Assembly: GCA_037200925.1 (NCBI GenBank)
Contig: JBBCGO010000001.1
Span: 696,235-760,234 of the forward strand
DNA from: Candidatus Doudnabacteria bacterium
Lineage (GTDB): Bacteria > Patescibacteriota > Doudnabacteria > UBA920 > O2-02-FULL-48-8
Length of the DNA stretch: 64,000 bases
Direction of reading: 5' to 3'
Position numbers and translations under genes: made by a program. Shown here one piece after another: positions 1 through 64,000 of the stretch. Under the pieces are notes generated by a model, which worked only from the letters and a program-made list of their open reading frames with translations, ran no database searches and was not told the origin of the DNA. Each line of letters begins with the position of its first letter. Positions within the stretch are counted from its first letter, which is position 1.

Positions 1-487
1 TGTTGGGCTTGATAGGCAACAGGTAGGTGACGCTACCGATGACACTGTCGAGGTAGGTCGGTTTCTCGAACTTCTTGCCGTTGACGATCAACTGTACAGG
101 AAGGTCGAGTACGGGTTGGGTTCCGCGGGCGATAAACACTTCAGCTATTAGTAGTGTCTTATCGGCTGCGAGTCGGGGTTTCCCCCACCAGACCCGTAAG
201 GGCTTCGTGTCCGGCATCGGCGCAACAGGCGCCGGCGCCGGAATTGGTGCGGCGATCGGTGTAGTCGGTGCAGCAGCGATCACTCGTGCATTGTCTGTGT
301 GCGGGCCTTTCGGCCGGTCGATCGAGTCGTACTCAACTCGCGTTCCGATGATCTTCATCTCAGGAGGAGTATGTCCTCTGATGCTGAAGTGAACGTCGGC
401 TAAGCCGTCAGATGAACCGCCGTCGGGTCGAATAAACCCGTCGTGGCCACCTGAAGAGAATCGATTGACCGTTCCTGTACTACTCAT
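1..487 (-). CDS. hypothetical protein; N-terminal part in window, continues past window edge at position 1
   Basis: Minus-strand ATG (complement of 485-487) preceded by GGAGG SD with 4-nt spacer. Reading frame stays open to position 1. Pro/Ala-rich linker. The listed + ORF 75..392 is its antisense. Confidence 0.35.
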   Translation of the reverse strand, partial: MSSTGTVNRFSSGGHDGFIRPDGGSSDGLADVHFSIRGHTPPEMKIIGTRVEYDSIDRPKGPHTDNARVIAAAPTTPIAAPIPAPAPVAPMPDTKPLRVWWGKPRLAADKTLLIAEVFIARGTQPVLDLPVQLIVNGKKFEKPTYLDSVIGSVTYLLPIKPN

Positions 488-824
488 TGTGCCTCCGGGC
501 CCACTCACGCAATGCGCTGAGGAGCTGATGCTGATGTTGACGAACTGAACTGATGAACTGTTGATGTTGTTGTTAAAGCCGCCTTTTTATAGGCGACGAT
601 ATAGAGATATTCTGTTTTCAAGGAGCTTCCGGCGCCTCATCTGAGGTACCGGAATCACCATGGAGGTGATTAAGTATGTTAGCATAAATGAGGTGTTTTG
701 TCAATAGTATAAATCAAAAAGCCCAATATAAAGGCGTGAGTTAGTTATAGTATAAATTCTGTTAGAAAGTGATTATACCATAAATTGGTAATATATGTCA
801 AATAGACGAATTAGTGACTTTAAT

Positions 825-866
825 TAAAAAAAGAGCCGTTCAGATGCTTTCGCAATCTGACGACTC
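825..866 (-). terminator. intrinsic terminator downstream of kinase gene
   Basis: Imperfect hairpin (gtcagat...atctgac / gagtcg..cggctc) followed by T-run on the minus strand, directly 3' of the kinase stop at 903. Confidence 0.4.
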
Positions 867-902
867 TACATACTTATAGACAAACCTCCTTTGAGTTTGC
901 TG

Positions 903-2690
903 CTATCGCCCGACAAGATGGGCGATAAGGAAGATCAACCACGAACCGATAACGATCGTGGATAATCTTGGATAGACGGCCCATCTCCATGACTGAGGTA
1001 ATTTCCCGCGTCGCGAAAGATTAGCCGCACGCCCGGAAACGAATGCCAACCAGAAAGGCAAGGTCGCAAGCCACGGATTTTTTAACGCGACGCCGACGAG
1101 ACCCGTGATTGTGAATACCACCGCGAACAGCACGTACAGATTAGTTGTTGCTGTCGCGGAGCTGGACGAACCCGCGTGACCTTTGAACCACTGACCGGCT
1201 TTGTGTGCTTTCTGGTTGAACGAACCGGCATGATTTTTTAACCACACACCGGCTTGCTGCGCTTTCTGGCTTGCGGCGTGCGTGCGCGGCCGATTGACTC
1301 TGACCGTTTCGTCGTGGATCGGCCTTCCCGTGGTTTCTTCCACAACGATGCGCAGCCGCCGTTCCACGACTGTGATCGGCACGCGAGTGTCGATCTGATC
1401 AAGATGGAAATAACCCGTCGCATCGGTGAGCACTCGGCTGACACCGGTCGGATGTCCGCCGCCGCTGTCCACGATGTCCGCCACGACAACGTTGACGGCA
1501 GGTACCGGCTGGTTGCGGCTGAATCGGTGAACTTCAATGACCTTGCCCATGAGATCCCTCTGGTACTCGGTACCGTTGGGCATGACCACGGTCGGTGTTT
1601 TTCCCCAAACGATCTTGTATCGACCCGCCAGTTGGGGAACGGGAGCGGCAACTGTAGGTGTTGCAACAGGCACAGGTGCGGGTTTGGTGACAGGCCGGAG
1701 ATGGACAGGCAGAGGTTGGTGCGCTTCGTGAACGCGAACCAGTTCCAGCCGGAGTTCTTCCGCCGACTGGTATCGTCCGGCGGGATTTTCATCCGTTCCC
1801 TTGATGAGGACCGCCTGCAGCTCCACGTCCTGAACGAACGTGCGAATAGCATGCAGCTGGTCGGGCCGGGTGTCCGGGAAGTCCTTGGCGTTGGCAATCA
1901 GTGCCCAGAGAGAAGCGCACAAGCTCCCGATGTCTGTGGAGGCAGAGATCGGTTTTCCTTTCTGCAACTGCTCCGGCATGGCAAACGCCGGGCTTCCCGC
2001 TCGGGTGCCGCCCCGACCCATAGTGGCGGCGGAGAAGGATTCGAATCGAGAAATGCCGAAGTCCAGAAGACAGGCTGTGTTGCTTGTGCGAAGGACGTGG
2101 AGATTGGCAGGTTTGATGTCCCGGTGGATGACCGGTTTGGCGATGCCCATCTCGACATAGCCGTGCAGGTAGTCTCGAAGAATAATGCAGATCTCGATAC
2201 CATACGGCAAGACTTGCAGGAACGGGATGGAGCCGACGCGGTCTTGGATCTTGTCCAGATCCTCGCCGGGCATGAACTCCATGGCCATGAGCAGCCGTCC
2301 ATGAGCGCGGAACGCTCCTTCGCCGATGGGGAACGGAGCGAATACTGGAGGATTGGCCACAAGTTGATGGCCAAGCCGTTCCTGGATATGCGCTTCACGT
2401 TCAAACATGGCTTCCAGTTTGCGCTGAACCTTCGGATTGCCGCTGGGCAGCATTTCCTTCACGGCGCGCTGGTCGCCACTGCGATTGGTCGTCAGGTATG
2501 TCGTGGCCATACCGCCCCAGCCAAGCACTCTGATAACAGTGTACTCGTCTGTTGCCGCGGGTAGGGCCGTTCCTGCGATCAACGCCGCGGGTGGCTGGGG
2601 ATCGAGATTGCTGCAGGCCGGATTGATGCAGAGGGTTGCTGCCTCTGGATAATCACGGCTGCATTTCGGGCATCTTCGTTGGATAGGCAT
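903..2690 (-). CDS. Ser/Thr protein kinase with N-terminal zinc ribbon and C-terminal membrane anchor
   Basis: Hanks kinase motifs: HRDIKPANLHV catalytic loop and DFGIS. N-terminal CPKCS...C..PAC zinc ribbon. Pro-rich linker, a CarboxypepD_reg-like beta domain (VDSGGGHPTGVSRVLTDATGYF) and three predicted C-terminal TM helices. Confidence 0.85.
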   Translation of the reverse strand: MPIQRRCPKCSRDYPEAATLCINPACSNLDPQPPAALIAGTALPAATDEYTVIRVLGWGGMATTYLTTNRSGDQRAVKEMLPSGNPKVQRKLEAMFEREAHIQERLGHQLVANPPVFAPFPIGEGAFRAHGRLLMAMEFMPGEDLDKIQDRVGSIPFLQVLPYGIEICIILRDYLHGYVEMGIAKPVIHRDIKPANLHVLRTSNTACLLDFGISRFESFSAATMGRGGTRAGSPAFAMPEQLQKGKPISASTDIGSLCASLWALIANAKDFPDTRPDQLHAIRTFVQDVELQAVLIKGTDENPAGRYQSAEELRLELVRVHEAHQPLPVHLRPVTKPAPVPVATPTVAAPVPQLAGRYKIVWGKTPTVVMPNGTEYQRDLMGKVIEVHRFSRNQPVPAVNVVVADIVDSGGGHPTGVSRVLTDATGYFHLDQIDTRVPITVVERRLRIVVEETTGRPIHDETVRVNRPRTHAASQKAQQAGVWLKNHAGSFNQKAHKAGQWFKGHAGSSSSATATTNLYVLFAVVFTITGLVGVALKNPWLATLPFWLAFVSGRAANLSRRGKLPQSWRWAVYPRLSTIVIGSWLIFLIAHLVGR

Positions 2691-2886
2691 ATCGGCTCTC
2701 CTCTTGCGAAACGAGTTGATGTTGATCGCCTTGCGGCGAGATGTAAATTCGAAAGAACAATTGGTCTTACTGAGACCATCGTGGAATCAATCAGCTTAAA
2801 TCCATAATGCTCGCAGTAAAAAGAGATGGGAGAGAGCAAGGACATCATGTCCATGAACTCTCTCCCTAACTTGCTTGAACGAATAG

Positions 2887-3375
2887 CTACTTGATGGGGA
2901 ACCTTGCGGTCTTGCCGGCGGTCACCGCGACATTGGCACCGCGCGGAATTTCCACCGAGTCCATCGGCTTGTACCGGACTGTGGTGATGAGTGAGAAGCC
3001 GTTGCCGCCGCCGCCGGTCGCGAACATCTTGCCGTCGCGGGCAAAGATCTTCACCGGCGTGCGCGACACGGTTTCGTCGTCGCTCTTGAACGTGACCGTC
3101 TCGTCGGTGTCGGTGTGCGCGATGGTGAACTCGTCACCCTCGCGCATCTCGATGCGGCGTGCGTCCGGCAGAACGATGGTGCCGACCACCGGACCTTTGA
3201 CGTCTGTGGGGACGCTCACGCTCGGCATATCCGGCATGGCCGGCGGCGCTTCGTTGACTGCCACAGCGTCGGTCGTTTGAGAGGAGGAACCGGCTTCCGT
3301 TGTCAGATCCTCGCTGCCGCAGTCCGGACAGGAGGTGGCGGTAAAGCCGATGTTTCCGCATGCGTTACACTTCAT
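2887..3375 (-). CDS. FHA-domain protein with N-terminal zinc ribbon
   Basis: Start moved to MKCNACGN (ATG complement of 3373-3375, GGAGA SD), which removes the overlap with the upstream vWA gene. CxxC...CxxC ribbon. C-terminal FHA-like segment (ETVSRTPVKIFARDGKMFATGGGGNGF). Confidence 0.55.
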   Translation of the reverse strand: MKCNACGNIGFTATSCPDCGSEDLTTEAGSSSQTTDAVAVNEAPPAMPDMPSVSVPTDVKGPVVGTIVLPDARRIEMREGDEFTIAHTDTDETVTFKSDDETVSRTPVKIFARDGKMFATGGGGNGFSLITTVRYKPMDSVEIPRGANVAVTAGKTARFPIK

Positions 3376-3439
3376 GTGATTGTCTCCATAGAAGGTGAGT
3401 CGATCCCGGCTGCTTTTTGTGGCAGCCGGGTAGGATGAT

Positions 3440-4759
3440 CTAGTCGTCGTCGGTGAAGACTTGAGTGGCGCGTCCGGCTTTCTTGGCCGTTGCTGAGCCG
3501 CCCTTGGTCGCAGACTCCTGGCGCAGCTGGTCAAGATCCGTGAGGGATCCCGCCAGATCAGCGTCGTCGGCGAACACCTGGGTTGCGCGCTTCACTCTTT
3601 CCGCGGCCTTGCCGAGGATGTCCTGTTGCGCTTTGGCGTCCGTGGTCCTGCTGGCCTGATCGAGAGCGCGCGCCGCGTCGGCCTGCGCTGCGATCTTTTC
3701 CACGTAGGAGTTGACCTTGCCGCCGGTGACCTTCGCGAATCTCTGTCGCATCTCATCGCTTGCCAGCTCGATCGGGTCATTGATGCCCATGCCTGAGCAG
3801 GCGCCGAACACCGCGAGTTTGCCGAAAGTGCGTTCCTGGCTATCAACGTTGTCCGGGAACTTCGGCATCTGGGTGACGAATTGCACGAACACGTCGAGTC
3901 GGTCACCGGGACCGATCTCGCCGAGTTGCACGGTTGCCGGTGTGTTGGAACCGGCCACGTAGTTGCGCTTGCCGTTCTTCCAGACAAATTCGCAGTGCGC
4001 CACCTCCTGGACCAGGCCGATGGGAGTGAACTCCAACCGGGCATTGGTGACCGAGGCGTGAATCGCCTTGCGGAGCGAGCCTGCGAAGAACTTGCCGACC
4101 TCGAACGATGACGAGCAGGGTTTGAAGTTCGCCCCGCCCGACATTTCTTTGAGGCGCATTTCATCGTCCGCCGAGAGGTTGTCCGCGACACTGGCCGTGT
4201 AGATGACTATGCCGCCGTCGCGGATCTCGGTCGACATGGGGCGCGGGTCTTCGAAGTGCGCTTCGTGCGCGCCGTCGCTGATGAAAGCGATGGCGCGCGT
4301 CATTCCCGCGATCTTCCCCAGCTCGCGCCTGGCCGTGTCCAGCCCGACGTTGTAGTTGGTGCCTCCCTGCGGGTAGACATCGTCTTCGATCGCGCTGAGT
4401 GCGGCTTCCTTGCCGTCCGTATTGCACAAGGTGAAAGGCAATGCCATCTTCGCATCTCGGTGGAAGGTGATGATGGCAACCTGGTCGCCGTCGCGGAGCA
4501 GGTCAATGACCTGCTTGGCAGCGCTTTTGATGGCCTTGTAGATCTGATTGTCGCTGCCGCCATCAGAGCTGATGGGGTTGTCGGTCGAGTTGGAGACGTC
4601 GAGGACGAGGGCGAGTGCGACGTTGCCGTCGTTTTCACCTTCACTGCTTTCCGGCATCCTGATGCTGATGCAGGTTTTCACCGTCGGTACGAGCGCGGGA
4701 TTCATCTTCATCTGCACTGAGTGTGTCAGGCAGGAAAGACTGAGATTCGGTCTCTTCAT
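3440..4759 (-). CDS. von Willebrand factor A (vWA) domain protein, TerY-like
   Basis: MIDAS motif LVLDVSNST. vWA fold signatures (GGTNYNVGLDTAR, IAFISDG). Start chosen at MKRPNLS (GGAGC SD, 8-nt spacer); the upstream ORF-track start would overlap PP2C by about 300 nt. Confidence 0.75.
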   Translation of the reverse strand: MKRPNLSLSCLTHSVQMKMNPALVPTVKTCISIRMPESSEGENDGNVALALVLDVSNSTDNPISSDGGSDNQIYKAIKSAAKQVIDLLRDGDQVAIITFHRDAKMALPFTLCNTDGKEAALSAIEDDVYPQGGTNYNVGLDTARRELGKIAGMTRAIAFISDGAHEAHFEDPRPMSTEIRDGGIVIYTASVADNLSADDEMRLKEMSGGANFKPCSSSFEVGKFFAGSLRKAIHASVTNARLEFTPIGLVQEVAHCEFVWKNGKRNYVAGSNTPATVQLGEIGPGDRLDVFVQFVTQMPKFPDNVDSQERTFGKLAVFGACSGMGINDPIELASDEMRQRFAKVTGGKVNSYVEKIAAQADAARALDQASRTTDAKAQQDILGKAAERVKRATQVFADDADLAGSLTDLDQLRQESATKGGSATAKKAGRATQVFTDDD

Positions 4760-5837
4760 GATCGTAAGCTCCTTCGACGAAGGTTGAACGGATGGTTGTG
4801 ATCGCGGCGAAAACATTGTCGTCGCCCGGCGTGATCGGCGGGTCTTTCTCGGGCTCAAGAACCTGGCCGTATGGCAATTGGACGTTGACGGCTTGGTCGA
4901 GAAGCTGGCTGACAGCGTGTTCTGGTTCGGCTTCACCCCGTGCGATACCTGCGATGGCGTCCGGACTGAGCATGTTCGTCAGTCCATCCGAGCAGTGCAG
5001 AATATGTACATAAGGAGTCTCCTGATCGAGTTGGAACTCGCGGAGGATAACTTGGCCGTTGGCTTGCGGACTTTGTCCGACCCAGCGGGTAAGAGATCCT
5101 TTATGCGGTCCTTCAGCCCAGGCATCGTCAGTGTTGAGCTTTTCCACCTTGTCCTCAGTTATGAGGAACAGGGCGGGGTCGCCGACGCAGTAGCCGTGCA
5201 TGATGCCGCGTCCTTTTTTGAGATCGCAGATCAGAACACTGGCTGTCCATGTGGCACCGAAGACTTTCGCCGGCCGCTGATGCTTGTCAATTCCGACCTC
5301 CTGTACGCCGAAGCTGTAGACGCACCCCGTCACCCAGTTGATGCTGGGGAAAAAATAAGTCTTCACCTTTTCGTTCAGAAGCTGCCAGAATTGGTCGCGG
5401 TCGACGAATTTGTCTTCTTGGTCGAACGCCGGGAGGCGCACGCCCATTGCCGCGAGAAAGAGATGGACCGTGGTGGCGGCCCAGCGTTCTCCGCCCGTAC
5501 CGCCGCCGATGCCGTCGGCACCGGTTTGCAGAATGACGCAGTAGCCGTGAAGCGGATAGTCGACCCTGCTGATCGCGCAATAGTCTTGGTTGTTTTCCTT
5601 GACCTTGCCGATCACGTGGTCGCAGCCCGTGGCCACTTTCATCCGGTCGTTGAGCGAAATCCCAGCCGGAAGTTCCGGCTGGTGCTCCGGCTCGTCGATG
5701 AGTGTGTTGCCGATCAGGTCCTCTTGTTGCGGGGGACCGTTACCGATTGCAGGAGGCGGGTTTGTGAGAGGTGCACCGCACGTCCCACAATAGTCCCGTC
5801 CTTCGGCAACAGGTTCGTTGCATTCCGGGCAAGTCAT
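4641..5837 (-). CDS. PP2C-family Ser/Thr protein phosphatase with N-terminal zinc ribbon
   Basis: MTCPECN...CGTCG ribbon. PP2C motifs (GCDHVIGKVKENNQD, ILQTGADGIGGGTGGE, HCSDGLTNML). Confidence 0.8.
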   Translation of the reverse strand: MTCPECNEPVAEGRDYCGTCGAPLTNPPPAIGNGPPQQEDLIGNTLIDEPEHQPELPAGISLNDRMKVATGCDHVIGKVKENNQDYCAISRVDYPLHGYCVILQTGADGIGGGTGGERWAATTVHLFLAAMGVRLPAFDQEDKFVDRDQFWQLLNEKVKTYFFPSINWVTGCVYSFGVQEVGIDKHQRPAKVFGATWTASVLICDLKKGRGIMHGYCVGDPALFLITEDKVEKLNTDDAWAEGPHKGSLTRWVGQSPQANGQVILREFQLDQETPYVHILHCSDGLTNMLSPDAIAGIARGEAEPEHAVSQLLDQAVNVQLPYGQVLEPEKDPPITPGDDNVFAAITTIRSTFVEGAYDHEETESQSFLPDTLSADEDESRARTDGENLHQHQDAGKQ

Positions 5838-6047
5838 CCTTGTGGTTCCTTTCGAGGAAACGGTTGTGTATGTGGAAAGACCGGAATCGGTCTGTAAATA
5901 AGTAGCTATTCAAGTTGTAAAGAACAGGCCTCCTTAAACAAAAACGGCAAGAGATTATCTTGCCGAAAAGCTTACCGAAACAGTTCCTGTAGGCTATTCG
6001 GAAAGACAAAAAAATGAACAGGGATTTATTATTAAAGTAACTTTAAA

Positions 6048-6075
6048 GATTATCACTTTCGGGTCATTTTGTCAA
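6048..6075 (-). promoter_or_regulatory. candidate sigma70-type promoter for the PP2C-vWA-FHA-kinase operon
   Basis: On the minus strand: TTGACA (rc of 6070-6075), 16-nt spacer, ATAATC (rc of 6048-6053). About 200 nt upstream of the PP2C start. Confidence 0.3.
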
Positions 6076-6252
6076 GACATTCAATAAAAGACCTATTTTT
6101 TAGAGGGTTTTTTGACATCAGAAAAATTGATTGCGCCATATAATATAAGTATTGTCAAATTTACTTTGAGGGGTTTATTAATTTAAGAAATAAAAAAAGA
6201 GGAGATCAGAGGATCCCCTCAAGGAAATGAAGCAGGGCTAAGGCCCGGCGAT

Positions 6253-6843
6253 TTACTTGCGCAAGCGTACTTCAGCTGTCCCACCATCCTCTAGCTGAAA
6301 TACTATCTTCGTCATCAAGCCGGGAAAATCGACATATAGCATATAGTTTCCCGGCGAGTTCGATGAGAAGTTTGTTACCGGAATGAGAGTGCCTTCGATT
6401 CGTTGCTTGAATACGATCGAAATGTCTGAAACTGCTATAAACGGAAGATCAGCCGCCTTCCCATTGACCGTAGTTGCCACAGTCACCAAGAACAGGCCTG
6501 TGACAGGATCTTGGTCTCTCGGTGGATTGACTACCTTGATCGCAAGAGTCTGTTTTTCAGGGATTGTTTCAGCAACAGGGCGTGCCGGGGAAGGTGACGA
6601 TGAGGATGAGGCCTGCGATCGAGTCTGCCCGGAATGGTTCAGATTGATACCATCCGTCATGATCTTGACTGCCTCTTTCCAAGTTTCCAGCGCGTGGTAG
6701 TAGGCTTCACGCTGTTCTCGAAGATCACTAGAGTTCCATCTGATCTGAAAATCTTCAGGTTTCGGCATCGGGGGAAAGTCGACTGTGACTATCGGTGTAG
6801 AAACAACGTGCGAAGTGCTCACAGGTGCTTGTTCAGATTTCAT
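6253..6843 (-). CDS. hypothetical protein
   Basis: 196-aa ORF with Ser-rich linker. No recognisable motif. Has its own promoter and a T-run after a GAGGATCCTC-type hairpin. Confidence 0.5.
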   Translation of the reverse strand: MKSEQAPVSTSHVVSTPIVTVDFPPMPKPEDFQIRWNSSDLREQREAYYHALETWKEAVKIMTDGINLNHSGQTRSQASSSSSPSPARPVAETIPEKQTLAIKVVNPPRDQDPVTGLFLVTVATTVNGKAADLPFIAVSDISIVFKQRIEGTLIPVTNFSSNSPGNYMLYVDFPGLMTKIVFQLEDGGTAEVRLRK

Positions 6844-6900
6844 GACCCTCCTTAGGTTTTCTAATAACTGCCTTCAAAAAACGTAAATGTGCAGTATGCT

Positions 6901-6929
6901 AGTATAGTTTAATGTTGGTTCAATGTCAA
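6901..6929 (-). promoter_or_regulatory. candidate promoter for the 6253..6843 gene
   Basis: Minus strand: TTGACA (rc 6924-6929), 17 nt, TATACT (rc 6901-6906). Confidence 0.3.
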
Positions 6930-6986
6930 TAGTTTACCGTTTCACTATTCAACGGCCTTTGTTATAATAAATAAGTTGGTTGATAC

Positions 6987-7073
6987 GCCGACGTGGCGAA
7001 ACTGGCAGACGCACTGGGTTTAGGACCCAGCGCTCGCAAGAGCATGTCGGTTCGAATCCGACCGTCGGCACCA
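6987..7073 (+). tRNA. tRNA-Leu (anticodon TAG), type II with long variable arm
   Basis: Acceptor gccgacg/cgtcggc plus A-CCA. Anticodon stem ctggg/cccag with loop tt-TAG-ga. Long variable arm. T-loop ttcgaatcc. Preceded by an extended -10 TGTTATAAT at 6961-6969. Confidence 0.85.
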
Positions 7074-7095
7074 AAAAATTCATTGGTTTGCAAGA

Positions 7096-7124
7096 TTGAC
7101 ATATTGAGCTGTTTCATGTAAAAT
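7096..7124 (+). promoter_or_regulatory. sigma70-type promoter of ftsH (possibly leaderless transcript)
   Basis: TTGACA (7096-7101), 17 nt, TAAAAT (7119-7124). The -10 ends only 9 nt before the ftsH ATG at 7134. Confidence 0.4.
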
Positions 7125-7133
7125 TCATAAGCT

Positions 7134-9020
7134 ATGAACAAATTTTTTCGCAACCTGCTTATAATTCTCGCCATATTCCTGGTCATTGCCGGCGCCTTTA
7201 CGCTTTTCAACAATGACAATGCCAATGTCAGTCAAGTGACACTGGGCAAAGTTGCTGATGAGGTTAGCGCCGGACAGATTAATAAAATTGAGGTTTCCGA
7301 CAACGAGGTTGATCTGACGGTTTATCTTAAAGATGGAACCAAACAAATATCCACTAAAGAAAAATCCTCTGTTCTTTCAGACACATTAAAAAATACATAC
7401 GCGGTTGATAATTCTAAGATCAAGGACGCGAACATTGAACCGCTCTCAGGTTCAACTTCTATTCTTCAGTCAACCATTCTGCCGTTTGCGCTTCCGTTCC
7501 TTTTGATCGGGGCTTTCATCTGGTTTCTTATGCGCCAAGTCCAAGGATCAAACAATCGCGCAATGTCATTCGGCCAATCGGGCGCTAAGCTCCTTGAACA
7601 GTCAGACCGAAGAAAGCGCGTGACTTTTGCCGATGTGGCCGGGATCAAGGAAGCGAAAGAAGAATTGAAGGAAGTTGTGGAGTTTTTGCGTTTTCCGCAG
7701 AAATTTTTCTCGCTTGGCGCGCGCATTCCCAAAGGCGTATTGCTGCTGGGGCCTCCCGGAGTCGGCAAGACCCTGGTCGCCCGCGCCGTGGCCGGGGAAG
7801 CCAATGTGCCTTTTTTCCATATTTCCGGTTCGGAGTTTGTGGAGATGTTCGTGGGAGTTGGCGCTTCCCGCGTGCGCGATTTATTTAAGAAAGCCAAACG
7901 GAATGCTCCGTGCATTGTGTTTATAGATGAGATAGATGCTGTGGGAAGGCAAAGAGGAGCGGGTTTGGGCGGCTCACATGACGAGCGTGAGCAGACCTTA
8001 AATCAGATCCTGGTGGAGATGGACGGTTTTGAAAATGAGACCAATGTCATTGTGATCGCTGCGACCAACCGGCCGGATGTTTTAGACCCCGCTCTGCTTC
8101 GTCCCGGCAGATTCGACCGGCAGGTGGTTTTGGACCCGCCGGATATCAATGACCGGGAAGCTATTTTGAAAGTGCATTCTATCGGCAAACCGTTGGCTAA
8201 AGAGGTCAATTTGCGGGCAATTGCCGAACGCACCCCCGGATTTTCCGGCGCTGATTTGTCCAACCTGATAAATGAAGGGGCGATTTTGGCGGCTCGGCGA
8301 AACCTAAAAGTGGTCGGACAAAATGAATTGATCGAAGCCATAGAGAAAGTTATGCTCGGACCGGAGCGCAAAAGCCATTTGCTGTCTAAGAAAGAAAAAG
8401 AGATCGCGGCCTGGCATGAGGCCGGCCATGCTCTGGTGGCTACGGTCATGCCGCACGCCGACCCGGTGCATAAGGTTTCCATAGTATCCCGCGGCAGGGC
8501 GGCAGGCTATACCATGAAGCTGCCGAGCGAGGATAAGAACTTGCATTCCAAATCTGAATTTCTGGCAGACTTGGCCGTGTCATTGGGCGGCTATGCCACA
8601 GAGAAAATGATCTTTGATGAACTGACCACAGGCGCTTCCAATGATCTGCGCGTGGCCACAGGCCTTGCCCGCAAACTTGTGACCAGTTACGGCATGTCGG
8701 AAACTCTGGGTCCCATGACCTTTGGCGACACACACGAGATGATATTTTTGGGCCGCGAGATTTCCGAGCAGAAGAATTATTCGGAGAAAGTTGCCGCCAA
8801 GATCGACGAAGAAGTCTCCGGTTTCATTGAACGGGCATACCGCACTGCTGCGGACGTTATCAAAAAATACCGCAAGCAGCTGACCTTGATCGCTAATGAA
8901 CTCATCGAGAAAGAGACAATAGAGCGCGCAGAGTTTGAGAACCTCGTCGCCGATATCATTCCCCAGGAAAAGTTAAACAAGAATATTGCGACCGGGGGGC
9001 TGTCATCAGTTCCGGTCTAG
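7134..9020 (+). CDS. ftsH: ATP-dependent zinc metalloprotease FtsH
   Basis: N-terminal TM helix. Walker [12 protein letters not shown] region. HEAGHAL zinc-binding motif. Confidence 0.95.
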
Positions 9021-9022
9021 AG

Positions 9023-9934
9023 ATGATCTTACCGTACCGCAAAATATTCAAACAGGCTTATGAGATCGTTTGGAACAACAAGTTCTTATGGATCTTCGGC
9101 CTGTTTTTGCTGTTCGGGAATTTTTTTAATTTCAACTATGTTTTTCAAAGCCAAGGCACTAACTCCGGTGATCTTTCATGGTTTCAAAACCATGCTTTTT
9201 TGGGAAATCTGACTTTGCTTATCGTCCTGGGCGTGATCTTGGAATTGATCCTTTTGCTGTTCAAGGCCCGGGCAGGCAATATCATTGCGGTGAAAGCGAT
9301 TATTGACAGGCAGGAAACCTCTTTTGTCAAAAGTTTTAATTATGGCGGGCTTTTTCATTTGCGTTTGCTTGGAGTTTTTTTGCTGATGCAAATAGCTTTG
9401 TTTCTGGCATTAGTTGTTATCGGCGGGCCTATATTTTACCTATTTTCTCTCAAATTCTTTATCCGAGCTCTGATACTTTCAGCAATTGGTTTGATTATTT
9501 TTATTCCGATTTCCGTTATTGCGGCCTTGATCAGCTTTCTTGCTCCGATGTTTGTCGTATTGCATGATTTCAAAATAGGCGAGGCGATCCAACGCAGTTT
9601 TGAACTTGTCAGTCAGTTTTGGTTCACTCTTCTGGTCTTCAGTTTTATGTTGTTCTGCTTGGCTGTTTTGGCTTTTTTAGCAAGCCTAATAGCCGCTGCG
9701 ATCACGGCTTTGCCATTTGTTCTTTTGGCATATTTGGCTTATCATAAAGTAGGTTTCGGTGCCGGAGTCGCTTTGACGATCGTTTCTGTAACTGCCGGTT
9801 CAATTGTTTTTTTAATTATCCAGGCTCTGGTTGCAACCTTTGCGCAAACCGCCTGGGTTCTGGCTTTCCTCGAGCTGATCAAACCGCAGAAATTGGAGGA
9901 AGAGGAGTCTCTGCCAGTGCCGGAAATTGTTTGA
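9023..9934 (+). CDS. polytopic membrane protein, unknown function
   Basis: 303 aa with at least 6 hydrophobic helices. No catalytic motif recognised. Confidence 0.55.
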   Translation: MILPYRKIFKQAYEIVWNNKFLWIFGLFLLFGNFFNFNYVFQSQGTNSGDLSWFQNHAFLGNLTLLIVLGVILELILLLFKARAGNIIAVKAIIDRQETSFVKSFNYGGLFHLRLLGVFLLMQIALFLALVVIGGPIFYLFSLKFFIRALILSAIGLIIFIPISVIAALISFLAPMFVVLHDFKIGEAIQRSFELVSQFWFTLLVFSFMLFCLAVLAFLASLIAAAITALPFVLLAYLAYHKVGFGAGVALTIVSVTAGSIVFLIIQALVATFAQTAWVLAFLELIKPQKLEEEESLPVPEIV

Positions 9935-9950
9935 TAATTGATATAATTAC

Positions 9951-10083
9951 AAAAAATTTGAGTCGCAGCCCAGCTCGTGCTTGCAAGAGCTGGGCGAGAA
10001 CAAATTTTTTGAGAGGAGCATCTGCAGATCGTAGCACATTTCGCCTTTTGCGAAATTGCGAAGTATCTGCAAGACTGCGACGA
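9951..10083 (+). other. conserved structured noncoding element, copy 1 (A-run/T-run-closed hairpin plus conserved 3' tail abutting tRNA-Val)
   Basis: AAAAAATTTG...CAAATTTTTT outer stem encloses AGTCGCAG-[hairpin]-CGAGAA. It is followed by GAGAGGAGC...GCGAAGT.TCT...GAC.GCGACGA. This is paralogous to 21174-21286 with covarying stems. Confidence 0.45.
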
Positions 10084-10158
10084 GGGCGGTTAGCTCAGTG
10101 GTAGAGCATTTCTTTGACGTAGAAAGGGTCGCTGGTTCGATCCCAGCACCGCCCACCA
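10084..10158 (+). tRNA. tRNA-Val (anticodon GAC)
   Basis: Acceptor gggcggt/accgccc. D arm gctcagtggtagagc. Anticodon loop tt-GAC-gt. T-loop ttcgatc. 3' ACCA. Confidence 0.85.
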
Positions 10159-10256
10159 GAAAATTAAAGCTACGAAATTACGAAAAGTTACGTAAGTACG
10201 AAAGTTTTGTTTCGTATTTTCGTAAAAAATTCGTAGTTCGCAGAGAATCGATCTCT

Positions 10257-10940
10257 ATGGACCTAGAAAAACTCGAGACTAAAATAAAAATACAATTTAA
10301 AGACCGGAACCTGCTGCAGTCAGCGTTGACCCATCGTTCATATCTGAATGAGAACCGCCGCTGGCCGCTGGCGCATAACGAGCGCCTGGAATTTTTGGGC
10401 GACGCGGTTTTGGAATTGATCACAACCGAGTACCTGTACCGGAATTTTCCCAACCCTGAAGGCGAACTGACCAATTTGCGCTCCGCTTTGGTCAATTATA
10501 AGATGTTGTCCGAAATTGCCAGCAGCCTGGAACTGGATAAGTACATTTTGCTTTCCCGAGGAGAATCAAACGATATGGGAAGAGCTCGCCAGGTGATTTT
10601 GGCAAATGCAATTGAGGCCTTGATCGGCGCGATCTATCTGGACTCGGGATTTGAGGTATCAAGAACTTTCATCCATGATTTTGTGATCAATCATCTGGAA
10701 ACCATAGTAAATGCCGGCAATATCCTGGACCCCAAAAGCAAATTTCAGGAACTGGCGCAGGAAAAGCTGGGCGTGACGCCGCATTATAAGGTTTTGGCCG
10801 AATGGGGGCCTGATCATAACAAAAATTTTGAGGTTGGAGTGTTTATCAATGACAAGCAGATCGCCAAGGGTTCAGGCCCGTCCAAACAGGAGGCGGAAAT
10901 TGCGGCGGCGGAAAACGGCCTCAAGGTTTCTGATCTATAA
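10257..10940 (+). CDS. rnc: ribonuclease III
   Basis: RNase III signature ERLEFLGDAVL. C-terminal dsRBD. Start set at MDLEKLE, because the ORF-track N-terminal extension (10056..) runs through tRNA-Val. Confidence 0.9.
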   Translation: MDLEKLETKIKIQFKDRNLLQSALTHRSYLNENRRWPLAHNERLEFLGDAVLELITTEYLYRNFPNPEGELTNLRSALVNYKMLSEIASSLELDKYILLSRGESNDMGRARQVILANAIEALIGAIYLDSGFEVSRTFIHDFVINHLETIVNAGNILDPKSKFQELAQEKLGVTPHYKVLAEWGPDHNKNFEVGVFINDKQIAKGSGPSKQEAEIAAAENGLKVSDL

Positions 10941-10959
10941 TTCGGGAAACTAACACTAA

Positions 10960-13161
10960 ATGTATTTAAAGCGACTGGAACTGCAGGGGTTCAAATCCTT
11001 TGCGCATAAAACCGTGCTTGATTTTGATCCCGGAATGACTGCCGTGGTCGGTCCGAACGGCTCGGGCAAATCAAATGTGGCTGATGCTCTCCGCTGGGTC
11101 ATGGGCGAGCAGTCTTTGAAGCTGCTGCGCGGTAAAAAATCCGAGGACGTGATCTTTGCCGGCTCAGACAAAAAATCCAAGCTTTCCGTGGCTGAAGTGT
11201 CTTTAACTTTTGACAATAAAGATCATAAGATTCCCGTGGAATATGGGGAAGTGGTGATCACCAGAAGATTGTTCCGCAACGGCGACTCAGAATACCTGAT
11301 GAACAACCAGCGGGTCCGACTGTTCGACGTGATAGACGCGCTCATGCGTTCTGGTTTTGGGGCGACAAATTATGCCGTGATAGGCCAGGGAACCATTGAT
11401 CAGATGGTTTTGGCCGGTCCCTCTGAGATCAAAAATTTGGTCGAGGAAGCATCCGGGGTCAAGCCTTATTATTTGAAGCGTGAAAAAACATTAAGGCGCC
11501 TGGCGCAGACCGAGGAAAACCTGGGCCGGGTCTCGGAGCTTCTGAAGGAGATCGAGCCAAGGCTCAAGTCCTTAAAGCGCCAGGCCAAGCGCATGGAGGA
11601 GCGCGAAGCTCTTGCATCTGAATTGAGTATTTTGCAAATGGAATATTTCGGCAATCAGTCGTTTTTGCTGGAAACGGAACTTAATGCAGTAGCAGAACGT
11701 TTGGCCATCAAAAGCGCGGTGATCACGCAGGCGGATAGTGAGATCGCGGCCTTCCAGAAAACTTTGGATAAAGAAGAACAGCAGACCGGAAAAGCAAATA
11801 ATTTTATCGAAGAATTGGAAAAAAAGCTCAAGGATTTAGAGGATGGAAAATTAACTCTGCTGGAACAATTGGCGGAACTTCGCGGCAAGCTGAAATTGGA
11901 ATCATCCAATGATGCAGCTAATAAATTTTCTTTAGAAAATTTTTCAAATAAACTTGTCCAATTCAAGCATTCATTTGAAATGATCCTGGATTCGCTCAAG
12001 GCGGATAACATTGCCGAGATCAGGCACAAGTTAAGAGAATTGGTGGAAAGTTTCAGCAAGCATTCCGATCCCGCCCATCAGGATCTGAAACCGGCCAATG
12101 ATGAATTGCTAAATCAGAAGAAAACTTTAGATGTTAAGCTTGAAGTGATCGTGAAAGAGATCCATGAACAAAACAGCGCCAAGAATAAATTATTGGCCGA
12201 AGAAAGGCAGAAAAAAGGATTTTTGACCGAAGAAGAAAAAAAATTCCGCAGTAAATCGCTGGAATTAGTCCGCCTCAAAGACGAACAAAACCTGGTTTTG
12301 GTGGAGAAAGCCAAGTTGGAAACGAGACTAGAAGGGCTCCACAAAGAGATCAAGGAAGCCTTGGGCCAGATCCCGGCAGATCTTGCCCGGTACAAAAAAC
12401 CTCAGATTCTGCCGAATCTGCCGAATCAAATATTAAAATTAAAGCATCAGCTGGAGTTGGCCGGCGGCATTGATGAATCGACTTTAAATGAGTTTAAAGA
12501 AACTCAGCAGAGGTTTGACTATTTATCCGAACAATCGTCTGATCTGAGCCAGGCAGTGGTTGATCTTAGGAGCGTGATCGAAGATCTGGACCAGATCATC
12601 AAGAAGCAGTTTGACGAGGCGTTCGATAAAATTTCTGCGAAGTTCTCTGAATATTTCCGGATATTGTTCAACGGCGGACGCTCGCAGATGAGTCTGCTTC
12701 GTGCCGCAAAGGAATCGGAGGAAAGTCTGCAAGAAGCCGAGGAAGATGAGGAAGAATCCGCAGCAATGGACGGGGTCAGGCATAAAAAAGCCGTGCAGGA
12801 AATCGTCGGAATTGAAATAAAAGCCACGCCACCGGGTAAGAAACTGGCCTCGATCACGGCTCTGTCAGGAGGCGAGCGGGCGCTTACGGCAATTGCTTTG
12901 CTTTGCAGCATGCTGGCCTGTTATCCTTCGCCGTTCGTGGTTCTGGATGAGGTTGATGCAGCCCTTGATGAAGCCAATTCCATCCGTTTTGCCAGTATTC
13001 TGGGAACTCTGGCCCATCAAACGCAGTTCATCACGATCACGCATAACCGCGAAACTATGCGCCAGGCCCATACGCTGTATGGCGTGACCATGACCGAGGA
13101 AGGGATTTCCAAGATCTTGTCGTTAAAACTTGAGCAGGCGGAAAAGATCGAAGTGAAATGA
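10960..13161 (+). CDS. smc: SMC-family chromosome segregation ATPase (short form, 733 aa)
   Basis: N-terminal Walker A GPNGSGKSN. Long coiled-coil. C-terminal ABC signature LSGGERALTAIALL and Walker B VVLDEVDAALD. Sits in the conserved rnc-smc position. Confidence 0.7.
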   Translation: MYLKRLELQGFKSFAHKTVLDFDPGMTAVVGPNGSGKSNVADALRWVMGEQSLKLLRGKKSEDVIFAGSDKKSKLSVAEVSLTFDNKDHKIPVEYGEVVITRRLFRNGDSEYLMNNQRVRLFDVIDALMRSGFGATNYAVIGQGTIDQMVLAGPSEIKNLVEEASGVKPYYLKREKTLRRLAQTEENLGRVSELLKEIEPRLKSLKRQAKRMEEREALASELSILQMEYFGNQSFLLETELNAVAERLAIKSAVITQADSEIAAFQKTLDKEEQQTGKANNFIEELEKKLKDLEDGKLTLLEQLAELRGKLKLESSNDAANKFSLENFSNKLVQFKHSFEMILDSLKADNIAEIRHKLRELVESFSKHSDPAHQDLKPANDELLNQKKTLDVKLEVIVKEIHEQNSAKNKLLAEERQKKGFLTEEEKKFRSKSLELVRLKDEQNLVLVEKAKLETRLEGLHKEIKEALGQIPADLARYKKPQILPNLPNQILKLKHQLELAGGIDESTLNEFKETQQRFDYLSEQSSDLSQAVVDLRSVIEDLDQIIKKQFDEAFDKISAKFSEYFRILFNGGRSQMSLLRAAKESEESLQEAEEDEEESAAMDGVRHKKAVQEIVGIEIKATPPGKKLASITALSGGERALTAIALLCSMLACYPSPFVVLDEVDAALDEANSIRFASILGTLAHQTQFITITHNRETMRQAHTLYGVTMTEEGISKILSLKLEQAEKIEVK

Positions 13162-13781
13162 TCGCAAATATTTTTTCACATATAACGAATTTTATAATTC
13201 ATACGATTGATCTATGGGGATACACCGGCGTTGCAGTATTGATGGCAATTGAATCGGCTGCAATTCCTTTGCCGAGCGAGGTCATCATGCCGTTTGCCGG
13301 ATTTTTGGTGGCTTCCCAAAGATTCAGTCTGCTAGGCTTGGGTTTGGCAGGCGCTACCGGTTCTACGATAGGCTCCTGGCTGACTTATTGTTTAGGCTAT
13401 TACGGCGGACGGCCTTTGATTGAGCGTTACGGCCATTGGGTTTTCTTGAGTGAACGGGAACTTAACCTGACTGAAAAGTTTTTTAAAAAATTCGGCCATT
13501 GGTCGACTTTTTTCGGCCGCCTGCTCCCTGTGATCAGGACTTTCGTTTCGATTCCCGCCGGCATCAGTAAAGTTGATTTTTTATCGTTTACGATAACAGC
13601 TTTCATCGGCTCTTTTATCTGGTCCTATTTTTTGGCCTGGCTGGGGCAGCGCCTGGGCGAGCATTGGCATGATCTGGAAAACTATTTCAGAAAATTTGAT
13701 ATACTGATAGTTGCTGTTATCGTGATTTTTATTATCTACTGGATCAGAAGACATTTAAAAGCGGTTTCTTTAAGGAGTTGA
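13158..13781 (+). CDS. DedA/TVP38 family membrane protein
   Basis: DedA core motifs (AIESAAIPLPSE, GRLLPVIRTFVSIPAG). Four or more TM segments. Confidence 0.8.
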   Translation: MIANIFSHITNFIIHTIDLWGYTGVAVLMAIESAAIPLPSEVIMPFAGFLVASQRFSLLGLGLAGATGSTIGSWLTYCLGYYGGRPLIERYGHWVFLSERELNLTEKFFKKFGHWSTFFGRLLPVIRTFVSIPAGISKVDFLSFTITAFIGSFIWSYFLAWLGQRLGEHWHDLENYFRKFDILIVAVIVIFIIYWIRRHLKAVSLRS

Positions 13782-13823
13782 CCTTGCAACTTACTTTTGT
13801 TATGCTATGCAGGCATAAAAAAT

Positions 13824-14168
13824 ATGTTAACAATACGATTACAACGTACAGGGACCAAGAACAAAGCCGACTTCCGGATCGTTTTGGCGCAGGCTCACCG
13901 CAGCGCGTCCAAAAAAGTTTTGGAAGTTTTGGGGCACTATAATCCGCGCAGCAAGAACTTCGGCATCAAAGACCCGGAACGGCTGAACTATTGGATCGCC
14001 CAGCATGTCCAGATTTCTCCGACAGTCCACAATTTATTCGTAGAGAAAAAATTGGTAACCAGCAAGAAGGTTAAAGCCTGGCAGCCCAAGAAAAAAGCGG
14101 GTGCTTCCGCTGTGGTGAGTGAGGCTGCTGCGCCGGCAGAACCTGCTAAGGTTGAATCCCCAGCGTAG
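13824..14168 (+). CDS. rpsP: 30S ribosomal protein S16 with Ala/Pro/Lys-rich C-terminal tail
   Basis: MLTIRLQRTGTKN...FRIV S16 N-terminus. Start trimmed to the internal ATG at 13824. Confidence 0.9.
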   Translation: MLTIRLQRTGTKNKADFRIVLAQAHRSASKKVLEVLGHYNPRSKNFGIKDPERLNYWIAQHVQISPTVHNLFVEKKLVTSKKVKAWQPKKKAGASAVVSEAAAPAEPAKVESPA

Positions 14169-14205
14169 ATTTGGTATTATTTATTTAACAATTAACCATA
14201 CAGAC

Positions 14206-14559
14206 ATGGCACAAGAACAAGACCAGGAATTTGTTGAATATCTCGTGCGCGCTCTGGTTGATCATCCCGAAGATGTGAAAACCGAACGGACAGTGGACGA
14301 GATGGGGGTGTTGATCACCCTGCACCTGCACCCGGAAGATATGGGTCAGGTGATCGGCCGGCAAGGCCAGACCGCCAAATCCATTCGCACATTACTGCGG
14401 GTGGTCGGGGCAAAAAGAAAGTCTCGCGTGAATCTGAAGATCCACGAACCGGAAGGTTCGAAGCGGCCGATGGGCCGGGATTCGAGAGATACGGAAGGTC
14501 GGGAGTCAAAAGATACGGATAAAGAATTGGCAACCGACATCGACGAGTTTAAACTCTAA
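14206..14559 (+). CDS. KH-domain RNA-binding protein (YlqC/UPF0109 family) with charged C-terminal extension
   Basis: GxxG KH core VIGRQGQTAKSIRTL. Canonical position after rpsP. Start at MAQEQDQ (14206). Confidence 0.8.
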   Translation: MAQEQDQEFVEYLVRALVDHPEDVKTERTVDEMGVLITLHLHPEDMGQVIGRQGQTAKSIRTLLRVVGAKRKSRVNLKIHEPEGSKRPMGRDSRDTEGRESKDTDKELATDIDEFKL

Positions 14560-14562
14560 ATC

Positions 14563-14590
14563 AAAACCCCGCAAACTGTGCGGGGTTTTT
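14563..14590 (+). terminator. rho-independent terminator
   Basis: ccccgc-aaactgt-gcgggg hairpin followed by TTTTT. Confidence 0.7.
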
Positions 14591-14599
14591 AATTCCCAA

Positions 14600-15292
14600 A
14601 TGAAATTTATTATTCTAACTTTATTCCCCGAAGCATTTGAGTCTTACCTGAACGTAAGCTTACTTAAGCGCGCTCTGGCGAAAAAATTGATCAGGATCGA
14701 ACTGAAGAATTTGCGGGATTGGGGAGAAGGGGCACATAAAAGCGTAGACCAAAGACCATACGGCGGAGGGGTGGGTATGGTCTTGCGAGTTGATATTATT
14801 GATAAGGCCCTGAAGAGTCTAAAACTTAGGAAAGGCAAAAAAGGACAAGCGATAATTCTGATGACTCCGCAGGGAAAAGTTTTCAATCAAAGAACAGCCA
14901 ATAAATTAGCTGACTACAAAACTATTTGCTTAATTTGTGGTCGCTATGAGGGTTTTGACGAGCGCATTCGTGATCTGGTTGACATGGAAATATCTTTGGG
15001 CGATTTTGTTTTGACGGGCGGCGAAATTCCGGCTCTGGCAATTCTGGATACTGTTGCCCGCTTAGTCCCGGGCGTGGTGGGCAAAGAAGAATCTTTGATC
15101 AATGAAAGCTTTAGCGACGGGATTCTTGAATATCCGCAATACACGCGACCCGAAAATTATAAAGGCAAACGAGTACCGAAAGTTTTGTTAACCGGCCATC
15201 ATGCCAAGATCAATGAATGGCGAAAGTCTGAGGCTTTAAAACGGACAAAAAAAAGAAGACCGGATTTATTGAAAAACAATGCCAAAATTTGA
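14600..15292 (+). CDS. trmD: tRNA (guanine37-N1)-methyltransferase
   Basis: TrmD family pattern (ILTLFPE, GRYEGFDERI, LTGGEIPA). Confidence 0.9.
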   Translation: MKFIILTLFPEAFESYLNVSLLKRALAKKLIRIELKNLRDWGEGAHKSVDQRPYGGGVGMVLRVDIIDKALKSLKLRKGKKGQAIILMTPQGKVFNQRTANKLADYKTICLICGRYEGFDERIRDLVDMEISLGDFVLTGGEIPALAILDTVARLVPGVVGKEESLINESFSDGILEYPQYTRPENYKGKRVPKVLLTGHHAKINEWRKSEALKRTKKRRPDLLKNNAKI

Positions 15293-16181
15293 ATCACAAG
15301 AAACGAATCGTTTGGATAAATTTTTAGCAACAGTTGCCAGTGTTTCTCGCGGCAAGGTTCAAAAAGCTATCAAACAAGGCCAGGTTTCAGTGAATCAAAA
15401 AGTCATCATTGAGCCTGATTTCAAAATTGCTCCAGGTGACCAGATCGAACTGCCTGAATTTGAAAGCGAAGAACTAAAGCCAAGCAATTTGGAACTAAAA
15501 GTTGTTTTTGAGAATGACGATGTTGCGGTAATTGATAAGCCGGCAGGATTGGTTGTACACCCAGGTGCCGGGAACAAGGAAGATACTCTGGCCCAGGCTT
15601 TGATTACCAAATATCCCGGTATTGAAAACGTAGGAGAACCTCATCGGCCCGGAATTGTTCATCGATTGGATGAGGATACCTCGGGTTTGATCCTGATCGC
15701 CAAAAATCCCAAAAGCTTTGAATACTTTAAAAAACTGTTCCTGGACAGGAAAGTGGAAAAAGAATATTTGGCTTTAGTTCATGGCATCTCGCCCAAAACC
15801 CACGACGTGATTGATCTGCCGATACAACGGGTGCCGCTGAAACAAAAAATGAAGATCGGATTGGGTAAACCTGCGTTGACCGAATACTGGGTTTTGGCCG
15901 ACTCTGGACAATATTCTTTGCTTCGTGTAAAATTGCATACAGGTCGCACACATCAGATCAGAGTTCATCTTTCCCATATCGGCCATCCGATTGTTGGAGA
16001 CCAGGTTTACGGAAAAAAAGAAGACACGAAAATCCTTTCCCGGCAGTTCCTGCATGCGTATAAACTCAAGTTTCAATTGCCCAATGGGACGTGGATAGAA
16101 TTATTTTCAAGTTTACCCCGGGATTTAAAAGATATACTTAAAAAAGTTAATATCACTTATGACAATGATCCAAACATTTAG
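15279..16181 (+). CDS. RluA-family 23S rRNA pseudouridine synthase (RluD-like) with S4 domain
   Basis: N-terminal S4-like RNA-binding region. Catalytic HRLDEDTSGLIL motif. It occupies the usual rimM position; no rimM is present. Confidence 0.85.
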   Translation: MPKFESQETNRLDKFLATVASVSRGKVQKAIKQGQVSVNQKVIIEPDFKIAPGDQIELPEFESEELKPSNLELKVVFENDDVAVIDKPAGLVVHPGAGNKEDTLAQALITKYPGIENVGEPHRPGIVHRLDEDTSGLILIAKNPKSFEYFKKLFLDRKVEKEYLALVHGISPKTHDVIDLPIQRVPLKQKMKIGLGKPALTEYWVLADSGQYSLLRVKLHTGRTHQIRVHLSHIGHPIVGDQVYGKKEDTKILSRQFLHAYKLKFQLPNGTWIELFSSLPRDLKDILKKVNITYDNDPNI

Positions 16182-16503
16182 AGAAGAACAGTTAAAGGCA
16201 ATTCCGAAACTAAAAGCCGGATACATCGTGCGCGTATATCAAAAGATCAAAGATGTCTCGCCTGACGGCAAAGAAAAAGAACGCGTCCAGATATTTGAAG
16301 GCCAGGTTATCGGTACCCGCGGCGGCAAAGCCATCAACGGCACTGTGACCGTGCGCAAGATCTCTTCCGGCATCGGCGTGGAACGCATTTTTCCCATTCA
16401 TTCACCAAACATAGAAAAGATAGAAGTAGTGAAAGAAACCCCGGCCAGAAAAACCAAGCTCTACTACACAAGAAAAGGACAGGAAGCGAAGGTCAGAGAA
16501 TAA
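16159..16503 (+). CDS. rplS: 50S ribosomal protein L19
   Basis: L19 family sequence (RVYQKIKD...QVFEGQVIG). Confidence 0.9.
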   Translation: MTMIQTFREEQLKAIPKLKAGYIVRVYQKIKDVSPDGKEKERVQIFEGQVIGTRGGKAINGTVTVRKISSGIGVERIFPIHSPNIEKIEVVKETPARKTKLYYTRKGQEAKVRE

Positions 16504-16507
16504 ATTT

Positions 16508-16535
16508 AAAACCGCCAGCGATGGCGGTTTTTTTG
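16508..16535. terminator. bidirectional intrinsic terminator between rplS(+) and sodA(-)
   Basis: A-run, then accgcc-agcgat-ggcggt hairpin, then T-run. Confidence 0.7.
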
Positions 16536-16579
16536 TTCATGACTTTGCTCAGTAGCATGCTACTGAGCAAAAAATATCT

Positions 16580-17161
16580 CTATATCAATTTCAGCACTTT
16601 CCACCAAGCATCAATATACTCAGGCCGTTTGTTTTGATATTTCAAATAATATGCATGTTCCCAGACATCAAGGCCCAGAACCGGCGTGTGGCCATGCAGA
16701 TACGGTGAATCTTGATTGGGCATGCCATGCAGATGCAGTTTGCCGGACACATCCCGTGCCAGCCAGGCCCAGCCTGAGCCAAATTGCTTGGTCGCAATAT
16801 CCGTAAATTGTTTTTTGAATTCATCAACTGAGCCAAAGACTTTGTTGATATCTGAAACTAGCTTTTCATTCTTATTGTTCGCAGGGTCCAGGATCTTCCA
16901 AAACAGGGAATGGTTGAGGTGTCCGCCGCCGTGATTGCGGATCGCGATCCGGTCCTCATCATCAACCTTGAGCGAATAGAGATCTCTTAATAGTTCGTCA
17001 ACCGGTTTGTCCTGCAATTCCGGATATTTTGCCAAAGCGGCGTTTAATTTATCTATATAGGCCTGATGATGCTTGGTATAATGGATTTCCATGGTTTTGG
17101 CGTCAATGTAAGGCTCCAATGCATTATAAGCATAGGGAAGTTTTGGCAATTCTTGTTTCAT
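16580..17161 (-). CDS. sodA: Fe/Mn superoxide dismutase
   Basis: Signature residues: HHxxHH..Y N-terminal domain and DVWEHAYY C-terminal metal-binding motif. Confidence 0.9.
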   Translation of the reverse strand: MKQELPKLPYAYNALEPYIDAKTMEIHYTKHHQAYIDKLNAALAKYPELQDKPVDELLRDLYSLKVDDEDRIAIRNHGGGHLNHSLFWKILDPANNKNEKLVSDINKVFGSVDEFKKQFTDIATKQFGSGWAWLARDVSGKLHLHGMPNQDSPYLHGHTPVLGLDVWEHAYYLKYQNKRPEYIDAWWKVLKLI

Positions 17162-17224
17162 AAGTATAGGTTAATGTTGATATTTGCAAATTAACATTTG
17201 TTGTTACTCAAGTCAATCGGCAGG

Positions 17225-17252
17225 TTGACATACAGGCAGTTTATGGTATATT
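17225..17252 (+). promoter_or_regulatory. candidate sigma70-type promoter upstream of rny
   Basis: TTGACA (17225-17230), 16 nt, TATATT (17247-17252). Confidence 0.4.
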
Positions 17253-17461
17253 AGAAATAGCTTAAAAAGCTAAATATATTGAATTTTAAGTATTGCTGAT
17301 CGTTGGTTGCATCTTTGATTCATGACTAATTCTTTTGTGTCCAATTTAATCCTAAAAATTTCCACTCTCACAAATTTCGAAAGAGGGTTTTCAACGTTTT
17401 AATTTGATACAAACAATAAAGTTCAGAATGATGCGACCAACAAAGCTTGGAAAGGTTTTGT

Positions 17462-18976
17462 ATGCTTATTGGAATTATTGTTGGAGCGCTTTTAGGAGCA
17501 ATGGTGGGTTATCTGATCCGCAAAGTGCAGATCGCCAACCAGGTAAACTCCATTGAAGGCCGGGTCGCCAGGGCTTTGGAGGAAGCAAAAAATAAGGAAA
17601 AGGAAATTTTGCTTGATGCCAAATCGAAAGCACTGGAAATTGTAGGCCAGGGTAAAAAGGCAGAAGAAGAATTTCGGAACCAGATCATCAAAGTCGAGGA
17701 CCGCTTAAGCCGCAAGGAATCGGACCTCGAACGCAAGCTGTCCGAATCCGAGAAGCTCAAAGAAGATCTGAATTTCAAAAAAACAGAGATCGAGAAAACC
17801 AAAGATGAGATGCGGGGACTGAAGCAAAAACAGCTTGAGCAACTGCAGAAGATCTCAGGGCTTTCAACTGAGGACGCCAAAAGAGTTCTTTTGGAATCCA
17901 CGGAAAAGAGCGTGAAAGAAGAGCTGACCATGCTGACCCACAAACTGGTCAACCAGGCCCGCGAGGATGCGGATAAAAAAGCCCGCGATATTGTAGCTCT
18001 CGCCATACAGCGCTGCGCATCAGAGGTCACCAGCGAAATGACGACCACGGCTGTGACTTTGCCGAGCGAAGAAATGAAAGGGCGGATCATCGGCAAAGAA
18101 GGCCGAAACATCCGGACCTTTGAGCAGATGCTGGGAGTGGAGGTCATCGTTGACGACACGCCTGATGCCGTGATCATTTCCGGCTTCAATTCGGTCCGCC
18201 GCCATATCGCGAAGATCGCCCTGGAAAAATTGATTTTGGACGGCCGCATTCATCCTGCTAAAATTGAAGAAGCAACGGAGAAAGCCAAAAAAGAAGTTTC
18301 TGACATGATCAAAGAAGCAGGCGAGCAGGCAGTGTATGAACTGGGTATTGCCAATTTTCCGCCAAAATTAGTGCAGCTGATCGGGAGGCTCAAATTCCGC
18401 ACCAGCTACGGCCAAAACGTACTCAAACATTCGATAGAGATGGCCAAGCTGGCGGCATTGATGGCCGAAGAGATCGGCGCTGATGTTATGACCGTCAAAC
18501 AAGGAGCCCTGCTGCATGACATCGGCAAAGCCTTGGACCAGGATATGGAAGGTACTCACGTGGAGATCGGCAAACAGATCGCGAAAAAGTTCAATCTGCC
18601 CGAAAAAATAGTGAATGCGATCGAAGCCCATCACGGCGATGTGGAATACACTTCTATTGAAGCCGCTATCGTTGATGCTGCTGACAATATTTCCGGAGCA
18701 AGGCCCGGAGCTAGGCGCGATACCTATGAAAATTACGTAAAAAGACTTGAGGAACTGGAGAGCCTGGCGCACAGCTTTGAGGGCGTTGATAAAGTTTACG
18801 CTATTCAGGCAGGAAGAGAGATCCGGGTGTTTGTTAAACCCGACAAACTGGATGATTGGGGGGCGACGAAATTGGCCCGCGAGATCGCCAATAAGATAGA
18901 ACAGGATCTGAAGTATCCGGGAGAGATCAGGGTCATGGTCATCAGGGAAACAAGAGTAATCGAATATGCAAGGTAA
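17462..18976 (+). CDS. rny: ribonuclease Y
   Basis: N-terminal TM helix. Coiled-coil. KH domain (GRIIGKEGRNIR). HD domain (LLHDIGK, HHGD). Start at the ATG at 17462 with GGAAAGG SD. Confidence 0.9.
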   Translation: MLIGIIVGALLGAMVGYLIRKVQIANQVNSIEGRVARALEEAKNKEKEILLDAKSKALEIVGQGKKAEEEFRNQIIKVEDRLSRKESDLERKLSESEKLKEDLNFKKTEIEKTKDEMRGLKQKQLEQLQKISGLSTEDAKRVLLESTEKSVKEELTMLTHKLVNQAREDADKKARDIVALAIQRCASEVTSEMTTTAVTLPSEEMKGRIIGKEGRNIRTFEQMLGVEVIVDDTPDAVIISGFNSVRRHIAKIALEKLILDGRIHPAKIEEATEKAKKEVSDMIKEAGEQAVYELGIANFPPKLVQLIGRLKFRTSYGQNVLKHSIEMAKLAALMAEEIGADVMTVKQGALLHDIGKALDQDMEGTHVEIGKQIAKKFNLPEKIVNAIEAHHGDVEYTSIEAAIVDAADNISGARPGARRDTYENYVKRLEELESLAHSFEGVDKVYAIQAGREIRVFVKPDKLDDWGATKLAREIANKIEQDLKYPGEIRVMVIRETRVIEYAR

Positions 18977-19797
18977 TGCTTAAGATAATATTTTTTGGAG
19001 ACATCACAGGCGAGCCGGGCCGGGCGGCCGTTAAAAAAACCCTGCCGGATTTGATCAAGTCCGAGCAGCCTGATTTGATCTTGGCGAATGTTGAAAATTT
19101 GGCTCACGGCAAAGGCGTGACTGTCAAAACTTTGGAAGAATTGATCCGCCTCGGCATCTCCGGGTTTACTTCAGGCAATCATATTTATTCCAAAAAAGAT
19201 CTGTCGGATGAAACTTTCCGAAAATATCCGGACAAACTTGTCCGGCCGGCTAATATTCCCGACACCTATGCGGGGAAAAACGCGGTGGTCATCCCGACCG
19301 CCAAAGGCGATGTCTTGATCGGCAATTTCCTGGGCCAGGTGTTCATGGAAAAACAATTCCACGATCCGATCAGTTCGCCTTTTGCTGAAGCGGAAAAATG
19401 GCTTACAGCCAACGATCCAAAAAATTACGCAGCGGTGGTGATCGATTTTCACGCCGAAGCGACAAGTGAGAAAGTCGCCTTCGGATATTTTTTGGATGGC
19501 CGGGTCAGCGCAGTTTTGGGCACGCATACCCATATCCCCACTGCAGATGCAAAAATCCTGCCCGGGGGAACCGCCTATATCACGGACGTCGGCATGTGCG
19601 GAGCAGCAGGGGGAGTGCTGGGTGTTAAGAAAGAATTGTCTCTGGAACGGTTTACCTCGGGCACACGGGTGCCGTTTGATATCCCGGAAGACCCTTCTTC
19701 TGCGGAATTAAGTTATGTTATCATAGAGGTGGACGAAACCAGCCGGAAAGCCCTCAAAATTTCCAGCCAACATCAAATAATTAAAATCAATGGATAA
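18976..19797 (+). CDS. ymdB: YmdB-family metallophosphoesterase (2',3'-cyclic-nucleotide phosphodiesterase)
   Basis: Calcineurin-like motifs (FFGDITG, GNHI, GTHTHIPT). Conserved rny-ymdB adjacency. Confidence 0.8.
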   Translation: MLKIIFFGDITGEPGRAAVKKTLPDLIKSEQPDLILANVENLAHGKGVTVKTLEELIRLGISGFTSGNHIYSKKDLSDETFRKYPDKLVRPANIPDTYAGKNAVVIPTAKGDVLIGNFLGQVFMEKQFHDPISSPFAEAEKWLTANDPKNYAAVVIDFHAEATSEKVAFGYFLDGRVSAVLGTHTHIPTADAKILPGGTAYITDVGMCGAAGGVLGVKKELSLERFTSGTRVPFDIPEDPSSAELSYVIIEVDETSRKALKISSQHQIIKING

Positions 19798-20347
19798 TTT
19801 TATTTTTGACCCAGCCAGTAAATTTTTAGACCCGGAAAAGATCCTGTTCGCCGCAGGCCTTTCTGCCGGCCAGATCGTGGCCGATCTGGGCACCGGCAGC
19901 GGATTTTATACCCTGGCGGCCGGGAAAATTGTCGGGGATGGGGGACAAGTTTTTGCCGTGGATATTTTAGATACAGCCTTAGACCATGTCTCGGCGGAAG
20001 CCCGGATGAAAGGCTTGAGAAATCTTAAAATCTTACGCGCGGACCTGGAACAGGCCGATTCCTGCCGCAATATTCCCACAGGCAGCATTGATATGGCGAT
20101 CATGGCCAATATCTTTCACCAAATAAAAAACCATGCCGCTTTGTTCACTGAAGCTTACCGGATGCTGAAAACCGGCGGCAAGCTGGTGGCGATAGATTGG
20201 AATGATATGCCCGGTCCGATCGGGCCTATGGCGGCGGATAGGGTCAAACCGGAAGTTTTAAAAAAATTGGCTAAGCAAACAACATTGAAGGAAGCGGGAG
20301 TGCTGCCTACTGATATTTATCATTATGGATTAATGTTCATTAAATGA
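19790..20347 (+). CDS. class I SAM-dependent methyltransferase
   Basis: Motif I VADLGTGSGFYT and post-I acidic residue (VFAVDI). Confidence 0.7.
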   Translation: MDNFIFDPASKFLDPEKILFAAGLSAGQIVADLGTGSGFYTLAAGKIVGDGGQVFAVDILDTALDHVSAEARMKGLRNLKILRADLEQADSCRNIPTGSIDMAIMANIFHQIKNHAALFTEAYRMLKTGGKLVAIDWNDMPGPIGPMAADRVKPEVLKKLAKQTTLKEAGVLPTDIYHYGLMFIK

Positions 20348-20757
20348 TCATGTGGGCCAAATTATTTGACCGCAATTTGTGGTTTGCGCAGCCTTCGATC
20401 GTTCTTGCCCATACGGATCTATACTTGGGATATTTTTTTGCCGCTTGCATAATTTTGGCGATCGTCTTAAAGCTGTCCGAGCGGTTTGTCATAAACAAGG
20501 TCAAGGCAAAACTGATCGACAGACTTTTTTATCTTCTATTAACGATCGGGATCTCAGGCCTGGTCTGGTTTGGGTTCAGGTACGAAAATACTCAGATCTT
20601 TGCCATGCGCGCCTGGGCCGGTTTGGTGCTGTTGACAGGATTGGTTTGGTTTTTGTTCGTAATAAAATACCTGATCTTTAAATTTTCTACAGAGCTGAAG
20701 GAATATGAGCATACGCTCATCAGAAATAAATATATTCCCGGCCCGAAAAACCGATGA
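20344..20757 (+). CDS. small membrane protein, unknown function
   Basis: 137 aa with 3 hydrophobic helices. Confidence 0.5.
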   Translation: MIMWAKLFDRNLWFAQPSIVLAHTDLYLGYFFAACIILAIVLKLSERFVINKVKAKLIDRLFYLLLTIGISGLVWFGFRYENTQIFAMRAWAGLVLLTGLVWFLFVIKYLIFKFSTELKEYEHTLIRNKYIPGPKNR

Positions 20758-21125
20758 CCAACCTCGGATCGGCGGGAGAGAAGCTGGTTGCTGAAACCTA
20801 TCAGGAGCAGGGCTGCCGGTTGCTTGAAAAAAATTATATCTTTCCTCACGGCAAACAGATCGGAGAGATCGACCTGATTTTTGAAAAAGACAAAGAGATC
20901 ATATTCGTGGAAGTGAAAGCACGTTCGTCTGAGAAATTCGGCGGTCCGTTCGAGGCGGTGGATCTTAATAAGCGCAGAAGGCTGATCAAAACAGCCAAAT
21001 TATATCTTCAGCTGCATCCTAAATTTCTGGAGCACAATTACCGGATTGACGTGGCAGGAGTCGATATTGACAACCCAACCGAACCTGTTATAATACTTAC
21101 GAACGCTATTGAAGATTTAGATTAA
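20754..21125 (+). CDS. yraN: YraN-family (UPF0102) endonuclease
   Basis: YraN core GEIDLIFEKDKEIIFVEVKAR, about 120 aa. Confidence 0.75.
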   Translation: MTNLGSAGEKLVAETYQEQGCRLLEKNYIFPHGKQIGEIDLIFEKDKEIIFVEVKARSSEKFGGPFEAVDLNKRRRLIKTAKLYLQLHPKFLEHNYRIDVAGVDIDNPTEPVIILTNAIEDLD

Positions 21126-21147
21126 ACGAGCATTAAGCTCGTTTTTT
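21126..21147 (+). terminator. rho-independent terminator after yraN
   Basis: acgagc-atta-gctcgt hairpin plus TTTTTTT. Confidence 0.7.
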
Positions 21148-21173
21148 TGTTACAAGGAATATTTTAATTAACG

Positions 21174-21286
21174 AAAAAATTGAGTCGCAGACCCGCAGGG
21201 TCGAGAACAATTTTTTCGAGAGGAGCGGCAAGTAGACCGAAGCGTATTTGCAAAGCAAATCGCGAAGTGTCTATCCGACGCGACGA
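21174..21286 (+). other. conserved structured noncoding element, copy 2 (ends at the nusA ATG)
   Basis: AAAAAATTG...CAATTTTTT outer stem, AGTCGCAG-[gaccc-gca-gggtc]-CGAGAA, then GAGAGGAGC...GCGAAGTGTCT...GACGCGACGA. Paralog of 9951-10083. Confidence 0.45.
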
Positions 21287-22420
21287 ATGAATGAGCAGTT
21301 TGAACAGGCGCTGAATCAGATCGCCGAAGAGAAAGATATAAATAAAGAAGAGATCTTGAAAATGATCGAGGTTTCTTTGGCCGCGGCTTTCCGCAAAGAT
21401 TACGGCAAAAAAGACCAGAATATCGTGGTCGAGTTTTTGCCTGACACTTTAGGCACGAAAGTCTTTGACGTGAAAAAAGTCGTAGAAGAAGTAACCGACC
21501 CGGTTAAAGAAATGACCCTTGAGGATGCCAAAAAAGCGAAAAAAGGCGCTAAGGTCGGCGATGAGATAAAAATTGACATCACGCCCAAAACCGGCGCCAC
21601 ATTCGGCCGGATCGCCGCGCAGACCGCAAAGCAGGTCATTGTCCAGAAGATCAGGGAAGCGGAGCGGGGAGTGCTGTTCACGGATTATAAAGCCAAAGAG
21701 CGCCAGTTGGTTTCAGGGATTGTCCAACGAATTGAAGGCGAGACTGTACTGATAGATTTGGGGAAAACCACGGGAGTTTTGTTTCCTTCCGAACAGATCA
21801 AAGGTGAGAAATATGCCATAGGCGCACGGATCAAAGTTTTAATTCTGCATGTTGAACCCACGGCCAAGGGACCAAAGATCACATTATCCCGATCGCATCC
21901 GGACGTGGTCAGAAGGCTGTTTGAAATTGAAGTGCCGGAGATCTTTAACGGCATTGTTGAAGTCAAAGCCATCGCCCGCGAAGCGGGAAGTCGGACCAAG
22001 ATCGCAGTCTGGTCGTCACAGGACGGCGTGGACCCGATCGGCGCTTGCGTGGGCCAGCGCGGGACCCGCGTGCAGGTCATCATGGCAGAGCTCAACGGCG
22101 AAAAGATAGATATCATTTCCTGGTCTGAGGATCCCGTGAAATTTATCGCCAATGCTTTGTCCCCGGCAAAGATCTTGAATGTGACGTTGAACGAGGATGC
22201 CAAAGAAGCCAAGGTCGGTGTGCTTGAGGACCAGCTGTCTTTGGCCATCGGCAAGACCGGTCAAAACGTCCGGCTGGCAGCGCGGTTGACCGGCTGGAAA
22301 ATTGATATTGCGGAAGAGAAAATTTCAGGAGGCCAGCCTGAGTCGGAGGTGACGAGCGAAGAATTAAATCCGGAAGAACCCGCTGTTGCCGCGGAAGGAG
22401 AACAAATAAATGCGCAATAA
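21287..22420 (+). CDS. nusA: transcription termination/antitermination factor NusA
   Basis: NusA N-terminal domain, S1 domain and two KH domains ([21 protein letters not shown]). Start trimmed to MNEQFEQ. Confidence 0.9.
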
Positions 22421-23009
22421 AATAATAGAGATGCCTCTGGTGCCGATGGTGGTTGAAAAATCCCAATTCGGCGAGCGGGCCTTTGACATCTATTCAAGGC
22501 TTTTGAAAGAAAGAATTATTTTTTTGGGCGAGGCGATCGATGATCATGTGGCGAATTTGGTGATCGCTCAATTGCTGTTCCTGGAAGCAGAGGACCCGAA
22601 GAAAGAAATTAAACTGTACATTAATTCTCCGGGTGGCTCGGTCACATCCGCTTTGGCGATCTATGATACCATGCAGTTTGTAAAAGCAGATGTGATCACG
22701 GTCTGCATCGGACAAGCCGCTTCTGCCGCGGCCGTACTTCTGGCCGCTGGCGCTGCCGGAAAAAGAATGTCACTGCCGAACGCGCGCGTCATGATCCACC
22801 AGGTCATGGGCGGAGTGGAAGGCCAGGTGCGCGATGTCGAGATCCAGACCAAAGAAATGGTCCGCATCAAGCATCAGATAAACGACATTTTGATCAAACA
22901 CACAGGGCAGTCATTGAAGAAAATTGAAACTGACACTGACCGAGATTTCTTCATGACCCCGGAAGAAGCAAAAAATTACGGTCTGATCGACAAGGTCATT
23001 CTGCCGTAG
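22410..23009 (+). CDS. clpP: ATP-dependent Clp protease proteolytic subunit
   Basis: ClpP catalytic Ser/His/Asp context ([15 protein letters not shown]). Confidence 0.9.
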
Positions 23010-23033
23010 ATTTATTATTTAATTGCACAAAGG

Positions 23034-23060
23034 AAAACAGGACAATTGTCCTGTTTTTTT
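23034..23060 (+). terminator. rho-independent terminator after clpP
   Basis: acaggac-aatt-gtcctgt hairpin plus TTTTTTT. Confidence 0.7.
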
Positions 23061-23075
23061 GTTAACGACTACAGA

Positions 23076-23104
23076 TTGACAAGTACGCTTAAATTTGCTA
23101 TAAT
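23076..23104 (+). promoter_or_regulatory. consensus sigma70-type promoter heading the surface-protein locus
   Basis: Perfect TTGACA (23076-23081), 17-nt spacer, perfect TATAAT (23099-23104). Confidence 0.6.
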
Positions 23105-23278
23105 AATATCAGTAATGGTAAGTTTTGTTAGGTTCGAAACCAAAATAAAAAACAATTGAATATAAGACTACTGAAAAGGCCCAAAATTGGCCATTTTCTG
23201 GTGTTTATTATGTCTTTACCCTTGGTAGCTAAGTAAGTTTAATCAAGGGCCGGTTGTTGAAACAAAAACAAAATCAAA

Positions 23279-23458
23279 ATGTCTTTTGAGGAACTGCCAG
23301 AGCTTCTGACGATCCGCGAGGTGACTCATTTGCTGAATGTTCATCCGAATACCCTTCGGAATTGGGAAAAAGAAGGGCTGATTAATGTTGTCCGGATCGG
23401 TCCCAGAAAAGACAGGCGATATGAGAAGCAGGTTATCAGGAAAATAATGCGGCCGTAA
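23279..23458 (+). CDS. small HTH DNA-binding protein, excisionase/MerR-like HTH_17 family (59 aa); absent from ORF track
   Basis: LLTIREVTHLLNVHPNTLRNWEKEGLINVVRIGPRKDRRY matches the HTH_17 pattern. Its stop lies 3 nt before the ATG of the giant gene. Confidence 0.6.
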   Translation: MSFEELPELLTIREVTHLLNVHPNTLRNWEKEGLINVVRIGPRKDRRYEKQVIRKIMRP

Positions 23459-23461
23459 AAT

Positions 23462-26400
23462 ATGAGCCAAAATAAAATCAAAATTTTAGCGCTCAAAGTC
23501 ACCATAAGTATTTTAATACTTGGTTTTGTCGCACCTGATATTTTTCCGATCCAGGCTTATTTTATTCCTATTGCACAGGCTGCAACGGGTGTGCCGAAGG
23601 CATTTAGCTATCAAGGCCGTTTAACCGATTCAACCGGCGCACTGCTGGGGGGAGCGGGAACTAACTATACTTTTAAATTTTCCATTTGGGACAGTGCCAC
23701 GCCTCCCGGTGGGACACGGTTGTGGCCAGCAAGCCCGCCCGGTTCTGTAACGCTTAATGTTACCCAAGGAGTGTTCAACGTAAATATTGGAGATACGGCG
23801 CATGGTTATCCGGATGCGCTGACATTTGATTTCAATTCCACCGATACGGCATATCTGCAAGTCGAAGTTTTAAATCCTGCTACCTCCACGTACGAAACTT
23901 TATCACCGCGGCAATTGATCGCATCTTCGGGCTATGCGATCAATGCCGGGACAGCTACTGCCTTGCAGACAGCTCGGAATATAAACGGCGTACCTTTCAA
24001 TGGCACAGCGGATATTACTATCCCTTCCAATACAGACGCCGGAGCTTTAACCGGTACGACCCTGGCCGCTAATATAGTTAATTCATCTTTAACTTTGGTG
24101 GGACACCTGGTTTCAGGCACGCTCATCGGCACTCAGACTTTTACCAACAACAATATTTCTGACAGCGGAGGACTCACAATCGACTCGGGTGGCGCTTTGA
24201 ATTTAGGCACATCTACTTCGACCAGTGTTTCGATTGGCAAAACAGGAACCGTCACCACGATTAATGGTTCTCTGACGATCCCGAACTACATTGACTTCAC
24301 TAACTTAACCGCACCTGCCTACAAGGAGGGCCGATTATTCTACGATCCTGTCAGCAAGTCTTTATCTTTCTACAACGATCTCAGTGGGCTTAGTTTGCAT
24401 ATTGGTCAAACACTCTGGACACGTGTAAAAAATGTAACAGGTGCAACAATTCCCAAAGGTTCATCCGTATATTTTAGCGGTGTTGACGCATTTGGTTTTC
24501 CAACAGTTGCTAAAGCCCAGGCAAACAGTCCCGTAACTACCCAATCAGCAGGAGTTACAACCCAGGATATTCCGAACGGAGCTTATGGTTATGCCACCGG
24601 CGTCGGTTTGGTTGAGAACCTTGATACCTCAGCATTCACCGCGGGTGACCGGCTTTTTCTGTCGCCTACAACACCCGGCGGGTTTGTAACAACCCAGCCT
24701 GCTGCTCCGTTTTTTTCAATGCCTATTGGACGGGTCATAAAATCTGATGCTGTCTCAGGTAGTATTGAAGTTGTCGCTACTCCATTCACCATCGGTGCAT
24801 TTACCTCCGGTTCAATGATATTTGCAAGCCCATTAGGTTTGACGGCCCAGGATAATGCCAATCTGTTCTGGGACAATGCAACAAAGCGCTTGGGCATCGG
24901 TGACAATACGCCTGCGGCAACTCTGACCATCGGCAACGGCACAGCCGGCAGCGGTCTGTTTGAAGTGTTCGGGGCCAACGGCAATGTCACGACGCAAGGC
25001 GATATTACTTTGGCAAACGGAGGAGGCAGCATCACCGCAACAGGCGGCGGTCTGACATTAGTTGGCGGAGCGGCTTCCAATCTTTCAACTACGGCTGGCA
25101 ATATTACGTTGCAGCCTGCAGGCGCCGGAACGACTGCAAATGTACAAATTGGAGCAGGTGGGGCTGGATCAGCAACGCCAGATCTTCTGGTCGTGGATGC
25201 GAAATCATCGGCGGGTGATCCGGCCGGTACCAATGGCGCGATCTACTACAATATTGCTAATAACAGATTCCGTTGTTTTGAAAATAATGCGTGGAAAGAT
25301 TGCGATTCCGTCACTGCCGCAACTTTGCAGGTCGCTTATAATAATAGCGGAGCGATTACGACTTCCGGATCCCATGATATTGCTTTCACGCTCACGTCCG
25401 GGAATTTCATCGCTTCCGGGGCTGGCTCAGTAAATCTTACTCCGACCGCTGCTTCATCTTTTACTTCCGGAGGCGCGTTAACTCTGACTGGGGGAGCGGC
25501 ATCCGCATTATCTACCACTTCCGGTGATCTTACTTTGCAAGCCGGTTCAGGTACGGTTTCCCTGGGTAGCTCGACTAATTTGACCGCAGCAACCGGCTTA
25601 ACTATCTCAACAGGATTCGGCAATATAATATTGCATCCGGCAGGAGCCGGAACAACGGCCACTGTCCAGATCGGTTCCGGCGGAGCCGGCTCTACCGCTC
25701 CTGATCTGTTTGGCGTTGACACAAAGTCAGATGCCGGAGATCCGGCAGGATTTAATGGAGCGATGTATTACAATACCAATTCCAACAGTTTCCGCTGTTA
25801 TGAAAACGGGGCATGGAAAAATTGCGATACGACAGGCGGAACTACAACATTACAATCGGCTTACAGCGCCGGCGCAACTATCACGACCGGAAGCTCAACT
25901 GATATTGTATTTACGCTCGCTTCCGGAAACTTCGATGTTTCAGGGGCCGGCTCGGTAAATCTTACACCCACAGGTAACTCCAGCTTTACTTCTGACGCAA
26001 ATTTAACACTCACTTCCGGTACGGCAACTACATGGGGCACAACTGCCGGAGATCTGACTTTGCAAGTTAACGGCGTCGGGACTACAGGCAGTGTTCATAT
26101 TGGAGCTGGAGCTCCCGGTTCCAACGGCCCTGATCTGTTCGGCCTTGATGTGAAATCAACAGCCGGCGATCCGGCCGGGTATAATGGAGCGATGTATTAC
26201 AACGGCTCATCAAACGTTTTCCGTTGTTTTGAAAATGGAGCATGGAAAGATTGCGGTGCGACGGGAAGCGGAGGAGGATTGTCACTGCAGCAAACGTACA
26301 TAAATGGTCCAACTATTACTACGACCGCGTCAACTGATCTGGCTTTGATCCTTGCTTCCGGTGATTTCACAGCCTCGGGAGCCGGTTCGGTAAATCTTAA

Positions 26401-29400
26401 CCCGACAGGTGCTTCCAGTTTTACTTCCGGCGGAGCATTAACGCTTACCGGCGGAGCGGCATCTGTTTTCGGAACGAGTGCCGGAGATCTGACTTTGCAA
26501 GCTGCCGGAAATGGAACTACGGCAAATGTTCATATTGGCGCAGGAGGTGTCGGGTCCGCCACGCCGGATCTGCTTGCTTTGGATGTGAAATCTACAAGCG
26601 GAGACCCGACCGGTGTCAACGGGTCAATGTACTACAATGCGAGTACAAACAGGTTCAGATGTTATGAAAATAACGCTTGGAAAGATTGTGATATCAGCGG
26701 TACTGATACTTTGCAAACTGTTTATAATAATGGCGCAACTATTGTTACAGCCGGTTCCGTTCCAATCACGTTTAATCTTGCGTCGGGAAATTTTAATGTC
26801 TCCGGCGCAGGGTCTGTAAATCTGACCCCAACCGGAGCGTTAACGCTCACCGGAGGCGCTGCGTCAACATTCTCAACAAGTTCCGGCGCGCTCACAATCG
26901 ACTCAGCAGCTACTTTGAATTTAGGCACCACTAATGCCACCGGAGTCTCCATCGGTAAAACAGGAACTGTCGCCACTGTGAACGGTTCGCTTACGATACC
27001 AAATTACATTGATTTTACGAACACGGTAAAGCCGCCGTATTCTGAAGGCCGAGTTTTTTATGACACAACTGACAAGACTCTTGCATATTATAATGATGCC
27101 TCTAACAGTACGCTGAACATCGGTCAGGAAGAATGGATCCGTGTTAAGAACATTACCGGCACCGATATTGCCGATGGCAAAGTAGTATATATTAGCGGTT
27201 CCTCAGGAGGCATACCGACAGTTGCGTTGGCCAGGGCTGATAGTCCAACTACTTCTCAGGCGGCCGGCATCACAACTAATGCGATTCCCAACGGCAGCAT
27301 CAGTTATATTACTAATTTTGGATTAATTCATAAGGAGAATACCGCGTCGTTCAGTGCGGGAGACCAAATATTCCTTTCAGCCACATCTGCGGGTGATTAC
27401 ACGGCCACCAGGCCCTCTTCCCCGAATCTTACGGTAAAACTTGGTTATATCGCAGTGTCAGATTCAACTTTAGGCATTGTTCTGGCAAATATCGCGCCAG
27501 CGCCGTTTCAATCTGGAATTTTAGGTACCGGCAGTATCCCGTTTGCCAATTCCAGCGGCCTGTTGATTTCAAATAACAACAATTTATTTTGGGACCAGGT
27601 AAATAACCGTCTCGGTATCGGTGACAATACGCCCGCAGCAACTCTGACCATCGGCAATGGCACACCCGGCAGCGCCTTGTTTGAAGTTTTTGGGTCAACT
27701 GGAAATATAACGACGAAAGGGGATATTAATTTGGCTGCCGGCGGTACTATTACAGGTACCGGTCCTTTGGCCATTACTGCAACTGGAGCAAATGCTCTAA
27801 CTTTAGATACAGGAACTACGGGTACAATCAATATCGGTACCGGGATTTCTGGCAAAACTATAAATATTGGCACAGACAACACCGCTGCTGATACGATTGT
27901 CATCGGTTCTTCTCTGGATACTCTTAAACTGGGAAAGTTCAATACGGCTAACGCCATTATCTATACTGCGAATGGAACTACCGATGGCACTCTGGCCTCA
28001 ATAGCCAACGGTACGACAGGGCAATGTTTGGTAGCCACCACAGGGCTTGCCCCTGCTTGGGGAACGTGTCCTGCAGATGCAAGTGCTCTTACAGGAACCA
28101 CTCTTGCAGCCAGTGTAGTTAATTCTTCCTTAACATCAGTTGGAACGTTAACAGGCCTGACCGTCACTGCTCCCATCATAGGTTCTATCACTGGTTCCTC
28201 CGGTTCTACTACCGGCAATGCTGCAACTGCCACCACTCTCGAAACTGCCAGACTCATCAACGGAGTATCATTCAACGGTTCTGCTGACATCACGGTAGCT
28301 GCCGATGCCGGCACTCTGACCGGAAACACTCTTGCTGCGAATGTGGTTAATTCATCTTTAACTTCAGTCGGACCCTTAACAGGTCTTACTGTCATTGCTC
28401 CTATTGCCGGCAGCGTCACCGGTTCAGCCGCCACTGTTACAGATGCTGCACAACCGGCTATTACTTCCGTCGGAACGTTAACAGGTCTTACGGTAACAGC
28501 GCCGATAGTTGGAAGTGTGACAGGAAGTTCCGGTTCTACCACAGGCAATGCTGCTACTGCTACAAAGTTGGAAACGCCTCGTCTCATCAACGGAGTTGCT
28601 TTTGACGGCTCAGCAGATATTACGATCACTGCCGTTGCTGCAGCAGGAACTCTGACAGGTACAACCCTTGCAGCCAATGTGGTTAATTCTTCCTTAACAT
28701 CTGTAGGAACATTGGCAGGATTGACTGTCACAGCTCCGATAGTAGGAAGTGTTACTGGTTCCTCCGGTTCTACCACAGGCAATGCGGCTACAGCTACCAC
28801 TCTTGCAACCCCAAGACTAATCAACGGGGTATCCTTCAATGGTTCTGCCGACATCACAGTTACAGCAGCAGCAGGAACTCTGACAGGAACAACCCTGGCA
28901 GCAGGAGTCACAGCTTCATCTCTAACATCTGTAGGAACATTGGCAGGCTTGACTGTCACAGCTCCGATAGTAGGAAGTATCACAGGCAATGCGGCAACAG
29001 CAACCACTGCTACTTCTGCCACCAACCTTGCCGGAGGCTTGGGAGGCCAGATCCCTTACCAATCAGCTGCAGGAACAACAGCATTCTTAGCCAATGGTAC
29101 TGCAGGACAAGTTCTTCAAAGCAACGGCACAACCCTGGCTCCTACTTGGGTTGCAGCTGCTACCGGAACACTGACCGGATTATCGGTTGTATCAGCAAAT
29201 GGTTTTGCCGGATCTTCCAGCGGCGGCACCACCCCTGCTATTACTATCTCAACCACGATCACAGGATTACTAAAGGGGAATGGAACAGCCATATCTGCTG
29301 CCACAGCAGGCACTGATTATTCCCTGGGAACCTCTGCTTTAGCCACCGGTATCTTAAAGAGCACCACCACTACAGGGGCATTAAGTATTGCAGTGCCGGC

Positions 29401-32400
29401 GGACTTCCCGGTATTGAACCAGAACACTACTGGCTCTGCCGCAACATTAACAACCCCCCGCCTAATCAACGGGGTATCCTTCAATGGTTCTGCTGACATC
29501 ACAGTTACAGCAGCAGCAGGAACTCTGACAGGAACAACCCTGGCAGCAGGAGTCACAGCTTCATCTCTAACATCTGTAGGAACATTGGCAGGCTTGACTG
29601 TCACAGCTCCGATAGTAGGAAGTATCACAGGCAATGCGGCAACAGCAACCACTGCTACTTCTGCCACTAACCTTGCCGGAGGATTAGGAGGCCAGATCCC
29701 TTACCAATCAGCTGCAGGAACAACAGCATTCTTAGCCAATGGTACTGCAGGACAAGTTCTTCAAAGCAACGGCACAACATTAGCTCCGACTTGGGTAGTT
29801 CCAAGTTCAATAGCAGCAGCAGGAACTCTGACAGGAACCACTCTTGCAGCCAATGTGGTTAATTCATCCTTAACATCTGTAGGAACATTGGCAGGCCTTA
29901 CTGTCACAGCTCCGATAGTAGGAAGTATCACAGGTTCCTCCGGTTCTACCACAGGCAATGCTGCTACAGCTACCACTCTTGCAACCCCCCGCCTAATCAA
30001 CGGGGTATCATTCAACGGTTCTGCCGACATCACAGTTACAGCAGCAGCAGGAACTCTGACAGGAACAACCCTGGCAGCAGGAGTCACAGCTTCATCTCTA
30101 ACATCTGTAGGAACATTGGCAGGATTGACTGTCACAGCTCCGATAGTAGGAAGTATTACGGGGAATGCCGGGAGTGCGACCAAGCTAGCAACACCTCGCC
30201 TCATCAACGGAGTTGCTTTTGACGGCACTGCCGATATTACAATCACCGCAGCTGCGGCAGCTGGTACTCTGACCGGCACTACTCTGGCTGCCAATGTGGT
30301 CAACTCGTCCTTAACCTCAGTAGGAGCTTTGGTTTCCGGAACACAGATCGCTTCTCAAACGTTTACCACCAACAACATTGCAGACTCAGGAGCCTTGACC
30401 ATAACTTCAGGGGGAGCTGGCAATTTGGCGCTCAACTCTGCTTCAGGCATAGTGACTTCCAACGGCACAACCGTAACATTGGGAGGCTCAGCCACCATCA
30501 ACGGAGGCAATGCCGCTGCCGGCACCTTAACCTTAGTCTCCACTACCAATGGCACTAAGGGTGATATTCAATTTTTCTCATCCGCTAACAAGATTACTTC
30601 AGCCGGCGCTCTGACCATTGCCGGACCAATAGTTGCTTCCAACTTCACCGGCACATTGACCGGCACCAACACCGGAGACCAGACCATAACCTTAACCGGA
30701 GATGTCACCGGATCAGGCACCGGTACATTTGCCGCTACGATTGCCCCGAATGCTGTGACGACAGGTAAGATCCTTGACGGTACAATTTTAAATGCTGATC
30801 TTGCTAATTCAACAATAGGATTGCTTATTGGTACATCTGGAACAGATGTAGGCGTAACGGGTTCTCCCGCATCACTTGGGGGCAGCCTTACCCTCAATAT
30901 TCCAAACGCCTCCGCAACCAACCGTGGAGTGCTTACCGCAGCCGACTGGGCAGCGTTTAATTCTAAACAGGCAGCTTTTGGATATACGCCGGAAGATGTT
31001 GCTAATAAATCATCAAATGTCAATCTTGGCACTTCCAATATTTTATATCCAACTCAAAATGCGGTAAAAACTTATGTTGACAATCTTACCACTGGCCTCA
31101 TTTGGCAAAACCCGATAGAAAATGCCGGCGTTATTGCCGATACGGCAACTCCGGTCGGATCTCCAGTGAGCGGTGATTCTTACATAATTAATACCGGCGG
31201 CAATACCGGCGTTTGGGCGGGTTTCAGTGCCGGGGACCTGGTCCAGTACCAAGGGACTACATGGGTAAAGGTCAAAAGTCTTGTGGTCGGAGACCGCTTT
31301 GGCGTGAGTTTCTTGTCTCCGACAGTTCCATCCGGAGCCATGACAGGAAAAAGTGACAACCTGGTACAAGTCAGCGGCGGAACTCCCGGCGCATTTACGT
31401 ATACCTTTATCGCCCCAGTAAACAACTATGCAGTGTTTGATCAAAATCCAAACAGTATGAATTACGGAGTGTCCTTCACTTATACCTCATCACTCGGAGA
31501 ATGGGTTGCGCTTTCCGCAAATACCAGATTATCGGCAGGCAACGGTCTGCAAACGGTCGGAACTACCGTAAGTTTAGGAGCCTTGACTGCGGACTGGAAC
31601 CAGACAGGTGTGTTCAATATCAACACCGCAGGCAATGTCAATGTTAACGGCGGAACCCTTGGCACAACAGCATTAACCGGGAATCTTTTTAATACTACAG
31701 CGACAACTTTAAATATTGGCGGAGCTGCGACGAATATTGTCTTGGGAGCCGCAGGCGCAACCCTTACAGGGGGCGGAGCGCTTACTATCAGTTCAGCTCC
31801 AACGACTGCTTTAACTCTTGATTCCGGCACCACCGGAACCGTTAACCTTGCCACAGGCAATAATGGCAAGACCGTCAACATCGGCACCGGTACTTCCGGA
31901 GATATTATTAACATCGGTACGAATAATACAACTGCCGACACCATCTCTATCGGCTCTGCTCTTGATTCACTTAGTATCTCGTCGGCTCACTTTACAGCCA
32001 CCTCAGCCGGAGCGTTGACCATTTCCGGAGCTTTGTCTGCCTCCAACTTCTCCGGCAGTTCATCCGGCACAAACACCGGAGACCAGACTTCTGTTTCCGG
32101 CAATGCCGGTACGGCAACAGCCCTTCAAACACCTCGAGCTATTAATGGAGTAAATTTTGATGGAACTGCTCCGATTACCATCACGGCCGCTGCCGGAACC
32201 TTAACCGGGACCGTCCTGGCTGCCAATGTAGTTAACTCTTCTCTAACATCAGTAGGAACCTTAGCAGGCTTAACTGTCACAGCTCCGATAGTAGGAAGTA
32301 TCACAGGCAATGCGGCTACTGCTACCACTGCTACTTCTGCCACTAACCTTGCCGGAGGATTAGGAGGACAGATCCCTTACCAATCAGCTGCAGGAACAAC

Positions 32401-35400
32401 AGCATTCTTAGCCAATGGTACTGCAGGACAAGTTCTTCAAAGCAACGGCACAACCCTGGCTCCTACTTGGGTTGCAGCTGCTACCGGAACACTGACCGGA
32501 TTATCGGTTGTATCAGCAAATGGTTTTGCCGGATCTTCCAGCGGCGGCACCACCCCTGCTATTACTATCTCAACCACGATCACAGGATTACTAAAGGGGA
32601 ATGGAACAGCCATATCTGCTGCCACAGCAGGCACTGATTATTCCCTGGGAACCTCTGCTTTAGCCACCGGTATCTTAAAGAGCACCACCACTACAGGGGC
32701 ATTAAGTATTGCAGTGCCGGCGGACTTCCCGGTATTGAACCAGAACACTACTGGCTCTGCCGCAACATTAACAACCCCCCGCCTAATCAACGGGGTATCC
32801 TTCAATGGTTCTGCTGACATCACAGTTACAGCAGCAGCAGGAACTCTGACAGGAACAACCCTGGCAGCAGGAGTCACAGCTTCATCTCTAACATCTGTAG
32901 GAACATTGGCAGGCTTGACTGTCACAGCTCCGATAGTAGGAAGTATCACAGGCAATGCGGCAACAGCAACCACTGCTACTTCTGCCACTAACCTTGCCGG
33001 AGGATTAGGAGGCCAGATCCCTTACCAATCAGCTGCAGGAACAACAGCATTCTTAGCCAATGGTACTGCAGGACAAGTTCTTCAAAGCAACGGCACAACA
33101 TTAGCTCCGACTTGGGTAGTTCCAAGTTCAATAGCAGCAGCAGGAACTCTGACAGGAACCACTCTTGCAGCCAATGTGGTTAATTCATCCTTAACATCTG
33201 TAGGAACATTGGCAGGCCTTACTGTCACAGCTCCGATAGTAGGAAGTATCACAGGTTCCTCCGGTTCTACCACAGGCAATGCTGCTACAGCTACCACTCT
33301 TGCAACCCCCCGCCTAATCAACGGGGTATCATTCAACGGTTCTGCCGACATCACAGTTACAGCAGCAGCAGGAACTCTGACAGGAACAACCCTGGCAGCA
33401 GGAGTCACAGCTTCATCTCTAACATCTGTAGGAACATTGGCAGGATTGACTGTCACAGCTCCGATAGTAGGAAGTATTACGGGGAATGCCGGGAGTGCTA
33501 CTACTGCTACCAACGCTACTAATACCGGAATAACAGATGATACTACTACCAATGCATCGGTATATCCGACCTGGGTAACTGCTAATACAGGAAACCTGCC
33601 TCAAAAAGTTTCTTCAACCAAACTTTTCTTCAACCCTTCTACCGGGTTATTAACTTCTACAGGATTTGCAGGGCCTCTAACAGGAAATGTAACCGGTAAT
33701 GTTACTGGTTCCTCCGGTTCTACCACAGGCAATGCTGCTACAGCTACCACTCTTGCCACCCCCCGCCTAATCAACGGGGTATCCTTCAATGGTTCTGCTG
33801 ACATCACAGTTACAGCAGCAGCAGGAACTCTGACAGGAACAACCCTGGCAGCAGGAGTCACAGCTTCATCTCTAACATCTGTAGGAACATTGGCAGGCTT
33901 GACTGTCACAGCTCCGATAGTAGGAAGTATCACAGGCAATGCGGCAACAGCAACCACTGCTACTTCTGCCACTAACCTTGCCGGAGGATTAGGAGGCCAG
34001 ATCCCTTACCAATCAGCTGCAGGAACAACAGCATTCTTAGCCAATGGTACTGCAGGACAAGTTCTTCAAAGCAACGGCACAACATTAGCTCCGACTTGGG
34101 TAGTTCCAAGTTCAATAGCAGCAGCAGGAACTCTGACAGGAACCACTCTTGCAGCCAATGTGGTTAATTCATCCTTAACATCTGTAGGAACATTGGCAGG
34201 CCTTACTGTCACAGCTCCGATAGTAGGAAGTATCACAGGTTCCTCCGGTTCTACCACAGGCAATGCTGCTACAGCCACTGCTTTGCAGACACCACGAGCT
34301 ATTAATGGAGTAAACTTCGATGGCACTGCTCCGATTACTATCACAGCGGCAGCAGGCACATTAACAGGAGCTACATTAGCAGCCAATGTACTTGCCTCGT
34401 CCTTAACATCCGTAGGAACACTTACGAGTCTTTCTACTTCCGGCCAGATCACATCAAGTCTTGCGACAGGAACTGCACCATTTATCGTCGCCTCCACTAC
34501 AAATGTTGCCAATCTAAATGCTTCTTCTTTGAACGGCGCAACCTTTGCCGCTCCAGGAGCCATCGGAAGCGGAACAGCCAGCACCGGGGCTTTCACCGGA
34601 CTTACTCTAGCTGGTCTTGCCGGCAACAACGCCGTGCTCTATGCCACAACCGGCACTGGAGTTGTAGCAACAGCTCCTACTTCTACCGCAGGCTTATGTT
34701 TAACCTCCGGAGCTGGGGCGGGATTTGTTCCTGTTTGGGCCGCTTGCGGCGGAGCAACTCCTACATTACAAACAGTTTATGCCGCGGCTTCCGGCAACAC
34801 CATTACTACTACTGATGCCAGAAACATTGCTTTCACTTTTGCTGATACCGCTACTGACCAATCCTTGACCTTAACTCAGCAGGGAACTGCTCCTTCCTTG
34901 ATCGTGGATGATACCAATGCCGGCACCAACACTGCCATAGACATCAGATCAGGCGGAGCGACCAAGCTGACTATTAATGAGCTGGGAACTATCTCTACTT
35001 CGGGAAACATTACAGTCAGCGGCACCGGCACCATTACCTCCGCAGGATTAGTTACAGCATCAGCCGGCCTAACTGTTACGACCGGAGATCTGGCTATCAC
35101 CGGCGGCAACTTATCCTTGGGCGGCACACAAAGGATCTCCAATGCCGGAGTGGGAGCGTTCATCACCGGCACAACAATCGGCTCCATGACTTTTACTACA
35201 AACAACATCGCAGACTCAGGAGCATTAACTATCAAATCGGCCGGCACTAATCCTTTAACCTTAGACTCGGGTACTACCGGAACAATTAATATTGGCACGG
35301 GTACTGCAGGCAAAACCATCAACATTGGGACAGACAATACAACTGCCGACACGATTGTCATTGGTTCTCCTTTAGATACCATAAGACTTGGCAAGTTTTC

Positions 35401-36895
35401 AGCAGTGAACGGAGTATTGTATGTGGACAATGCCAATGGCAATGTCTCTGAAACTGCCGCTTCAACAGGTATTCAATGTTTGCAAACTTCCGGCGTCGGC
35501 ACAGCTCCGATCTGGGGAGCTTGCGGTGGCGGCGGGACTCTGCAAGCAGCTTACAACTCAGGAAATACAATTCTGACCACAGCTGCCAGCAACGTTACTA
35601 TTACGGATATTGCCGGGACTCAACTCGCGGTGAATATGAATGGTGGAGTTGCTCCGACAGTTGATATGGTTAACATTTCAAATGCCACTGGCGTCACGAC
35701 TGCGGGTGTCAGCGGTTTGCAGATCACTTATCTGGGAGGCGCGGCAGCGGTGGAAGCTTCCGGGGAACGAATTGATATTACTGGAGGTACTACGGCGGGC
35801 GGCATTTGGAATGGATTGAGACTGACACAGGGAACGGTTACGCCCGGTATAACGGTCCAGGATCTTAAATTGGAAACAGCGACACTGACTCAATCTACAG
35901 CTGCAACAACGAATATTAACGGCTTGAATTTGGGTGTAGCCGGAGCTTTAGTTCAACAGACTTTGGCTGGTGCAATCAACTGGGACGGCTTAAATATTAC
36001 TACTCCCGCTTTAACAGAGACAACGGGAACCGTGATTGCTAATGGCTTGAATATAACTCCTGGTTCAGCCGGGGTGGGAGCCGAGCTGAACGGTATTAAT
36101 ATAGGCAACTCTGCCGGGGGCGCATCTACCCAGGAATCAGCAATTAAAGTAGGTACCGGTTGGGACAATATTCTCAGCAGCCCTAATGCATCGATAACGG
36201 GAGCAGGCGCCATGACAGTCACTTCTTGTACCGGTTGCGGAACCTTGATCGGAGTACAGACGTTCGTCAACGGCAACGTTACATACACAAAAACAGCAGG
36301 AACAACCAATGCGATCATTGAACTCTGGGGTGGCGGCGGCGCTGGCGGCAGCTGTACAGCCGTAGCCGGATGCGCAGCTGGCGGCGGAGGCTCCGGCGGT
36401 TACGCGCGATATTACTTTACTGGTATGGGGGCCGGACCTTTCACAATCGCTGTGGGTGCTGGTGGAACTGCTGTCGCTGGAGCCACGGGTAATACCGGAG
36501 GCATAACCACATTCAACACAGGCGTAACCACAATAACTGCAAACGGCGGCTTGGGTGGAACAACGGCGGCAGGCACTGCAGTTATTAAATATGTGGCAGG
36601 TGGAGCAGGAGGCGGTATTTCCACAAACGGCACAGTGAACCTTGCCGGCGCTCCGGGAGGCTCAGGCATGACCAGTACTGTTGTCACAACAGAATCATCA
36701 GGATTTGGTGGGTCAACATCTCTTGGCGGCGGCGGTGTAGCAGTTACAAATAATATTGGCGCAACAGCGCTAGCCGGTATTGCGGCAATTGCAAATACAG
36801 GGTCCGGCGGTTCGGGCGCAGCAACAGGCACAACAACATTGGCAACAGGAGGGGCGGGAGCCGGGGGCAGAATCATTATCTATGAGTTCAGATAA
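23462..36895 (+). CDS. giant (4477 aa) repetitive Thr/Gly/Ala/Ser-rich extracellular protein; putative fibrous surface or adhesin-like protein
   Basis: Uninterrupted 13.4-kb ORF. N-terminal hydrophobic signal/anchor. Almost no charged residues. Nested repeats and Cys-pair modules. Gly-rich C-terminal domain. Confidence 0.85.
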   Translation: MSQNKIKILALKVTISILILGFVAPDIFPIQAYFIPIAQAATGVPKAFSYQGRLTDSTGALLGGAGTNYTFKFSIWDSATPPGGTRLWPASPPGSVTLNVTQGVFNVNIGDTAHGYPDALTFDFNSTDTAYLQVEVLNPATSTYETLSPRQLIASSGYAINAGTATALQTARNINGVPFNGTADITIPSNTDAGALTGTTLAANIVNSSLTLVGHLVSGTLIGTQTFTNNNISDSGGLTIDSGGALNLGTSTSTSVSIGKTGTVTTINGSLTIPNYIDFTNLTAPAYKEGRLFYDPVSKSLSFYNDLSGLSLHIGQTLWTRVKNVTGATIPKGSSVYFSGVDAFGFPTVAKAQANSPVTTQSAGVTTQDIPNGAYGYATGVGLVENLDTSAFTAGDRLFLSPTTPGGFVTTQPAAPFFSMPIGRVIKSDAVSGSIEVVATPFTIGAFTSGSMIFASPLGLTAQDNANLFWDNATKRLGIGDNTPAATLTIGNGTAGSGLFEVFGANGNVTTQGDITLANGGGSITATGGGLTLVGGAASNLSTTAGNITLQPAGAGTTANVQIGAGGAGSATPDLLVVDAKSSAGDPAGTNGAIYYNIANNRFRCFENNAWKDCDSVTAATLQVAYNNSGAITTSGSHDIAFTLTSGNFIASGAGSVNLTPTAASSFTSGGALTLTGGAASALSTTSGDLTLQAGSGTVSLGSSTNLTAATGLTISTGFGNIILHPAGAGTTATVQIGSGGAGSTAPDLFGVDTKSDAGDPAGFNGAMYYNTNSNSFRCYENGAWKNCDTTGGTTTLQSAYSAGATITTGSSTDIVFTLASGNFDVSGAGSVNLTPTGNSSFTSDANLTLTSGTATTWGTTAGDLTLQVNGVGTTGSVHIGAGAPGSNGPDLFGLDVKSTAGDPAGYNGAMYYNGSSNVFRCFENGAWKDCGATGSGGGLSLQQTYINGPTITTTASTDLALILASGDFTASGAGSVNLNPTGASSFTSGGALTLTGGAASVFGTSAGDLTLQAAGNGTTANVHIGAGGVGSATPDLLALDVKSTSGDPTGVNGSMYYNASTNRFRCYENNAWKDCDISGTDTLQTVYNNGATIVTAGSVPITFNLASGNFNVSGAGSVNLTPTGALTLTGGAASTFSTSSGALTIDSAATLNLGTTNATGVSIGKTGTVATVNGSLTIPNYIDFTNTVKPPYSEGRVFYDTTDKTLAYYNDASNSTLNIGQEEWIRVKNITGTDIADGKVVYISGSSGGIPTVALARADSPTTSQAAGITTNAIPNGSISYITNFGLIHKENTASFSAGDQIFLSATSAGDYTATRPSSPNLTVKLGYIAVSDSTLGIVLANIAPAPFQSGILGTGSIPFANSSGLLISNNNNLFWDQVNNRLGIGDNTPAATLTIGNGTPGSALFEVFGSTGNITTKGDINLAAGGTITGTGPLAITATGANALTLDTGTTGTINIGTGISGKTINIGTDNTAADTIVIGSSLDTLKLGKFNTANAIIYTANGTTDGTLASIANGTTGQCLVATTGLAPAWGTCPADASALTGTTLAASVVNSSLTSVGTLTGLTVTAPIIGSITGSSGSTTGNAATATTLETARLINGVSFNGSADITVAADAGTLTGNTLAANVVNSSLTSVGPLTGLTVIAPIAGSVTGSAATVTDAAQPAITSVGTLTGLTVTAPIVGSVTGSSGSTTGNAATATKLETPRLINGVAFDGSADITITAVAAAGTLTGTTLAANVVNSSLTSVGTLAGLTVTAPIVGSVTGSSGSTTGNAATATTLATPRLINGVSFNGSADITVTAAAGTLTGTTLAAGVTASSLTSVGTLAGLTVTAPIVGSITGNAATATTATSATNLAGGLGGQIPYQSAAGTTAFLANGTAGQVLQSNGTTLAPTWVAAATGTLTGLSVVSANGFAGSSSGGTTPAITISTTITGLLKGNGTAISAATAGTDYSLGTSALATGILKSTTTTGALSIAVPADFPVLNQNTTGSAATLTTPRLINGVSFNGSADITVTAAAGTLTGTTLAAGVTASSLTSVGTLAGLTVTAPIVGSITGNAATATTATSATNLAGGLGGQIPYQSAAGTTAFLANGTAGQVLQSNGTTLAPTWVVPSSIAAAGTLTGTTLAANVVNSSLTSVGTLAGLTVTAPIVGSITGSSGSTTGNAATATTLATPRLINGVSFNGSADITVTAAAGTLTGTTLAAGVTASSLTSVGTLAGLTVTAPIVGSITGNAGSATKLATPRLINGVAFDGTADITITAAAAAGTLTGTTLAANVVNSSLTSVGALVSGTQIASQTFTTNNIADSGALTITSGGAGNLALNSASGIVTSNGTTVTLGGSATINGGNAAAGTLTLVSTTNGTKGDIQFFSSANKITSAGALTIAGPIVASNFTGTLTGTNTGDQTITLTGDVTGSGTGTFAATIAPNAVTTGKILDGTILNADLANSTIGLLIGTSGTDVGVTGSPASLGGSLTLNIPNASATNRGVLTAADWAAFNSKQAAFGYTPEDVANKSSNVNLGTSNILYPTQNAVKTYVDNLTTGLIWQNPIENAGVIADTATPVGSPVSGDSYIINTGGNTGVWAGFSAGDLVQYQGTTWVKVKSLVVGDRFGVSFLSPTVPSGAMTGKSDNLVQVSGGTPGAFTYTFIAPVNNYAVFDQNPNSMNYGVSFTYTSSLGEWVALSANTRLSAGNGLQTVGTTVSLGALTADWNQTGVFNINTAGNVNVNGGTLGTTALTGNLFNTTATTLNIGGAATNIVLGAAGATLTGGGALTISSAPTTALTLDSGTTGTVNLATGNNGKTVNIGTGTSGDIINIGTNNTTADTISIGSALDSLSISSAHFTATSAGALTISGALSASNFSGSSSGTNTGDQTSVSGNAGTATALQTPRAINGVNFDGTAPITITAAAGTLTGTVLAANVVNSSLTSVGTLAGLTVTAPIVGSITGNAATATTATSATNLAGGLGGQIPYQSAAGTTAFLANGTAGQVLQSNGTTLAPTWVAAATGTLTGLSVVSANGFAGSSSGGTTPAITISTTITGLLKGNGTAISAATAGTDYSLGTSALATGILKSTTTTGALSIAVPADFPVLNQNTTGSAATLTTPRLINGVSFNGSADITVTAAAGTLTGTTLAAGVTASSLTSVGTLAGLTVTAPIVGSITGNAATATTATSATNLAGGLGGQIPYQSAAGTTAFLANGTAGQVLQSNGTTLAPTWVVPSSIAAAGTLTGTTLAANVVNSSLTSVGTLAGLTVTAPIVGSITGSSGSTTGNAATATTLATPRLINGVSFNGSADITVTAAAGTLTGTTLAAGVTASSLTSVGTLAGLTVTAPIVGSITGNAGSATTATNATNTGITDDTTTNASVYPTWVTANTGNLPQKVSSTKLFFNPSTGLLTSTGFAGPLTGNVTGNVTGSSGSTTGNAATATTLATPRLINGVSFNGSADITVTAAAGTLTGTTLAAGVTASSLTSVGTLAGLTVTAPIVGSITGNAATATTATSATNLAGGLGGQIPYQSAAGTTAFLANGTAGQVLQSNGTTLAPTWVVPSSIAAAGTLTGTTLAANVVNSSLTSVGTLAGLTVTAPIVGSITGSSGSTTGNAATATALQTPRAINGVNFDGTAPITITAAAGTLTGATLAANVLASSLTSVGTLTSLSTSGQITSSLATGTAPFIVASTTNVANLNASSLNGATFAAPGAIGSGTASTGAFTGLTLAGLAGNNAVLYATTGTGVVATAPTSTAGLCLTSGAGAGFVPVWAACGGATPTLQTVYAAASGNTITTTDARNIAFTFADTATDQSLTLTQQGTAPSLIVDDTNAGTNTAIDIRSGGATKLTINELGTISTSGNITVSGTGTITSAGLVTASAGLTVTTGDLAITGGNLSLGGTQRISNAGVGAFITGTTIGSMTFTTNNIADSGALTIKSAGTNPLTLDSGTTGTINIGTGTAGKTINIGTDNTTADTIVIGSPLDTIRLGKFSAVNGVLYVDNANGNVSETAASTGIQCLQTSGVGTAPIWGACGGGGTLQAAYNSGNTILTTAASNVTITDIAGTQLAVNMNGGVAPTVDMVNISNATGVTTAGVSGLQITYLGGAAAVEASGERIDITGGTTAGGIWNGLRLTQGTVTPGITVQDLKLETATLTQSTAATTNINGLNLGVAGALVQQTLAGAINWDGLNITTPALTETTGTVIANGLNITPGSAGVGAELNGINIGNSAGGASTQESAIKVGTGWDNILSSPNASITGAGAMTVTSCTGCGTLIGVQTFVNGNVTYTKTAGTTNAIIELWGGGGAGGSCTAVAGCAAGGGGSGGYARYYFTGMGAGPFTIAVGAGGTAVAGATGNTGGITTFNTGVTTITANGGLGGTTAAGTAVIKYVAGGAGGGISTNGTVNLAGAPGGSGMTSTVVTTESSGFGGSTSLGGGGVAVTNNIGATALAGIAAIANTGSGGSGAATGTTTLATGGAGAGGRIIIYEFR
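24850..26700 (+). repeat. four in-frame copies of a ~145-175-aa module ending in DPAG-NGA-YYN...FRC-EN-AWK-C (conserved Cys pair)
   Basis: RFRCFENNAWKDCD, SFRCYENGAWKNCD, VFRCFENGAWKDCG and RFRCYENNAWKDCD at about 25261, 25790, 26218 and 26653. Confidence 0.7.
28950..30180 (+). repeat. ~1.2-kb intragenic segment, copy A, near-identical to 32270-33500
   Basis: Antisense ORFs 29116..29313 = 32437..32634 and 29317..29667 = 32638..32988 are identical. Offset is 3321 nt (1107 codons). Confidence 0.8.
32270..33500 (+). repeat. ~1.2-kb intragenic segment, copy B of 28950-30180
   Basis: See copy A. A ~230-nt Thr-rich subunit recurs at least 6 times at >95% identity across 28.7-34.3 kb. Confidence 0.8.
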
Positions 36896-36897
36896 AA

Positions 36898-39489
36898 ATG
36901 ACGGAGAGAAAAACCAAATTAATATTAATAGCAGTTATTTCTGCAGGAATATTCGGAGTCGGATTTTATTTTCTTGCGTTGCCTCATCTCAATTTGAATA
37001 AAACGGCAACTACTGTAACCAAGTTGTTTGGCTCAGTATTTCCGACGCCTAAATTCCCTTCAACCGGAACGATAGAAACGCCGGTTGAAGGAACTCCCAC
37101 CGCAGTAACACCTGATGTAAACACTCCGGCTGCAGGAACATCTGCCGGTACGACACCAGCTATTGTAATACCACTTGCAACTAGACAAGCATTTGCGAGA
37201 CCGATCACCGATACGACACCACAATTGCTCGGCAAGACAATATTTAGAAAGAAAGACCAGGCGACGATACCGGTTCATCCTCGTTTCAAGAACGGTAATA
37301 CAAATATTGCTTTTTATGCATTGTGTCCGACCGTGGCTTGTCCTGCCGTCGGTACCACGGCTTCACCCAAGTATAATTTTTTTGCAGAAGATACAACTAC
37401 CGGTGATCAACCGTTTTCAAATTATTGGACTCCTGACCCTTCTTTTCATAAAATTGTAGTAGTAGAATATGTTAATGATAATCACCAATTTACGTGTTCG
37501 GATCTTAGCTTAGATCAGTGTATTGCCAATCGACATTTCATCAGTCAAACTTCTATACAACTTGTAGATGACAATGCGATAACTTTTCATATAATTACGC
37601 TCGTTGAGAACGGGACCGACGGTACGGCCGTTCCTTCTGACTTTATGGTTCACGTCAAGAATGCCGGTGCGGATGTTGCAGCAAGTCCTGCATCCGGAAC
37701 GGCAGTATTACCGGGAACTTTATATACACTTTCTGCCGGCACCTATGCTGTCAGTGAGGATGCAAATGCTCTTTACACCCAAAGCTTCAGCGGGGATTGT
37801 GATTTGACCGGCGGCATTACTCTGGTGGCAGGGGATGACAAGACATGTACCATCACCAACACTTTCGGTCCGCCGGTGACAACAACGGCCACCCTGCACG
37901 TCATTAAACAGGTTAATAACAGTAGCGGCGGCACGGCAGTTGCTTCCGACTTTAATATTCACGTCAAGAATGCCGGAGCGGATGTCGCAGGAAGCCCGAC
38001 AGTCGGAACAGCTGCGCCGGGATCTTTATATTCACTCGCTGTCGGCATATACAACGTCAGCGAAGATGCCAACACTTCTTATACGCCAAGCTTTAGCGGT
38101 AATTGTGATATAACCGGCAGCATTACTCTGGTGGCAGGGGATGACAAGACATGTACCATCACCAACAATCAAATATCTGCAAACACGACACCGGCTGCTC
38201 TTCATGTCATTAAGCTCGTAGTTAATGGAAGTGACGGCATCGCAACTTCTTCTGACTTTAATATCCACGTAAAGAATGCAGGTGGGGATGTTGTGGGAAG
38301 TCCTGCGGTCGGAGTTGCAGCACCCGGAACTTTGTATACACTTTCTGCAGGCGCGTATGCTGTCAGTGAGGATGCGAATGCCCTATACACGCAAAGCTTC
38401 AGCGGGGATTGTGATGCTGGTGGCAATGTGACGTTGCTGGCTGGCGACAATAAGACATGTACCATCACCAACACTCAAATTTCTTCAGTACCGATAGTAC
38501 CGCCACCTGGGACGGGTACAGTTTTGGCAACACTTCATGTAATCAAACTCGTGGTTAATAGCAGCGACAGCACGGCGGTTGCATCCGACTTTAATATCCA
38601 CGTAAAGAATGCCGATGTGGATGTGCCGGGGAGCCCGGCAGTCGGGGCTGCGACGCCCGGAACTTCTTATTCTCTCTCTCCCGGCACGGTTGTAATAAGC
38701 GAAGATGCCAACATCGCTTATGTACAAAGCTTTAGCGGGGATTGTGATTCGACCGGCAATATTACGCTGTCGGTTGGCGACGACAAGACATGTACGATTA
38801 CCAACACCAATATTTCTGTTCCGGTACCTACCCCTATTCCCGAGCCCACCCCAACTCCAACTACCTCGCCAGACACCACAGCACCGGTCATCATACTTAT
38901 TGGCGATCCAACGATTAATCTAAATGTCGGCGACACATATATAGAACAAGGTGCTACCGCAACAGATGATGTCGATAGCTCGGTTGCAGTTGTGGTCAGC
39001 GGGACTGTGGACACATCTACAGCCGGTACTTATATAATTCACTACAACGCCACAGACGCTGCCGACAACCCTGCGACCGAAGTTACCCGAACGATCAATG
39101 TAGCCGAATCAGTCCCAGCTTTACCCAGTACGGGATCGGGTCCTCTTATGCTAAGTAATTCATCAGGTATTATTATACTGAATGTGATCCTCGGGATAAT
39201 TTTGGCTTCGCTTGTTTTCTTGTTTATAAGGAAACGCAGGGGTAGCCCGGTTGTTAAACAGGATCAGCAAATAGACAGCACCGCGATTAGTTCTGCCCCA
39301 ACTGCACTCGTCGGGCGTAATAATCCCGAACAACCCACAGCGTCAGGGGATCATACAAGCACCGGCAATAATCAGATCGATAAGCCGCCGATCCAGACCC
39401 CCACCCCAGAGCCTACTCCGCTCCCAGCACCAAAAATAACTCCCGAACCTACACAGCCGGAAAACAATGATAAGGAAGTTTTGAAATAA
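36898..39489 (+). CDS. cell-surface repeat protein with Ig-like (DUF5011-like) domain and LPSTG sorting-signal-like motif
   Basis: N-terminal TM/signal. Five tandem ~100-aa repeats. Ig-like segment (PVIILIGDPTINLNVGDTYIEQGATATDDVDSS...GTYIIHYNATDAADN). LPSTGSG, a hydrophobic stretch and RKRRG, followed by an unusual ~100-aa Pro/Thr-rich tail. Confidence 0.75.
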   Translation: MTERKTKLILIAVISAGIFGVGFYFLALPHLNLNKTATTVTKLFGSVFPTPKFPSTGTIETPVEGTPTAVTPDVNTPAAGTSAGTTPAIVIPLATRQAFARPITDTTPQLLGKTIFRKKDQATIPVHPRFKNGNTNIAFYALCPTVACPAVGTTASPKYNFFAEDTTTGDQPFSNYWTPDPSFHKIVVVEYVNDNHQFTCSDLSLDQCIANRHFISQTSIQLVDDNAITFHIITLVENGTDGTAVPSDFMVHVKNAGADVAASPASGTAVLPGTLYTLSAGTYAVSEDANALYTQSFSGDCDLTGGITLVAGDDKTCTITNTFGPPVTTTATLHVIKQVNNSSGGTAVASDFNIHVKNAGADVAGSPTVGTAAPGSLYSLAVGIYNVSEDANTSYTPSFSGNCDITGSITLVAGDDKTCTITNNQISANTTPAALHVIKLVVNGSDGIATSSDFNIHVKNAGGDVVGSPAVGVAAPGTLYTLSAGAYAVSEDANALYTQSFSGDCDAGGNVTLLAGDNKTCTITNTQISSVPIVPPPGTGTVLATLHVIKLVVNSSDSTAVASDFNIHVKNADVDVPGSPAVGAATPGTSYSLSPGTVVISEDANIAYVQSFSGDCDSTGNITLSVGDDKTCTITNTNISVPVPTPIPEPTPTPTTSPDTTAPVIILIGDPTINLNVGDTYIEQGATATDDVDSSVAVVVSGTVDTSTAGTYIIHYNATDAADNPATEVTRTINVAESVPALPSTGSGPLMLSNSSGIIILNVILGIILASLVFLFIRKRRGSPVVKQDQQIDSTAISSAPTALVGRNNPEQPTASGDHTSTGNNQIDKPPIQTPTPEPTPLPAPKITPEPTQPENNDKEVLK
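37560..38830 (+). repeat. five tandem ~300-nt coding repeats (each with Cys pair SG.CD...KTCTITN)
   Basis: LHVIK..VN.S.G.A.ASDFNIHVKNAG.DV.GSP.VG.AAPG.LY.L..G.Y.VSEDAN..YT.SFSGDCD..G.ITL.AGDDKTCTITN repeated five times. Confidence 0.7.
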
Positions 39490-39568
39490 GAACCGGGAAC
39501 GGTTGACTTGCCATTTGAAATAATATTTGTTATCATTTGGGTACAAGAAATTAATATAAACGAAACAA

Positions 39569-40114
39569 ATGCCAAATGAAATAGATACTCCACCAGCAGG
39601 TGGAAGCACTCCTACACCAACTCCGGCTCCGAGCGAGCCGATACCAGGCGGTGTTAATCGCTGGCGCTGGGCGAACTGGACAACCAAAGCCGTAATGACT
39701 TTGGCAGTCTTACTGCTTTTAGGAGCAGTTGGAACCGCAGGATTTTTTTATAAGCAGTTGACGGATATTAAGAAAGACCCAAACAAGGTGGCTGCTGATG
39801 AAACTAATGCCACTATCAGTGCAATTGGCAAATTGATAGTTTTGCCGACCGATGAACAGCCAACGCTGGCGACCGTAACCGATCCGAGCAAACTTGCGGA
39901 TCAGCCGTTCTTTGCTTCCGCCAAAATGGGCGATAAGGTTTTGATCTACACCAATGCCAAGAAAGCCATCCTATACGATCCTGTCGCTAATAAGATCGTG
40001 GAAGTAGCGCCGATCAATATCGGCAATACTGCCGCGGCTCCAAGTGCCGTATCCGGCGCTTCAACTGACGCTTCAAAAACCTCCGCACCCGCAACCCAAA
40101 CCCCAAAGAAATAA
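39569..40114 (+). CDS. membrane-anchored protein, unknown function
   Basis: Pro/Thr-rich N-terminus, one TM helix, extracytoplasmic domain. Confidence 0.5.
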   Translation: MPNEIDTPPAGGSTPTPTPAPSEPIPGGVNRWRWANWTTKAVMTLAVLLLLGAVGTAGFFYKQLTDIKKDPNKVAADETNATISAIGKLIVLPTDEQPTLATVTDPSKLADQPFFASAKMGDKVLIYTNAKKAILYDPVANKIVEVAPINIGNTAAAPSAVSGASTDASKTSAPATQTPKK

Positions 40115-40192
40115 AAATAGAAGAAATAGCAAACAGTAAGAAATAAATAGAATAAAACCCAGGTATGAGCCAGGGTTTTATTTTGCTATACT

Positions 40193-41548
40193 TTGCTTAA
40201 GAAAATGAAACTGAAAGAAACAAATATTGTCGTCCTGTTTACTATAGGCGGACTGCTGATTTTATCCATAAATCTAGCACAAGCTACAGATTATTCTTCC
40301 GCCAATTTCACCGTGACCAATCCGGTAATTGATACAGGCAGTGCTTCGTCGTCATCCGCTAATTTTGGTCTGGGGCAATCTTCCTCCCAAACCGCCATCG
40401 GTAGATCTTCATCCGGCAGTTTTCAGGTCTGGAGCGGGTTTCAATATTTTTTCAAAGTCAATGCCAATACGTTAACCGCGACCGCGGGAGACGGCTTGAT
40501 TGATTTGAGCTGGACCGTGCCGGCAACGTTTTTGGGGATCGCGGTTTCTTCATATGAAGTCGGTGTTGGGACCGTGTCCGGTTCCTATGTTTTTACCGAC
40601 GTAGGCAATGTTACAAGTTTTTCCAAAACGGGCTTGGCCAACGGCACGCCGTATTTTTTCAAGATCAAAGCCAAATCAGCCGGCGGTTTGCTGTTGGTGT
40701 TTTCCAACGAAGCATCAGCCACACCCGTGGGAGCAACTTATCCGACTCCTTACGCTACTCCTTATCAAACGCCGGGTGGAGGTGGTGGGGGAGGAGGCGG
40801 AGGCGGGTCACCACCCCCTCCACCGTCCGGTACCGCGAGTATTGTCCTGAAAGGTTTGGCGTCACCCGGAGCTTCTGTATTTGTTTTGCGTGACGGGGCC
40901 GTGGCCGCCACGAGCACTGCTGATCCGGCAGCGGGATTCAGCATAACCATAAGCGGCCTTGGCACAGGCATTTATTCGTTTACTCTTTATGCGGAGGATG
41001 TAAAGGGAGTGCGGACCTCTACCACCAGTTTCATACAAGCGTTGACCAATGGCGTCAGCACTACGGTTGATAATATTTTTTTGGGCCCCAGCATCGGCAC
41101 GGATAAAAGTGTTGTGAAGCTCGGCGATACTCTGAATATTTTCGGCTATACCGCGCCGACCTCGCAAGTTTCGGTATTCGTGAATTCTGCCCCGGTCATA
41201 ACTAAGGTTACCGCGGCCCAAAGCGGCGCCTGGTTTCAGGCCTTCAATACAGCCGTACTCGACCAAGGTGCGCACACCACCCGTTCACAGTCAGCCAAGG
41301 ACAATTTACTTTCGGTTTACAGCAATACCGTGGACTTTCAGGTAGGCGATACTTCCGTGCCAATCACTCCCGGCACCTGCGGCCGGTCAGACCTTAACTG
41401 CGACGGCAAGGTCAACTTGGTAGATTTTTCAATCTTGCTGTTCTTTTGGCAGCAGACCAACCCGTCAAATCCCAGAGCCGATATTAAGAAAGACGGCGTT
41501 GTCGATCTGACGGATTTTTCAATATTATTATTTGATTGGTCTGGCTGA
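40193..41548 (+). CDS. secreted protein with fibronectin type III domain, Gly/Pro linker and C-terminal dockerin-like repeats
   Basis: Signal peptide. FN3-like (LSWTVPA...YEV...NGTPYFFKIKA). G13-P5 linker. Two dockerin-type Ca-binding repeats (DLNCDGKVNLVDFSILL, DIKKDGVVDLTDFSILL). Confidence 0.7.
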   Translation: MLKKMKLKETNIVVLFTIGGLLILSINLAQATDYSSANFTVTNPVIDTGSASSSSANFGLGQSSSQTAIGRSSSGSFQVWSGFQYFFKVNANTLTATAGDGLIDLSWTVPATFLGIAVSSYEVGVGTVSGSYVFTDVGNVTSFSKTGLANGTPYFFKIKAKSAGGLLLVFSNEASATPVGATYPTPYATPYQTPGGGGGGGGGGGSPPPPPSGTASIVLKGLASPGASVFVLRDGAVAATSTADPAAGFSITISGLGTGIYSFTLYAEDVKGVRTSTTSFIQALTNGVSTTVDNIFLGPSIGTDKSVVKLGDTLNIFGYTAPTSQVSVFVNSAPVITKVTAAQSGAWFQAFNTAVLDQGAHTTRSQSAKDNLLSVYSNTVDFQVGDTSVPITPGTCGRSDLNCDGKVNLVDFSILLFFWQQTNPSNPRADIKKDGVVDLTDFSILLFDWSG

Positions 41549-41549
41549 T

Positions 41550-42779
41550 ATGAAGAAAAAAAATAAAAATCGAATTTGCGAGCGAAGCGAAGCAATCTAT
41601 TCCATGTCTAAGATTGCTTCGTCGCTGCGCTCCTCGCAAATGCCTATTATGCTTGGCTTGGTTTTATTTATCTTGTTTTTTAGCGTCTGCTCTCGAGCTC
41701 ACGCAGCCGTTCTCTTTTCCGGCGCTGCCAATCAGGACGTTTACGAAGGCCAGACGTTTGTAGTGGATTGGTATCTTGATTCCGAAGGCAAATCCATCAA
41801 TTCCCTTGATCTGAAACTGAATTTTTCCAAGGATACGTTGGAAGTATCCAATGCCACCGCAGGCAACAGCCTGATCAGTCTTTGGATAAAAGATCCGACC
41901 GCTGACAATTCAAACGGCAATGTTGAACTGGTGGGCGGGATCACAAACGGCATTAACAGCAACAAAATTCCGGTTTTCAGGACAGTATTTCGGGCCAAAA
42001 CCGCGGGGGCCGGATTTATTAATCTGGATCCCTCTTCAGTTGTTTTGTTGAATGACGGATCAGGAAGCAATGAACCGCTTAGATTTAAGAACGAAACGTT
42101 CGATGTCCTTCCTAAAGGTTTTATACCCATCCTAATCACCTCAACCAGCCATCCTGATCCCGATGCGTGGTACAAAAATCGTGACGTGGTGATCAAATTT
42201 ACCCCCAAAACGGGCGAAGACTACAGTTACAGTTTCAGTTCAAACATAGATATTATTCCGGATGATAAAAAACAGGATGTGCCGGCGCAGATTTCGTACC
42301 CAAACATGCCGGACGGCATTTATTACTTTAAATTGAATTCCAAAGTAGGAGATGCTAATTGGAGCGAGGCGGCAGTGTTTCGGGTCCAGATCGATGCCAC
42401 ACCACCTGAACCTTTCAGTCCGGCCATCGCTTCAGATCCGACGATCTTCGGCGGAAATAAATTTGTAAGTTTTTCCACAGTGGACAAAATCTCGGGAATA
42501 TCGTATTATAAAGTCCAAGTTGGTTTGTTCGGCCGATCCATTGAAACACAAAGTCCCTATAAATTGTCAAAACCTTTCGTCGGCGATTCGGTTCAGGTTG
42601 AAGCCGTAGATATAGCGGGGAACATGCGAGATGCCAGCATTGCGTTTCCCGGTTTTCTTTCAACAAAAGCATTTGAATGGATTTTAGTTTTGATAGGTCT
42701 TGCGGCAATTGCCCTGGGTTTTCGAAAACAAATCACAAAATTCATAACAAAAAGAAATGAAAATAACATCTCAACATAA
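41550..42779 (+). CDS. membrane-anchored cohesin-like domain protein 1
   Basis: N-terminal signal region. Cohesin-like beta-sandwich (VVDWYLDSEGKSINSLDLKLNFSKDTLEV...VFRTVFRAKTAGAGFINLDPSSVVLLNDGSGS). Second beta domain. C-terminal TM helix. Start codon uncertain (41550, 41604 or 41640). Confidence 0.6.
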   Translation: MKKKNKNRICERSEAIYSMSKIASSLRSSQMPIMLGLVLFILFFSVCSRAHAAVLFSGAANQDVYEGQTFVVDWYLDSEGKSINSLDLKLNFSKDTLEVSNATAGNSLISLWIKDPTADNSNGNVELVGGITNGINSNKIPVFRTVFRAKTAGAGFINLDPSSVVLLNDGSGSNEPLRFKNETFDVLPKGFIPILITSTSHPDPDAWYKNRDVVIKFTPKTGEDYSYSFSSNIDIIPDDKKQDVPAQISYPNMPDGIYYFKLNSKVGDANWSEAAVFRVQIDATPPEPFSPAIASDPTIFGGNKFVSFSTVDKISGISYYKVQVGLFGRSIETQSPYKLSKPFVGDSVQVEAVDIAGNMRDASIAFPGFLSTKAFEWILVLIGLAAIALGFRKQITKFITKRNENNIST

Positions 42780-43758
42780 ATCCGGAATGACAATCCTCGG
42801 TTTTCTGGCGGTTTTTTTGTTTTTGCCCCAAATTTCTCACGCCGCAACCATATTCACCACTCCCTCCTCAGGAAGTTTTGGAGTAGGCTCTTCTTTTACA
42901 GTTTCCATAAAAACCAACACGCAGGGAGCTGCGGTCAACACTGCTGAAGCCACGATCTCTTATTCCACCGACACCCTGGACCTGGTCTCGGTCAAACAAG
43001 GTTCAACTTTTTTCCTCTCCGCACCCGGTTCGCCTGCCAAAGGAACAGGCACCGCTTATTTTGGCGGGGGAGTGCCCTCACCGGGTTACAATGGTAGCGG
43101 GGGCACTCTCGGTACCGCCACATTCCGCGCCAAGGCAGCGGGGGCAGCGACTGTCACTATCAGTTCCGGCAAGGTTTTATTGAATGACGGCAATGGCACT
43201 GATGCTTTTTCAGGCGGTTCAGGCGGCCGGTTTAATATTACGGCACCGGCGCCTTACGCAACCCCTTCAACATCACCGGCAGGCGCGTTAACCGTAACAG
43301 TGACATCCGGTACACATCCGGTGCAGGATAATTCGTACAGCAGCCGCGATGTTATTCTGAACTGGGATAGGCCGGCTGGTGTTTTTGGCTATAGTTTTGC
43401 GCTGGACCAAATTCCGGATACGATCCCTGACAATACATTAGATACGACGGTCACCACTACCAAGACATACACCGGTTTAGCGGACGGGACCTGGTATTTT
43501 CATATCAAGGCTCGTACGCAATCTTCTTCTGCCGGGTTTGGACCGACTACAAATTTTAAAATCCAAATTAATACCCAAAATCCAGCATCGCTGACTCCTC
43601 CGGCACCGATAGCGGCACCGGGTTCGGCAAGCGTCGGGTTTTTTCAGAGCACCGTGTCCGTTCCGGTCTATATTTTGTATTCACTGATTGTGCTGATCCT
43701 GATCTTGTCCGGATTTTTAATTTGGTTTATGGCTAAGAGCAGTAAGAAAAAGCGTTGA
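42757..43758 (+). CDS. membrane-anchored cohesin-like domain protein 2
   Basis: Signal peptide. Cohesin-like (VNTAEATISYSTDTLDLVSVKQG...GTATFRAKAAGAATVTISSGKVLLNDGNGT). Conserved second domain (GTWYFHIKAR). C-terminal TM plus KKKR. Confidence 0.6.
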   Translation: MKITSQHKSGMTILGFLAVFLFLPQISHAATIFTTPSSGSFGVGSSFTVSIKTNTQGAAVNTAEATISYSTDTLDLVSVKQGSTFFLSAPGSPAKGTGTAYFGGGVPSPGYNGSGGTLGTATFRAKAAGAATVTISSGKVLLNDGNGTDAFSGGSGGRFNITAPAPYATPSTSPAGALTVTVTSGTHPVQDNSYSSRDVILNWDRPAGVFGYSFALDQIPDTIPDNTLDTTVTTTKTYTGLADGTWYFHIKARTQSSSAGFGPTTNFKIQINTQNPASLTPPAPIAAPGSASVGFFQSTVSVPVYILYSLIVLILILSGFLIWFMAKSSKKKR

Positions 43759-45179
43759 TGAAAAAAATATTAATTGTTTTCGGAATCGTATTTGCTTTCG
43801 CGGTTTTGCCGCGGATGGTTTTGGCTGCAACTTTATATGCCAGCCCCTCCTCAGGAAGTTTTGGAGTAGGCTCTTCTTTTACAGTTTCCATAAAAACCAA
43901 CACGCAGGGAGCTGCGGTCAACACTGCTGAAGCCACGATCTCTTATTCCACCGACACCCTGGACCTGGTCTCGGTCAAACAAGGTTCAACTTTTTTCCTC
44001 TCCGCACCCGGTTCGCCTGCCAAAGGAACAGGCACCGCTTATTTTGGCGGGGGATTACCGACTCCAGGATATAATGATACTGCCGGCGTACTCGGCACCA
44101 TGACGTTCCGCGCCAAAGCTTCAGGCACGGGAATTGTTACGATCGATTCAGGAAAAGTTTTGTTGAATGACGGCAATGGCACCAATGCTTTTACTTCCAG
44201 CTCAGGCGGCCGATTTACGATAACAGCAGCATCGCTCCCAGCCGGCGCGGTCACAGTAACAAGCGTCACGGATCCGGTTTCTGATGATTGGTATAACCAA
44301 CCCAATGCGACTTTCAGCTGGGATCGGCCGGCCGGCGTTTTTGGTTATAGTTTTGTGCTGGATCAAATTCCTGATACTGTCCCGGATGATATTTTAGACA
44401 CGACTATCACAACTTCTAAATCATACACGGGTTTAACAGACGGAACTTGGTATTTCCATATTAAAGCGCGGGTGCAATCCGCATCTGCCGGGTTTGGCCG
44501 GACCACGGATTATAAAATTCAGGTTGATACGTCGTCGTCGCCGGCTTTTGAGGTGAAACTGCTCGGGGGAACTGATGCTAATCATGTGACCCAAACACCC
44601 ACGATAATATTTGAGGCAATGGATGCAACATCCGGCATTGATCATTATGAAATAGTCCTTGATAACCGGACAATCGCAAATAAAGCTGACTCGCCATATA
44701 CTTTTGATAAGATCGCAACCCCGGGCGCGCATTTAATCAAGGTTTTGGCTTTTGATAAAGCGGGTAACGAACAAACTGCCCAGCTGCCGATCCAGATCTC
44801 TGTGGCGGGCGGATTTTTGCAAAAAACCTGGACGCTCCCTGTATATCTTTTGCTGATCGTCAATCTGCTGATCCTGCTGATAATAACGCTGATCCTGTGG
44901 CTGATATTCAAGCGGAAGAAAAAGCGGACTGCTGTATCTGACGAGATCGCGGATATTCAAGCCGAGATCGATCACAGTTTGGAGCAACTGAAGCAGAGGA
45001 TCAACAATAAGCTTTTGACTCTGACAGCGCGGTCAACCCAGGAAATATTTAATAAGGAAGAACAAGCGTCTAAAGATATTTCGGTCAGCGTGAACAAAAC
45101 CCGCAAGAGCGTGGATAAGAAGATAGGCAAACTTTCCAGAAAAATTTCGAAACAAAAAGAAGACAAAATTTTAGAATAA
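43755..45179 (+). CDS. membrane-anchored cohesin-like domain protein 3 (with extra domain and coiled-coil tail)
   Basis: Paralog of 42757..43758 over the first ~250 aa. An additional beta domain. TM helix. Charged C-terminal tail. Confidence 0.6.
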   Translation: MMKKILIVFGIVFAFAVLPRMVLAATLYASPSSGSFGVGSSFTVSIKTNTQGAAVNTAEATISYSTDTLDLVSVKQGSTFFLSAPGSPAKGTGTAYFGGGLPTPGYNDTAGVLGTMTFRAKASGTGIVTIDSGKVLLNDGNGTNAFTSSSGGRFTITAASLPAGAVTVTSVTDPVSDDWYNQPNATFSWDRPAGVFGYSFVLDQIPDTVPDDILDTTITTSKSYTGLTDGTWYFHIKARVQSASAGFGRTTDYKIQVDTSSSPAFEVKLLGGTDANHVTQTPTIIFEAMDATSGIDHYEIVLDNRTIANKADSPYTFDKIATPGAHLIKVLAFDKAGNEQTAQLPIQISVAGGFLQKTWTLPVYLLLIVNLLILLIITLILWLIFKRKKKRTAVSDEIADIQAEIDHSLEQLKQRINNKLLTLTARSTQEIFNKEEQASKDISVSVNKTRKSVDKKIGKLSRKISKQKEDKILE

Positions 45180-45183
45180 AAAG

Positions 45184-45212
45184 AAAACGCGGATCCAGAG
45201 GATTCGCGTTTT
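45184..45212. terminator. bidirectional intrinsic terminator closing the surface locus
   Basis: AAAA-cgcgga-tccagagga-ttcgcg-TTTT. Paralogous to 45949-45977. Confidence 0.6.
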
Positions 45213-45222
45213 GACTCCCGCC

Positions 45223-45540
45223 TTAGGGTTGATTTTCCAGCAGAGAGCGGACCTTGTCCAGGAACTGCTGCTCTGTGAAAGGCCATGTGATCTCCGGTAT
45301 TCCGTTTCCTGCCAGAACCGGCGTAGTCACGAGGATTGTTTGGCCTGACAAAGATAAGTCTTTAACTACGATCCCGCCTCGATCGCCGATTTCATCGATG
45401 ACGATCAGATCTTGCCGGCTGCAGAATCTTTTGAGCTCATCCGCGTCCCTCGCACGCATAACCTGATACTCGTCATGCAGCCAGGTATGAAAGCGGTCAA
45501 GCTTGGTCTTCCTGATGCCTGCGATGAGAACTTTTTTCAT
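45223..45540 (-). CDS. atypical (pseudo-)receiver domain protein
   Basis: REC-like beta-alpha pattern (KVLIAG, DLIVIDEIG, TILVTT, PFTEQQFLDKV) but lacking the N-terminal acidic pair. Confidence 0.45.
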   Translation of the reverse strand: MKKVLIAGIRKTKLDRFHTWLHDEYQVMRARDADELKRFCSRQDLIVIDEIGDRGGIVVKDLSLSGQTILVTTPVLAGNGIPEITWPFTEQQFLDKVRSLLENQP

Positions 45541-45902
45541 TTGCCGGCTCCGATCGAACGATCTCTTTCGCGGGGTTGGTTCGGGTTAACGACCACTACC
45601 TTGTATAGATAGTGACGGTGTTCATCGCCTTTGACAACACGTATTCTGTAAGCTGAGTTTGTGTGCTTCAAAGCTTCGGAGAGCCGATTGAAGGAGATCT
45701 TCTCATGGCTCCATCGGACGACACCGAGATATTGCAGTCTGGTTATGACCTCGTCGTAGCTGATGGGCTGATTGGAATTATCTTTGAAGACCTTTAAGTA
45801 CGCTAAAAAGAGAGGTCTGAGATTGAGAGAGAGAATTGCAGCCCAGTCCGACTCGGTTAACCGGTCCGTCACAATTTTTTCATACGCCCTTTGAGCGGCC
45901 AC
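45537..45902 (-). CDS. hypothetical protein
   Basis: 121-aa ORF overlapping the downstream gene by 4 nt (operon). GGAGG SD. Confidence 0.45.
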   Translation of the reverse strand: MAAQRAYEKIVTDRLTESDWAAILSLNLRPLFLAYLKVFKDNSNQPISYDEVITRLQYLGVVRWSHEKISFNRLSEALKHTNSAYRIRVVKGDEHRHYLYKVVVVNPNQPRERDRSIGAGK

Positions 45903-45923
45903 TTGCTCCTCCTTCTGACTTTA

Positions 45924-45934
45924 GAATATATCAG
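45924..45934 (-). promoter_or_regulatory. extended -10 promoter (cTGATATATTc) for the 45902 gene
   Basis: Member of a 5-copy conserved promoter motif cTGnTATAnT in this array. Confidence 0.35.
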
Positions 45935-45948
45935 ATTTAAGCAAAAAG

Positions 45949-45977
45949 AAAACGCGGATTACGGGAATCCGCGTTTT
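45949..45977. terminator. bidirectional terminator downstream of the 45986 gene
   Basis: aaaacgcggatt-acggg-aatccgcgtttt, a perfect 12-bp stem. Confidence 0.6.
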
Positions 45978-45985
45978 GAGCAGGC

Positions 45986-46168
45986 TTACCTGAAAATTAG
46001 TTGGTGTGGACCTGCGATTTCGACTTTTCCTGCAAGTTCCAGCACACTTATTTTGAGATCTTTGCTCCTATCAGGCGCTTCTGTAGTGAGGCTGACAACG
46101 ACTGTGTCGCCAACTTCAAACAGCATCCAAACTCCTGGCGTGTCTTTTTGAGACACGTAAACTTTCAT
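45986..46168 (-). CDS. small hypothetical protein (60 aa)
   Basis: GGAGG SD 4 nt upstream of the ATG. Own terminator. Confidence 0.4.
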   Translation of the reverse strand: MKVYVSQKDTPGVWMLFEVGDTVVVSLTTEAPDRSKDLKISVLELAGKVEIAGPHQLIFR

Positions 46169-46290
46169 GCGTCCTCCGTAGACTTTCGCTCGCCGCTAGT
46201 GTAGCATACCTAGCGCGTTTCGCAGTCCGAACTCAACGGGAAGAAACTTGATGACCATGTAACTCAAGAGAGCGTAGAAGAAAAAAAATG

Positions 46291-46461
46291 CTATGAATAA
46301 CCCGATAAGTTTCCGGCGCGGGATCTCTTGCACTCGCTCTCCTTATCCGTGGGTATTTGCCGCCGGTTCTTTAGGTAGGACACTCTGAGACTCAACCAGT
46401 CGTACCCTTCGCCCGCAATATAGAGAGAGTACCCGATCAAGTACCCAAGGAGTTTCTTCAT
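46291..46461 (-). CDS. small hydrophobic protein (56 aa)
   Basis: AGGAGG SD 6 nt upstream of the internal ATG (MKKLLGYLIGYSLYIAG...). The longer 105-aa track ORF lacks an SD and runs into a terminator. Confidence 0.4.
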   Translation of the reverse strand: MKKLLGYLIGYSLYIAGEGYDWLSLRVSYLKNRRQIPTDKESECKRSRAGNLSGYS

Positions 46462-46497
46462 CTTATCCTCCTGCCAGGTCCATGTTATGGACATTTG

Positions 46498-46508
46498 AAT
46501 ATAGCAGG
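46498..46508 (-). promoter_or_regulatory. extended -10 promoter (cTGCTATATTc)
   Basis: Same motif family. An adjacent inverted repeat TTGGCAA-N3-TTGCCAA lies at 46511-46527. Confidence 0.3.
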
Positions 46509-46570
46509 TTTGGCAAGTTTTGCCAATCCATAGAAATACTAATGAGTTTGCTACTGAGCAAAAAAAATCC

Positions 46571-46602
46571 TCCCAGCTCTGTTGCAGAACTAAGAGGAGT
46601 TT
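46571..46602 (-). terminator. terminator-like hairpin containing conserved GTTGCAGAACTAAGAGG half-site, copy 1
   Basis: Minus strand: hairpin then TTTTTTTT, immediately 3' of the 46605 gene. Confidence 0.45.
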
Positions 46603-46604
46603 GA

Positions 46605-47033
46605 TCACTTTTTTTTCTTCAAGTAATCGTTGTTCAAGTGCTTAGCTATCGCCTCCGCCATTGACTGGCGGTTGGCCGCGCCCCGGCCTTTGTTCACGGA
46701 GTAACTCCAGAGCACGATGCCGTCTTTACTGACCAGAGTGACCGAAGTGGAACCCGTATCTGCGATCCCGGCGCAATAGGCAAACAGACACCTTGCGATC
46801 TTGCCGGCTCCGCTTTCAGATTTGATTTCTACTTTCGTCGCCTTTAGCGTGTAGGTCGAGCCTTCTTCTTTGGTCGTCACCTGCACTGCGACTTCCTTTT
46901 TCAGCATGGCGGCGGCGATGTATGTATCAAAGCCGTCTTCCATGGGTTCGATGTAGAGCGTCGGCTTCGGTGCCTGAGCGAGCGCATTCGCCGTTACAGT
47001 CAGCACCATGAGCATCATCAGCAATCGTTTCAT
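46605..47033 (-). CDS. secreted protein with signal peptide, unknown function
   Basis: MKRLLMMLMVLTVTANALAQA signal peptide. Confidence 0.6.
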   Translation of the reverse strand: MKRLLMMLMVLTVTANALAQAPKPTLYIEPMEDGFDTYIAAAMLKKEVAVQVTTKEEGSTYTLKATKVEIKSESGAGKIARCLFAYCAGIADTGSTSVTLVSKDGIVLWSYSVNKGRGAANRQSMAEAIAKHLNNDYLKKKK

Positions 47034-47052
47034 CGGTCCTTCTTCCTGTGGG

Positions 47053-47469
47053 TTATTCGTCCGGGATTGGAATTTCTTCGGTCCGGTCCTCTACGCCGAA
47101 GATAAGTTTCGGGTTCATCATCTCCTGTTTTGAAAGCTCGGCCGTGATCTTGCTGCCGCCGGATTCAAGCAGTTTTTCCGCCAATCTCAAATAGAGCACG
47201 TCTTTTTCTTCTTGACTGCGTGCAAACGGCTCGATAGCGGTGCTTATGTATGCATCAAAGAAATGAAGCATGTCCTCATCCAGCCGCGCGGTGAAGCCAG
47301 GTTGGGCGCTTGCTTCTTTCGCAGACAGGAGCGCTACGAGAAACGAAGCTAGCCCCATGATCCACGCATCCGGTTGGTTTGCTTCCAAAATATTGTCGAA
47401 GAGCTTTTCCAAAAGTTTTTGCCTCTGCATATCACGAACCTGCCAGGCGGGCGCTGTTCCTTCTGACAT
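47053..47469 (-). CDS. hypothetical protein
   Basis: 138 aa, 19 nt upstream of the secreted-protein gene (operon). Confidence 0.55.
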   Translation of the reverse strand: MSEGTAPAWQVRDMQRQKLLEKLFDNILEANQPDAWIMGLASFLVALLSAKEASAQPGFTARLDEDMLHFFDAYISTAIEPFARSQEEKDVLYLRLAEKLLESGGSKITAELSKQEMMNPKLIFGVEDRTEEIPIPDE

Positions 47470-47537
47470 AAGTCCTCCAAATCTTTTGATTGGTAAGGTC
47501 AGAGTTTCAGGCGGGTTTGCGTCGGTTCCGGACGTTT

Positions 47538-47568
47538 GAATATATCAGTTTTTGTCCGCAATGTCAAT
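47538..47568 (-). promoter_or_regulatory. promoter: TTGACA - 18 nt - extended -10 cTGATATATTc
   Basis: The -35 is rc of 47563-47568; the -10 is rc of 47539-47548. Confidence 0.4.
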
Positions 47569-47607
47569 TGGTCAGTTCCCATTTTTTTAAAAAAGGACAA
47601 AAGAAAA

Positions 47608-47640
47608 CCTCTCAGTTCTGTTGCAGAACTAAGAGGTTGA
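47608..47640 (-). terminator. terminator hairpin with conserved GTTGCAGAACTAAGAGG half-site, copy 2
   Basis: cctctcagttctg-ttg-cagaactaagagg, then T-rich run on the minus strand. Confidence 0.5.
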
Positions 47641-47671
47641 ATTGCCTGGGGCTCAAGCAAACCTCAGGCAG

Positions 47672-47944
47672 TCAGCTATCGGAGGTTTTTTGGCGTTGCT
47701 CCAAAAATCTTCCTATACCCAGTATTTTCATCTTGTAGTTTATAACACGCGGGCTGATAGAAAGAAGTTCGGCTGCGCCTTTTTGCACCCAGTCACTCAT
47801 CCTGAGCGCTTCGATGATCGCCTGGCGCTCTATCTCTTTGAGGGAAGTGCCGGCGAGCGGAATGTGTACCAGTTTGCCGCAGGGTGGTTCATCAATTTTA
47901 TCGGGAGGCGGTTCCCGTCCTCCTCCGTCGAGTCCGTGGCTCAT
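47672..47944 (-). CDS. Fis-family HTH DNA-binding protein (NtrC C-terminal-domain-like), stand-alone
   Basis: TSLKEIERQAIIEALRMSDWVQKGAAELLSISPRVINYKMKILGI matches the Fis/HTH_8 pattern. Confidence 0.6.
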   Translation of the reverse strand: MSHGLDGGGREPPPDKIDEPPCGKLVHIPLAGTSLKEIERQAIIEALRMSDWVQKGAAELLSISPRVINYKMKILGIGRFLEQRQKTSDS

Positions 47945-47973
47945 GCGGCTCCTCCTGTCGTTAAAGGAAGTTT

Positions 47974-48134
47974 TAGATAAGCGCGGCGTATGCCAGCATC
48001 GTAGCCAGCAAGAGAGCGGCGATCACCAGCCGTTTGTCTTTCTTGGGCGTAACCCGCTGGATCTTTCTGAGTGCAAAAACCGCCAGGGCGAGAATAGCCA
48101 CTCCGGATAAGACTTGGAAGTCGGTAGCATCCAT
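47974..48134 (-). CDS. small single-TM membrane protein (53 aa); absent from ORF track
   Basis: AGGAGG SD 5 nt upstream of the ATG. MDATDFQVLSGVAILALAVFAL... Sits between the REC and HTH genes. Confidence 0.45.
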
Positions 48135-48149
48135 TGTCCCTCCTTTCGT

Positions 48150-48488
48150 CTACAGTGCCAGAAGTTTTTCTAGCAGCAAGTCTGGTGCATCCTTAGAGTT
48201 TTTCCAGACGAATGGCATGCCTTCGGGTACGTCCACAGGCCGCATGGTCGAGAACAGCACCACTTTTTTCCCCTGCGTCAGGAGTTGCTGCACGAACCGG
48301 AAACCGTCGTTGCGATTTTTCGGGTCAAGCGTGCCGTCGCAGATGATGCCGTCGAACCGGTCGTTGGACATTTCTTCGAGCGCACGAGAGATCTTGTCGG
48401 CCCAGACGACTTCGTGGCCGTGATCTTGCAAGTAACCTTGGACTGTCTTGGCCAGTTGTTCGTGGTCCTCGATATACAGGATCTTCAT
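48150..48488 (-). CDS. stand-alone response-regulator receiver (REC) domain protein
   Basis: Canonical REC residues: ED acidic pair, phosphoacceptor D in GIICDG, T in VVLFST, K in WKNSK. Confidence 0.7.
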   Translation of the reverse strand: MKILYIEDHEQLAKTVQGYLQDHGHEVVWADKISRALEEMSNDRFDGIICDGTLDPKNRNDGFRFVQQLLTQGKKVVLFSTMRPVDVPEGMPFVWKNSKDAPDLLLEKLLAL

Positions 48489-48554
48489 CTAAAGCCTCCG
48501 CTTTCGATTGTTCAGGTCTGTGTTCAGTCGTAGTTTGGGCCGGTTCTGACATTA

Positions 48555-48565
48555 AACTATATCAG
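48555..48565 (-). promoter_or_regulatory. extended -10 promoter (cTGATATAGTt) for the REC-TM-HTH operon
   Basis: Same conserved motif family. Confidence 0.35.
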
Positions 48566-48585
48566 ATTCCAGGCAAAAAGAAAAC

Positions 48586-48618
48586 CCCTTAGCTTTGTTG
48601 CAGAACTAAGAGGTTTTA
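48586..48618 (-). terminator. terminator hairpin with conserved GTTGCAGAACTAAGAGG half-site, copy 3
   Basis: ccccttagctttg-ttg-cagaactaagagg, then T-rich run on the minus strand. Confidence 0.5.
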
Positions 48619-48662
48619 AGCAAAACATCAAGTGCCTTGTGGTGCTATTGGCTGAACTCTTC

Positions 48663-49094
48663 TTATAGTTCCTGCGCCAATTGAAGACAACCTTTGAGCT
48701 TACGCATTCGGAACGGAAGACCTTTCCTGATGAAGAAGATGTCGTACCCTTTTGAAGAGTCGTACCCTAAAGGGGTCTCCTCAACAAGCTCCGGTATAGA
48801 CCAGGTACTGATTGGTTTGTTGTCGGTCTCGCGTAATTTCTTGAGAACCAGCAACTTTCTCGGCTTCCATTTGATACTGAATATCTTTCGCCAATCTTCT
48901 TTCGTGAGCCGAGTGTCGAACTGGCGATTCACAATGACGTTGTGCTGCACTACCAAACCGCGACGGGTATGCCGGGCAGTGAACACGATCTTGTCTTCGA
49001 GAATGGTCTTACCCGCAAGTGATTGCTTGATAGCTTTTGCAATTTCAAGAGCGAGAGGGGTCAGGGTAGTCATCTGGTCTGTTTTATGAGACAT
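48663..49094 (-). CDS. hypothetical protein
   Basis: Start set at MSHKTD (GGAGG SD, 5-nt spacer). Confidence 0.5.
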   Translation of the reverse strand: MSHKTDQMTTLTPLALEIAKAIKQSLAGKTILEDKIVFTARHTRRGLVVQHNVIVNRQFDTRLTKEDWRKIFSIKWKPRKLLVLKKLRETDNKPISTWSIPELVEETPLGYDSSKGYDIFFIRKGLPFRMRKLKGCLQLAQEL

Positions 49095-49160
49095 AAATCC
49101 TCCAAACAAATTCTCGTGTTAAGGTCAGTATTTCTGCGGCTCATCCCATTACTAATTTAT

Positions 49161-49171
49161 AATTATAGCAG
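49161..49171 (-). promoter_or_regulatory. extended -10 promoter (cTGCTATAATt) for the 48663 gene
   Basis: TGn plus perfect TATAAT on the minus strand. Confidence 0.4.
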
Positions 49172-49258
49172 ATTTTAGTGTTATTGTCAAGATACCTATT
49201 TGACTAAACGTTTTAGTATAGCCAACAAGGGCATCTTATGAACAAAAGTACCGCCAGC

Positions 49259-49287
49259 TTGACAACCTTGGTAAATAACCCTATTAT
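49259..49287 (+). promoter_or_regulatory. candidate rRNA promoter
   Basis: TTGACA (49259-49264), 17 nt, TATTAT (49282-49287). About 350 nt upstream of the mature 16S 5' end. Confidence 0.4.
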
Positions 49288-49640
49288 ATTTGTACGTTAA
49301 AAATCTAATAAAGGAGCCTTAAAAAACACTACACGTTTTTGAGCCAATTTCTTTGATCCCGCAAGCTTATATGGGATATCAGGAAACACGAAGAAGCTCG
49401 TGTTTTTTACTTGCTTAAAGGTTTTTAAAGAACCTTAACAAATCAATACAGTAATAGATTGTACACTCAATAGACTTTGCAAGCAGTTTATTGGGAATAA
49501 GAATACGTCAATAACTTTGAATTTATAAAGGTTTATGTAATTGACCTTTTAAAAAAATAATTGCGCCAGTTTGTTTCTGAACAAGAAGCAAGCTCAACAA
49601 TTTCTGGTAGAGGTATCGCAAGAAATCCTCTCAACAGAAT

Positions 49641-51100
<1,460 letters not shown>

Positions 51101-51255
51101 TAAGGAGAATTCCGCAACATGTAGTACAGAGATTTCGATCTTTTGCTACTAGCGGTATATGGTCGATTGCTCAGACCTAAAGTCGGAGCGATACTAAAAG
51201 ATTTCAAAGTGAAAAGACGAAAAACTTATTCCCAATAATTTGTTTGCAAACAAAT

Positions 51256-51289
51256 AAAAGCCTCGTGGCCATTCGGTCAGAGGCTTTTT
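51256..51289 (+). terminator. intrinsic terminator after the 16S gene
   Basis: aaaagcctc...gaggc hairpin plus TTTTT. No 23S or tRNA follows. Confidence 0.5.
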
Positions 51290-51380
51290 AAATTGCATAG
51301 TATTGACAATTCGGCCATTCTGATGTATTATGTTTAGTCTCGCAACCCGGGATCATATTCGATTTTTTGAGGAGGATGGA

Positions 51381-51683
51381 ATGAAAATCAATGCGCGTTT
51401 TCCCAAAGCGATGCCGGCAGTTGGTTCTCTAGTGCGGTTTACGACAAGCGAGAACGAGTTGAAACCGAAAGAAGGCAACGACCTCATTGAGGCCATCATC
51501 ATCTCTCGTTGGTTCGATAGCGCAACGGGTCTGTTTTACGCCACGACGAGCAATCTATTTTTCCAGGATCTGACATACAATCCTTATCGACGCGCGCGTG
51601 GGTGGGAAAGTTCGATCGGGCAATCCGAAGGCAAAGAATTCCGGAAAAATATCTTGCAACTCCGAGTTCTCAAACGCCGCTAG
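51381..51683 (+). CDS. hypothetical protein (100 aa)
   Basis: GAGGAGG SD 5 nt upstream of MKINARF. Strong terminator follows. Confidence 0.5.
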   Translation: MKINARFPKAMPAVGSLVRFTTSENELKPKEGNDLIEAIIISRWFDSATGLFYATTSNLFFQDLTYNPYRRARGWESSIGQSEGKEFRKNILQLRVLKRR

Positions 51684-51692
51684 ACGAATCAC

Positions 51693-51726
51693 AGAGCCTT
51701 CGTAATTCGAAGGCTCTTTTCTTTTT
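51693..51726 (+). terminator. rho-independent terminator
   Basis: agagccttcg-taat-cgaaggctct hairpin plus TTTTCTTTTT. Confidence 0.7.
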
Positions 51727-51806
51727 GCCAAAAAAAGAACCCCGATACTAGACGCTACGCGTCAGTACGGGGTATGGCGGTCGTCGGGAATGACCGCTTT
51801 GTGCGG

Positions 51807-52616
51807 TCACGATCCGCTTTTGCGTCCGGCCCAGTTGAAAATGTTCTCTTCGAGGAAGAATTCGAAGATGAACACTTTTTGTTTCTGGGAGTACTGGATA
51901 TTGGTATATCCTGGTTCCATGCGGGTTTCTCCGTACGAAAATCCGGCCAGAAACCCATAGCCTGCCCGAGAATCCTTATCGCAATCTCCACAGAATCTGA
52001 ATCCGGCAAGAGCGATCAGAGGAACTCGGTAGCTGCCGATAGTTTGTTCCGGCAGACTGGGCTTAAGATCGTCGAGAGCGTGGCGTCCTTGGCTGAAATT
52101 GATGTCCCGCCAGAGACCATACGACGACACCTCAGTTGTAAACCAGATTGGACCAGCTACTTTCACGGAAGCTTCTGCAAAAACTCCAATGTTTGCAGCG
52201 GCTGTCGAAAGCTCGAAGTAGTCGTAAAAACTACCGCACTCACCGCCACCTTCGCAGTAGATATCAGAAGTACCTGATCTGAATGAAAAAGCAGGTCCGG
52301 CTGCTATTTGAATCCGATTGCCGAAATTCAGAGTAGGTCCAAACTGAAGAGGAACTTGGTAGGTCGGTCGAAGGGTGAAGTTGACCCCATCGTCTTTGAA
52401 GGAGCCACCTTGGACAAATACAAAGGTCGTGAGGTTTTCGGGAAAGTTTCCGAAAACGTTTTTGGCCCACAGGACTGGTTGCAGGCCGCCTTTCATTTTG
52501 AAACCAATTGTGACACCTTCCGGGTGGTCCACTTTCTTTTCTTCATCTTGCTGGGCCGAAACTGGTGGCGCAATCATCAGGAGAGCGACGACCAGAGCAC
52601 TTGACCATTTTTCCAT
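51807..52616 (-). CDS. secreted Cys-containing protein, paralog A (unknown function)
   Basis: AGGAGG SD. Signal peptide MEKWSSALVVALLMIAPPVSAQQ. Shares GxYCEGG.C and CGDCDKD-type motifs with 52795..53604. Confidence 0.6.
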   Translation of the reverse strand: MEKWSSALVVALLMIAPPVSAQQDEEKKVDHPEGVTIGFKMKGGLQPVLWAKNVFGNFPENLTTFVFVQGGSFKDDGVNFTLRPTYQVPLQFGPTLNFGNRIQIAAGPAFSFRSGTSDIYCEGGGECGSFYDYFELSTAAANIGVFAEASVKVAGPIWFTTEVSSYGLWRDINFSQGRHALDDLKPSLPEQTIGSYRVPLIALAGFRFCGDCDKDSRAGYGFLAGFSYGETRMEPGYTNIQYSQKQKVFIFEFFLEENIFNWAGRKSGS

Positions 52617-52752
52617 AGGTCCTCCTTGGACATTAGAGCATATCATTTTAATGAATTGAAATCAAGAGCCTAAAGATCCCGTCAAACGGGACAAGTCGGC
52701 TCTTTTTTGTTTTGCAAAACTACGTATCTAACTACGTAGTTTGCGACGTCGT

Positions 52753-52786
52753 AAAAAAAGAAGCGGTCGTCTGGGACGAACCGCTT
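52753..52786 (-). terminator. terminator, member of a duplicated intergenic module (see 54384-54410)
   Basis: Plus-strand AAAAAAAG, then aagcggtcgtctgggacgaaccgctt hairpin; reads as hairpin plus T-run on the minus strand. Confidence 0.5.
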
Positions 52787-52794
52787 AGCCTAAT

Positions 52795-53604
52795 TCAGGA
52801 CTTTTCTTTGTGGTTGATAAACAATCGAAAGTTGAACGAAAATCCAACCGCCAGCTTTCTGACATTTTCCGTATATCGGATATCCGAGAATTGCGGATTG
52901 AGAGTCGTACTAGATGGGATATACCCGATCATCAGCCGCGCGTCCACGCCATTGTCCTCGTCACAATCACAAAGCCCGATTCCAAACAGGATGCCGTACG
53001 GTACGCGGCGTGTGGCGATAGTCTGTTTGAGTAGAGTATCGTCGCCACCATAAGCACTAAATCCCTGTTTGAAATCTATCGTGGTGGTGTCTTTGTTGTT
53101 GAGCAGTCCTTGAACATGTAGCCAGACCGGCCCAATTGCGCGGACAGACCCCTCGACATATTCGCCGTAATATCCGCCAGTGTTGAGCATCTGGAAATAT
53201 GTGACTGTGGAACCTTCGCAGTAGCACCCTTGGACGATATTTTTATCGCTGTTGCCGCCCGTTATCAGCATATTGAAGCCGCCCGCCAACTCCACCCGGT
53301 TTTTGATGTTTACGAAAATTCCGAGCTGGCCTGTACCCATGGTCAAATCCTGTATGAAATGGTCAGCTGGGAACGTTTGGGTAGAGTCCGGGATCGTCCG
53401 GAGTGATTCGGGGATGTTTGCGAAATCGGAGTTACCCCGCCAGCCAAACGAAACTCCGAACGTGCTACCGACAATCACCGCGGGTGCGTGGTTGGCCACC
53501 GGGTTGTCCTGGGCATTCGCAACCGACGCTAGAAGTGAAAAGACTGCGATTGCTGCAAAAGTCAGTTTTTTCATATGTCCTCCTTTGGCTATCAATCCTA
53601 ACAT
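52795..53604 (-). CDS. secreted Cys-containing protein, paralog B (unknown function)
   Basis: Signal peptide MKKLTFAAIAVFSLLASVANAQD. QGCYCEGS and CDCDEDNG motifs. Confidence 0.6.
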   Translation of the reverse strand: MLGLIAKGGHMKKLTFAAIAVFSLLASVANAQDNPVANHAPAVIVGSTFGVSFGWRGNSDFANIPESLRTIPDSTQTFPADHFIQDLTMGTGQLGIFVNIKNRVELAGGFNMLITGGNSDKNIVQGCYCEGSTVTYFQMLNTGGYYGEYVEGSVRAIGPVWLHVQGLLNNKDTTTIDFKQGFSAYGGDDTLLKQTIATRRVPYGILFGIGLCDCDEDNGVDARLMIGYIPSSTTLNPQFSDIRYTENVRKLAVGFSFNFRLFINHKEKS

Positions 53605-53729
53605 GTTCGGAAGCGGTTCGTAAAGAACCTTCGGCGGCTCTTTTTTTGTTCGGTCGGTTTGTGTTAATATACTTCAAACGAAAACAAAAACCGCTAATCG
53701 CGGTTAAGTTTGTCTTAAGGAGGGTGATT

Positions 53730-54323
53730 GTGAAGGAATGGGTTTTCCTGCTCGTCGCTGCTCTCGCGGCTGCTTCATGCAGCAACACTACATCCGTGTC
53801 AGCGCCTACGCAGACGGCCACGAACTCTGTGCCGATCAGCAAAAGCGTGATCTTCGATGCCATTTCCGAAGGCAATAAAATGTCTTCCTTCGCCGAGTTC
53901 CGTAAGAACGGAACTGCCTTCTACCATAAGACCGGGGGTGCCGGCGGTGGGAGGGGATTCAATATCGCCGTGATCGATTTGAATACTGGTGAGCAGGTAG
54001 GCCAGGTACAGAATTTCGATACATGGGGCTCGGTAAGTCCAAGCCTGGTCACTGCCTATCTGGACTCCATCCCGAACAAAAGCCTGATCTTGATCGCCGT
54101 CGGAGATGAAGCAGGGATCAATCACTGGGATACCTGTGATTTTTACTCCGGTAGCAGTCTGAATCTCATAGACAGCTTGAGAGCGCTTGGGTCGACGATG
54201 ATTTCAAATTATTGCTACGGATATTCCTGGAGCATGATCGCCATCAAAGGCGGCGACAAGAAAGACGAGCAGTTGCTTACGATCGGGGATGCGAAAAGCA
54301 CTTTCAGCCTTCAACTTCCGTAG
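53730..54323 (+). CDS. putative lipoprotein with ILEI/PANDER-like (FAM3-type) domain
   Basis: GTG start with AAGGAGGG SD. Lipobox-like LAAASC. Motifs FDTWG, LILIAVGDEAG, LRALGS, YGYSWSMIAIKGG resemble the ILEI domain. The longer track ORF would overlap the preceding minus-strand gene. Confidence 0.45.
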   Translation: MKEWVFLLVAALAAASCSNTTSVSAPTQTATNSVPISKSVIFDAISEGNKMSSFAEFRKNGTAFYHKTGGAGGGRGFNIAVIDLNTGEQVGQVQNFDTWGSVSPSLVTAYLDSIPNKSLILIAVGDEAGINHWDTCDFYSGSSLNLIDSLRALGSTMISNYCYGYSWSMIAIKGGDKKDEQLLTIGDAKSTFSLQLP

Positions 54324-54383
54324 TTTGCGAAGTTCAGCCGTTTTCACATGCAGTGAAGTCGGCTCTTTTTTTTGGCAAAAAAA

Positions 54384-54410
54384 GAAGCGGTCGTCTGTGA
54401 CGCCGCTTAG
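54384..54410 (-). terminator. terminator, second copy of duplicated intergenic module
   Basis: aaaaaaagaagcggtcgtctgtgacgccgcttag. About 85% identical to 52753-52790. Ends at the stop codon of the 54407 gene. Confidence 0.45.
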
Positions 54411-54931
54411 AAATCGCTTAGCTTGCTGAATTTTGGCGGAGGAAGCTGCAAACAGGTATGCGTAATGACCGTTTGGTTGATCCAGCGCCGCCTCCATTCT
54501 GACCACTCTCCTCTCTCTCGGATAGTGGCGCACACGCTACGCCGGCCTTCTCTGGGTGCAAAAACATGAGCAGCCGACGCTTCGACTCCGGGAGGTATAA
54601 CGCCGCTGTTAAAACTTCCTTCCTCTAAGCCATCTCCCCATGTCCATACCGGTTCTCCGCGGCTACCGGCTACCCAATCGTTTTCTCGCATGTGACGGAT
54701 CGAGACCACCACACCATTACCATCATCGCTGACAGACTCAAGAACAAGACTGACCGTTTTTGGAGGTTTGGCCTCAGCCCAGTCGTTGAACGCGTGTACT
54801 AGCAGACCCAATATCGCCATGGGGACAAGAACGGGTCCGAATACCAGCGCCAGAATACTAACTATGAAAAATAAGGCGTTATTGAAGAGTTTATCGAGGA
54901 CAGTATCCTTAATTGAACGCCCTTGATTCAT
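54407..54931 (-). CDS. single-TM membrane protein, unknown function
   Basis: Start set at MNQGRSI (AGGAGG SD, 5-nt spacer). One long hydrophobic helix. Confidence 0.5.
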   Translation of the reverse strand: MNQGRSIKDTVLDKLFNNALFFIVSILALVFGPVLVPMAILGLLVHAFNDWAEAKPPKTVSLVLESVSDDGNGVVVSIRHMRENDWVAGSRGEPVWTWGDGLEEGSFNSGVIPPGVEASAAHVFAPREGRRSVCATIRERGEWSEWRRRWINQTVITHTCLQLPPPKFSKLSDF

Positions 54932-55046
54932 TGCGTCCTCCTTCGACTCCAAGGTATACCTTTTCGTCCCGCTAATCAAGAGTCTTGAGAACGGCTCTTT
55001 TTTGTTTGTCAAAAAATTGTTATACTAAACTCGTAGAAGATCAAAA

Positions 55047-55790
55047 ATGAAATCAAAAAAACCTGACAAAAAATCGCCAATAGTTCGTCACATTCACAAG
55101 ACCATCAAGAAGAGCACTTGGATGGCTCGGGAAGTTGTGAAATTCACAGGCATTCCAACGGCCTACTCTGAGACCGTGGCGTGGTTTGCGGAACGCATGA
55201 TCTTGGCAACTATATGTCTGCTGATTGCGGGATTTACCGTCGGAGTAATTTTTGCTTTGTATGTATCACCTCCGATTGCCCTAAGTCCCACATATACTTA
55301 TCTGGCTGACCACGCGGACATGGTTAAGGCACAGTTCATTGATTTTGCTTCGCCTTTTTTTGAACAATTCTTAAGGGAAAATTATAAAGAAGAGAAACTC
55401 CAGGCGAAAGCTCTGGCTTTACGCAAACAACAACTCCAGGCATATTTGGAGAAGAAAGATTCGCCGTTTGCCGATGATGATCAGACCTTGACCGCGCTGG
55501 CCTCGGCCAAAAACATGAAATTGATCCTGGCGATCTCGTTTGTGGAGAGCAACTTCGGCAAGCATTGTTATTATTTCAATTGCTCGGGCATTGGCGGGTC
55601 CGTACCGAATCTGCGGAAGTATAAAAGCTACGCGGAGTGGGTAGTGGACTTTGACAAACTGCTGGAAGACCACTACAAAGGTGTGGCTCCGGAAAAGTTT
55701 ATCGGCCTCTATGTCCAGCCGGGGAGTCCGAATTGGATCAACGGAGTGAGCCAAGTTTTGGAAGAATTTAAAGAACAAGGAATAGCATAA
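55047..55790 (+). CDS. membrane-anchored glucosaminidase-like peptidoglycan hydrolase (GH73/FlgJ-like domain)
   Basis: N-terminal TM. C-terminal LAISFVESNFG...NCSGIGG...KYKSYAEWVVDFDKLL resembles the mannosyl-glycoprotein endo-beta-N-acetylglucosaminidase fold, with a catalytic Glu in VES. Confidence 0.5.
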   Translation: MKSKKPDKKSPIVRHIHKTIKKSTWMAREVVKFTGIPTAYSETVAWFAERMILATICLLIAGFTVGVIFALYVSPPIALSPTYTYLADHADMVKAQFIDFASPFFEQFLRENYKEEKLQAKALALRKQQLQAYLEKKDSPFADDDQTLTALASAKNMKLILAISFVESNFGKHCYYFNCSGIGGSVPNLRKYKSYAEWVVDFDKLLEDHYKGVAPEKFIGLYVQPGSPNWINGVSQVLEEFKEQGIA

Positions 55791-56085
55791 ATCAATCGCC
55801 CGGAGGCGGTTGTTTTATGAGCCTGGATAATTTTGAGCTCATTTTTTTCACCATTGACATTTTCTTTGGCCGGGTATATACCATAAACATATATGTCCAA
55901 TTGCAAATGGGAAATTCTATATCTTGTTGACCCGCCTGTCCGCCCGACTTGAGGTTATATTTAACAGTGGAAAGGGCAGATTTATGTGGAATCATTATCT
56001 TCTGTGGGCGATTGATGAAGCCATGCGCCATCTCTGGCCGGGTAAAAAATAAACTGCGAGAAGAAACAAAAAGTAATAAAATGAC

Positions 56086-56111
56086 AAAAACCGCCTGTTG
56101 GCGGTTTTTTC
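56086..56111 (+). terminator. rho-independent terminator of a short plus-strand transcript
   Basis: aaccgcc-tgtt-ggcggtt hairpin plus TTTTTC. Confidence 0.6.
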
Positions 56112-56148
56112 TTTTGCACTTTTATTGTTCCGGCTATATAGTTAGAAC

Positions 56149-56499
56149 ATGAATAAACTCCTGAAAATAGAAGAACTGGCAATGTTTTGTCTGGGCATCT
56201 TTCTGTTCTCGCAGCTTCATTTTGCCTGGTGGTGGTTCGCGCTTTTGTTGCTGACGCCGGATATCGGAATGATAGGGTATCTGATAAATCCAAAGATCGG
56301 AGCTTTTACTTATAACCTCCTGCATCACAGAGCCGTGGCCATAAGCGTATATTTATCGGGGATCTATTTCGGCAACAGCATTCTGCAGCTTGCCGGAGTG
56401 ATCATGTTCGCGCACAGCAGCATGGATCGGATCTTAGGCTTTGGGCTTAAGTATCCTGATTCTTTTACTCACACTCATTTGGAAAAAATAGGGAAATAA
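56149..56499 (+). CDS. small polytopic membrane protein (DUF4260-like)
   Basis: 116 aa with 4 hydrophobic segments. Confidence 0.55.
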   Translation: MNKLLKIEELAMFCLGIFLFSQLHFAWWWFALLLLTPDIGMIGYLINPKIGAFTYNLLHHRAVAISVYLSGIYFGNSILQLAGVIMFAHSSMDRILGFGLKYPDSFTHTHLEKIGK

Positions 56500-56918
56500 T
56501 GAAAACTATTTTGCACGAAGGCAATCAATACGTGTTAAGGTTTGACAGGGGAGAGGAAGTCATCTCTTCACTCAAACAATTTTGTCAGCAGGAGAAAATC
56601 GTTTCCGTCTTTTTTTACGGGTTGGGCGCATGCAGTTATTTGAAGCTTGCTTACTATAATCTGGAGACAAAAAAATACCAGGAGCAGGAATTCGATCGGG
56701 ATCTGGAGATAGCAGGTGTCAGCGGAAATATTGCAGAATTTGAGAATGACCTGACTGTGCACATGCACGGCAGCTTTGCCGACGAAACCATGAAAGCATT
56801 GGGCGGGCATGTTGTGTCCATGAAAACAGCCGGGACCTGCGAAATATTCCTGACGAAATTCGGACAGCCGATGACCCGTAAATTCAACCCCGAAACCGGC
56901 CTGAAGCTTTTGGATTGA
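56499..56918 (+). CDS. PPC (DUF296) domain protein
   Basis: FFYGLGACSYLKLAYYN...GNIAEFENDLTVHMHGSF...GGHV pattern typical of the PPC/AT-hook-associated domain. Confidence 0.55.
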   Translation: MKTILHEGNQYVLRFDRGEEVISSLKQFCQQEKIVSVFFYGLGACSYLKLAYYNLETKKYQEQEFDRDLEIAGVSGNIAEFENDLTVHMHGSFADETMKALGGHVVSMKTAGTCEIFLTKFGQPMTRKFNPETGLKLLD

Positions 56919-56974
56919 CTTCGCATTTTCTTGATCCAATAAAAAAACGGGCGTCTCACGGCGGTCCGTTTGTA

Positions 56975-57199
56975 TTATTTTGGAGGGATGTCCTTTGGCG
57001 GGGGAATGAAATTCTGTTCAGGGCCGGGCTTGATCTTGTCACCCGCTTCGCGCCAGAGCGAATCGATGAAGATGCGGATCGTGCCGTCGCCTATACGCAT
57101 ATATTCGACTTTATTGGTCTCAATCCAGTTGTATATCGTGCGCCGGCTGACACCGACCAGTTCACAGGCTTTCGGTATTGAAATTGTTTTGCGCTCCAT
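56975..57199 (-). CDS. HTH_17 (excisionase/MerR-like) DNA-binding protein, paralog of the 23279 gene
   Basis: ISIPKACELVGVSRRTIYNWIETNKVEYMRIGDGTIRI. Confidence 0.6.
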   Translation of the reverse strand: MERKTISIPKACELVGVSRRTIYNWIETNKVEYMRIGDGTIRIFIDSLWREAGDKIKPGPEQNFIPPPKDIPPK

Positions 57200-57283
57200 T
57201 GAGCTCCTCCTGAATAAAGATTAACACATGCGCTTGATTTATCAAGAATTAGTCATATTTTTTTGATTTGATATAATAAATGC

Positions 57284-57649
57284 ATGAAAAGATTGTATTG
57301 GGAAATTTTGTTCGGTGCGCTGTTCGTTCTGGCCGGCAGTTTCCTGGCGTATAGATTCCTTTCCGGTTACAGTGCTTTCTGGACTGCCCAAAAATTATGG
57401 AGTTTGATCTTGGTTGTTGGTTATGTTTTCGTTGCCGGCGGCTATTGGCGACAGGGAGCAATTATTCACAGGGCGAAAAACGCCACAAATGTATCTTTGA
57501 TCCTGCCCAGCGCAGTTTTTGTGGTGCAGTGCATAATATTCGTCAAAGGAATTTATTACCATGATGCGGCGTTGGTTACGGGCGCGATTCTGGTAAACTC
57601 GGCCGTAGTCTTCGATATTTATCAAATAATAAGAGCTGGCAGTCATTAA
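57284..57649 (+). CDS. small membrane protein, unknown function
   Basis: 121 aa with 4 hydrophobic helices. Confidence 0.5.
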   Translation: MKRLYWEILFGALFVLAGSFLAYRFLSGYSAFWTAQKLWSLILVVGYVFVAGGYWRQGAIIHRAKNATNVSLILPSAVFVVQCIIFVKGIYYHDAALVTGAILVNSAVVFDIYQIIRAGSH

Positions 57650-57662
57650 ACAAGGAAATTTT

Positions 57663-58319
57663 ATGTACAAAGTAAAACCGTCAGAGGAATGCGAAATGAT
57701 AGAAGACATGCCGTTGAAAGCTTTGGTGCTGAATGCTTCTTTAAAACATAAAGGCAAGGAGATATCAAACACCGAGGAACTGGCGCAGCTGGTTTTGGAT
57801 AATATGAAGCCTCATAAAGTGGAGTCCGAGATCATCCGCCTGGCTGATCTGAGAATTCCTGTGGGCTTGGATTATAAAGAAAGCGATGACGACGAGTGGC
57901 CTTCGATCGTGGCTAAAATTAAAGCTGCGGATATTGTCATCTTTGCCACGCCGATCTGGTGGGGCGGACGCTCCAGCCTAATGCAGAGGATAATTGAGAG
58001 ATTGGATTCTTTGGACGAAGAGTATTCGGCTTCGGGTAGATCGGCTTTATTGAATAAAGTGGCGGGGATATGCATTACCGGTTCGGAAGACGGGGCGCAG
58101 GCGGTGCAGGGAGCGATCATGGAAGTTCTGACCTGGATGAATTTTACTTTGCCTCCGGAGTGCTGCGCTTACTGGGTCGGGGAAGTGGGACAGCCGCCGG
58201 CGAAGGATCGCGAAAAGCGGCTAGCCAATGAAGCCACCAAGCACATGGCGCACAATCTGGCCCGCAATCTGGTTTATTATGCGCAACTTCTGAAAAAGCA
58301 TCCGATGGTGATGAAATAG
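57663..58319 (+). CDS. flavodoxin-like NAD(P)H-dependent FMN reductase/oxidoreductase
   Basis: LNASLKHKGKE...DIVIFATPIWWGGRSSLMQ matches the NADPH-dependent FMN reductase fold. Confidence 0.65.
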   Translation: MYKVKPSEECEMIEDMPLKALVLNASLKHKGKEISNTEELAQLVLDNMKPHKVESEIIRLADLRIPVGLDYKESDDDEWPSIVAKIKAADIVIFATPIWWGGRSSLMQRIIERLDSLDEEYSASGRSALLNKVAGICITGSEDGAQAVQGAIMEVLTWMNFTLPPECCAYWVGEVGQPPAKDREKRLANEATKHMAHNLARNLVYYAQLLKKHPMVMK

Positions 58320-58332
58320 TTTAGGAGGATTT

Positions 58333-58629
58333 ATGAAGCAGGCCATCATCGGCCTTGCGATCGGCTGGCTTTTCGCAAAGCTCCTGGGCAGGAAAGACGA
58401 ACAGGAATTCAAGCTTTGGAAGCAAGCCGATCGGGAGTACGACTTGTTGTTCCATAAGCTGCTGGAATTGCGGGACGATCCGACCATGACCGACAGAAAA
58501 TGGGCGAGCTGGCTCCCTGTCTTTGAGTATATGGACAGGCACTATGCAGCCAATAATTTTCTGAATGTGAAAGTTGTATCGCTTGGCGAGTTCGTCAGAA
58601 AACAGATCGATGACAAATGTTATTTATAG
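58333..58629 (+). CDS. hypothetical protein
   Basis: AGGAGG SD. 98 aa. N-terminal hydrophobic helix. Confidence 0.5.
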   Translation: MKQAIIGLAIGWLFAKLLGRKDEQEFKLWKQADREYDLLFHKLLELRDDPTMTDRKWASWLPVFEYMDRHYAANNFLNVKVVSLGEFVRKQIDDKCYL

Positions 58630-58705
58630 GAGACCAAAAAGCGGCCTTGGGGCTCCTTTTTTATTTGGAAAGTTTTGTTATAATATCTTTAGAAAGGAAA
58701 ATTTT

Positions 58706-58813
58706 ATGGCTGACGAAAATATGCCCGAAGGCGATAAAGTGTGCGGCACATGTCACCATGTCCACGGCAAGGCCGATGGAACATGCGACTGCGGTTGCAC
58801 AGTTATCCAATAG
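58706..58813 (+). CDS. small Cys-rich protein (35 aa, CxxCHH...CxCxC); absent from ORF track
   Basis: AAAGGAAA SD 5 nt upstream of the ATG. MADENMPEGDKVCGTCHHVHGKADGTCDCGCTVIQ. Terminator immediately downstream. Confidence 0.4.
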   Translation: MADENMPEGDKVCGTCHHVHGKADGTCDCGCTVIQ

Positions 58814-58826
58814 TTTAAGAAAAGAA

Positions 58827-58856
58827 AACCGTCCTGAGGAACCAGGACGGTTTTGA
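58827..58856 (+). terminator. rho-independent terminator
   Basis: ccgtcctg-aggaac-caggacgg hairpin plus TTTT. Confidence 0.6.
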
Positions 58857-58910
58857 TTTGAGATATTTTTTTTCCTTTTTAATTTTGAAAATTTAGTATA
58901 AGCTATTTAT

Positions 58911-60410
58911 ATGGAAACTATTTCACGCAAACAGGAGTGGCTGATCTTATTTGCGGCCATTATTGCCAGCGGCATGGCTTTCTTGGACAGCAGTGTTGTG
59001 AACATCGCTATCCCGGCCATTCAAAACCAATTTCACGCCAGTTTTGACAATATGCTTTGGGTCGTCAATGCCTTTCCGCTTCTTTTGGCATCATTGCTTT
59101 TGGTTTCAGGCTCATTGTCCGACCGGTACGGCAGAAAAAAAGTTTTTGTTCTGGGGATCATTGTTTTTACTCTTGCTTCGATTCTGTGCGCTTTGGCGCA
59201 AAGCATCATCCAGCTGGCGGTTTTCAGGGCTTTGCAGGGGATTGGGGCTGCGATGATGATCCCGGGAAGTTTGACCATCATTAATCTTAGTTTTCCTGAA
59301 AGCAGAAGAGGCCGGGCGATAGGTTTGTGGTCAGGCTTTTCCGGCGGGATAGCCGCAATCGGCCCGTTCATCGGCGGCTGGCTGGTCCAAACCCTGTCCT
59401 GGCGGGCAATTTTTTATATCAATCTTCCTTTAGGCATTCTGGCATTGGCCTTGACTGTATACGCCGTGGCTGAGACCAAAAATGCTGAATCAAGGAAATT
59501 GGATGTTTGGGGGACGCTGCTGATCCTGCTTGGCTTGTTCGGGATAGCTTACGGATTGATGACAGGGCCTGTCAAAACTTGGCAGGACCGATCTGTCCTG
59601 GCAGGTTTGCTTGGCGGATTGGCGTGTCTGATCGCGTTTGTTTTCGTGGAAAGAAAAACCGCCGAGCCGTTAGTTCCATCAGCGATATTCAGATCCAAAC
59701 TGGTTTTGGGCGCTAACTTGGCGACTTTATTTTTATACGGAGCCCTCAACTCGCTTATATTCTTCGTGGTCTTAAATATGCAGCAGGTGCAGGATTTTTC
59801 TCCGCTTAAGGCAGGCTTAGCCTTACTGCCTGCCGTACTTATCATAACTTTCCTGTCCGGTTTCGGCGGGACAGTGGCGGATAAGATCGGTCCCAGGCTG
59901 CCTATGATCGTAGGCCCTTTACTGGTTTCTGCCGGCACTGTCTGGATGATCTTCGCGGGTGTTGGGGCGGATTATTTTAAAGCGTTTTTACCGGGCTTGA
60001 TTTTGTTCGGCCTCGGCATGGCCGTGGTCATAGCTCCCTTGACCAAAAGCGCTCTGATGGTTCCGGAACATTTTTCCGGTTCAGCCTCAGGGGTCAACAA
60101 TGCAGTGGCACGCGTGGCGGCGCTTTTGGCTGTCGCGGTTTTGGGGGCAGTGGCGATTTCTTTTTTTGGGAGCAGTCTTAGGAATCGGATAGCACAAACT
60201 TCACTGGCGGTTTCGGAAAAACAGCAGATCCTTGCGCAATCCGACAGACTGGGCGGCATTGAGGTTGCGGAAAATTTTACTCCGCAAGAAAAGTTAGAGG
60301 CGAAAACCGCGATCAAACGATCTTTCGTTGACAGTTTTCGCATAGTCCTTGCTATTACTGCTGTACTGGCTTTTATCAGCAGTATTATTTCAGCGATCTT
60401 GATCTATTGA
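58911..60410 (+). CDS. MFS transporter, DHA2 (EmrB/QacA) drug:H+ antiporter family, 14 TMS
   Basis: LDSSVVNIAIPAIQ motif. Conserved GxLaDrxGrkx loop (SDRYGRKK). About 14 hydrophobic segments. Confidence 0.85.
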   Translation: METISRKQEWLILFAAIIASGMAFLDSSVVNIAIPAIQNQFHASFDNMLWVVNAFPLLLASLLLVSGSLSDRYGRKKVFVLGIIVFTLASILCALAQSIIQLAVFRALQGIGAAMMIPGSLTIINLSFPESRRGRAIGLWSGFSGGIAAIGPFIGGWLVQTLSWRAIFYINLPLGILALALTVYAVAETKNAESRKLDVWGTLLILLGLFGIAYGLMTGPVKTWQDRSVLAGLLGGLACLIAFVFVERKTAEPLVPSAIFRSKLVLGANLATLFLYGALNSLIFFVVLNMQQVQDFSPLKAGLALLPAVLIITFLSGFGGTVADKIGPRLPMIVGPLLVSAGTVWMIFAGVGADYFKAFLPGLILFGLGMAVVIAPLTKSALMVPEHFSGSASGVNNAVARVAALLAVAVLGAVAISFFGSSLRNRIAQTSLAVSEKQQILAQSDRLGGIEVAENFTPQEKLEAKTAIKRSFVDSFRIVLAITAVLAFISSIISAILIY

Positions 60411-60510
60411 CGTTCGATCAGGGTCCTTAAATACTACTTTTTTGTTTGCCCGAACGATTGACTTGTTCGGGCTTTTTTGATAGGCTTTAGAGTCATTTAA
60501 GGAGGACGTG

Positions 60511-60909
60511 ATGCGCTTCATTCGGGAAACCCCGTGGTATATTTTCTTTCCGCTCGTGCTTGCAGCCGTCGGTTGCATCATCGCCCTCTTCAGGTTGCTG
60601 AGGATAAATTCACAGTCGAACCAGGCCATATCCAACCAAGGTCGGAATGACGCCCGCGGCCTCGCGCAAGGACGATACCATCTCAAAGAAAAGAAAGTTC
60701 TCCTATTCCGGGGGATCAGGCTGGAGCTTGCGACAACCGGCCGTAACCGGGAAAAAAAGATCATCAGGTTTCCGATGAAGCATCCGGATTATGAGGAATT
60801 CAAAAACCTCGCAAACCTGGAGATCGTCGAGTTCAATTATGTGGGGCTGGCTCTTTTTGAAACGAAGGAGTCAGAGGTCAGCCCTTACTTGAGATTGAAG
60901 CGCAGATAA
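60511..60909 (+). CDS. hypothetical protein with N-terminal TM helix
   Basis: AAGGAGG SD 5 nt upstream of the ATG. Confidence 0.5.
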   Translation: MRFIRETPWYIFFPLVLAAVGCIIALFRLLRINSQSNQAISNQGRNDARGLAQGRYHLKEKKVLLFRGIRLELATTGRNREKKIIRFPMKHPDYEEFKNLANLEIVEFNYVGLALFETKESEVSPYLRLKRR

Positions 60910-61018
60910 CTAAGACTCATTTTTAAATGGGTCTTTTCTTTTTGTAACAATTCAGGTTCAGTTGCGTTTTAGTTATTAAACTTCTAGACTGCTAATATTG
61001 TGCTTCAAGGAGGGATCT

Positions 61019-61225
61019 ATGACTGTCAAAACCTGGCCATGGGAATGGGTTTTTATTGCTCCTGTCCGGGTTTGGAGCCTCACTATATGGCCGGTGCGCC
61101 ATCTTTTTTACCGTAACAGGGGTAATCCGGATCCGCGTCGGATGATCATCGACTTTACGCACACCGATATTCTGGAAAAGATCAGGCGGCGCGGCGATGA
61201 TCGGCATTCTGGCCACAGCTTTTAG
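61019..61225 (+). CDS. small hypothetical protein
   Basis: AAGGAGGG SD. Start at MTVKTW. Terminator follows. Confidence 0.45.
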   Translation: MTVKTWPWEWVFIAPVRVWSLTIWPVRHLFYRNRGNPDPRRMIIDFTHTDILEKIRRRGDDRHSGHSF

Positions 61226-61244
61226 CTACCCAATTGATTTTTTG

Positions 61245-61272
61245 AAAGGAACCCGAGCGGTTCCTTTTTTAT
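61245..61272 (+). terminator. rho-independent terminator
   Basis: ggaacc-cgagc-ggttcc hairpin plus TTTTTT. Confidence 0.6.
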
Positions 61273-61289
61273 TATGCTAAAATTAATTT

Positions 61290-61982
61290 ATGAAGTTTGA
61301 GCCAGACAGCCTTTTGAATTTATTTTATAAACTCCCGAAGAATCTTGTCCGGTGTTTTTCCGGCTATAATTTTTCCTGGCAGATATTGGCCATGGTCTTA
61401 ACGTATATTCTTGCCGTCACAGGATTCGATTGGGCTTATTTTCAGTTTTTCAGGCACACCTTCCTCTATACTTTTTCGTTTTCCGCGGCTGTCCTCGGAA
61501 GTATTCTGCCGATCCTGGTTCCGGGATTTCTGTTTATTGACGGCAGGATCAAGAAAGATCCGGAAAAACTGAATGCTGCTTTTGCATTAGGGCAGGCCGC
61601 GATTCTGGCTTCATTTGTCTCATCTTTTTATAAAGCCTTGACCGGGCGAATGTATCCGCCGCAATTTTTGGATAGCATCGACATCAGCAAAGTGTTCAGA
61701 TTCGGATTTTTGCGGGGAGGAGTTTTTTGGGGCTGGCCCTCTTCGCATTCGGCAATTGCTTTTGCAACTGCAGTGGCTTTGATCATGCTGTATCCGAAAA
61801 ATAAAACAGTTAAATATTTAGCTCTGCTTTATGCGTTTTTTATCGGTGTGGGAGTGTCTATCAGCATCCATTGGTTCTCTGATTTTGTGGCCGGGGCCAT
61901 CATCGGCACTGTGATCGGGATGGTTGTCGGCAAAAGTTTTTTGCACCGAAGTTCAACAATAGCCCGACCGGTCTCGAAATAA
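61290..61982 (+). CDS. PAP2-family membrane phosphatase
   Basis: PAP2 motifs KALTGRMYPP (KX6RP), WPSSHS (PSGH-like) and SIHWFSDFVAG (SRX5HX3D-like). Confidence 0.7.
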   Translation: MKFEPDSLLNLFYKLPKNLVRCFSGYNFSWQILAMVLTYILAVTGFDWAYFQFFRHTFLYTFSFSAAVLGSILPILVPGFLFIDGRIKKDPEKLNAAFALGQAAILASFVSSFYKALTGRMYPPQFLDSIDISKVFRFGFLRGGVFWGWPSSHSAIAFATAVALIMLYPKNKTVKYLALLYAFFIGVGVSISIHWFSDFVAGAIIGTVIGMVVGKSFLHRSSTIARPVSK

Positions 61983-62132
61983 ATAAAATATGAAAGATAA
62001 ATATAAAGTGCCGGCGGCGGGCTTGAAATCTTTATATCGATTCATGGCCGGCAGCGCCATGGCAGAATTTGATAAATTTTTCGCGATTTGGTAATATTGA
62101 ATATAAGATTATAAGTAGAAAAGAAACAAAAT

Positions 62133-62483
62133 ATGAAAAATAGAGTGATAACCTCAGGTTTTACCTTGAATAAAGTAATTCCCTTAGGTTTTACCCTGAT
62201 CGAATTGTTGGTTGTTATCGCCATCATCGGCATTTTGGCTTCCATCGTGCTGGTTTCCCTGAACTCTGGTCGGCAAAAATCCCGTGACGCCAGACGCCTT
62301 TCTGACGTGCGGCAGACCATAACGGCTTTGGAAATTTATTACAATGACCAAAACGGCTACCCTGTTGCGGCAACGGCTACGGTTATAGAAGGTATGGGAC
62401 TCGGGTCTACCAGTGGATGGAACGCGGCTCCGACCGGAACGATTTATCCTGACCAAAGAAGCTGTTGCTCCTACTCCTTTTGA
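62133..62483 (+). CDS. type IV pilin-like/pseudopilin protein (prepilin N-terminal methylation domain)
   Basis: G|FTLIELLVVIAIIGILASIV class III signal. Leader contains a partial direct repeat (SGFTLNKVIPLGFTLIE). Confidence 0.7.
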   Translation: MKNRVITSGFTLNKVIPLGFTLIELLVVIAIIGILASIVLVSLNSGRQKSRDARRLSDVRQTITALEIYYNDQNGYPVAATATVIEGMGLGSTSGWNAAPTGTIYPDQRSCCSYSF

Positions 62484-62685
62484 CGGGAGCTGTACTACGG
62501 CCCAGAATCAATACACTTATACTGCGGCTACAGCTGCAACTTACACCCTCACATTCTGTTTAGGTGCCACCACAGGCGGATATGCACCGGGTGTCCGTAC
62601 AGCCCGGCCCTCAGGCATTAATTAATATTTACAGCCGACAGCCATCCTTGAATCGGGATGGTTTTTGATTTGCTATAATGCTTTC

Positions 62686-63222
62686 ATGAAAAATCGATTG
62701 AAATATTTGCTGGTTTTAGTCCTGGTCATGCCGGTTTTGGCATCGGCACATGGCCTGGTCACGACTCAGTCCCAGACAGTAGGCAAGTATTTAATAGAAT
62801 TTGAATATAATACTCTCGGCAACATCTTAACCGGAGATTTCACGCTTTACGATGTTTATCTTCTGAACCCTGCCACCCGCGACGGCATTGATTTTGATTC
62901 AGCGTTCATTCGAATTGAAAAACAGAACGGGCCCGCGATGCTTGCGGGTAATTTGGCGCAGGCCGCGGATATCACGGGCTATGCCAGTTTGAGCGGAGTA
63001 CTGAACGATCCGGGAACTTATACCGCGGAAGTTAGTTTTTACAAGGACGGCGATACCCTGGCAGAATCGAAGTTTAATTTTACCGTGGAAAAAGATCAGA
63101 CTTATTCGGCTGACGGTTCTGCCGACCAAAAGAAAACGAATTATTTTAACATTCTGCTACTTCCCGTCGGATTGGTATTGGTCGCCGGCGGAGTCTGGTT
63201 ATTTAAAAAAACCAAGCAGTAA
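62686..63222 (+). CDS. secreted protein with C-terminal TM anchor, unknown function
   Basis: Signal peptide MKNRLKYLLVLVLVMPVLASA. C-terminal LLPVGLVLVAGGVWLFKKTKQ. Confidence 0.5.
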   Translation: MKNRLKYLLVLVLVMPVLASAHGLVTTQSQTVGKYLIEFEYNTLGNILTGDFTLYDVYLLNPATRDGIDFDSAFIRIEKQNGPAMLAGNLAQAADITGYASLSGVLNDPGTYTAEVSFYKDGDTLAESKFNFTVEKDQTYSADGSADQKKTNYFNILLLPVGLVLVAGGVWLFKKTKQ

Positions 63223-63305
63223 AAGACGCTCTCCAAGAAGGTTTACAAAGTGCTCGGAATTTGGTAAATTATGTAGGCAAATTTGATTTTAGGGCTTGAT
63301 AATGA

Positions 63306-63380
63306 GGGTGTGTAGCTCAGTGGTAGAGCACGTCACTGATAATGACGGGGTCGGAAGTTCGATCCTTCCCACACCCACCA
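63306..63380 (+). tRNA. tRNA-Ile (anticodon GAT)
   Basis: Acceptor gggtgtg/cacaccc. Anticodon loop ct-GAT-aa. T-loop ttcgatc. ACCA 3' end. Confidence 0.85.
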
Positions 63381-63388
63381 GAAAAATT

Positions 63389-63641
63389 TATGCATTTTAT
63401 TTCAGGAACGATCGGAGTGATAGCAGGGATTTTGCTCATTCGATACTCCGTCGCGCTCACCGATATCTTTGGCCGGGTTCAATGGGCCGAGAATCACCTT
63501 CGCGGAGGACTGGCCGGCACGTATTCTTTGTACCGGATCGTTGGCGTGGTTTTCGTAATCCTTTCGCTGTTTTACATATTTAATGTTTTAGGTTTTATAC
63601 TCAGCCCTTTAAGTTCGATATTTGGCGGCCTTAAGCAATAG
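63389..63641 (+). CDS. small membrane protein (84 aa)
   Basis: Two hydrophobic helices. No SD. The longer ORF-track version overlaps tRNA-Ile. Confidence 0.3.
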
Positions 63642-63695
63642 ATTTCATAAAATTAGGGAAATTCCGAGCAATCCGGGGAGTTGCGAATGACTAAG

Positions 63696-63769
63696 GGGCC
63701 TGTAGCATAGTGGTAGTGCACCCGGTTTGCATCCGGGGGGTGGGAGTCCGATTCTCCCCAGGTCCACCA
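63696..63769 (+). tRNA. tRNA-Ala (anticodon TGC)
   Basis: Acceptor gggcctg/caggtcc with G3:U70 identity pair. Anticodon loop tt-TGC-at. ACCA 3' end. Confidence 0.85.
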
Positions 63770-64000
63770 AAGAAGACTTTTTCACCCCTTTTTTAGGATT
63801 GGAAAGGTCTTTTTTGTTTAAATGGACCTTTTGTTTCCGCGGATTTCATCAAAATTATTGATTATCGTGTCCAATTTGACGGAAAAAGTAATATTTATTA
63901 TAATTCAGAAGCAATTGAGGATATCCTCAGGTTAAAACCCTCACACCCCCGGCCCCTCAACCCGAGGTGGGATAGGGGAATTATAAACTGAAGAGAAACA

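Follow-up and report, generated by a model that had tools for sequence, protein, structure and literature searches.

The window, a 64-kb stretch of DNA analysed as a whole, harbours a giant gene of Candidatus Doudnabacteria in which window self-comparison revealed a perfect 1,130-nt match, 29048-30177 being identical to 32369-33498 at an offset of 3,321 nt (1,107 codons). A match of this length lies far beyond chance. It is likely that the repeat is a genuine and evolutionarily very recent in-frame internal copy within one cellular Doudnabacteria gene, generated via gene conversion or template switching in a fibre-like surface protein; as such, the duplication would be fairly ordinary biology. 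The features concerned are as follows.

23076..23104, + strand: promoter-like site, TTGACA-17-TATAAT with TG, matching 12/12 positions of the sigma-70 consensus (consensus match only)
23279..23458, + strand: small HTH_17/MerR-type DNA-binding protein of 59 aa (Pfam labels), ending 3 nt before the ATG of the giant gene
23462..36895, + strand: giant ORF, 4,477 aa, NCBI MEJ0021750.1, 'hypothetical protein', Candidatus Doudnabacteria
23462..23581, + strand: probable Sec signal peptide, aa 1-40, with a hydrophobic core and then an AQA|A signal-peptidase motif
23582..23941, + strand: conserved head domain, ATGVP-x-SYQGRLTD...FKFSIWD, occurring across Patescibacteria
28082..30262, + strand: repeat array 1, aa 1541-2267, modules b a b b' a b a b c d b c e b a b a'
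28911..30193, + strand: duplicated block copy 1, modules (b) c d b c e b a b, perfect core 29048-30177
30263..32095, + strand: adaptor and unique central domain, aa 2268-2878, separating the two arrays and lacking a close second copy
32096..34471, + strand: repeat array 2, aa 2879-3670, modules a'' b c d b c e b a b f a b c e b a b*
32232..33514, + strand: duplicated block copy 2, perfect core 32369-33498
33758..34275, + strand: third, incomplete perfect copy of 518 nt, running from the tail of a through b c e b to the head of a
36188..36892, + strand: TNF-like and glycine-rich C-terminal tip (Pfam Gly_rich_2, 32.7 bits against a cut-off of 24.3)
36898..39489, + strand: Ig-like/SpaA_2 surface protein of 863 aa, starting 2 nt after the stop codon of the giant gene

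The perfect core is enclosed in a near-identical run of 1,283 nt at offset 3321 (28911-30193). The segment 28950-30180, which an earlier note on this DNA had described as nearly identical to one lying 1,107 codons downstream, differs from that counterpart at 9 of 1,231 nt; the duplicated segments are intragenic and in register with the reading frame. The antisense ORFs invoked there are present and pairwise identical (29116..29313 = 32437..32634 and 29317..29667 = 32638..32988); they are GTG-started by-products opposite the giant gene and do not count as evidence of genes. A subunit of ~230 nt does recur as the same note had proposed, while its count of at least six copies at >95% identity was slightly overstated, given that a 230-nt window finds a maximum of five placements at >=95% and six are reached solely by windows of 114-177 nt. 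A third partial perfect copy of 518 nt (29453-29970 = 32774-33291 = 33758-34275), not mentioned in the earlier note, both starts and ends inside 'a' modules, and a 173-nt tract is present four times in the gene. The whole repeat set lies within the single ORF 23462-36895, and each of the repeat offsets (3321, 984, 4305, 645, 531 and 453 nt) is divisible by 3.

The block copies are dispersed rather than tandem, lying 2,038 nt apart (30194-32230; 2,191 nt between the perfect cores), each bordered by different unique flanks, and the DNA between them, mostly the ~600-aa central domain, has no close second copy. The 5' edge of the block is gradual, with 12 differences in 28916-29047, all of them synonymous and at the third codon position; the 3' edge is abrupt at 30178-30183, right after an 'NAGSAT' prefix that is common to both of the differing next modules. 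An exact direct repeat of at least 1 kb was found in none of 167 related loci (1.86 Mb searched), and another giant ORF from Patescibacteria (L006) carries a perfect internal repeat of 912 nt.

Copies within the arrays range from 100% down to ~65% nucleotide identity, with change that is almost only synonymous. Pairs of the 228-nt a-b unit differ at 0, 6-10, 26-32 or 65-115 nt; most of these differences fall on third codon positions, and those of the 6-10 class are all synonymous. This graded divergence implies that copying has recurred while strong purifying selection acted on the protein. Flanking units of array 1 differ from the block at 6-10 positions, whereas those of array 2 itself differ at 72-102, suggesting from sequence comparison that array 1 may have been the donor and array 2 the recipient. 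No ortholog carrying the repeat region in full was found that could serve as an outgroup to polarise or date the copy events.

Boundaries inside homologous modules, together with the graded identities, fit repeated homology-anchored gene conversion, that is, concerted evolution. Simple unequal crossing-over does not match this pattern, since the block alone is duplicated and the intervening DNA is single-copy. Probably the module string (b)-c-d-b-c-e-b-a-b passed from one array to the other by non-reciprocal copying, with homologous modules as anchors at both ends, as in gene conversion or template switching, and a shorter piece was then copied once more to a site farther along the gene. Both arrays would have been built by earlier rounds of this process, and the outcome would be a longer shaft of altered module composition. 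Homologous recombination acts on long perfect direct repeats, and the warning in the earlier note that this gene would be prone to it agrees with the past exchange recorded in the age ladder and the module-internal boundaries; the perfect repeats may now permit more in-frame length changes by this route.

The gene, 13.4 kb long and equal to 1.39% of the genome, encodes a protein rich in Thr (17.8%), Gly (14.8%), Ala (14.0%) and Ser (9.3%). From N- to C-terminus it comprises the signal peptide, the head, knob and spacer regions, array 1, the central domain, array 2 and the tip. The signal peptide was called by inspection and hydropathy only, and its cleavage motif is also kept in homologs. The head domain, N-terminal in 117 of 118 homologs, would form the cell-proximal end. 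The central domain is distantly related to parts of large proteins from other Patescibacteria and weakly matches DUF2793, and modules a, b, c, d and f are short and of phage tail-fibre type. A secretion signal (by inspection) and long coding-repeat arrays (from the module map) are both present. It is likely that the giant protein is secreted and forms a fibre-like surface structure, for which a trimeric geometry was assumed from phage fibres. For the block, the monomer model was of low quality (pLDDT 64.6) and gave no fold matches, and no solved structure matching the shaft modules was found. The fibre probably attaches the presumably epibiotic cell to a host or substrate. In combination, the signal peptide, the Patescibacteria head, the two arrays and the Gly-rich tip are particular to this lineage.

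Profile searches placed the shaft among tail-fibre families, with matches to phrog_1833 at 2e-68 and phrog_20242 at 1e-54; array 1 had hits in 16 PHROG families, which are tail fibre for the most part (best E = 6e-47). In IMG/VR, at least 442 matches were confirmed among the first 600 candidates, and the best viral locus (L089) comes from a genuine tailed phage, its contig carrying a tail sheath gene and encoding a fibre of 1,212 aa. Shared modules were present in 7,061 cluster representatives of up to 4,485 aa. The tip gave a profile match to the Pam3 tail fibre 7yfw/7ypx at E = 3e-10, and its AF2 model (pLDDT 91.5, pTM 0.87) matched 7ypx_A in Foldseek at E = 3e-8 and TM 0.63; tip homologs nearly all belong to PF21722. 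Domains of TNF-like and of glycine-rich type recognise the host receptor in Pam3 (PMC9608196), and the tip of the giant protein is predicted, from profile and model, to be probably a distal receptor-binding domain.

Could the repeats serve to drive frequent, selected switching of the fibre, whether by cassette antigenic variation, an ON/OFF switch or a diversity-generating retroelement? The protein is probably surface-exposed and host-contacting, several zero-difference tracts point to very recent or frequent exchange, and the 912-nt perfect repeat in L006 would be in line with such a programme, which we nevertheless regard as distinctly unlikely. The phase variation suspected in the earlier note is not supported, and an ON/OFF contingency locus was rejected: all offsets being multiples of 3, recombinants stay in frame and length alone changes, with predicted products of 3,370 aa after a 3,321-nt deletion and of 4,149 and 3,042 aa in other cases, all open. 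Silent donor cassettes for antigenic variation were not found nearby, as no array 20-mer occurs elsewhere in the 64-kb window on either strand. A diversity-generating retroelement target was rejected as well, given the absence of adenine-specific mismatches (the few differences are synonymous and at third positions, with adenines in either copy) and of a reverse transcriptase among the annotated neighbours. The variable parts differ by length only, without a hypervariable tip.

Very improbable, in our judgement, is an assembly artefact, in which the true gene would have fewer or more block copies and the repeats would be falsely duplicated or collapsed. Errors of this kind classically arise at perfect repeats, here of 1.1 kb and 0.5 kb; coverage is modest, and no independent assembly or length variant of the giant protein is on record to confirm the structure, the protein forming a singleton cluster in a collection of 15 billion proteins. 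However, the source is no short-read assembly: it is a 'nearly finished' genome from deadwood, a single contig of 964,444 bp that hifiasm-meta built from PacBio HiFi reads with a mean length of 18,340 bp; it passes GUNC, and its reads were recruited from a single sample at ~8.4x coverage (PMC11613949). The collapse of short reads feared in the earlier note is unlikely, because the mean read is longer than the block with its spacer (4.6 kb), than all of the repeat zone (5.8 kb) and than the complete gene (13.4 kb). Relatives nonetheless bear out that genes of this kind defeat short-read assembly: among 48 NCBI-named homologs of the N-terminus, 41 are labelled 'partial', short-read MAGs nearly always have the related gene cut off at a contig end, and in two Doudnabacteria homologs, one of them fully syntenic, contig ends cut the gene at 461 and 808 codons. 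The two block copies sit between different unique flanks, and the continuous ladder of older, diverged copies with synonymous-only differences is the pattern of evolution and not of an assembler. The duplication is probably real, the exact copy number of the repeats being that of the published assembly at only ~8x coverage.

A real, recent internal copy in a cellular gene is also consistent with the genomic context. The promoter-like site follows a hairpin and T-run located after clpP, and from its sequence it would drive the HTH gene and the giant gene, a pairing that is kept in two other Doudnabacteria genomes. Downstream, a run of surface-protein genes (dockerin/fn3/Big, cohesin-like) extends from 36898 through 45179; surface proteins and 16S rRNA are also encoded nearby. 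Another Doudnabacteria genome shows synteny for the adjacent RNase Y, NusA and ClpP, and so the locus is not a prophage. Homologs of the N-terminus are overwhelmingly from Patescibacteria. Codon use of the giant gene is shifted to A/T-ending codons (GC3 0.40, compared with ~0.57 in adjacent housekeeping genes). That the gene is instead a tail-fibre gene of a phage or prophage, or was recently inserted from a phage, its repeats being the usual tail-fibre mosaicism, is the least probable reading of all: the strong PHROG matches, the abundant relatives on viral contigs, the similarity of the tip to Pam3 and Bxb1 tail proteins and the codon shift speak for it, but phage genes for structural proteins, packaging or an integrase are absent from ~20 kb to each side of the giant gene, the locus is syntenic, the N-terminus consists of a signal peptide and a head domain specific to Patescibacteria cellular proteins, and the GC3 is at the edge of the window's range yet inside it.

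Among known systems, phage tail fibres share shaft modules of the same families (PHROG 1833, 20242, 6722, 22609 and 454) and the same polarity, with a conserved N-terminus, a variable body and a distal C-terminal tip, both being mosaic and modular; gp24 of cyanophage Pam3 (PDB 7ypx/7yfw) shares the tip, TNF-like and rich in glycine, by profile and by fold. Unlike these fibres, the giant gene lies in a cellular, syntenic housekeeping neighbourhood away from tail and baseplate genes, with no chaperone gene recognised near it, and its product carries a signal peptide and Patescibacteria head in place of a virion-attachment domain and, at 4,477 aa, is several times the length of the recovered fibres (1,212 aa in L089, for example). 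A bolder and rather doubtful conjecture is that tail-fibre parts of phages may have been domesticated by Patescibacteria to make 'mega tail fibres' borne on the cell, with a conserved, secreted N-terminal head docked on the envelope of the epibiont itself, a modular shaft of a length tuned through in-frame gene conversion among homogenised modules and a host-recognising phage-type tip. If true, the epibiont would find its host as a phage does, and the perfect internal copies would be a working substrate for variation in length and reach instead of a passive by-product.

Epibiotic growth of Southlakia epibionticum, a member of the same phylum with presumably the same lifestyle, is reported to need multiple adhesins according to Tn-seq (PMC10633639), to which the giant protein may be similar in function; among the 12 papers listed in a targeted literature search, none mentions tail fibres. 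The name 'beta strand repeat-containing proteins' is borne in NCBI by homologs of the block, for example in Daejeonella, and the tip homologs link the giant protein to Gly_rich_2 (PF21722) proteins. The modules are common to these groups but the architecture is not; P0140, P0121 and P0122 match only locally and many such proteins end in other domains, such as Lcl_C or Fib_succ_major.

Giant repetitive adhesins, such as those of the streptococcal Alp/Rib family and the staphylococcal repeat proteins, undergo concerted evolution, with recombination homogenising their internal repeats, and in-frame variation in repeat number. The giant gene resembles them in its secretion signal, its very long near-identical coding arrays, its in-frame offsets and a repeat identity that reaches synonymous sites alongside older, diverged copies. 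In contrast to such adhesins, no LPxTG motif or other recognised anchor was found in the giant protein, its most recent copy is dispersed, 3,321 nt away across a unique domain rather than in tandem, and its modules are of phage tail-fibre type and not Ig-like or Rib-like.

All repeats under study are confined to the + strand of the giant ORF, which encodes a secreted fibre-like protein. Self-comparison at an offset of 3,321 nt gave one high-identity run, which pairs two copies of a block with the module string (b) c d b c e b a b. These copies, and a shorter third copy of part of the block, are located as follows.

23462-36895, + strand: giant gene
28911-30193, + strand: first copy of the block, a high-identity run of 1,283 nt
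32232-33514, + strand: second copy of the block
29048-30177 = 32369-33498, + strand: perfect core, 1,130 nt, identical base for base
29453-29970 = 32774-33291 = 33758-34275, + strand: third perfect partial copy, 518 nt

The near-identical duplication proposed in the earlier note is thus real, with 9 mismatches over the 1,231 nt of the range described there, although the 518-nt third copy had been missed. The two antisense ORFs cited as its signature are present and identical, but they are opposite-strand by-products of the far larger gene. A subunit of ~230 nt recurring at least six times at >95% identity proved slightly generous, as a 230-nt window finds at most five placements and six are reached only by windows of 114-177 nt. 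A 173-nt tract occurs in four places, and the repeat offsets (3321, 984, 4305, 645, 531 and 453 nt) are all multiples of three. No exact direct repeat of at least 1 kb was found among 167 related loci (1.86 Mb; longest 912, 504 and 272 nt), which are mostly short-read assemblies and hence biased against keeping such repeats. The 912-nt perfect direct repeat belongs to an open frame of >2,522 aa in a Saccharibacteria MAG (locus L006, 14371-21936) and has an offset of 891 nt, and is therefore tandem; very long perfect internal repeats are accordingly not unique to the giant gene among Patescibacteria giant ORFs.

The giant gene occupies 1.39% of the genome, and its 4,477-aa product consists to 56% of Thr, Gly, Ala and Ser. 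Behind the leader and head domain, two module arrays flank a unique central domain.

Architecture of the giant protein and its repeat modules
N-terminus: hydrophobic leader ending AQA|A
After the leader: head domain, ATGVP-x-SYQGRLTD...FKFSIWD
aa 1541-2267: array 1, b a b b' a b a b c d b c e b a b a'
aa 2268-2878: adaptor and unique ~600-aa central domain
aa 2879-3670: array 2, a'' b c d b c e b a b f a b c e b a b*
Module a: 38 aa, PRLINGVSFNG motif
Module b: 38 aa, SSLTSVG motif
Module c: 55 aa, GQVLQS motif
Module d: ~100 aa plus half of module a, LKGNG...AGTDY motif
Module f: 75 aa, FNPSTGLL motif

The head region has 398 homologues, overwhelmingly from Patescibacteria, and the domain lies at the homologue's own N-terminus in 117 of 118 cases; the entries in the homologue listings for block, tip and head region reach about 820 aa, and the 4,477-aa query itself is absent from them. 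The N-terminal third (24872-26890) carries four older units of ~150-175 aa ending in GDPAG-NGAMYYN-x-FRC[YF]EN-x-W-KDC, and a knob region beginning 'IPNYIDFTN...' is present in two copies (window 24278 and 26996; aa 273 and 1179). Neither these repeats nor the knob regions matched a Pfam family, and among PHROG (phage protein) families only one weak match, of unknown function, was obtained.

Pairwise comparison of the 228-nt a-b units separated them into difference classes of 0, 6-10, 26-32 and 65-115. Differences in the youngest classes are exclusively synonymous and at third positions, and those in the oldest are still biased towards third positions, indicating that successive rounds of copying produced the arrays while strong purifying selection acted on the peptide. 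The base composition of the arrays (28082-34471) is distinct, with GC3 of 0.32-0.35, compared to 0.43-0.46 in the rest of the gene and ~0.57 in the neighbouring housekeeping genes, and Thr, Ala and Gly codons are shifted to A- and T-ending forms, for which foreign origin, expression level or repeat history may be responsible; the gene as a whole (GC3 0.405) sits at the low edge of the window range, tied with one housekeeping ORF. Elsewhere in the window, a compositional island at 903-5837, with GC of 0.58-0.62 and GC3 of 0.65-0.79 (window value 0.49), contains minus-strand genes for a Ser/Thr protein kinase and a VWA-domain protein; it may stem from horizontal transfer.

The edges of the large copy differ in character. 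Its 5' edge decays gradually, with 12 differences in 28916-29047, all synonymous, while its 3' edge is sharp at 30178-30183, directly after a 'NAGSAT' prefix common to the two different modules that follow; the 518-nt copy has both ends inside a modules. Neither retroelement mutagenesis of the repeats nor cassette-type variation from silent cassettes in the window was supported. As the block alone is duplicated and the 2 kb between its copies is not, neither tandem duplication in its simple form nor one unequal crossover fits. Homology-anchored non-reciprocal copying, by gene conversion or template switching, would be the fitting route for the block copy. The units flanking the block differ from it by 72-102 positions in array 2 and by 6-10 in array 1, a divergence suggesting that array 1 was the donor. 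We read the block copy as genuine and recent, an in-frame gene conversion within the gene for one giant secreted fibre protein; as a duplication it is an ordinary case of the concerted evolution of repetitive surface-protein genes.

The earlier note had also warned of assembly collapse and phase variation. The giant gene lies at about 713,733-727,166 (record coordinate = 750,628 minus window coordinate) on contig JBBCBH010000057.1 (964,444 bp), the single-contig 'nearly finished' genome 3_UBA920 from beech deadwood, classified as Patescibacteria, class Doudnabacteria, genus 2-01-FULL-45-18, with CheckM2 completeness of 97% and contamination of 0.01% (PMC11613949). It was assembled with hifiasm-meta from PacBio HiFi reads (deposited as SRR28211698-SRR28211701), the organism's reads coming from one sample, number 57, at about 8.4x coverage (PMC11613949). 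With a mean length of 18,340 bp (PMC11613949), such reads are longer than the whole giant gene, so that short-read collapse is not the relevant risk and the type of sequencing removes most of the worry, with a small residual doubt. For the gene family, the general worry holds: 41 of 48 NCBI-named N-terminal homologues are 'partial', and in the two Doudnabacteria loci L169 and L170 contig ends interrupt the homologous gene, after 461 codons in one and 808 in the other; GCA_016205105.1 and GCA_016788665.1 are the assemblies with a truncated gene. In public short-read MAGs, members of the Patescibacteria head-domain surface-protein family systematically break off where a contig ends. ON/OFF phase variation is excluded because all repeat offsets are in frame; predicted products of recombination are in-frame length variants of 3,370, 4,149 and 3,042 aa, or reciprocal expansions. 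A cluster look-up found no length variants on record, and the protein itself is recorded once (NCBI MEJ0021750.1, 'hypothetical protein [Candidatus Doudnabacteria bacterium]').

Upstream of the giant gene lie ribosomal protein genes and those for RNase Y, NusA and ClpP, and downstream are genes for Ig-like/SpaA_2, dockerin/fn3 and cohesin-like surface proteins, followed by the 16S rRNA gene. The same order is found in L170, from a second Doudnabacteria genome: RNase Y, YmdB, methyltransferase, NusA, ClpP, a small HTH protein and the N-terminus of the homologous gene. Prophage origin was rejected given these housekeeping and surface-protein neighbours and the order kept in L170; the giant gene is cellular, not viral. 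In L169, from a third Doudnabacteria genome, the HTH and giant-gene pair is kept near type IV pilus genes. There (L169 1-3708, GCA_016788665.1) the pair lies ~2.3 kb downstream of a pilus cluster encoding T2SSF/PilC and PilM-like proteins, separated from that cluster by the gene for the DNA polymerase III delta subunit, whereas the window pair follows nusA-clpP. Features of this neighbourhood are as follows.

Window 23035-23104: hairpin with T-run after clpP, then promoter-like site
Window 23076-23104: promoter-like site before the HTH gene
Window 23279-23458, L169 5823-6011, L170 5807-6004: small HTH gene
Window 36898-45179: run of surface-protein genes
First gene of the run: 863-aa SpaA_2/Ig-like protein with a 306-nt tandem repeat (37617-38415, 2.6 copies, 73% matches)
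Next genes: dockerin/fn3/Big_6 protein, then two cohesin-like proteins
Window 49641-51099: complete 16S rRNA gene (1,459 nt, 1,413 bits)

In all three Doudnabacteria genomes, the gene for the HTH_17/MerR-type protein of 59-65 aa directly precedes the giant gene and abuts or overlaps the start of the latter. The sequence of this small protein is conserved (MSFEELPELLTIREV... in the window and L170), and it may have a dedicated role in regulating the fibre gene. The promoter-like site agrees with the sigma-70 consensus at 12 of 12 positions with an extended TG (TTGACA-17-TATAAT), a perfect match that suggests strong transcription of the HTH/giant-gene unit. Only 2 nt separate the stop codon of the giant gene from the surface-protein run, whose products may be partners for fibre anchoring or assembly. 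The 13 kb of the window beyond the 16S rRNA gene contain no 23S rRNA gene, and the rRNA genes appear to be unlinked.

Sequence searches with the whole giant protein gave no match in Pfam, NCBIfam or PDB; against PHROG, it strongly matched tail-fibre families (phrog_1833, 2e-68; phrog_20242, 1e-54), and array 1 alone matched 16 families, mostly tail fibre or tail. An exhaustive HMMER search of a 1.84-billion-protein library found the modules in 7,061 cluster representatives. On viral contigs, 442 matches were confirmed among the first 600 candidates, the best locus being a contig of a genuine tailed phage, which encodes a tail sheath protein and a fibre of 1,212 aa. In deposited phage genomes, tblastn with the block gave no match, low-complexity masking being the probable cause, and a c-d module query matched two uncultured Caudoviricetes tail-fibre genes. 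For the block itself, AlphaFold gave a poor model of the core with no fold matches, and a PDB profile search with the alignment gave none. None of the best module matches shares the overall architecture of the giant protein, and P0140, a protein of 4,485 aa, was rejected as an ortholog, having only local modules in common. The central domain had only distant Patescibacteria relatives, none with repeat modules, in a genome collection without the source genome, and a metagenome scan gave no close relative (best 60% identity). A preprint on giant genes describes far larger Omnitrophota genes and nothing relevant to this family (10.1101/2023.11.21.568195). Since the named homologues are mostly partial and homologue searches found no complete ortholog, the giant gene seems to be the one complete representative obtained in this analysis of a surface-protein family that spans the Patescibacteria. 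This family is widespread but had not been described, and the giant gene is a new member of unusual completeness; the value lies in this gene, the duplication being ordinary.

Once the protein was split into segments, its last ~235 aa (the tip, aa 4243-4477) scored above the Pfam cut-off for Gly_rich_2. Nearly all tip homologues are PF21722, and a profile built from them matched the cyanophage Pam3 tail fibre (7yfw/7ypx, E = 3e-10). A confident tip model (pLDDT 91.5, pTM 0.87) matched 7ypx_A (E = 3e-8, TM 0.63/0.60) as well as the Bxb1 tail-tip protein; its match to the TNF-like/glycine-rich domains of ALK/LTK was weaker. Such domains in Pam3 recognise the host receptor (PMC9608196). We infer that the giant protein is an attachment fibre. 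In a reduced genome of ~1 Mb, 1.4% of the DNA is devoted to a single fibre with phage tail-fibre modules and a probable receptor-binding tip of phage type. This fibre, if it mediates host attachment, would be a concrete, testable candidate for partner recognition by an uncultivated epibiont lineage. The polarity of the giant protein is the same as that of phage fibres, with a conserved proximal N-terminus, a variable body and a distal binding tip.

Follow-up and report, generated by a model that had tools for sequence, protein, structure and literature searches.

Repeated promoter- and terminator-like modules flank the small genes of a variable island next to 16S rRNA in an uncultured Doudnabacteria bacterium

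A 4-kb island of ten small genes adjoins the 16S rRNA gene in an uncultured member of the Doudnabacteria (CPR), and is organised on the minus strand as five short predicted transcription units, J, I-H-G, F-E, D-C and B-A, around each of which the same few promoter and terminator sequences recur (Table 1). Module copies were searched for in ~81 kb, about 8% of the 964-kb contig, namely the 64-kb stretch of DNA under analysis (hereafter, the window) and ~17 kb of extra flank (L046, L047). Six units had been listed in the earlier note; however, gene D is not followed by a terminator of these families and gene C is not preceded by a family promoter, so that the two are best read as one unit, which leaves five, with C probably co-transcribed with D. 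An independent Logan assembly (L002) is identical across 5.6 kb, and the array is therefore not an assembly artefact. In base composition the array is similar to its host.

Table 1. Genes, predicted promoters and terminators, and shared leader segments of the island, listed from the 16S rRNA gene side.
Feature	Position	Strand	Description and evidence
Promoter P_J	49146..49190	-	-35 TTGACA, 17-nt spacer, extended -10 TGCTATAAT, first transcribed bases; 12/12 consensus with TG
J 5'UTR	49095..49128	-	Translation-initiation segment (CTGACCTTAACA...GGAGGATTT); aligns with F and I leaders
Gene J	48663..49094	-	143 aa; orphan; self hit only among 5.8 billion proteins
T1 after J	48574..48617	-	Hairpin CCTCTTAGTTCTGCAAC.. 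and U-tract; dG -16.1 sense, -12.3 antisense
Promoter P_I	48540..48569	-	Extended -10 TGATATAGT, no -35, then conserved start TTTAATGTCAGAACCGG; family match
I 5'UTR	48489..48520	-	Translation-initiation segment; aligns with J and F leaders
Gene I	48150..48488	-	112 aa; single-domain response regulator (REC); Pfam PF00072, E=6.4e-9, above curated cutoff
Gene H	47973..48134	-	53 aa; small hydrophobic (membrane) peptide; ORF, called as a gene in two assemblies
Gene G	47672..47944	-	90 aa; stand-alone Fis-type HTH (HTH_8) DNA-binding protein; Pfam PF02954, E=2.5e-11
T1 after G	47598..47639	-	15-pair stem and U-tract; dG -21.8
Promoter P_F	47523..47567	-	-35 TTGACA, 17-nt spacer, extended -10 TGATATATT, conserved start; 11/12 match with TG
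F 5'UTR	47470..47502	-	Translation-initiation segment; aligns with J and I leaders
Gene F	47053..47469	-	138 aa; no family match
Gene E	46605..47033	-	142 aa; signal-peptide protein, LptE/TraT/PqiC-like lipoprotein fold; homologs and predicted structure
T1 after E	46559..46600	-	14-pair stem and U8; dG -20.5 sense, -10.9 antisense
Promoter P_D	46484..46526	-	-35 TTGGCA, 17-nt spacer, extended -10 TGCTATATT, start CAAATGTCCA; motif match
Gene D	46291..46461	-	56 aa; hydrophobic N-terminus; strong AGGAGG site 6 nt upstream
Gene C	45986..46168	-	60 aa; homologs in L010 (40%) and L042 (49%)
T2 after C	45942..45978	-	AAAACGCGGATT..AATCCGCGTTTT, symmetrical, A- and U-tracts; hairpin and repeat family
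Promoter P_B	45911..45938	-	Extended -10 TGATATATT, abuts T2, short leader to GGAGG; repeat family D2/D3
Gene B	45537..45902	-	121 aa; B/J family, winged-helix-like model; AF2 pLDDT 85.7
Gene A	45223..45540	-	105 aa; overlaps B by 4 nt; ORF
T2 between A and cohesin-like gene	45178..45213	.	Between convergent A (-) and a 474-aa cohesin-like gene (+); D6; dG -13.6 / -18.0

No recognisable family could be assigned to six of the ten island proteins. For the response regulator I, a single ortholog (77% identical) was found besides the self hit. REC domains had been mentioned earlier in the plural, but one can be demonstrated only in I and not in A, which has no Pfam REC hit and aligns to I in BLASTP with E=15. 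G matches the C-termini of NifA and DhaR. The cargo, earlier supposed to be unrelated genes, is not wholly so, for the C-terminal part of J is paralogous to B (BLASTP against B, E=1e-6) and aligns with the B family. This family is possibly winged-helix, the model of B matching Fur/PadR/ORC winged-helix structures weakly (E at least 0.07); nine B homologs were found among 1.84 billion representatives, and a distant one lies near DUF5659 and HTH_36 genes in L043. The model of E (AF2 pLDDT 84.5) matches LptE/TraT in Foldseek (E 3e-5, TM about 0.5), and its 846 homologs, 55-72% identical, are from high-GC soil bacteria, so that at least this one cargo gene looks horizontally acquired. F gave no Pfam, PDB or PADLOC hit and H no family hit in the Pfam search.

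The pattern CTGMTATADTY has exactly five matches in the window, all on the minus strand (45924, 46497, 47538, 48555 and 49161), compared to 0.19 expected by shuffles, a test biased by the pattern having been built from the sites themselves. Pattern search thus confirmed the five boxes, and likewise three T1 and two T2 hairpins, at the places given in the earlier note. None of the three patterns has a further match in the other 60 kb of the window or in the extra flank, and this absence, unlike the shuffle tests, is independent evidence. The generic extended -10 box TGNTATANT (TGnTATAnT), on the other hand, occurs 19 times in the window against 4 expected, is enriched in the genome DNA examined, is sited upstream of genes, and is the normal promoter type of this genome, in which promoters directly adjoining a terminator are likewise common. 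Specificity to the array, the point on which the earlier note hinged, is consequently a property not of the bare box but of its flanks, that is, the first transcribed bases and the segment upstream of the ribosome-binding site, and of the T1 and T2 sequences.

The putative array promoters are like known extended -10 (TGn) sigma-70 promoters in that TGnTATAnT, sometimes accompanied by a -35 at 17 nt (TTGACA or TTGGCA in three of them), lies 20-80 nt ahead of a GGAGG ribosome-binding site. They differ in having further sequence in common, namely the base preceding TG, the discriminator, the first 10-20 transcribed bases and a portion of the leader. Of the 11,628 five-site subsets that the 19 sites allow, the array promoters form the one with the greatest mutual similarity over the 20 nt 3' of the box. 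P_J, divergent from the 16S rRNA gene, belongs to the same family, and P_I directly abuts the T1 that follows J. Three 5'UTRs (J, I and F) share a CTGACCTTAACAATC..AAAG..GGAGG segment, for which no consensus RNA structure was predicted. Together with repeat families D1, D2, D3 and D6 and alignment A1, these similarities indicate that the promoter and terminator modules are true paralogs, beyond mere consensus matches, consistent with the duplication proposed earlier.

T1 (GTTGCAGAACTAAGAGG) has three matches in the window (46581, 47620 and 48597) even with three mismatches allowed, against 0.14 expected by shuffles, again with a pattern taken from the sites and hence biased. T2 (AAAACGCGGAT) forms two palindromic hairpins (45184-45212 and 45949-45977), the one beside the cohesin-like gene being 84% identical to the other, and the (G)CAAAAAGAAAAC run is the terminator U-tract as read on the plus strand. 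As in Rho-independent terminators, stems of 12-15 pairs (hairpins of 29-33 nt, dG -13.6 to -22) with a U-tract lie immediately past stop codons. T2, with its A-tract and U-tract, resembles bidirectional terminators between convergent genes, and the copy between A and the cohesin-like gene is probably bidirectional. Because of its G-U pairs, T1 pairs in a strand-specific way, the gene-sense RNA doing so better (-20.5) than the antisense (-10.9), with 94% of cells paired and the changes being U-A to U-G. Unrelated Rho-independent terminators normally share structure only, and other terminators in the window are unrelated in sequence to T1 and T2; in contrast, the primary sequence of T1 is kept among paralogs and species, its 5' arm and loop nearly invariant (one non-consensus letter in the 5' arm, 12 in the 3' arm). 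Conservation of the T1 sequence beyond the needs of termination hints at an extra function.

Three related Doudnabacteria genomes, L010, L036 and L042, carry T1, T2 and the promoter family adjoining ClpP and/or the 16S gene, with gene content and order differing among the four genomes at this shared 16S rRNA/ClpP-NusA locus, and the region is thus variable, as the earlier note had anticipated. T1 is 82-95% identical between genomes, compared to 56-59% for synonymous sites of core genes (the third codon positions in ClpP, NusA and RNase Y), and hence the signals are under selection; they are also better conserved than the genes they control, array proteins being 36-73% identical. The E-T1 junction is kept in all four genomes, and C-T2 in L010 and L042. 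E is the sole cargo gene present in all four, F has no tblastn hit in any of the three relatives, and the D slot, before the C homolog, is occupied by other small membrane proteins in L010 (34 aa) and L042 (84 aa); the ribosome-binding site of C, CTACGGAGGACGC, is kept in L042. The relatives also encode a zinc-finger anti-sigma-like protein in the island. L010 has two genes inside a stretch that in the window is one contiguous REC leader, and these are bounded by duplicated translation-initiation segments, while in L042 an additional lipoprotein gene and E share an identical 21-nt ribosome-binding-site/start segment. Among promoters, P_I and its L010 counterpart are identical at 19 of the 21 nt 3' of the extended -10 and over 26 consecutive nt counting the box. 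P_D has a 20-nt stretch identical to L010 promoter A2, and P_F is similar to the promoters of E in L036 and L042. Apart from the REC promoter, orthology classes are supported by only 10-14 of 21 nt, and the same promoter before a different gene appears firm for only one or two cases.

The individual parts of the island are ordinary. We favour, with a probability of roughly 0.65, the view that it is a lineage-specific, fast-evolving island whose sigma-70 promoter and intrinsic-terminator modules arose by local duplication and whose genes, mostly for regulators and envelope proteins, have been reshuffled through recombination at these repeats. It lies between the 16S rRNA gene and, ancestrally, ClpP-NusA, and each of the five units would be insulated by a housekeeping sigma-70-type extended -10 promoter at its start and a strong Rho-independent terminator at its end, and therefore transcribed separately. 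Promoters, first transcribed bases, part of the 5'UTR and terminators would be copies of a few ancestral intergenic modules, made by local duplication and held by purifying selection. As direct repeats of 30-80 bp, the copies could recombine with one another and thereby delete, duplicate and re-pair open reading frames, so that cargo and order would differ between related genomes while the signals persist. Insertion of genes into a pre-existing scaffold, as first proposed, is one possible history, but deletion or recombination between modules explains the same data.

It seems unlikely, by comparison, that the island is a co-regulated regulon, in which a dedicated factor binds to the T1 5' arm and loop, to the transcript start (GTCAGAAC-like) or to both. 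Such a factor could be an island regulator (B/J or G) or an RNA-binding protein, and the repeats would be kept for coordinated control (antitermination, RNA stability or repression) beyond their generic roles. T1 conservation far above neutral expectation and lopsided between arms, first transcribed bases conserved across paralogs and species, and the several putative DNA-binding proteins encoded in the island all speak for this, as does a TCTGA-N12-TCAGA inverted repeat spanning the -10 box and start in promoters W1 and W4. That repeat, however, is not kept in other promoters or relatives, the distance between T1 and the next promoter varies (~35 to ~85 nt) as would not be expected of a fixed operator, part of the arm asymmetry follows from the tolerance of a U-rich 5' arm for A-to-G changes opposite, and the winged-helix assignment of B is weak.

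We regard as improbable an integron-like gene-capture platform without a known integrase, with modules serving as docking homology for foreign ORFs that are expressed immediately on capture. Like integron cassette arrays and CALINs, the island consists of co-oriented small genes, mostly orphans, with repeated structured elements between them, and its content and order vary among the four genomes; the resemblance of E to proteins of high-GC soil bacteria and the duplicated segments bounding extra genes fit as well. Nevertheless, no integrase (IntI included) or recombinase is called in the annotated flanks, the U-tract-bearing hairpins lack attC architecture (R''/L''/L'/R' boxes, 55-140 nt, extrahelical bases), and each unit comes with a promoter of its own. 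The four genomes together show only about 15 distinct cargo genes, several of them (REC, E, C and B) shared and diverging vertically, which points to an old gene set reshuffled rather than to ongoing capture. Neisseria Correia elements and REP/BIME are also short intergenic repeats that can form hairpins and serve both as transcription signals and as recombination substrates, but these are dispersed genome-wide in tens to hundreds of copies, often with terminal inverted repeats or target duplications, whereas the island modules number five to six copies at one locus and are absent from the other ~77 kb examined.

Phage early or host-takeover arrays (T4 early genes, the SPO1 host-takeover module) have many small orphan genes, strong near-identical promoters and interspersed terminators. 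By analogy, the island might be what is left of a mobile element or of the early region of a prophage, given its dense, seemingly strong promoters and terminators before small orphan genes and the surroundings of the distant B homolog, but this is very improbable, as the array is chromosomal, at the same position in four genomes and near the host in base composition, contains no structural, replication or integration genes, and shows no notable similarity to PHROG, PADLOC, phage or plasmid entries, its module families and cargo also being absent from phage contigs in one viral scan. In the annotated flanks, viral, phage and plasmid collections, PADLOC and PHROG, no integrase, attC site, phage, plasmid or defence signature was found for the island, and nothing pointed to the toxin-immunity role once suggested for it.

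Returning to the island as a reshuffled set of duplicated modules, its regulatory cargo would comprise the REC protein, the Fis-type HTH protein, the two winged-helix-like B/J paralogs and, in relatives, the zinc-finger anti-sigma-like protein, and its envelope-associated cargo the secreted protein E and the small membrane peptides. The functional theme of this cargo is weak, and the island probably serves to modulate an envelope or signalling trait of some kind.

On one side the array is flanked by the divergent 16S rRNA gene, and on the other by a convergent block of genes for giant surface proteins (see the table). L002, a separate Logan assembly of this strain, matches it at 100% identity across 5.6 kb. 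The ten small genes of the array (A-J) form five units, in transcription order J, I-H-G, F-E, D-C and B-A. The earlier note had counted six, but D is without a family terminator and C without a family promoter, and the two are best read as joined; two relatives have a C homologue together with a small membrane protein in one unit closed by T2, one of the two terminator families described below.

Coordinates and order of features in the window, its flanking genome (L046, L047) and related Doudnabacteria sequences (L010, L036, L042)
Sequence	Position	Strand	Feature
Window	1-6000		Pkinase-domain protein and VWA-domain neighbours
Window	23462-45179		22-kb surface-protein block: 4477-aa giant protein, then cohesin/dockerin-like surface proteins
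Window	28.5-36.3 kb		Long internal tandem repeats of the giant protein
Window	39287		Additional T1-arm 10-mer
Window	40184, 55018, 58676, 62671		Terminator directly before promoter, outside the array
Window	45178-49190	minus	Array
Window	46605-47033	minus	Gene E
Window	49641-51099		16S rRNA gene
Window	63306-63769		tRNA-Ile(GAT), tRNA-Ala(TGC)
L046	17377-19741		Five tandem T4SS_pilin (PF18895) genes
L047	12000-20693		Type IV pilus genes (PilM/N/O, T2SSE)
L010 (Logan SRR26786853)			promoter-[138, 113, REC, 62-aa HxxxCxxC protein]-T1-promoter-[141, B/J-like]-T1-promoter-[34, C]-T2-promoter-[E]-hairpin+T1-promoter-[~125 nt non-coding]-terminator, then convergent ClpP-NusA
L010	1333-1521		HxxxCxxC protein
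L010	3196-3228		Extra hairpin after E
L010	3280-3415		Candidate small RNA
L036 (GCA_039931165.1)			16S 5' end, promoter-[E]-hairpin+T1, two decayed promoters, different REC gene, ClpP
L036	1233-1260		Extra hairpin after E
L036	1933-2009		80-nt remnant of the 3' end of the 474-aa gene
L042 (Logan SRR14843471)			T1-promoter-[110-aa lipoprotein, E]-hairpin+T1-promoter-[84-aa zf-HC2 membrane protein, C]-T2-[B]-terminator-ClpP
L042	1120-1150		Extra hairpin after E
L042	1274-1528		HxxxCxxC protein

The units are bounded by two paralogous terminator hairpin families, T1 and T2, and by five extended -10 boxes, CTG(A/C)TATA(A/T/G)T(T/C); pattern search of the 64-kb window confirmed the positions reported earlier for all three, with the two AAAACGCGGAT palindromes where the earlier note had put them. 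All five terminators lie 3-60 nt past a stop codon (those of J, G, E, C and A). Their sense-strand folds have dG of -13.6 to -21.8, and each runs into a U-tract; a consensus terminator scan detects three of them. T1 folds far better as sense than as antisense RNA (for example -20.5 versus -10.9) because its 3' arm has G opposite U. In an alignment of nine T1 copies, drawn from four genomes, 94% of cells pair, variation being mainly U-A to U-G with two pairs altered on both sides. This strand-biased folding, together with the maintained pairing, speaks for a terminator, a hairpin formed in the minus-strand RNA, and against a site in double-stranded DNA. With a hairpin and U-tract at the 3' end of the unit and pairing at the RNA level, the elements have the features of intrinsic terminators, and termination is predicted. 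Within the array, aligned T1 copies are 84-89% identical to each other and T2 copies 84% across a 37-nt repeat, which bears out the duplicated scaffold first proposed.

All five boxes have TGn directly before a TATAAT-like hexamer and lie, in gene orientation, 25-90 nt upstream of a GGAGG-preceded start codon. TTGACA or TTGGCA is found at 17 nt in three of these predicted promoters, and the U-tract of the preceding terminator occupies the -35 position in the other two. Judged by sequence, they are ordinary promoters of the sigma-70 extended -10 type, with initiation predicted. The bare extended -10 (TGnTATAnT) has 19 occurrences in the window, where 4 are expected, and precedes many unrelated genes, and several promoters outside the array also directly follow a terminator; box and terminator-abutting-promoter layout are hence habits of this compact genome. 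The possibility that the array's signals are generic genome-wide, raised in the earlier note as the finding that would undo its reading, thus holds for box and layout but not for the flanking sequences, which are array-specific. Of all 11,628 five-member subsets of the 19 sites, the array's own five promoters show the highest mutual similarity in the 20 nt that follow the box, with a common (A/T)AAnGTC(A/C)G(A/G)AAC-like start, and three leaders have CTGACCTTAACAATC..AAAG..GGAGG in common. For the shared 5' UTRs RNAalifold predicted zero consensus pairs, so that a structured leader RNA was rejected, and no Rfam family matched any module or leader. A translational enhancer was also discarded, as neither the leader nor T1 matched the 16S rRNA of the organism by complementarity beyond shuffled controls, and so was an operator, a TCTGA-N12-TCAGA repeat being present in only two promoters and not conserved in relatives.

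The full box pattern has its sole 64-kb matches in the five array sites (0.19 expected), and the three copies of GTTGCAGAACTAAGAGG are the only ones in the window even at three mismatches, although these enrichment statistics are biased since the patterns were taken from the sites themselves. No further module copies were found in the remaining 60 kb of the window or in ~17 kb of extra flanking genome, a search of ~81 kb or about 8% of the 964-kb contig. Terminator-like hairpins elsewhere in the window are unrelated in sequence to T1 and T2. Dispersed intergenic repeats of the REP/BIME or MITE-like kind, which have many scattered copies, were rejected, there being none outside the array in ~81 kb, and module alignments revealed no terminal inverted repeats or target-site duplications. 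Nor were T1-arm sub-words enriched elsewhere in the window, against an uptake signal or dispersed repeat; the one additional 10-mer lies within a coding region, probably by chance. The 18-mer T1 arm gave only 7 chance matches, in unrelated taxa, among 185,579 species-representative genomes (source genome not included), all 17 matches in a hairpin-pattern metagenome scan were unrelated generic terminators without the TTCTGCAAC core, and a viral scan gave 0 matches. Our literature searches found no account of repeated promoters or terminators in CPR bacteria, Doudnabacteria included.

We compared the window genome with three relatives of the same clade, L010, L036 and L042. In these the array sits beside 16S and/or ClpP, and their flanking core genes match window positions 17-23 kb at ~80% nucleotide identity, which points to 16S, array, ClpP as the ancestral order; in the window genome the 22-kb surface-protein block stands between array and ClpP. 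That block is not at the ClpP/array site in any of the three relatives, and L036 has a remnant there 76% identical to the end of a 474-aa gene. Gene content and unit order differ among the four genomes (the window and L042 have E, C, B; L010 has B-like, C, E), in keeping with the variable region suspected earlier, while the E-T1-promoter junction is kept in all four and the C-T2 junction in three. L043, a contig with a more distant B homologue, has none of the modules. Between the E stop codon and T1, all three relatives have an extra GC-rich hairpin, of differing sequence and lacking in the window, giving tandem stem-loops. Small HxxxCxxC (zf-HC2, anti-sigma-like) proteins occur in the arrays of L010 and L042; the window array lacks such a protein, and in its place are H and G, the latter the Fis-type HTH protein. 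At the ClpP end of the L010 array, an array-type extended -10 promoter precedes ~125 nt without an ORF, with a CTAAGA..TCTTAG hairpin and its own terminator, a candidate small RNA with no Rfam match.

Between window and L010, protein identity is 92-94% for ClpP, NusA and RNase Y, whose third codon positions are only 56-59% identical, and 36-73% for the array proteins. T1 is nevertheless 82-95% identical between genomes, and the REC promoter retains 19 of the 21 nt downstream of its extended -10 box. Neutral intergenic DNA would not be alignable at such divergence, and the modules are thus, as their conservation indicates, maintained by selection. The window's single REC leader matches L010 twice, in the leader before the 138-aa gene and in the ribosome-binding segment directly before REC, with the 138- and 113-aa genes between the two matches; in L042, a 21-nt ribosome-binding/start segment is the same in E and in an extra lipoprotein gene, and the first codons of the two are similar. 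These patterns could have arisen by insertion with duplication or else by deletion between direct repeats, and under both histories the breakpoints would fall within repeated modules. That one promoter drives different genes in different species is firm, as far as alignment can tell, for the REC promoter, and plausible but weak for the others (10-14 of 21 nt).

The cargo is largely without assignable family (six of ten proteins, with none assigned to C, D, F or H). I has a receiver domain at residues 3-79 (PF00072, E=6e-9, 36.4 bits versus a cutoff of 30.2), its C-terminal quarter being divergent, and G is a stand-alone Fis-type HTH protein (PF02954, E=2.5e-11). Of the several REC domains read from the sequence, only that of I could be demonstrated; A has no Pfam or PDB match and aligns to I with BLASTP E=15, so that on sequence evidence a receiver assignment was dropped. 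Nor are the genes all unrelated, as had been supposed, B and J being paralogous (E=1e-6). The B family has nine distant representatives among 1.84 billion proteins, and J taken whole is an orphan. The B model (pLDDT 86) has a helix-helix-helix-helix-strand-strand layout, its nearest structural neighbours being winged-helix DNA-binding domains (Fur, PadR, ORC) at non-significant E>=0.07. GC3 of the array genes (0.41-0.70, versus 0.55-0.60 in core genes) is not decisive for foreign origin. E has a signal peptide, 846 homologues and a modelled LptE/TraT/PqiC-like lipoprotein fold (pLDDT 84.5; Foldseek E=3e-5, TM about 0.5). Its homologues at 60-72% identity come from contigs of 58-64% GC and Acidobacteria-annotated ones reach 57%, which indicates that a protein whose lipoprotein fold is of a diderm type (LptE/TraT-like) was likely transferred between phyla into a CPR lineage that is monoderm. 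In high-GC soil bacteria (L038-L041), proteins 55-72% identical to E have different neighbours.

Altogether, the best explanation of the array is an island specific to this lineage and made of short, insulated units with ordinary promoters and intrinsic terminators, whose signals are locally duplicated paralogues held by selection and whose cargo would be reshuffled by recombination between them. In the chief rival reading, a dedicated regulator would recognise the conserved T1 arm and the transcript start, which would make the array a co-regulated regulon. T1 conservation is indeed lopsided: in seven close copies the 5' arm and adjacent loop have 1 non-consensus letter and the 3' arm twelve. 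A U-rich 5' arm tolerating A-to-G opposite would account for part of this, and the asymmetry left over is the strongest pointer to a further role that depends on sequence. A joint reading, in which the modules serve as a scaffold for integrase-free recombination and a dedicated factor recognises the T1 5' arm and loop, we consider improbable; if true, small accessory genes would be swapped, captured (E, for instance, from diderm bacteria of soil) and expressed at once by a reduced CPR genome, at one hotspot adjoining the rRNA gene.

An integron or CALIN cassette array was rejected. The hairpins span 29-33 nt, unlike attC sites, imperfect palindromes of 55-140 nt with R''(RYYYAAC)...R'(GTTRRRY); ATTCAAC and GTTGAAT occur in one copy only (after G) and are fortuitous. 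No IntI or other recombinase Pfam family was found among the called genes at ~38-72 kb in window coordinates, from ~9 kb upstream of the window start through ~12.7 kb, or in the relatives' contigs, and in contrast to integron cassettes, mostly promoterless and served by a common Pc, each unit has a near-consensus promoter. Phage and plasmid origins were dismissed for want of any blastn match or meaningful PHROG match, and anti-phage defence and the toxin-immunity island once envisaged fail likewise, PADLOC giving only weak domain-level REC and HTH matches and Pfam and NCBIfam no toxin domain.

Around the array, the rRNA operon is fragmented, with ~12 kb of protein-coding genes between 16S and tRNA-Ile/tRNA-Ala, which are followed by type IV pilus genes and not 23S. 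The Pkinase/VWA region at the window start (GC 0.54-0.59 versus ~0.47 in the rest, GC3 up to 0.79) may be foreign DNA; the T4SS_pilin genes lie about 5-8 kb upstream of it.

To our knowledge, there is almost no experimental knowledge of transcription signals and genome plasticity in CPR/Patescibacteria. The array reveals no new mechanism. The locus provides predicted promoters, leaders and terminators as a clean set for comparison, demonstrably under selection, and an example of regulatory DNA outliving the genes under its control. Its modules could serve as ready expression parts if genetic tools for such organisms arise, and the 16S-ClpP interval is a candidate turnover hotspot for small regulatory and envelope genes, one of them probably from another phylum.
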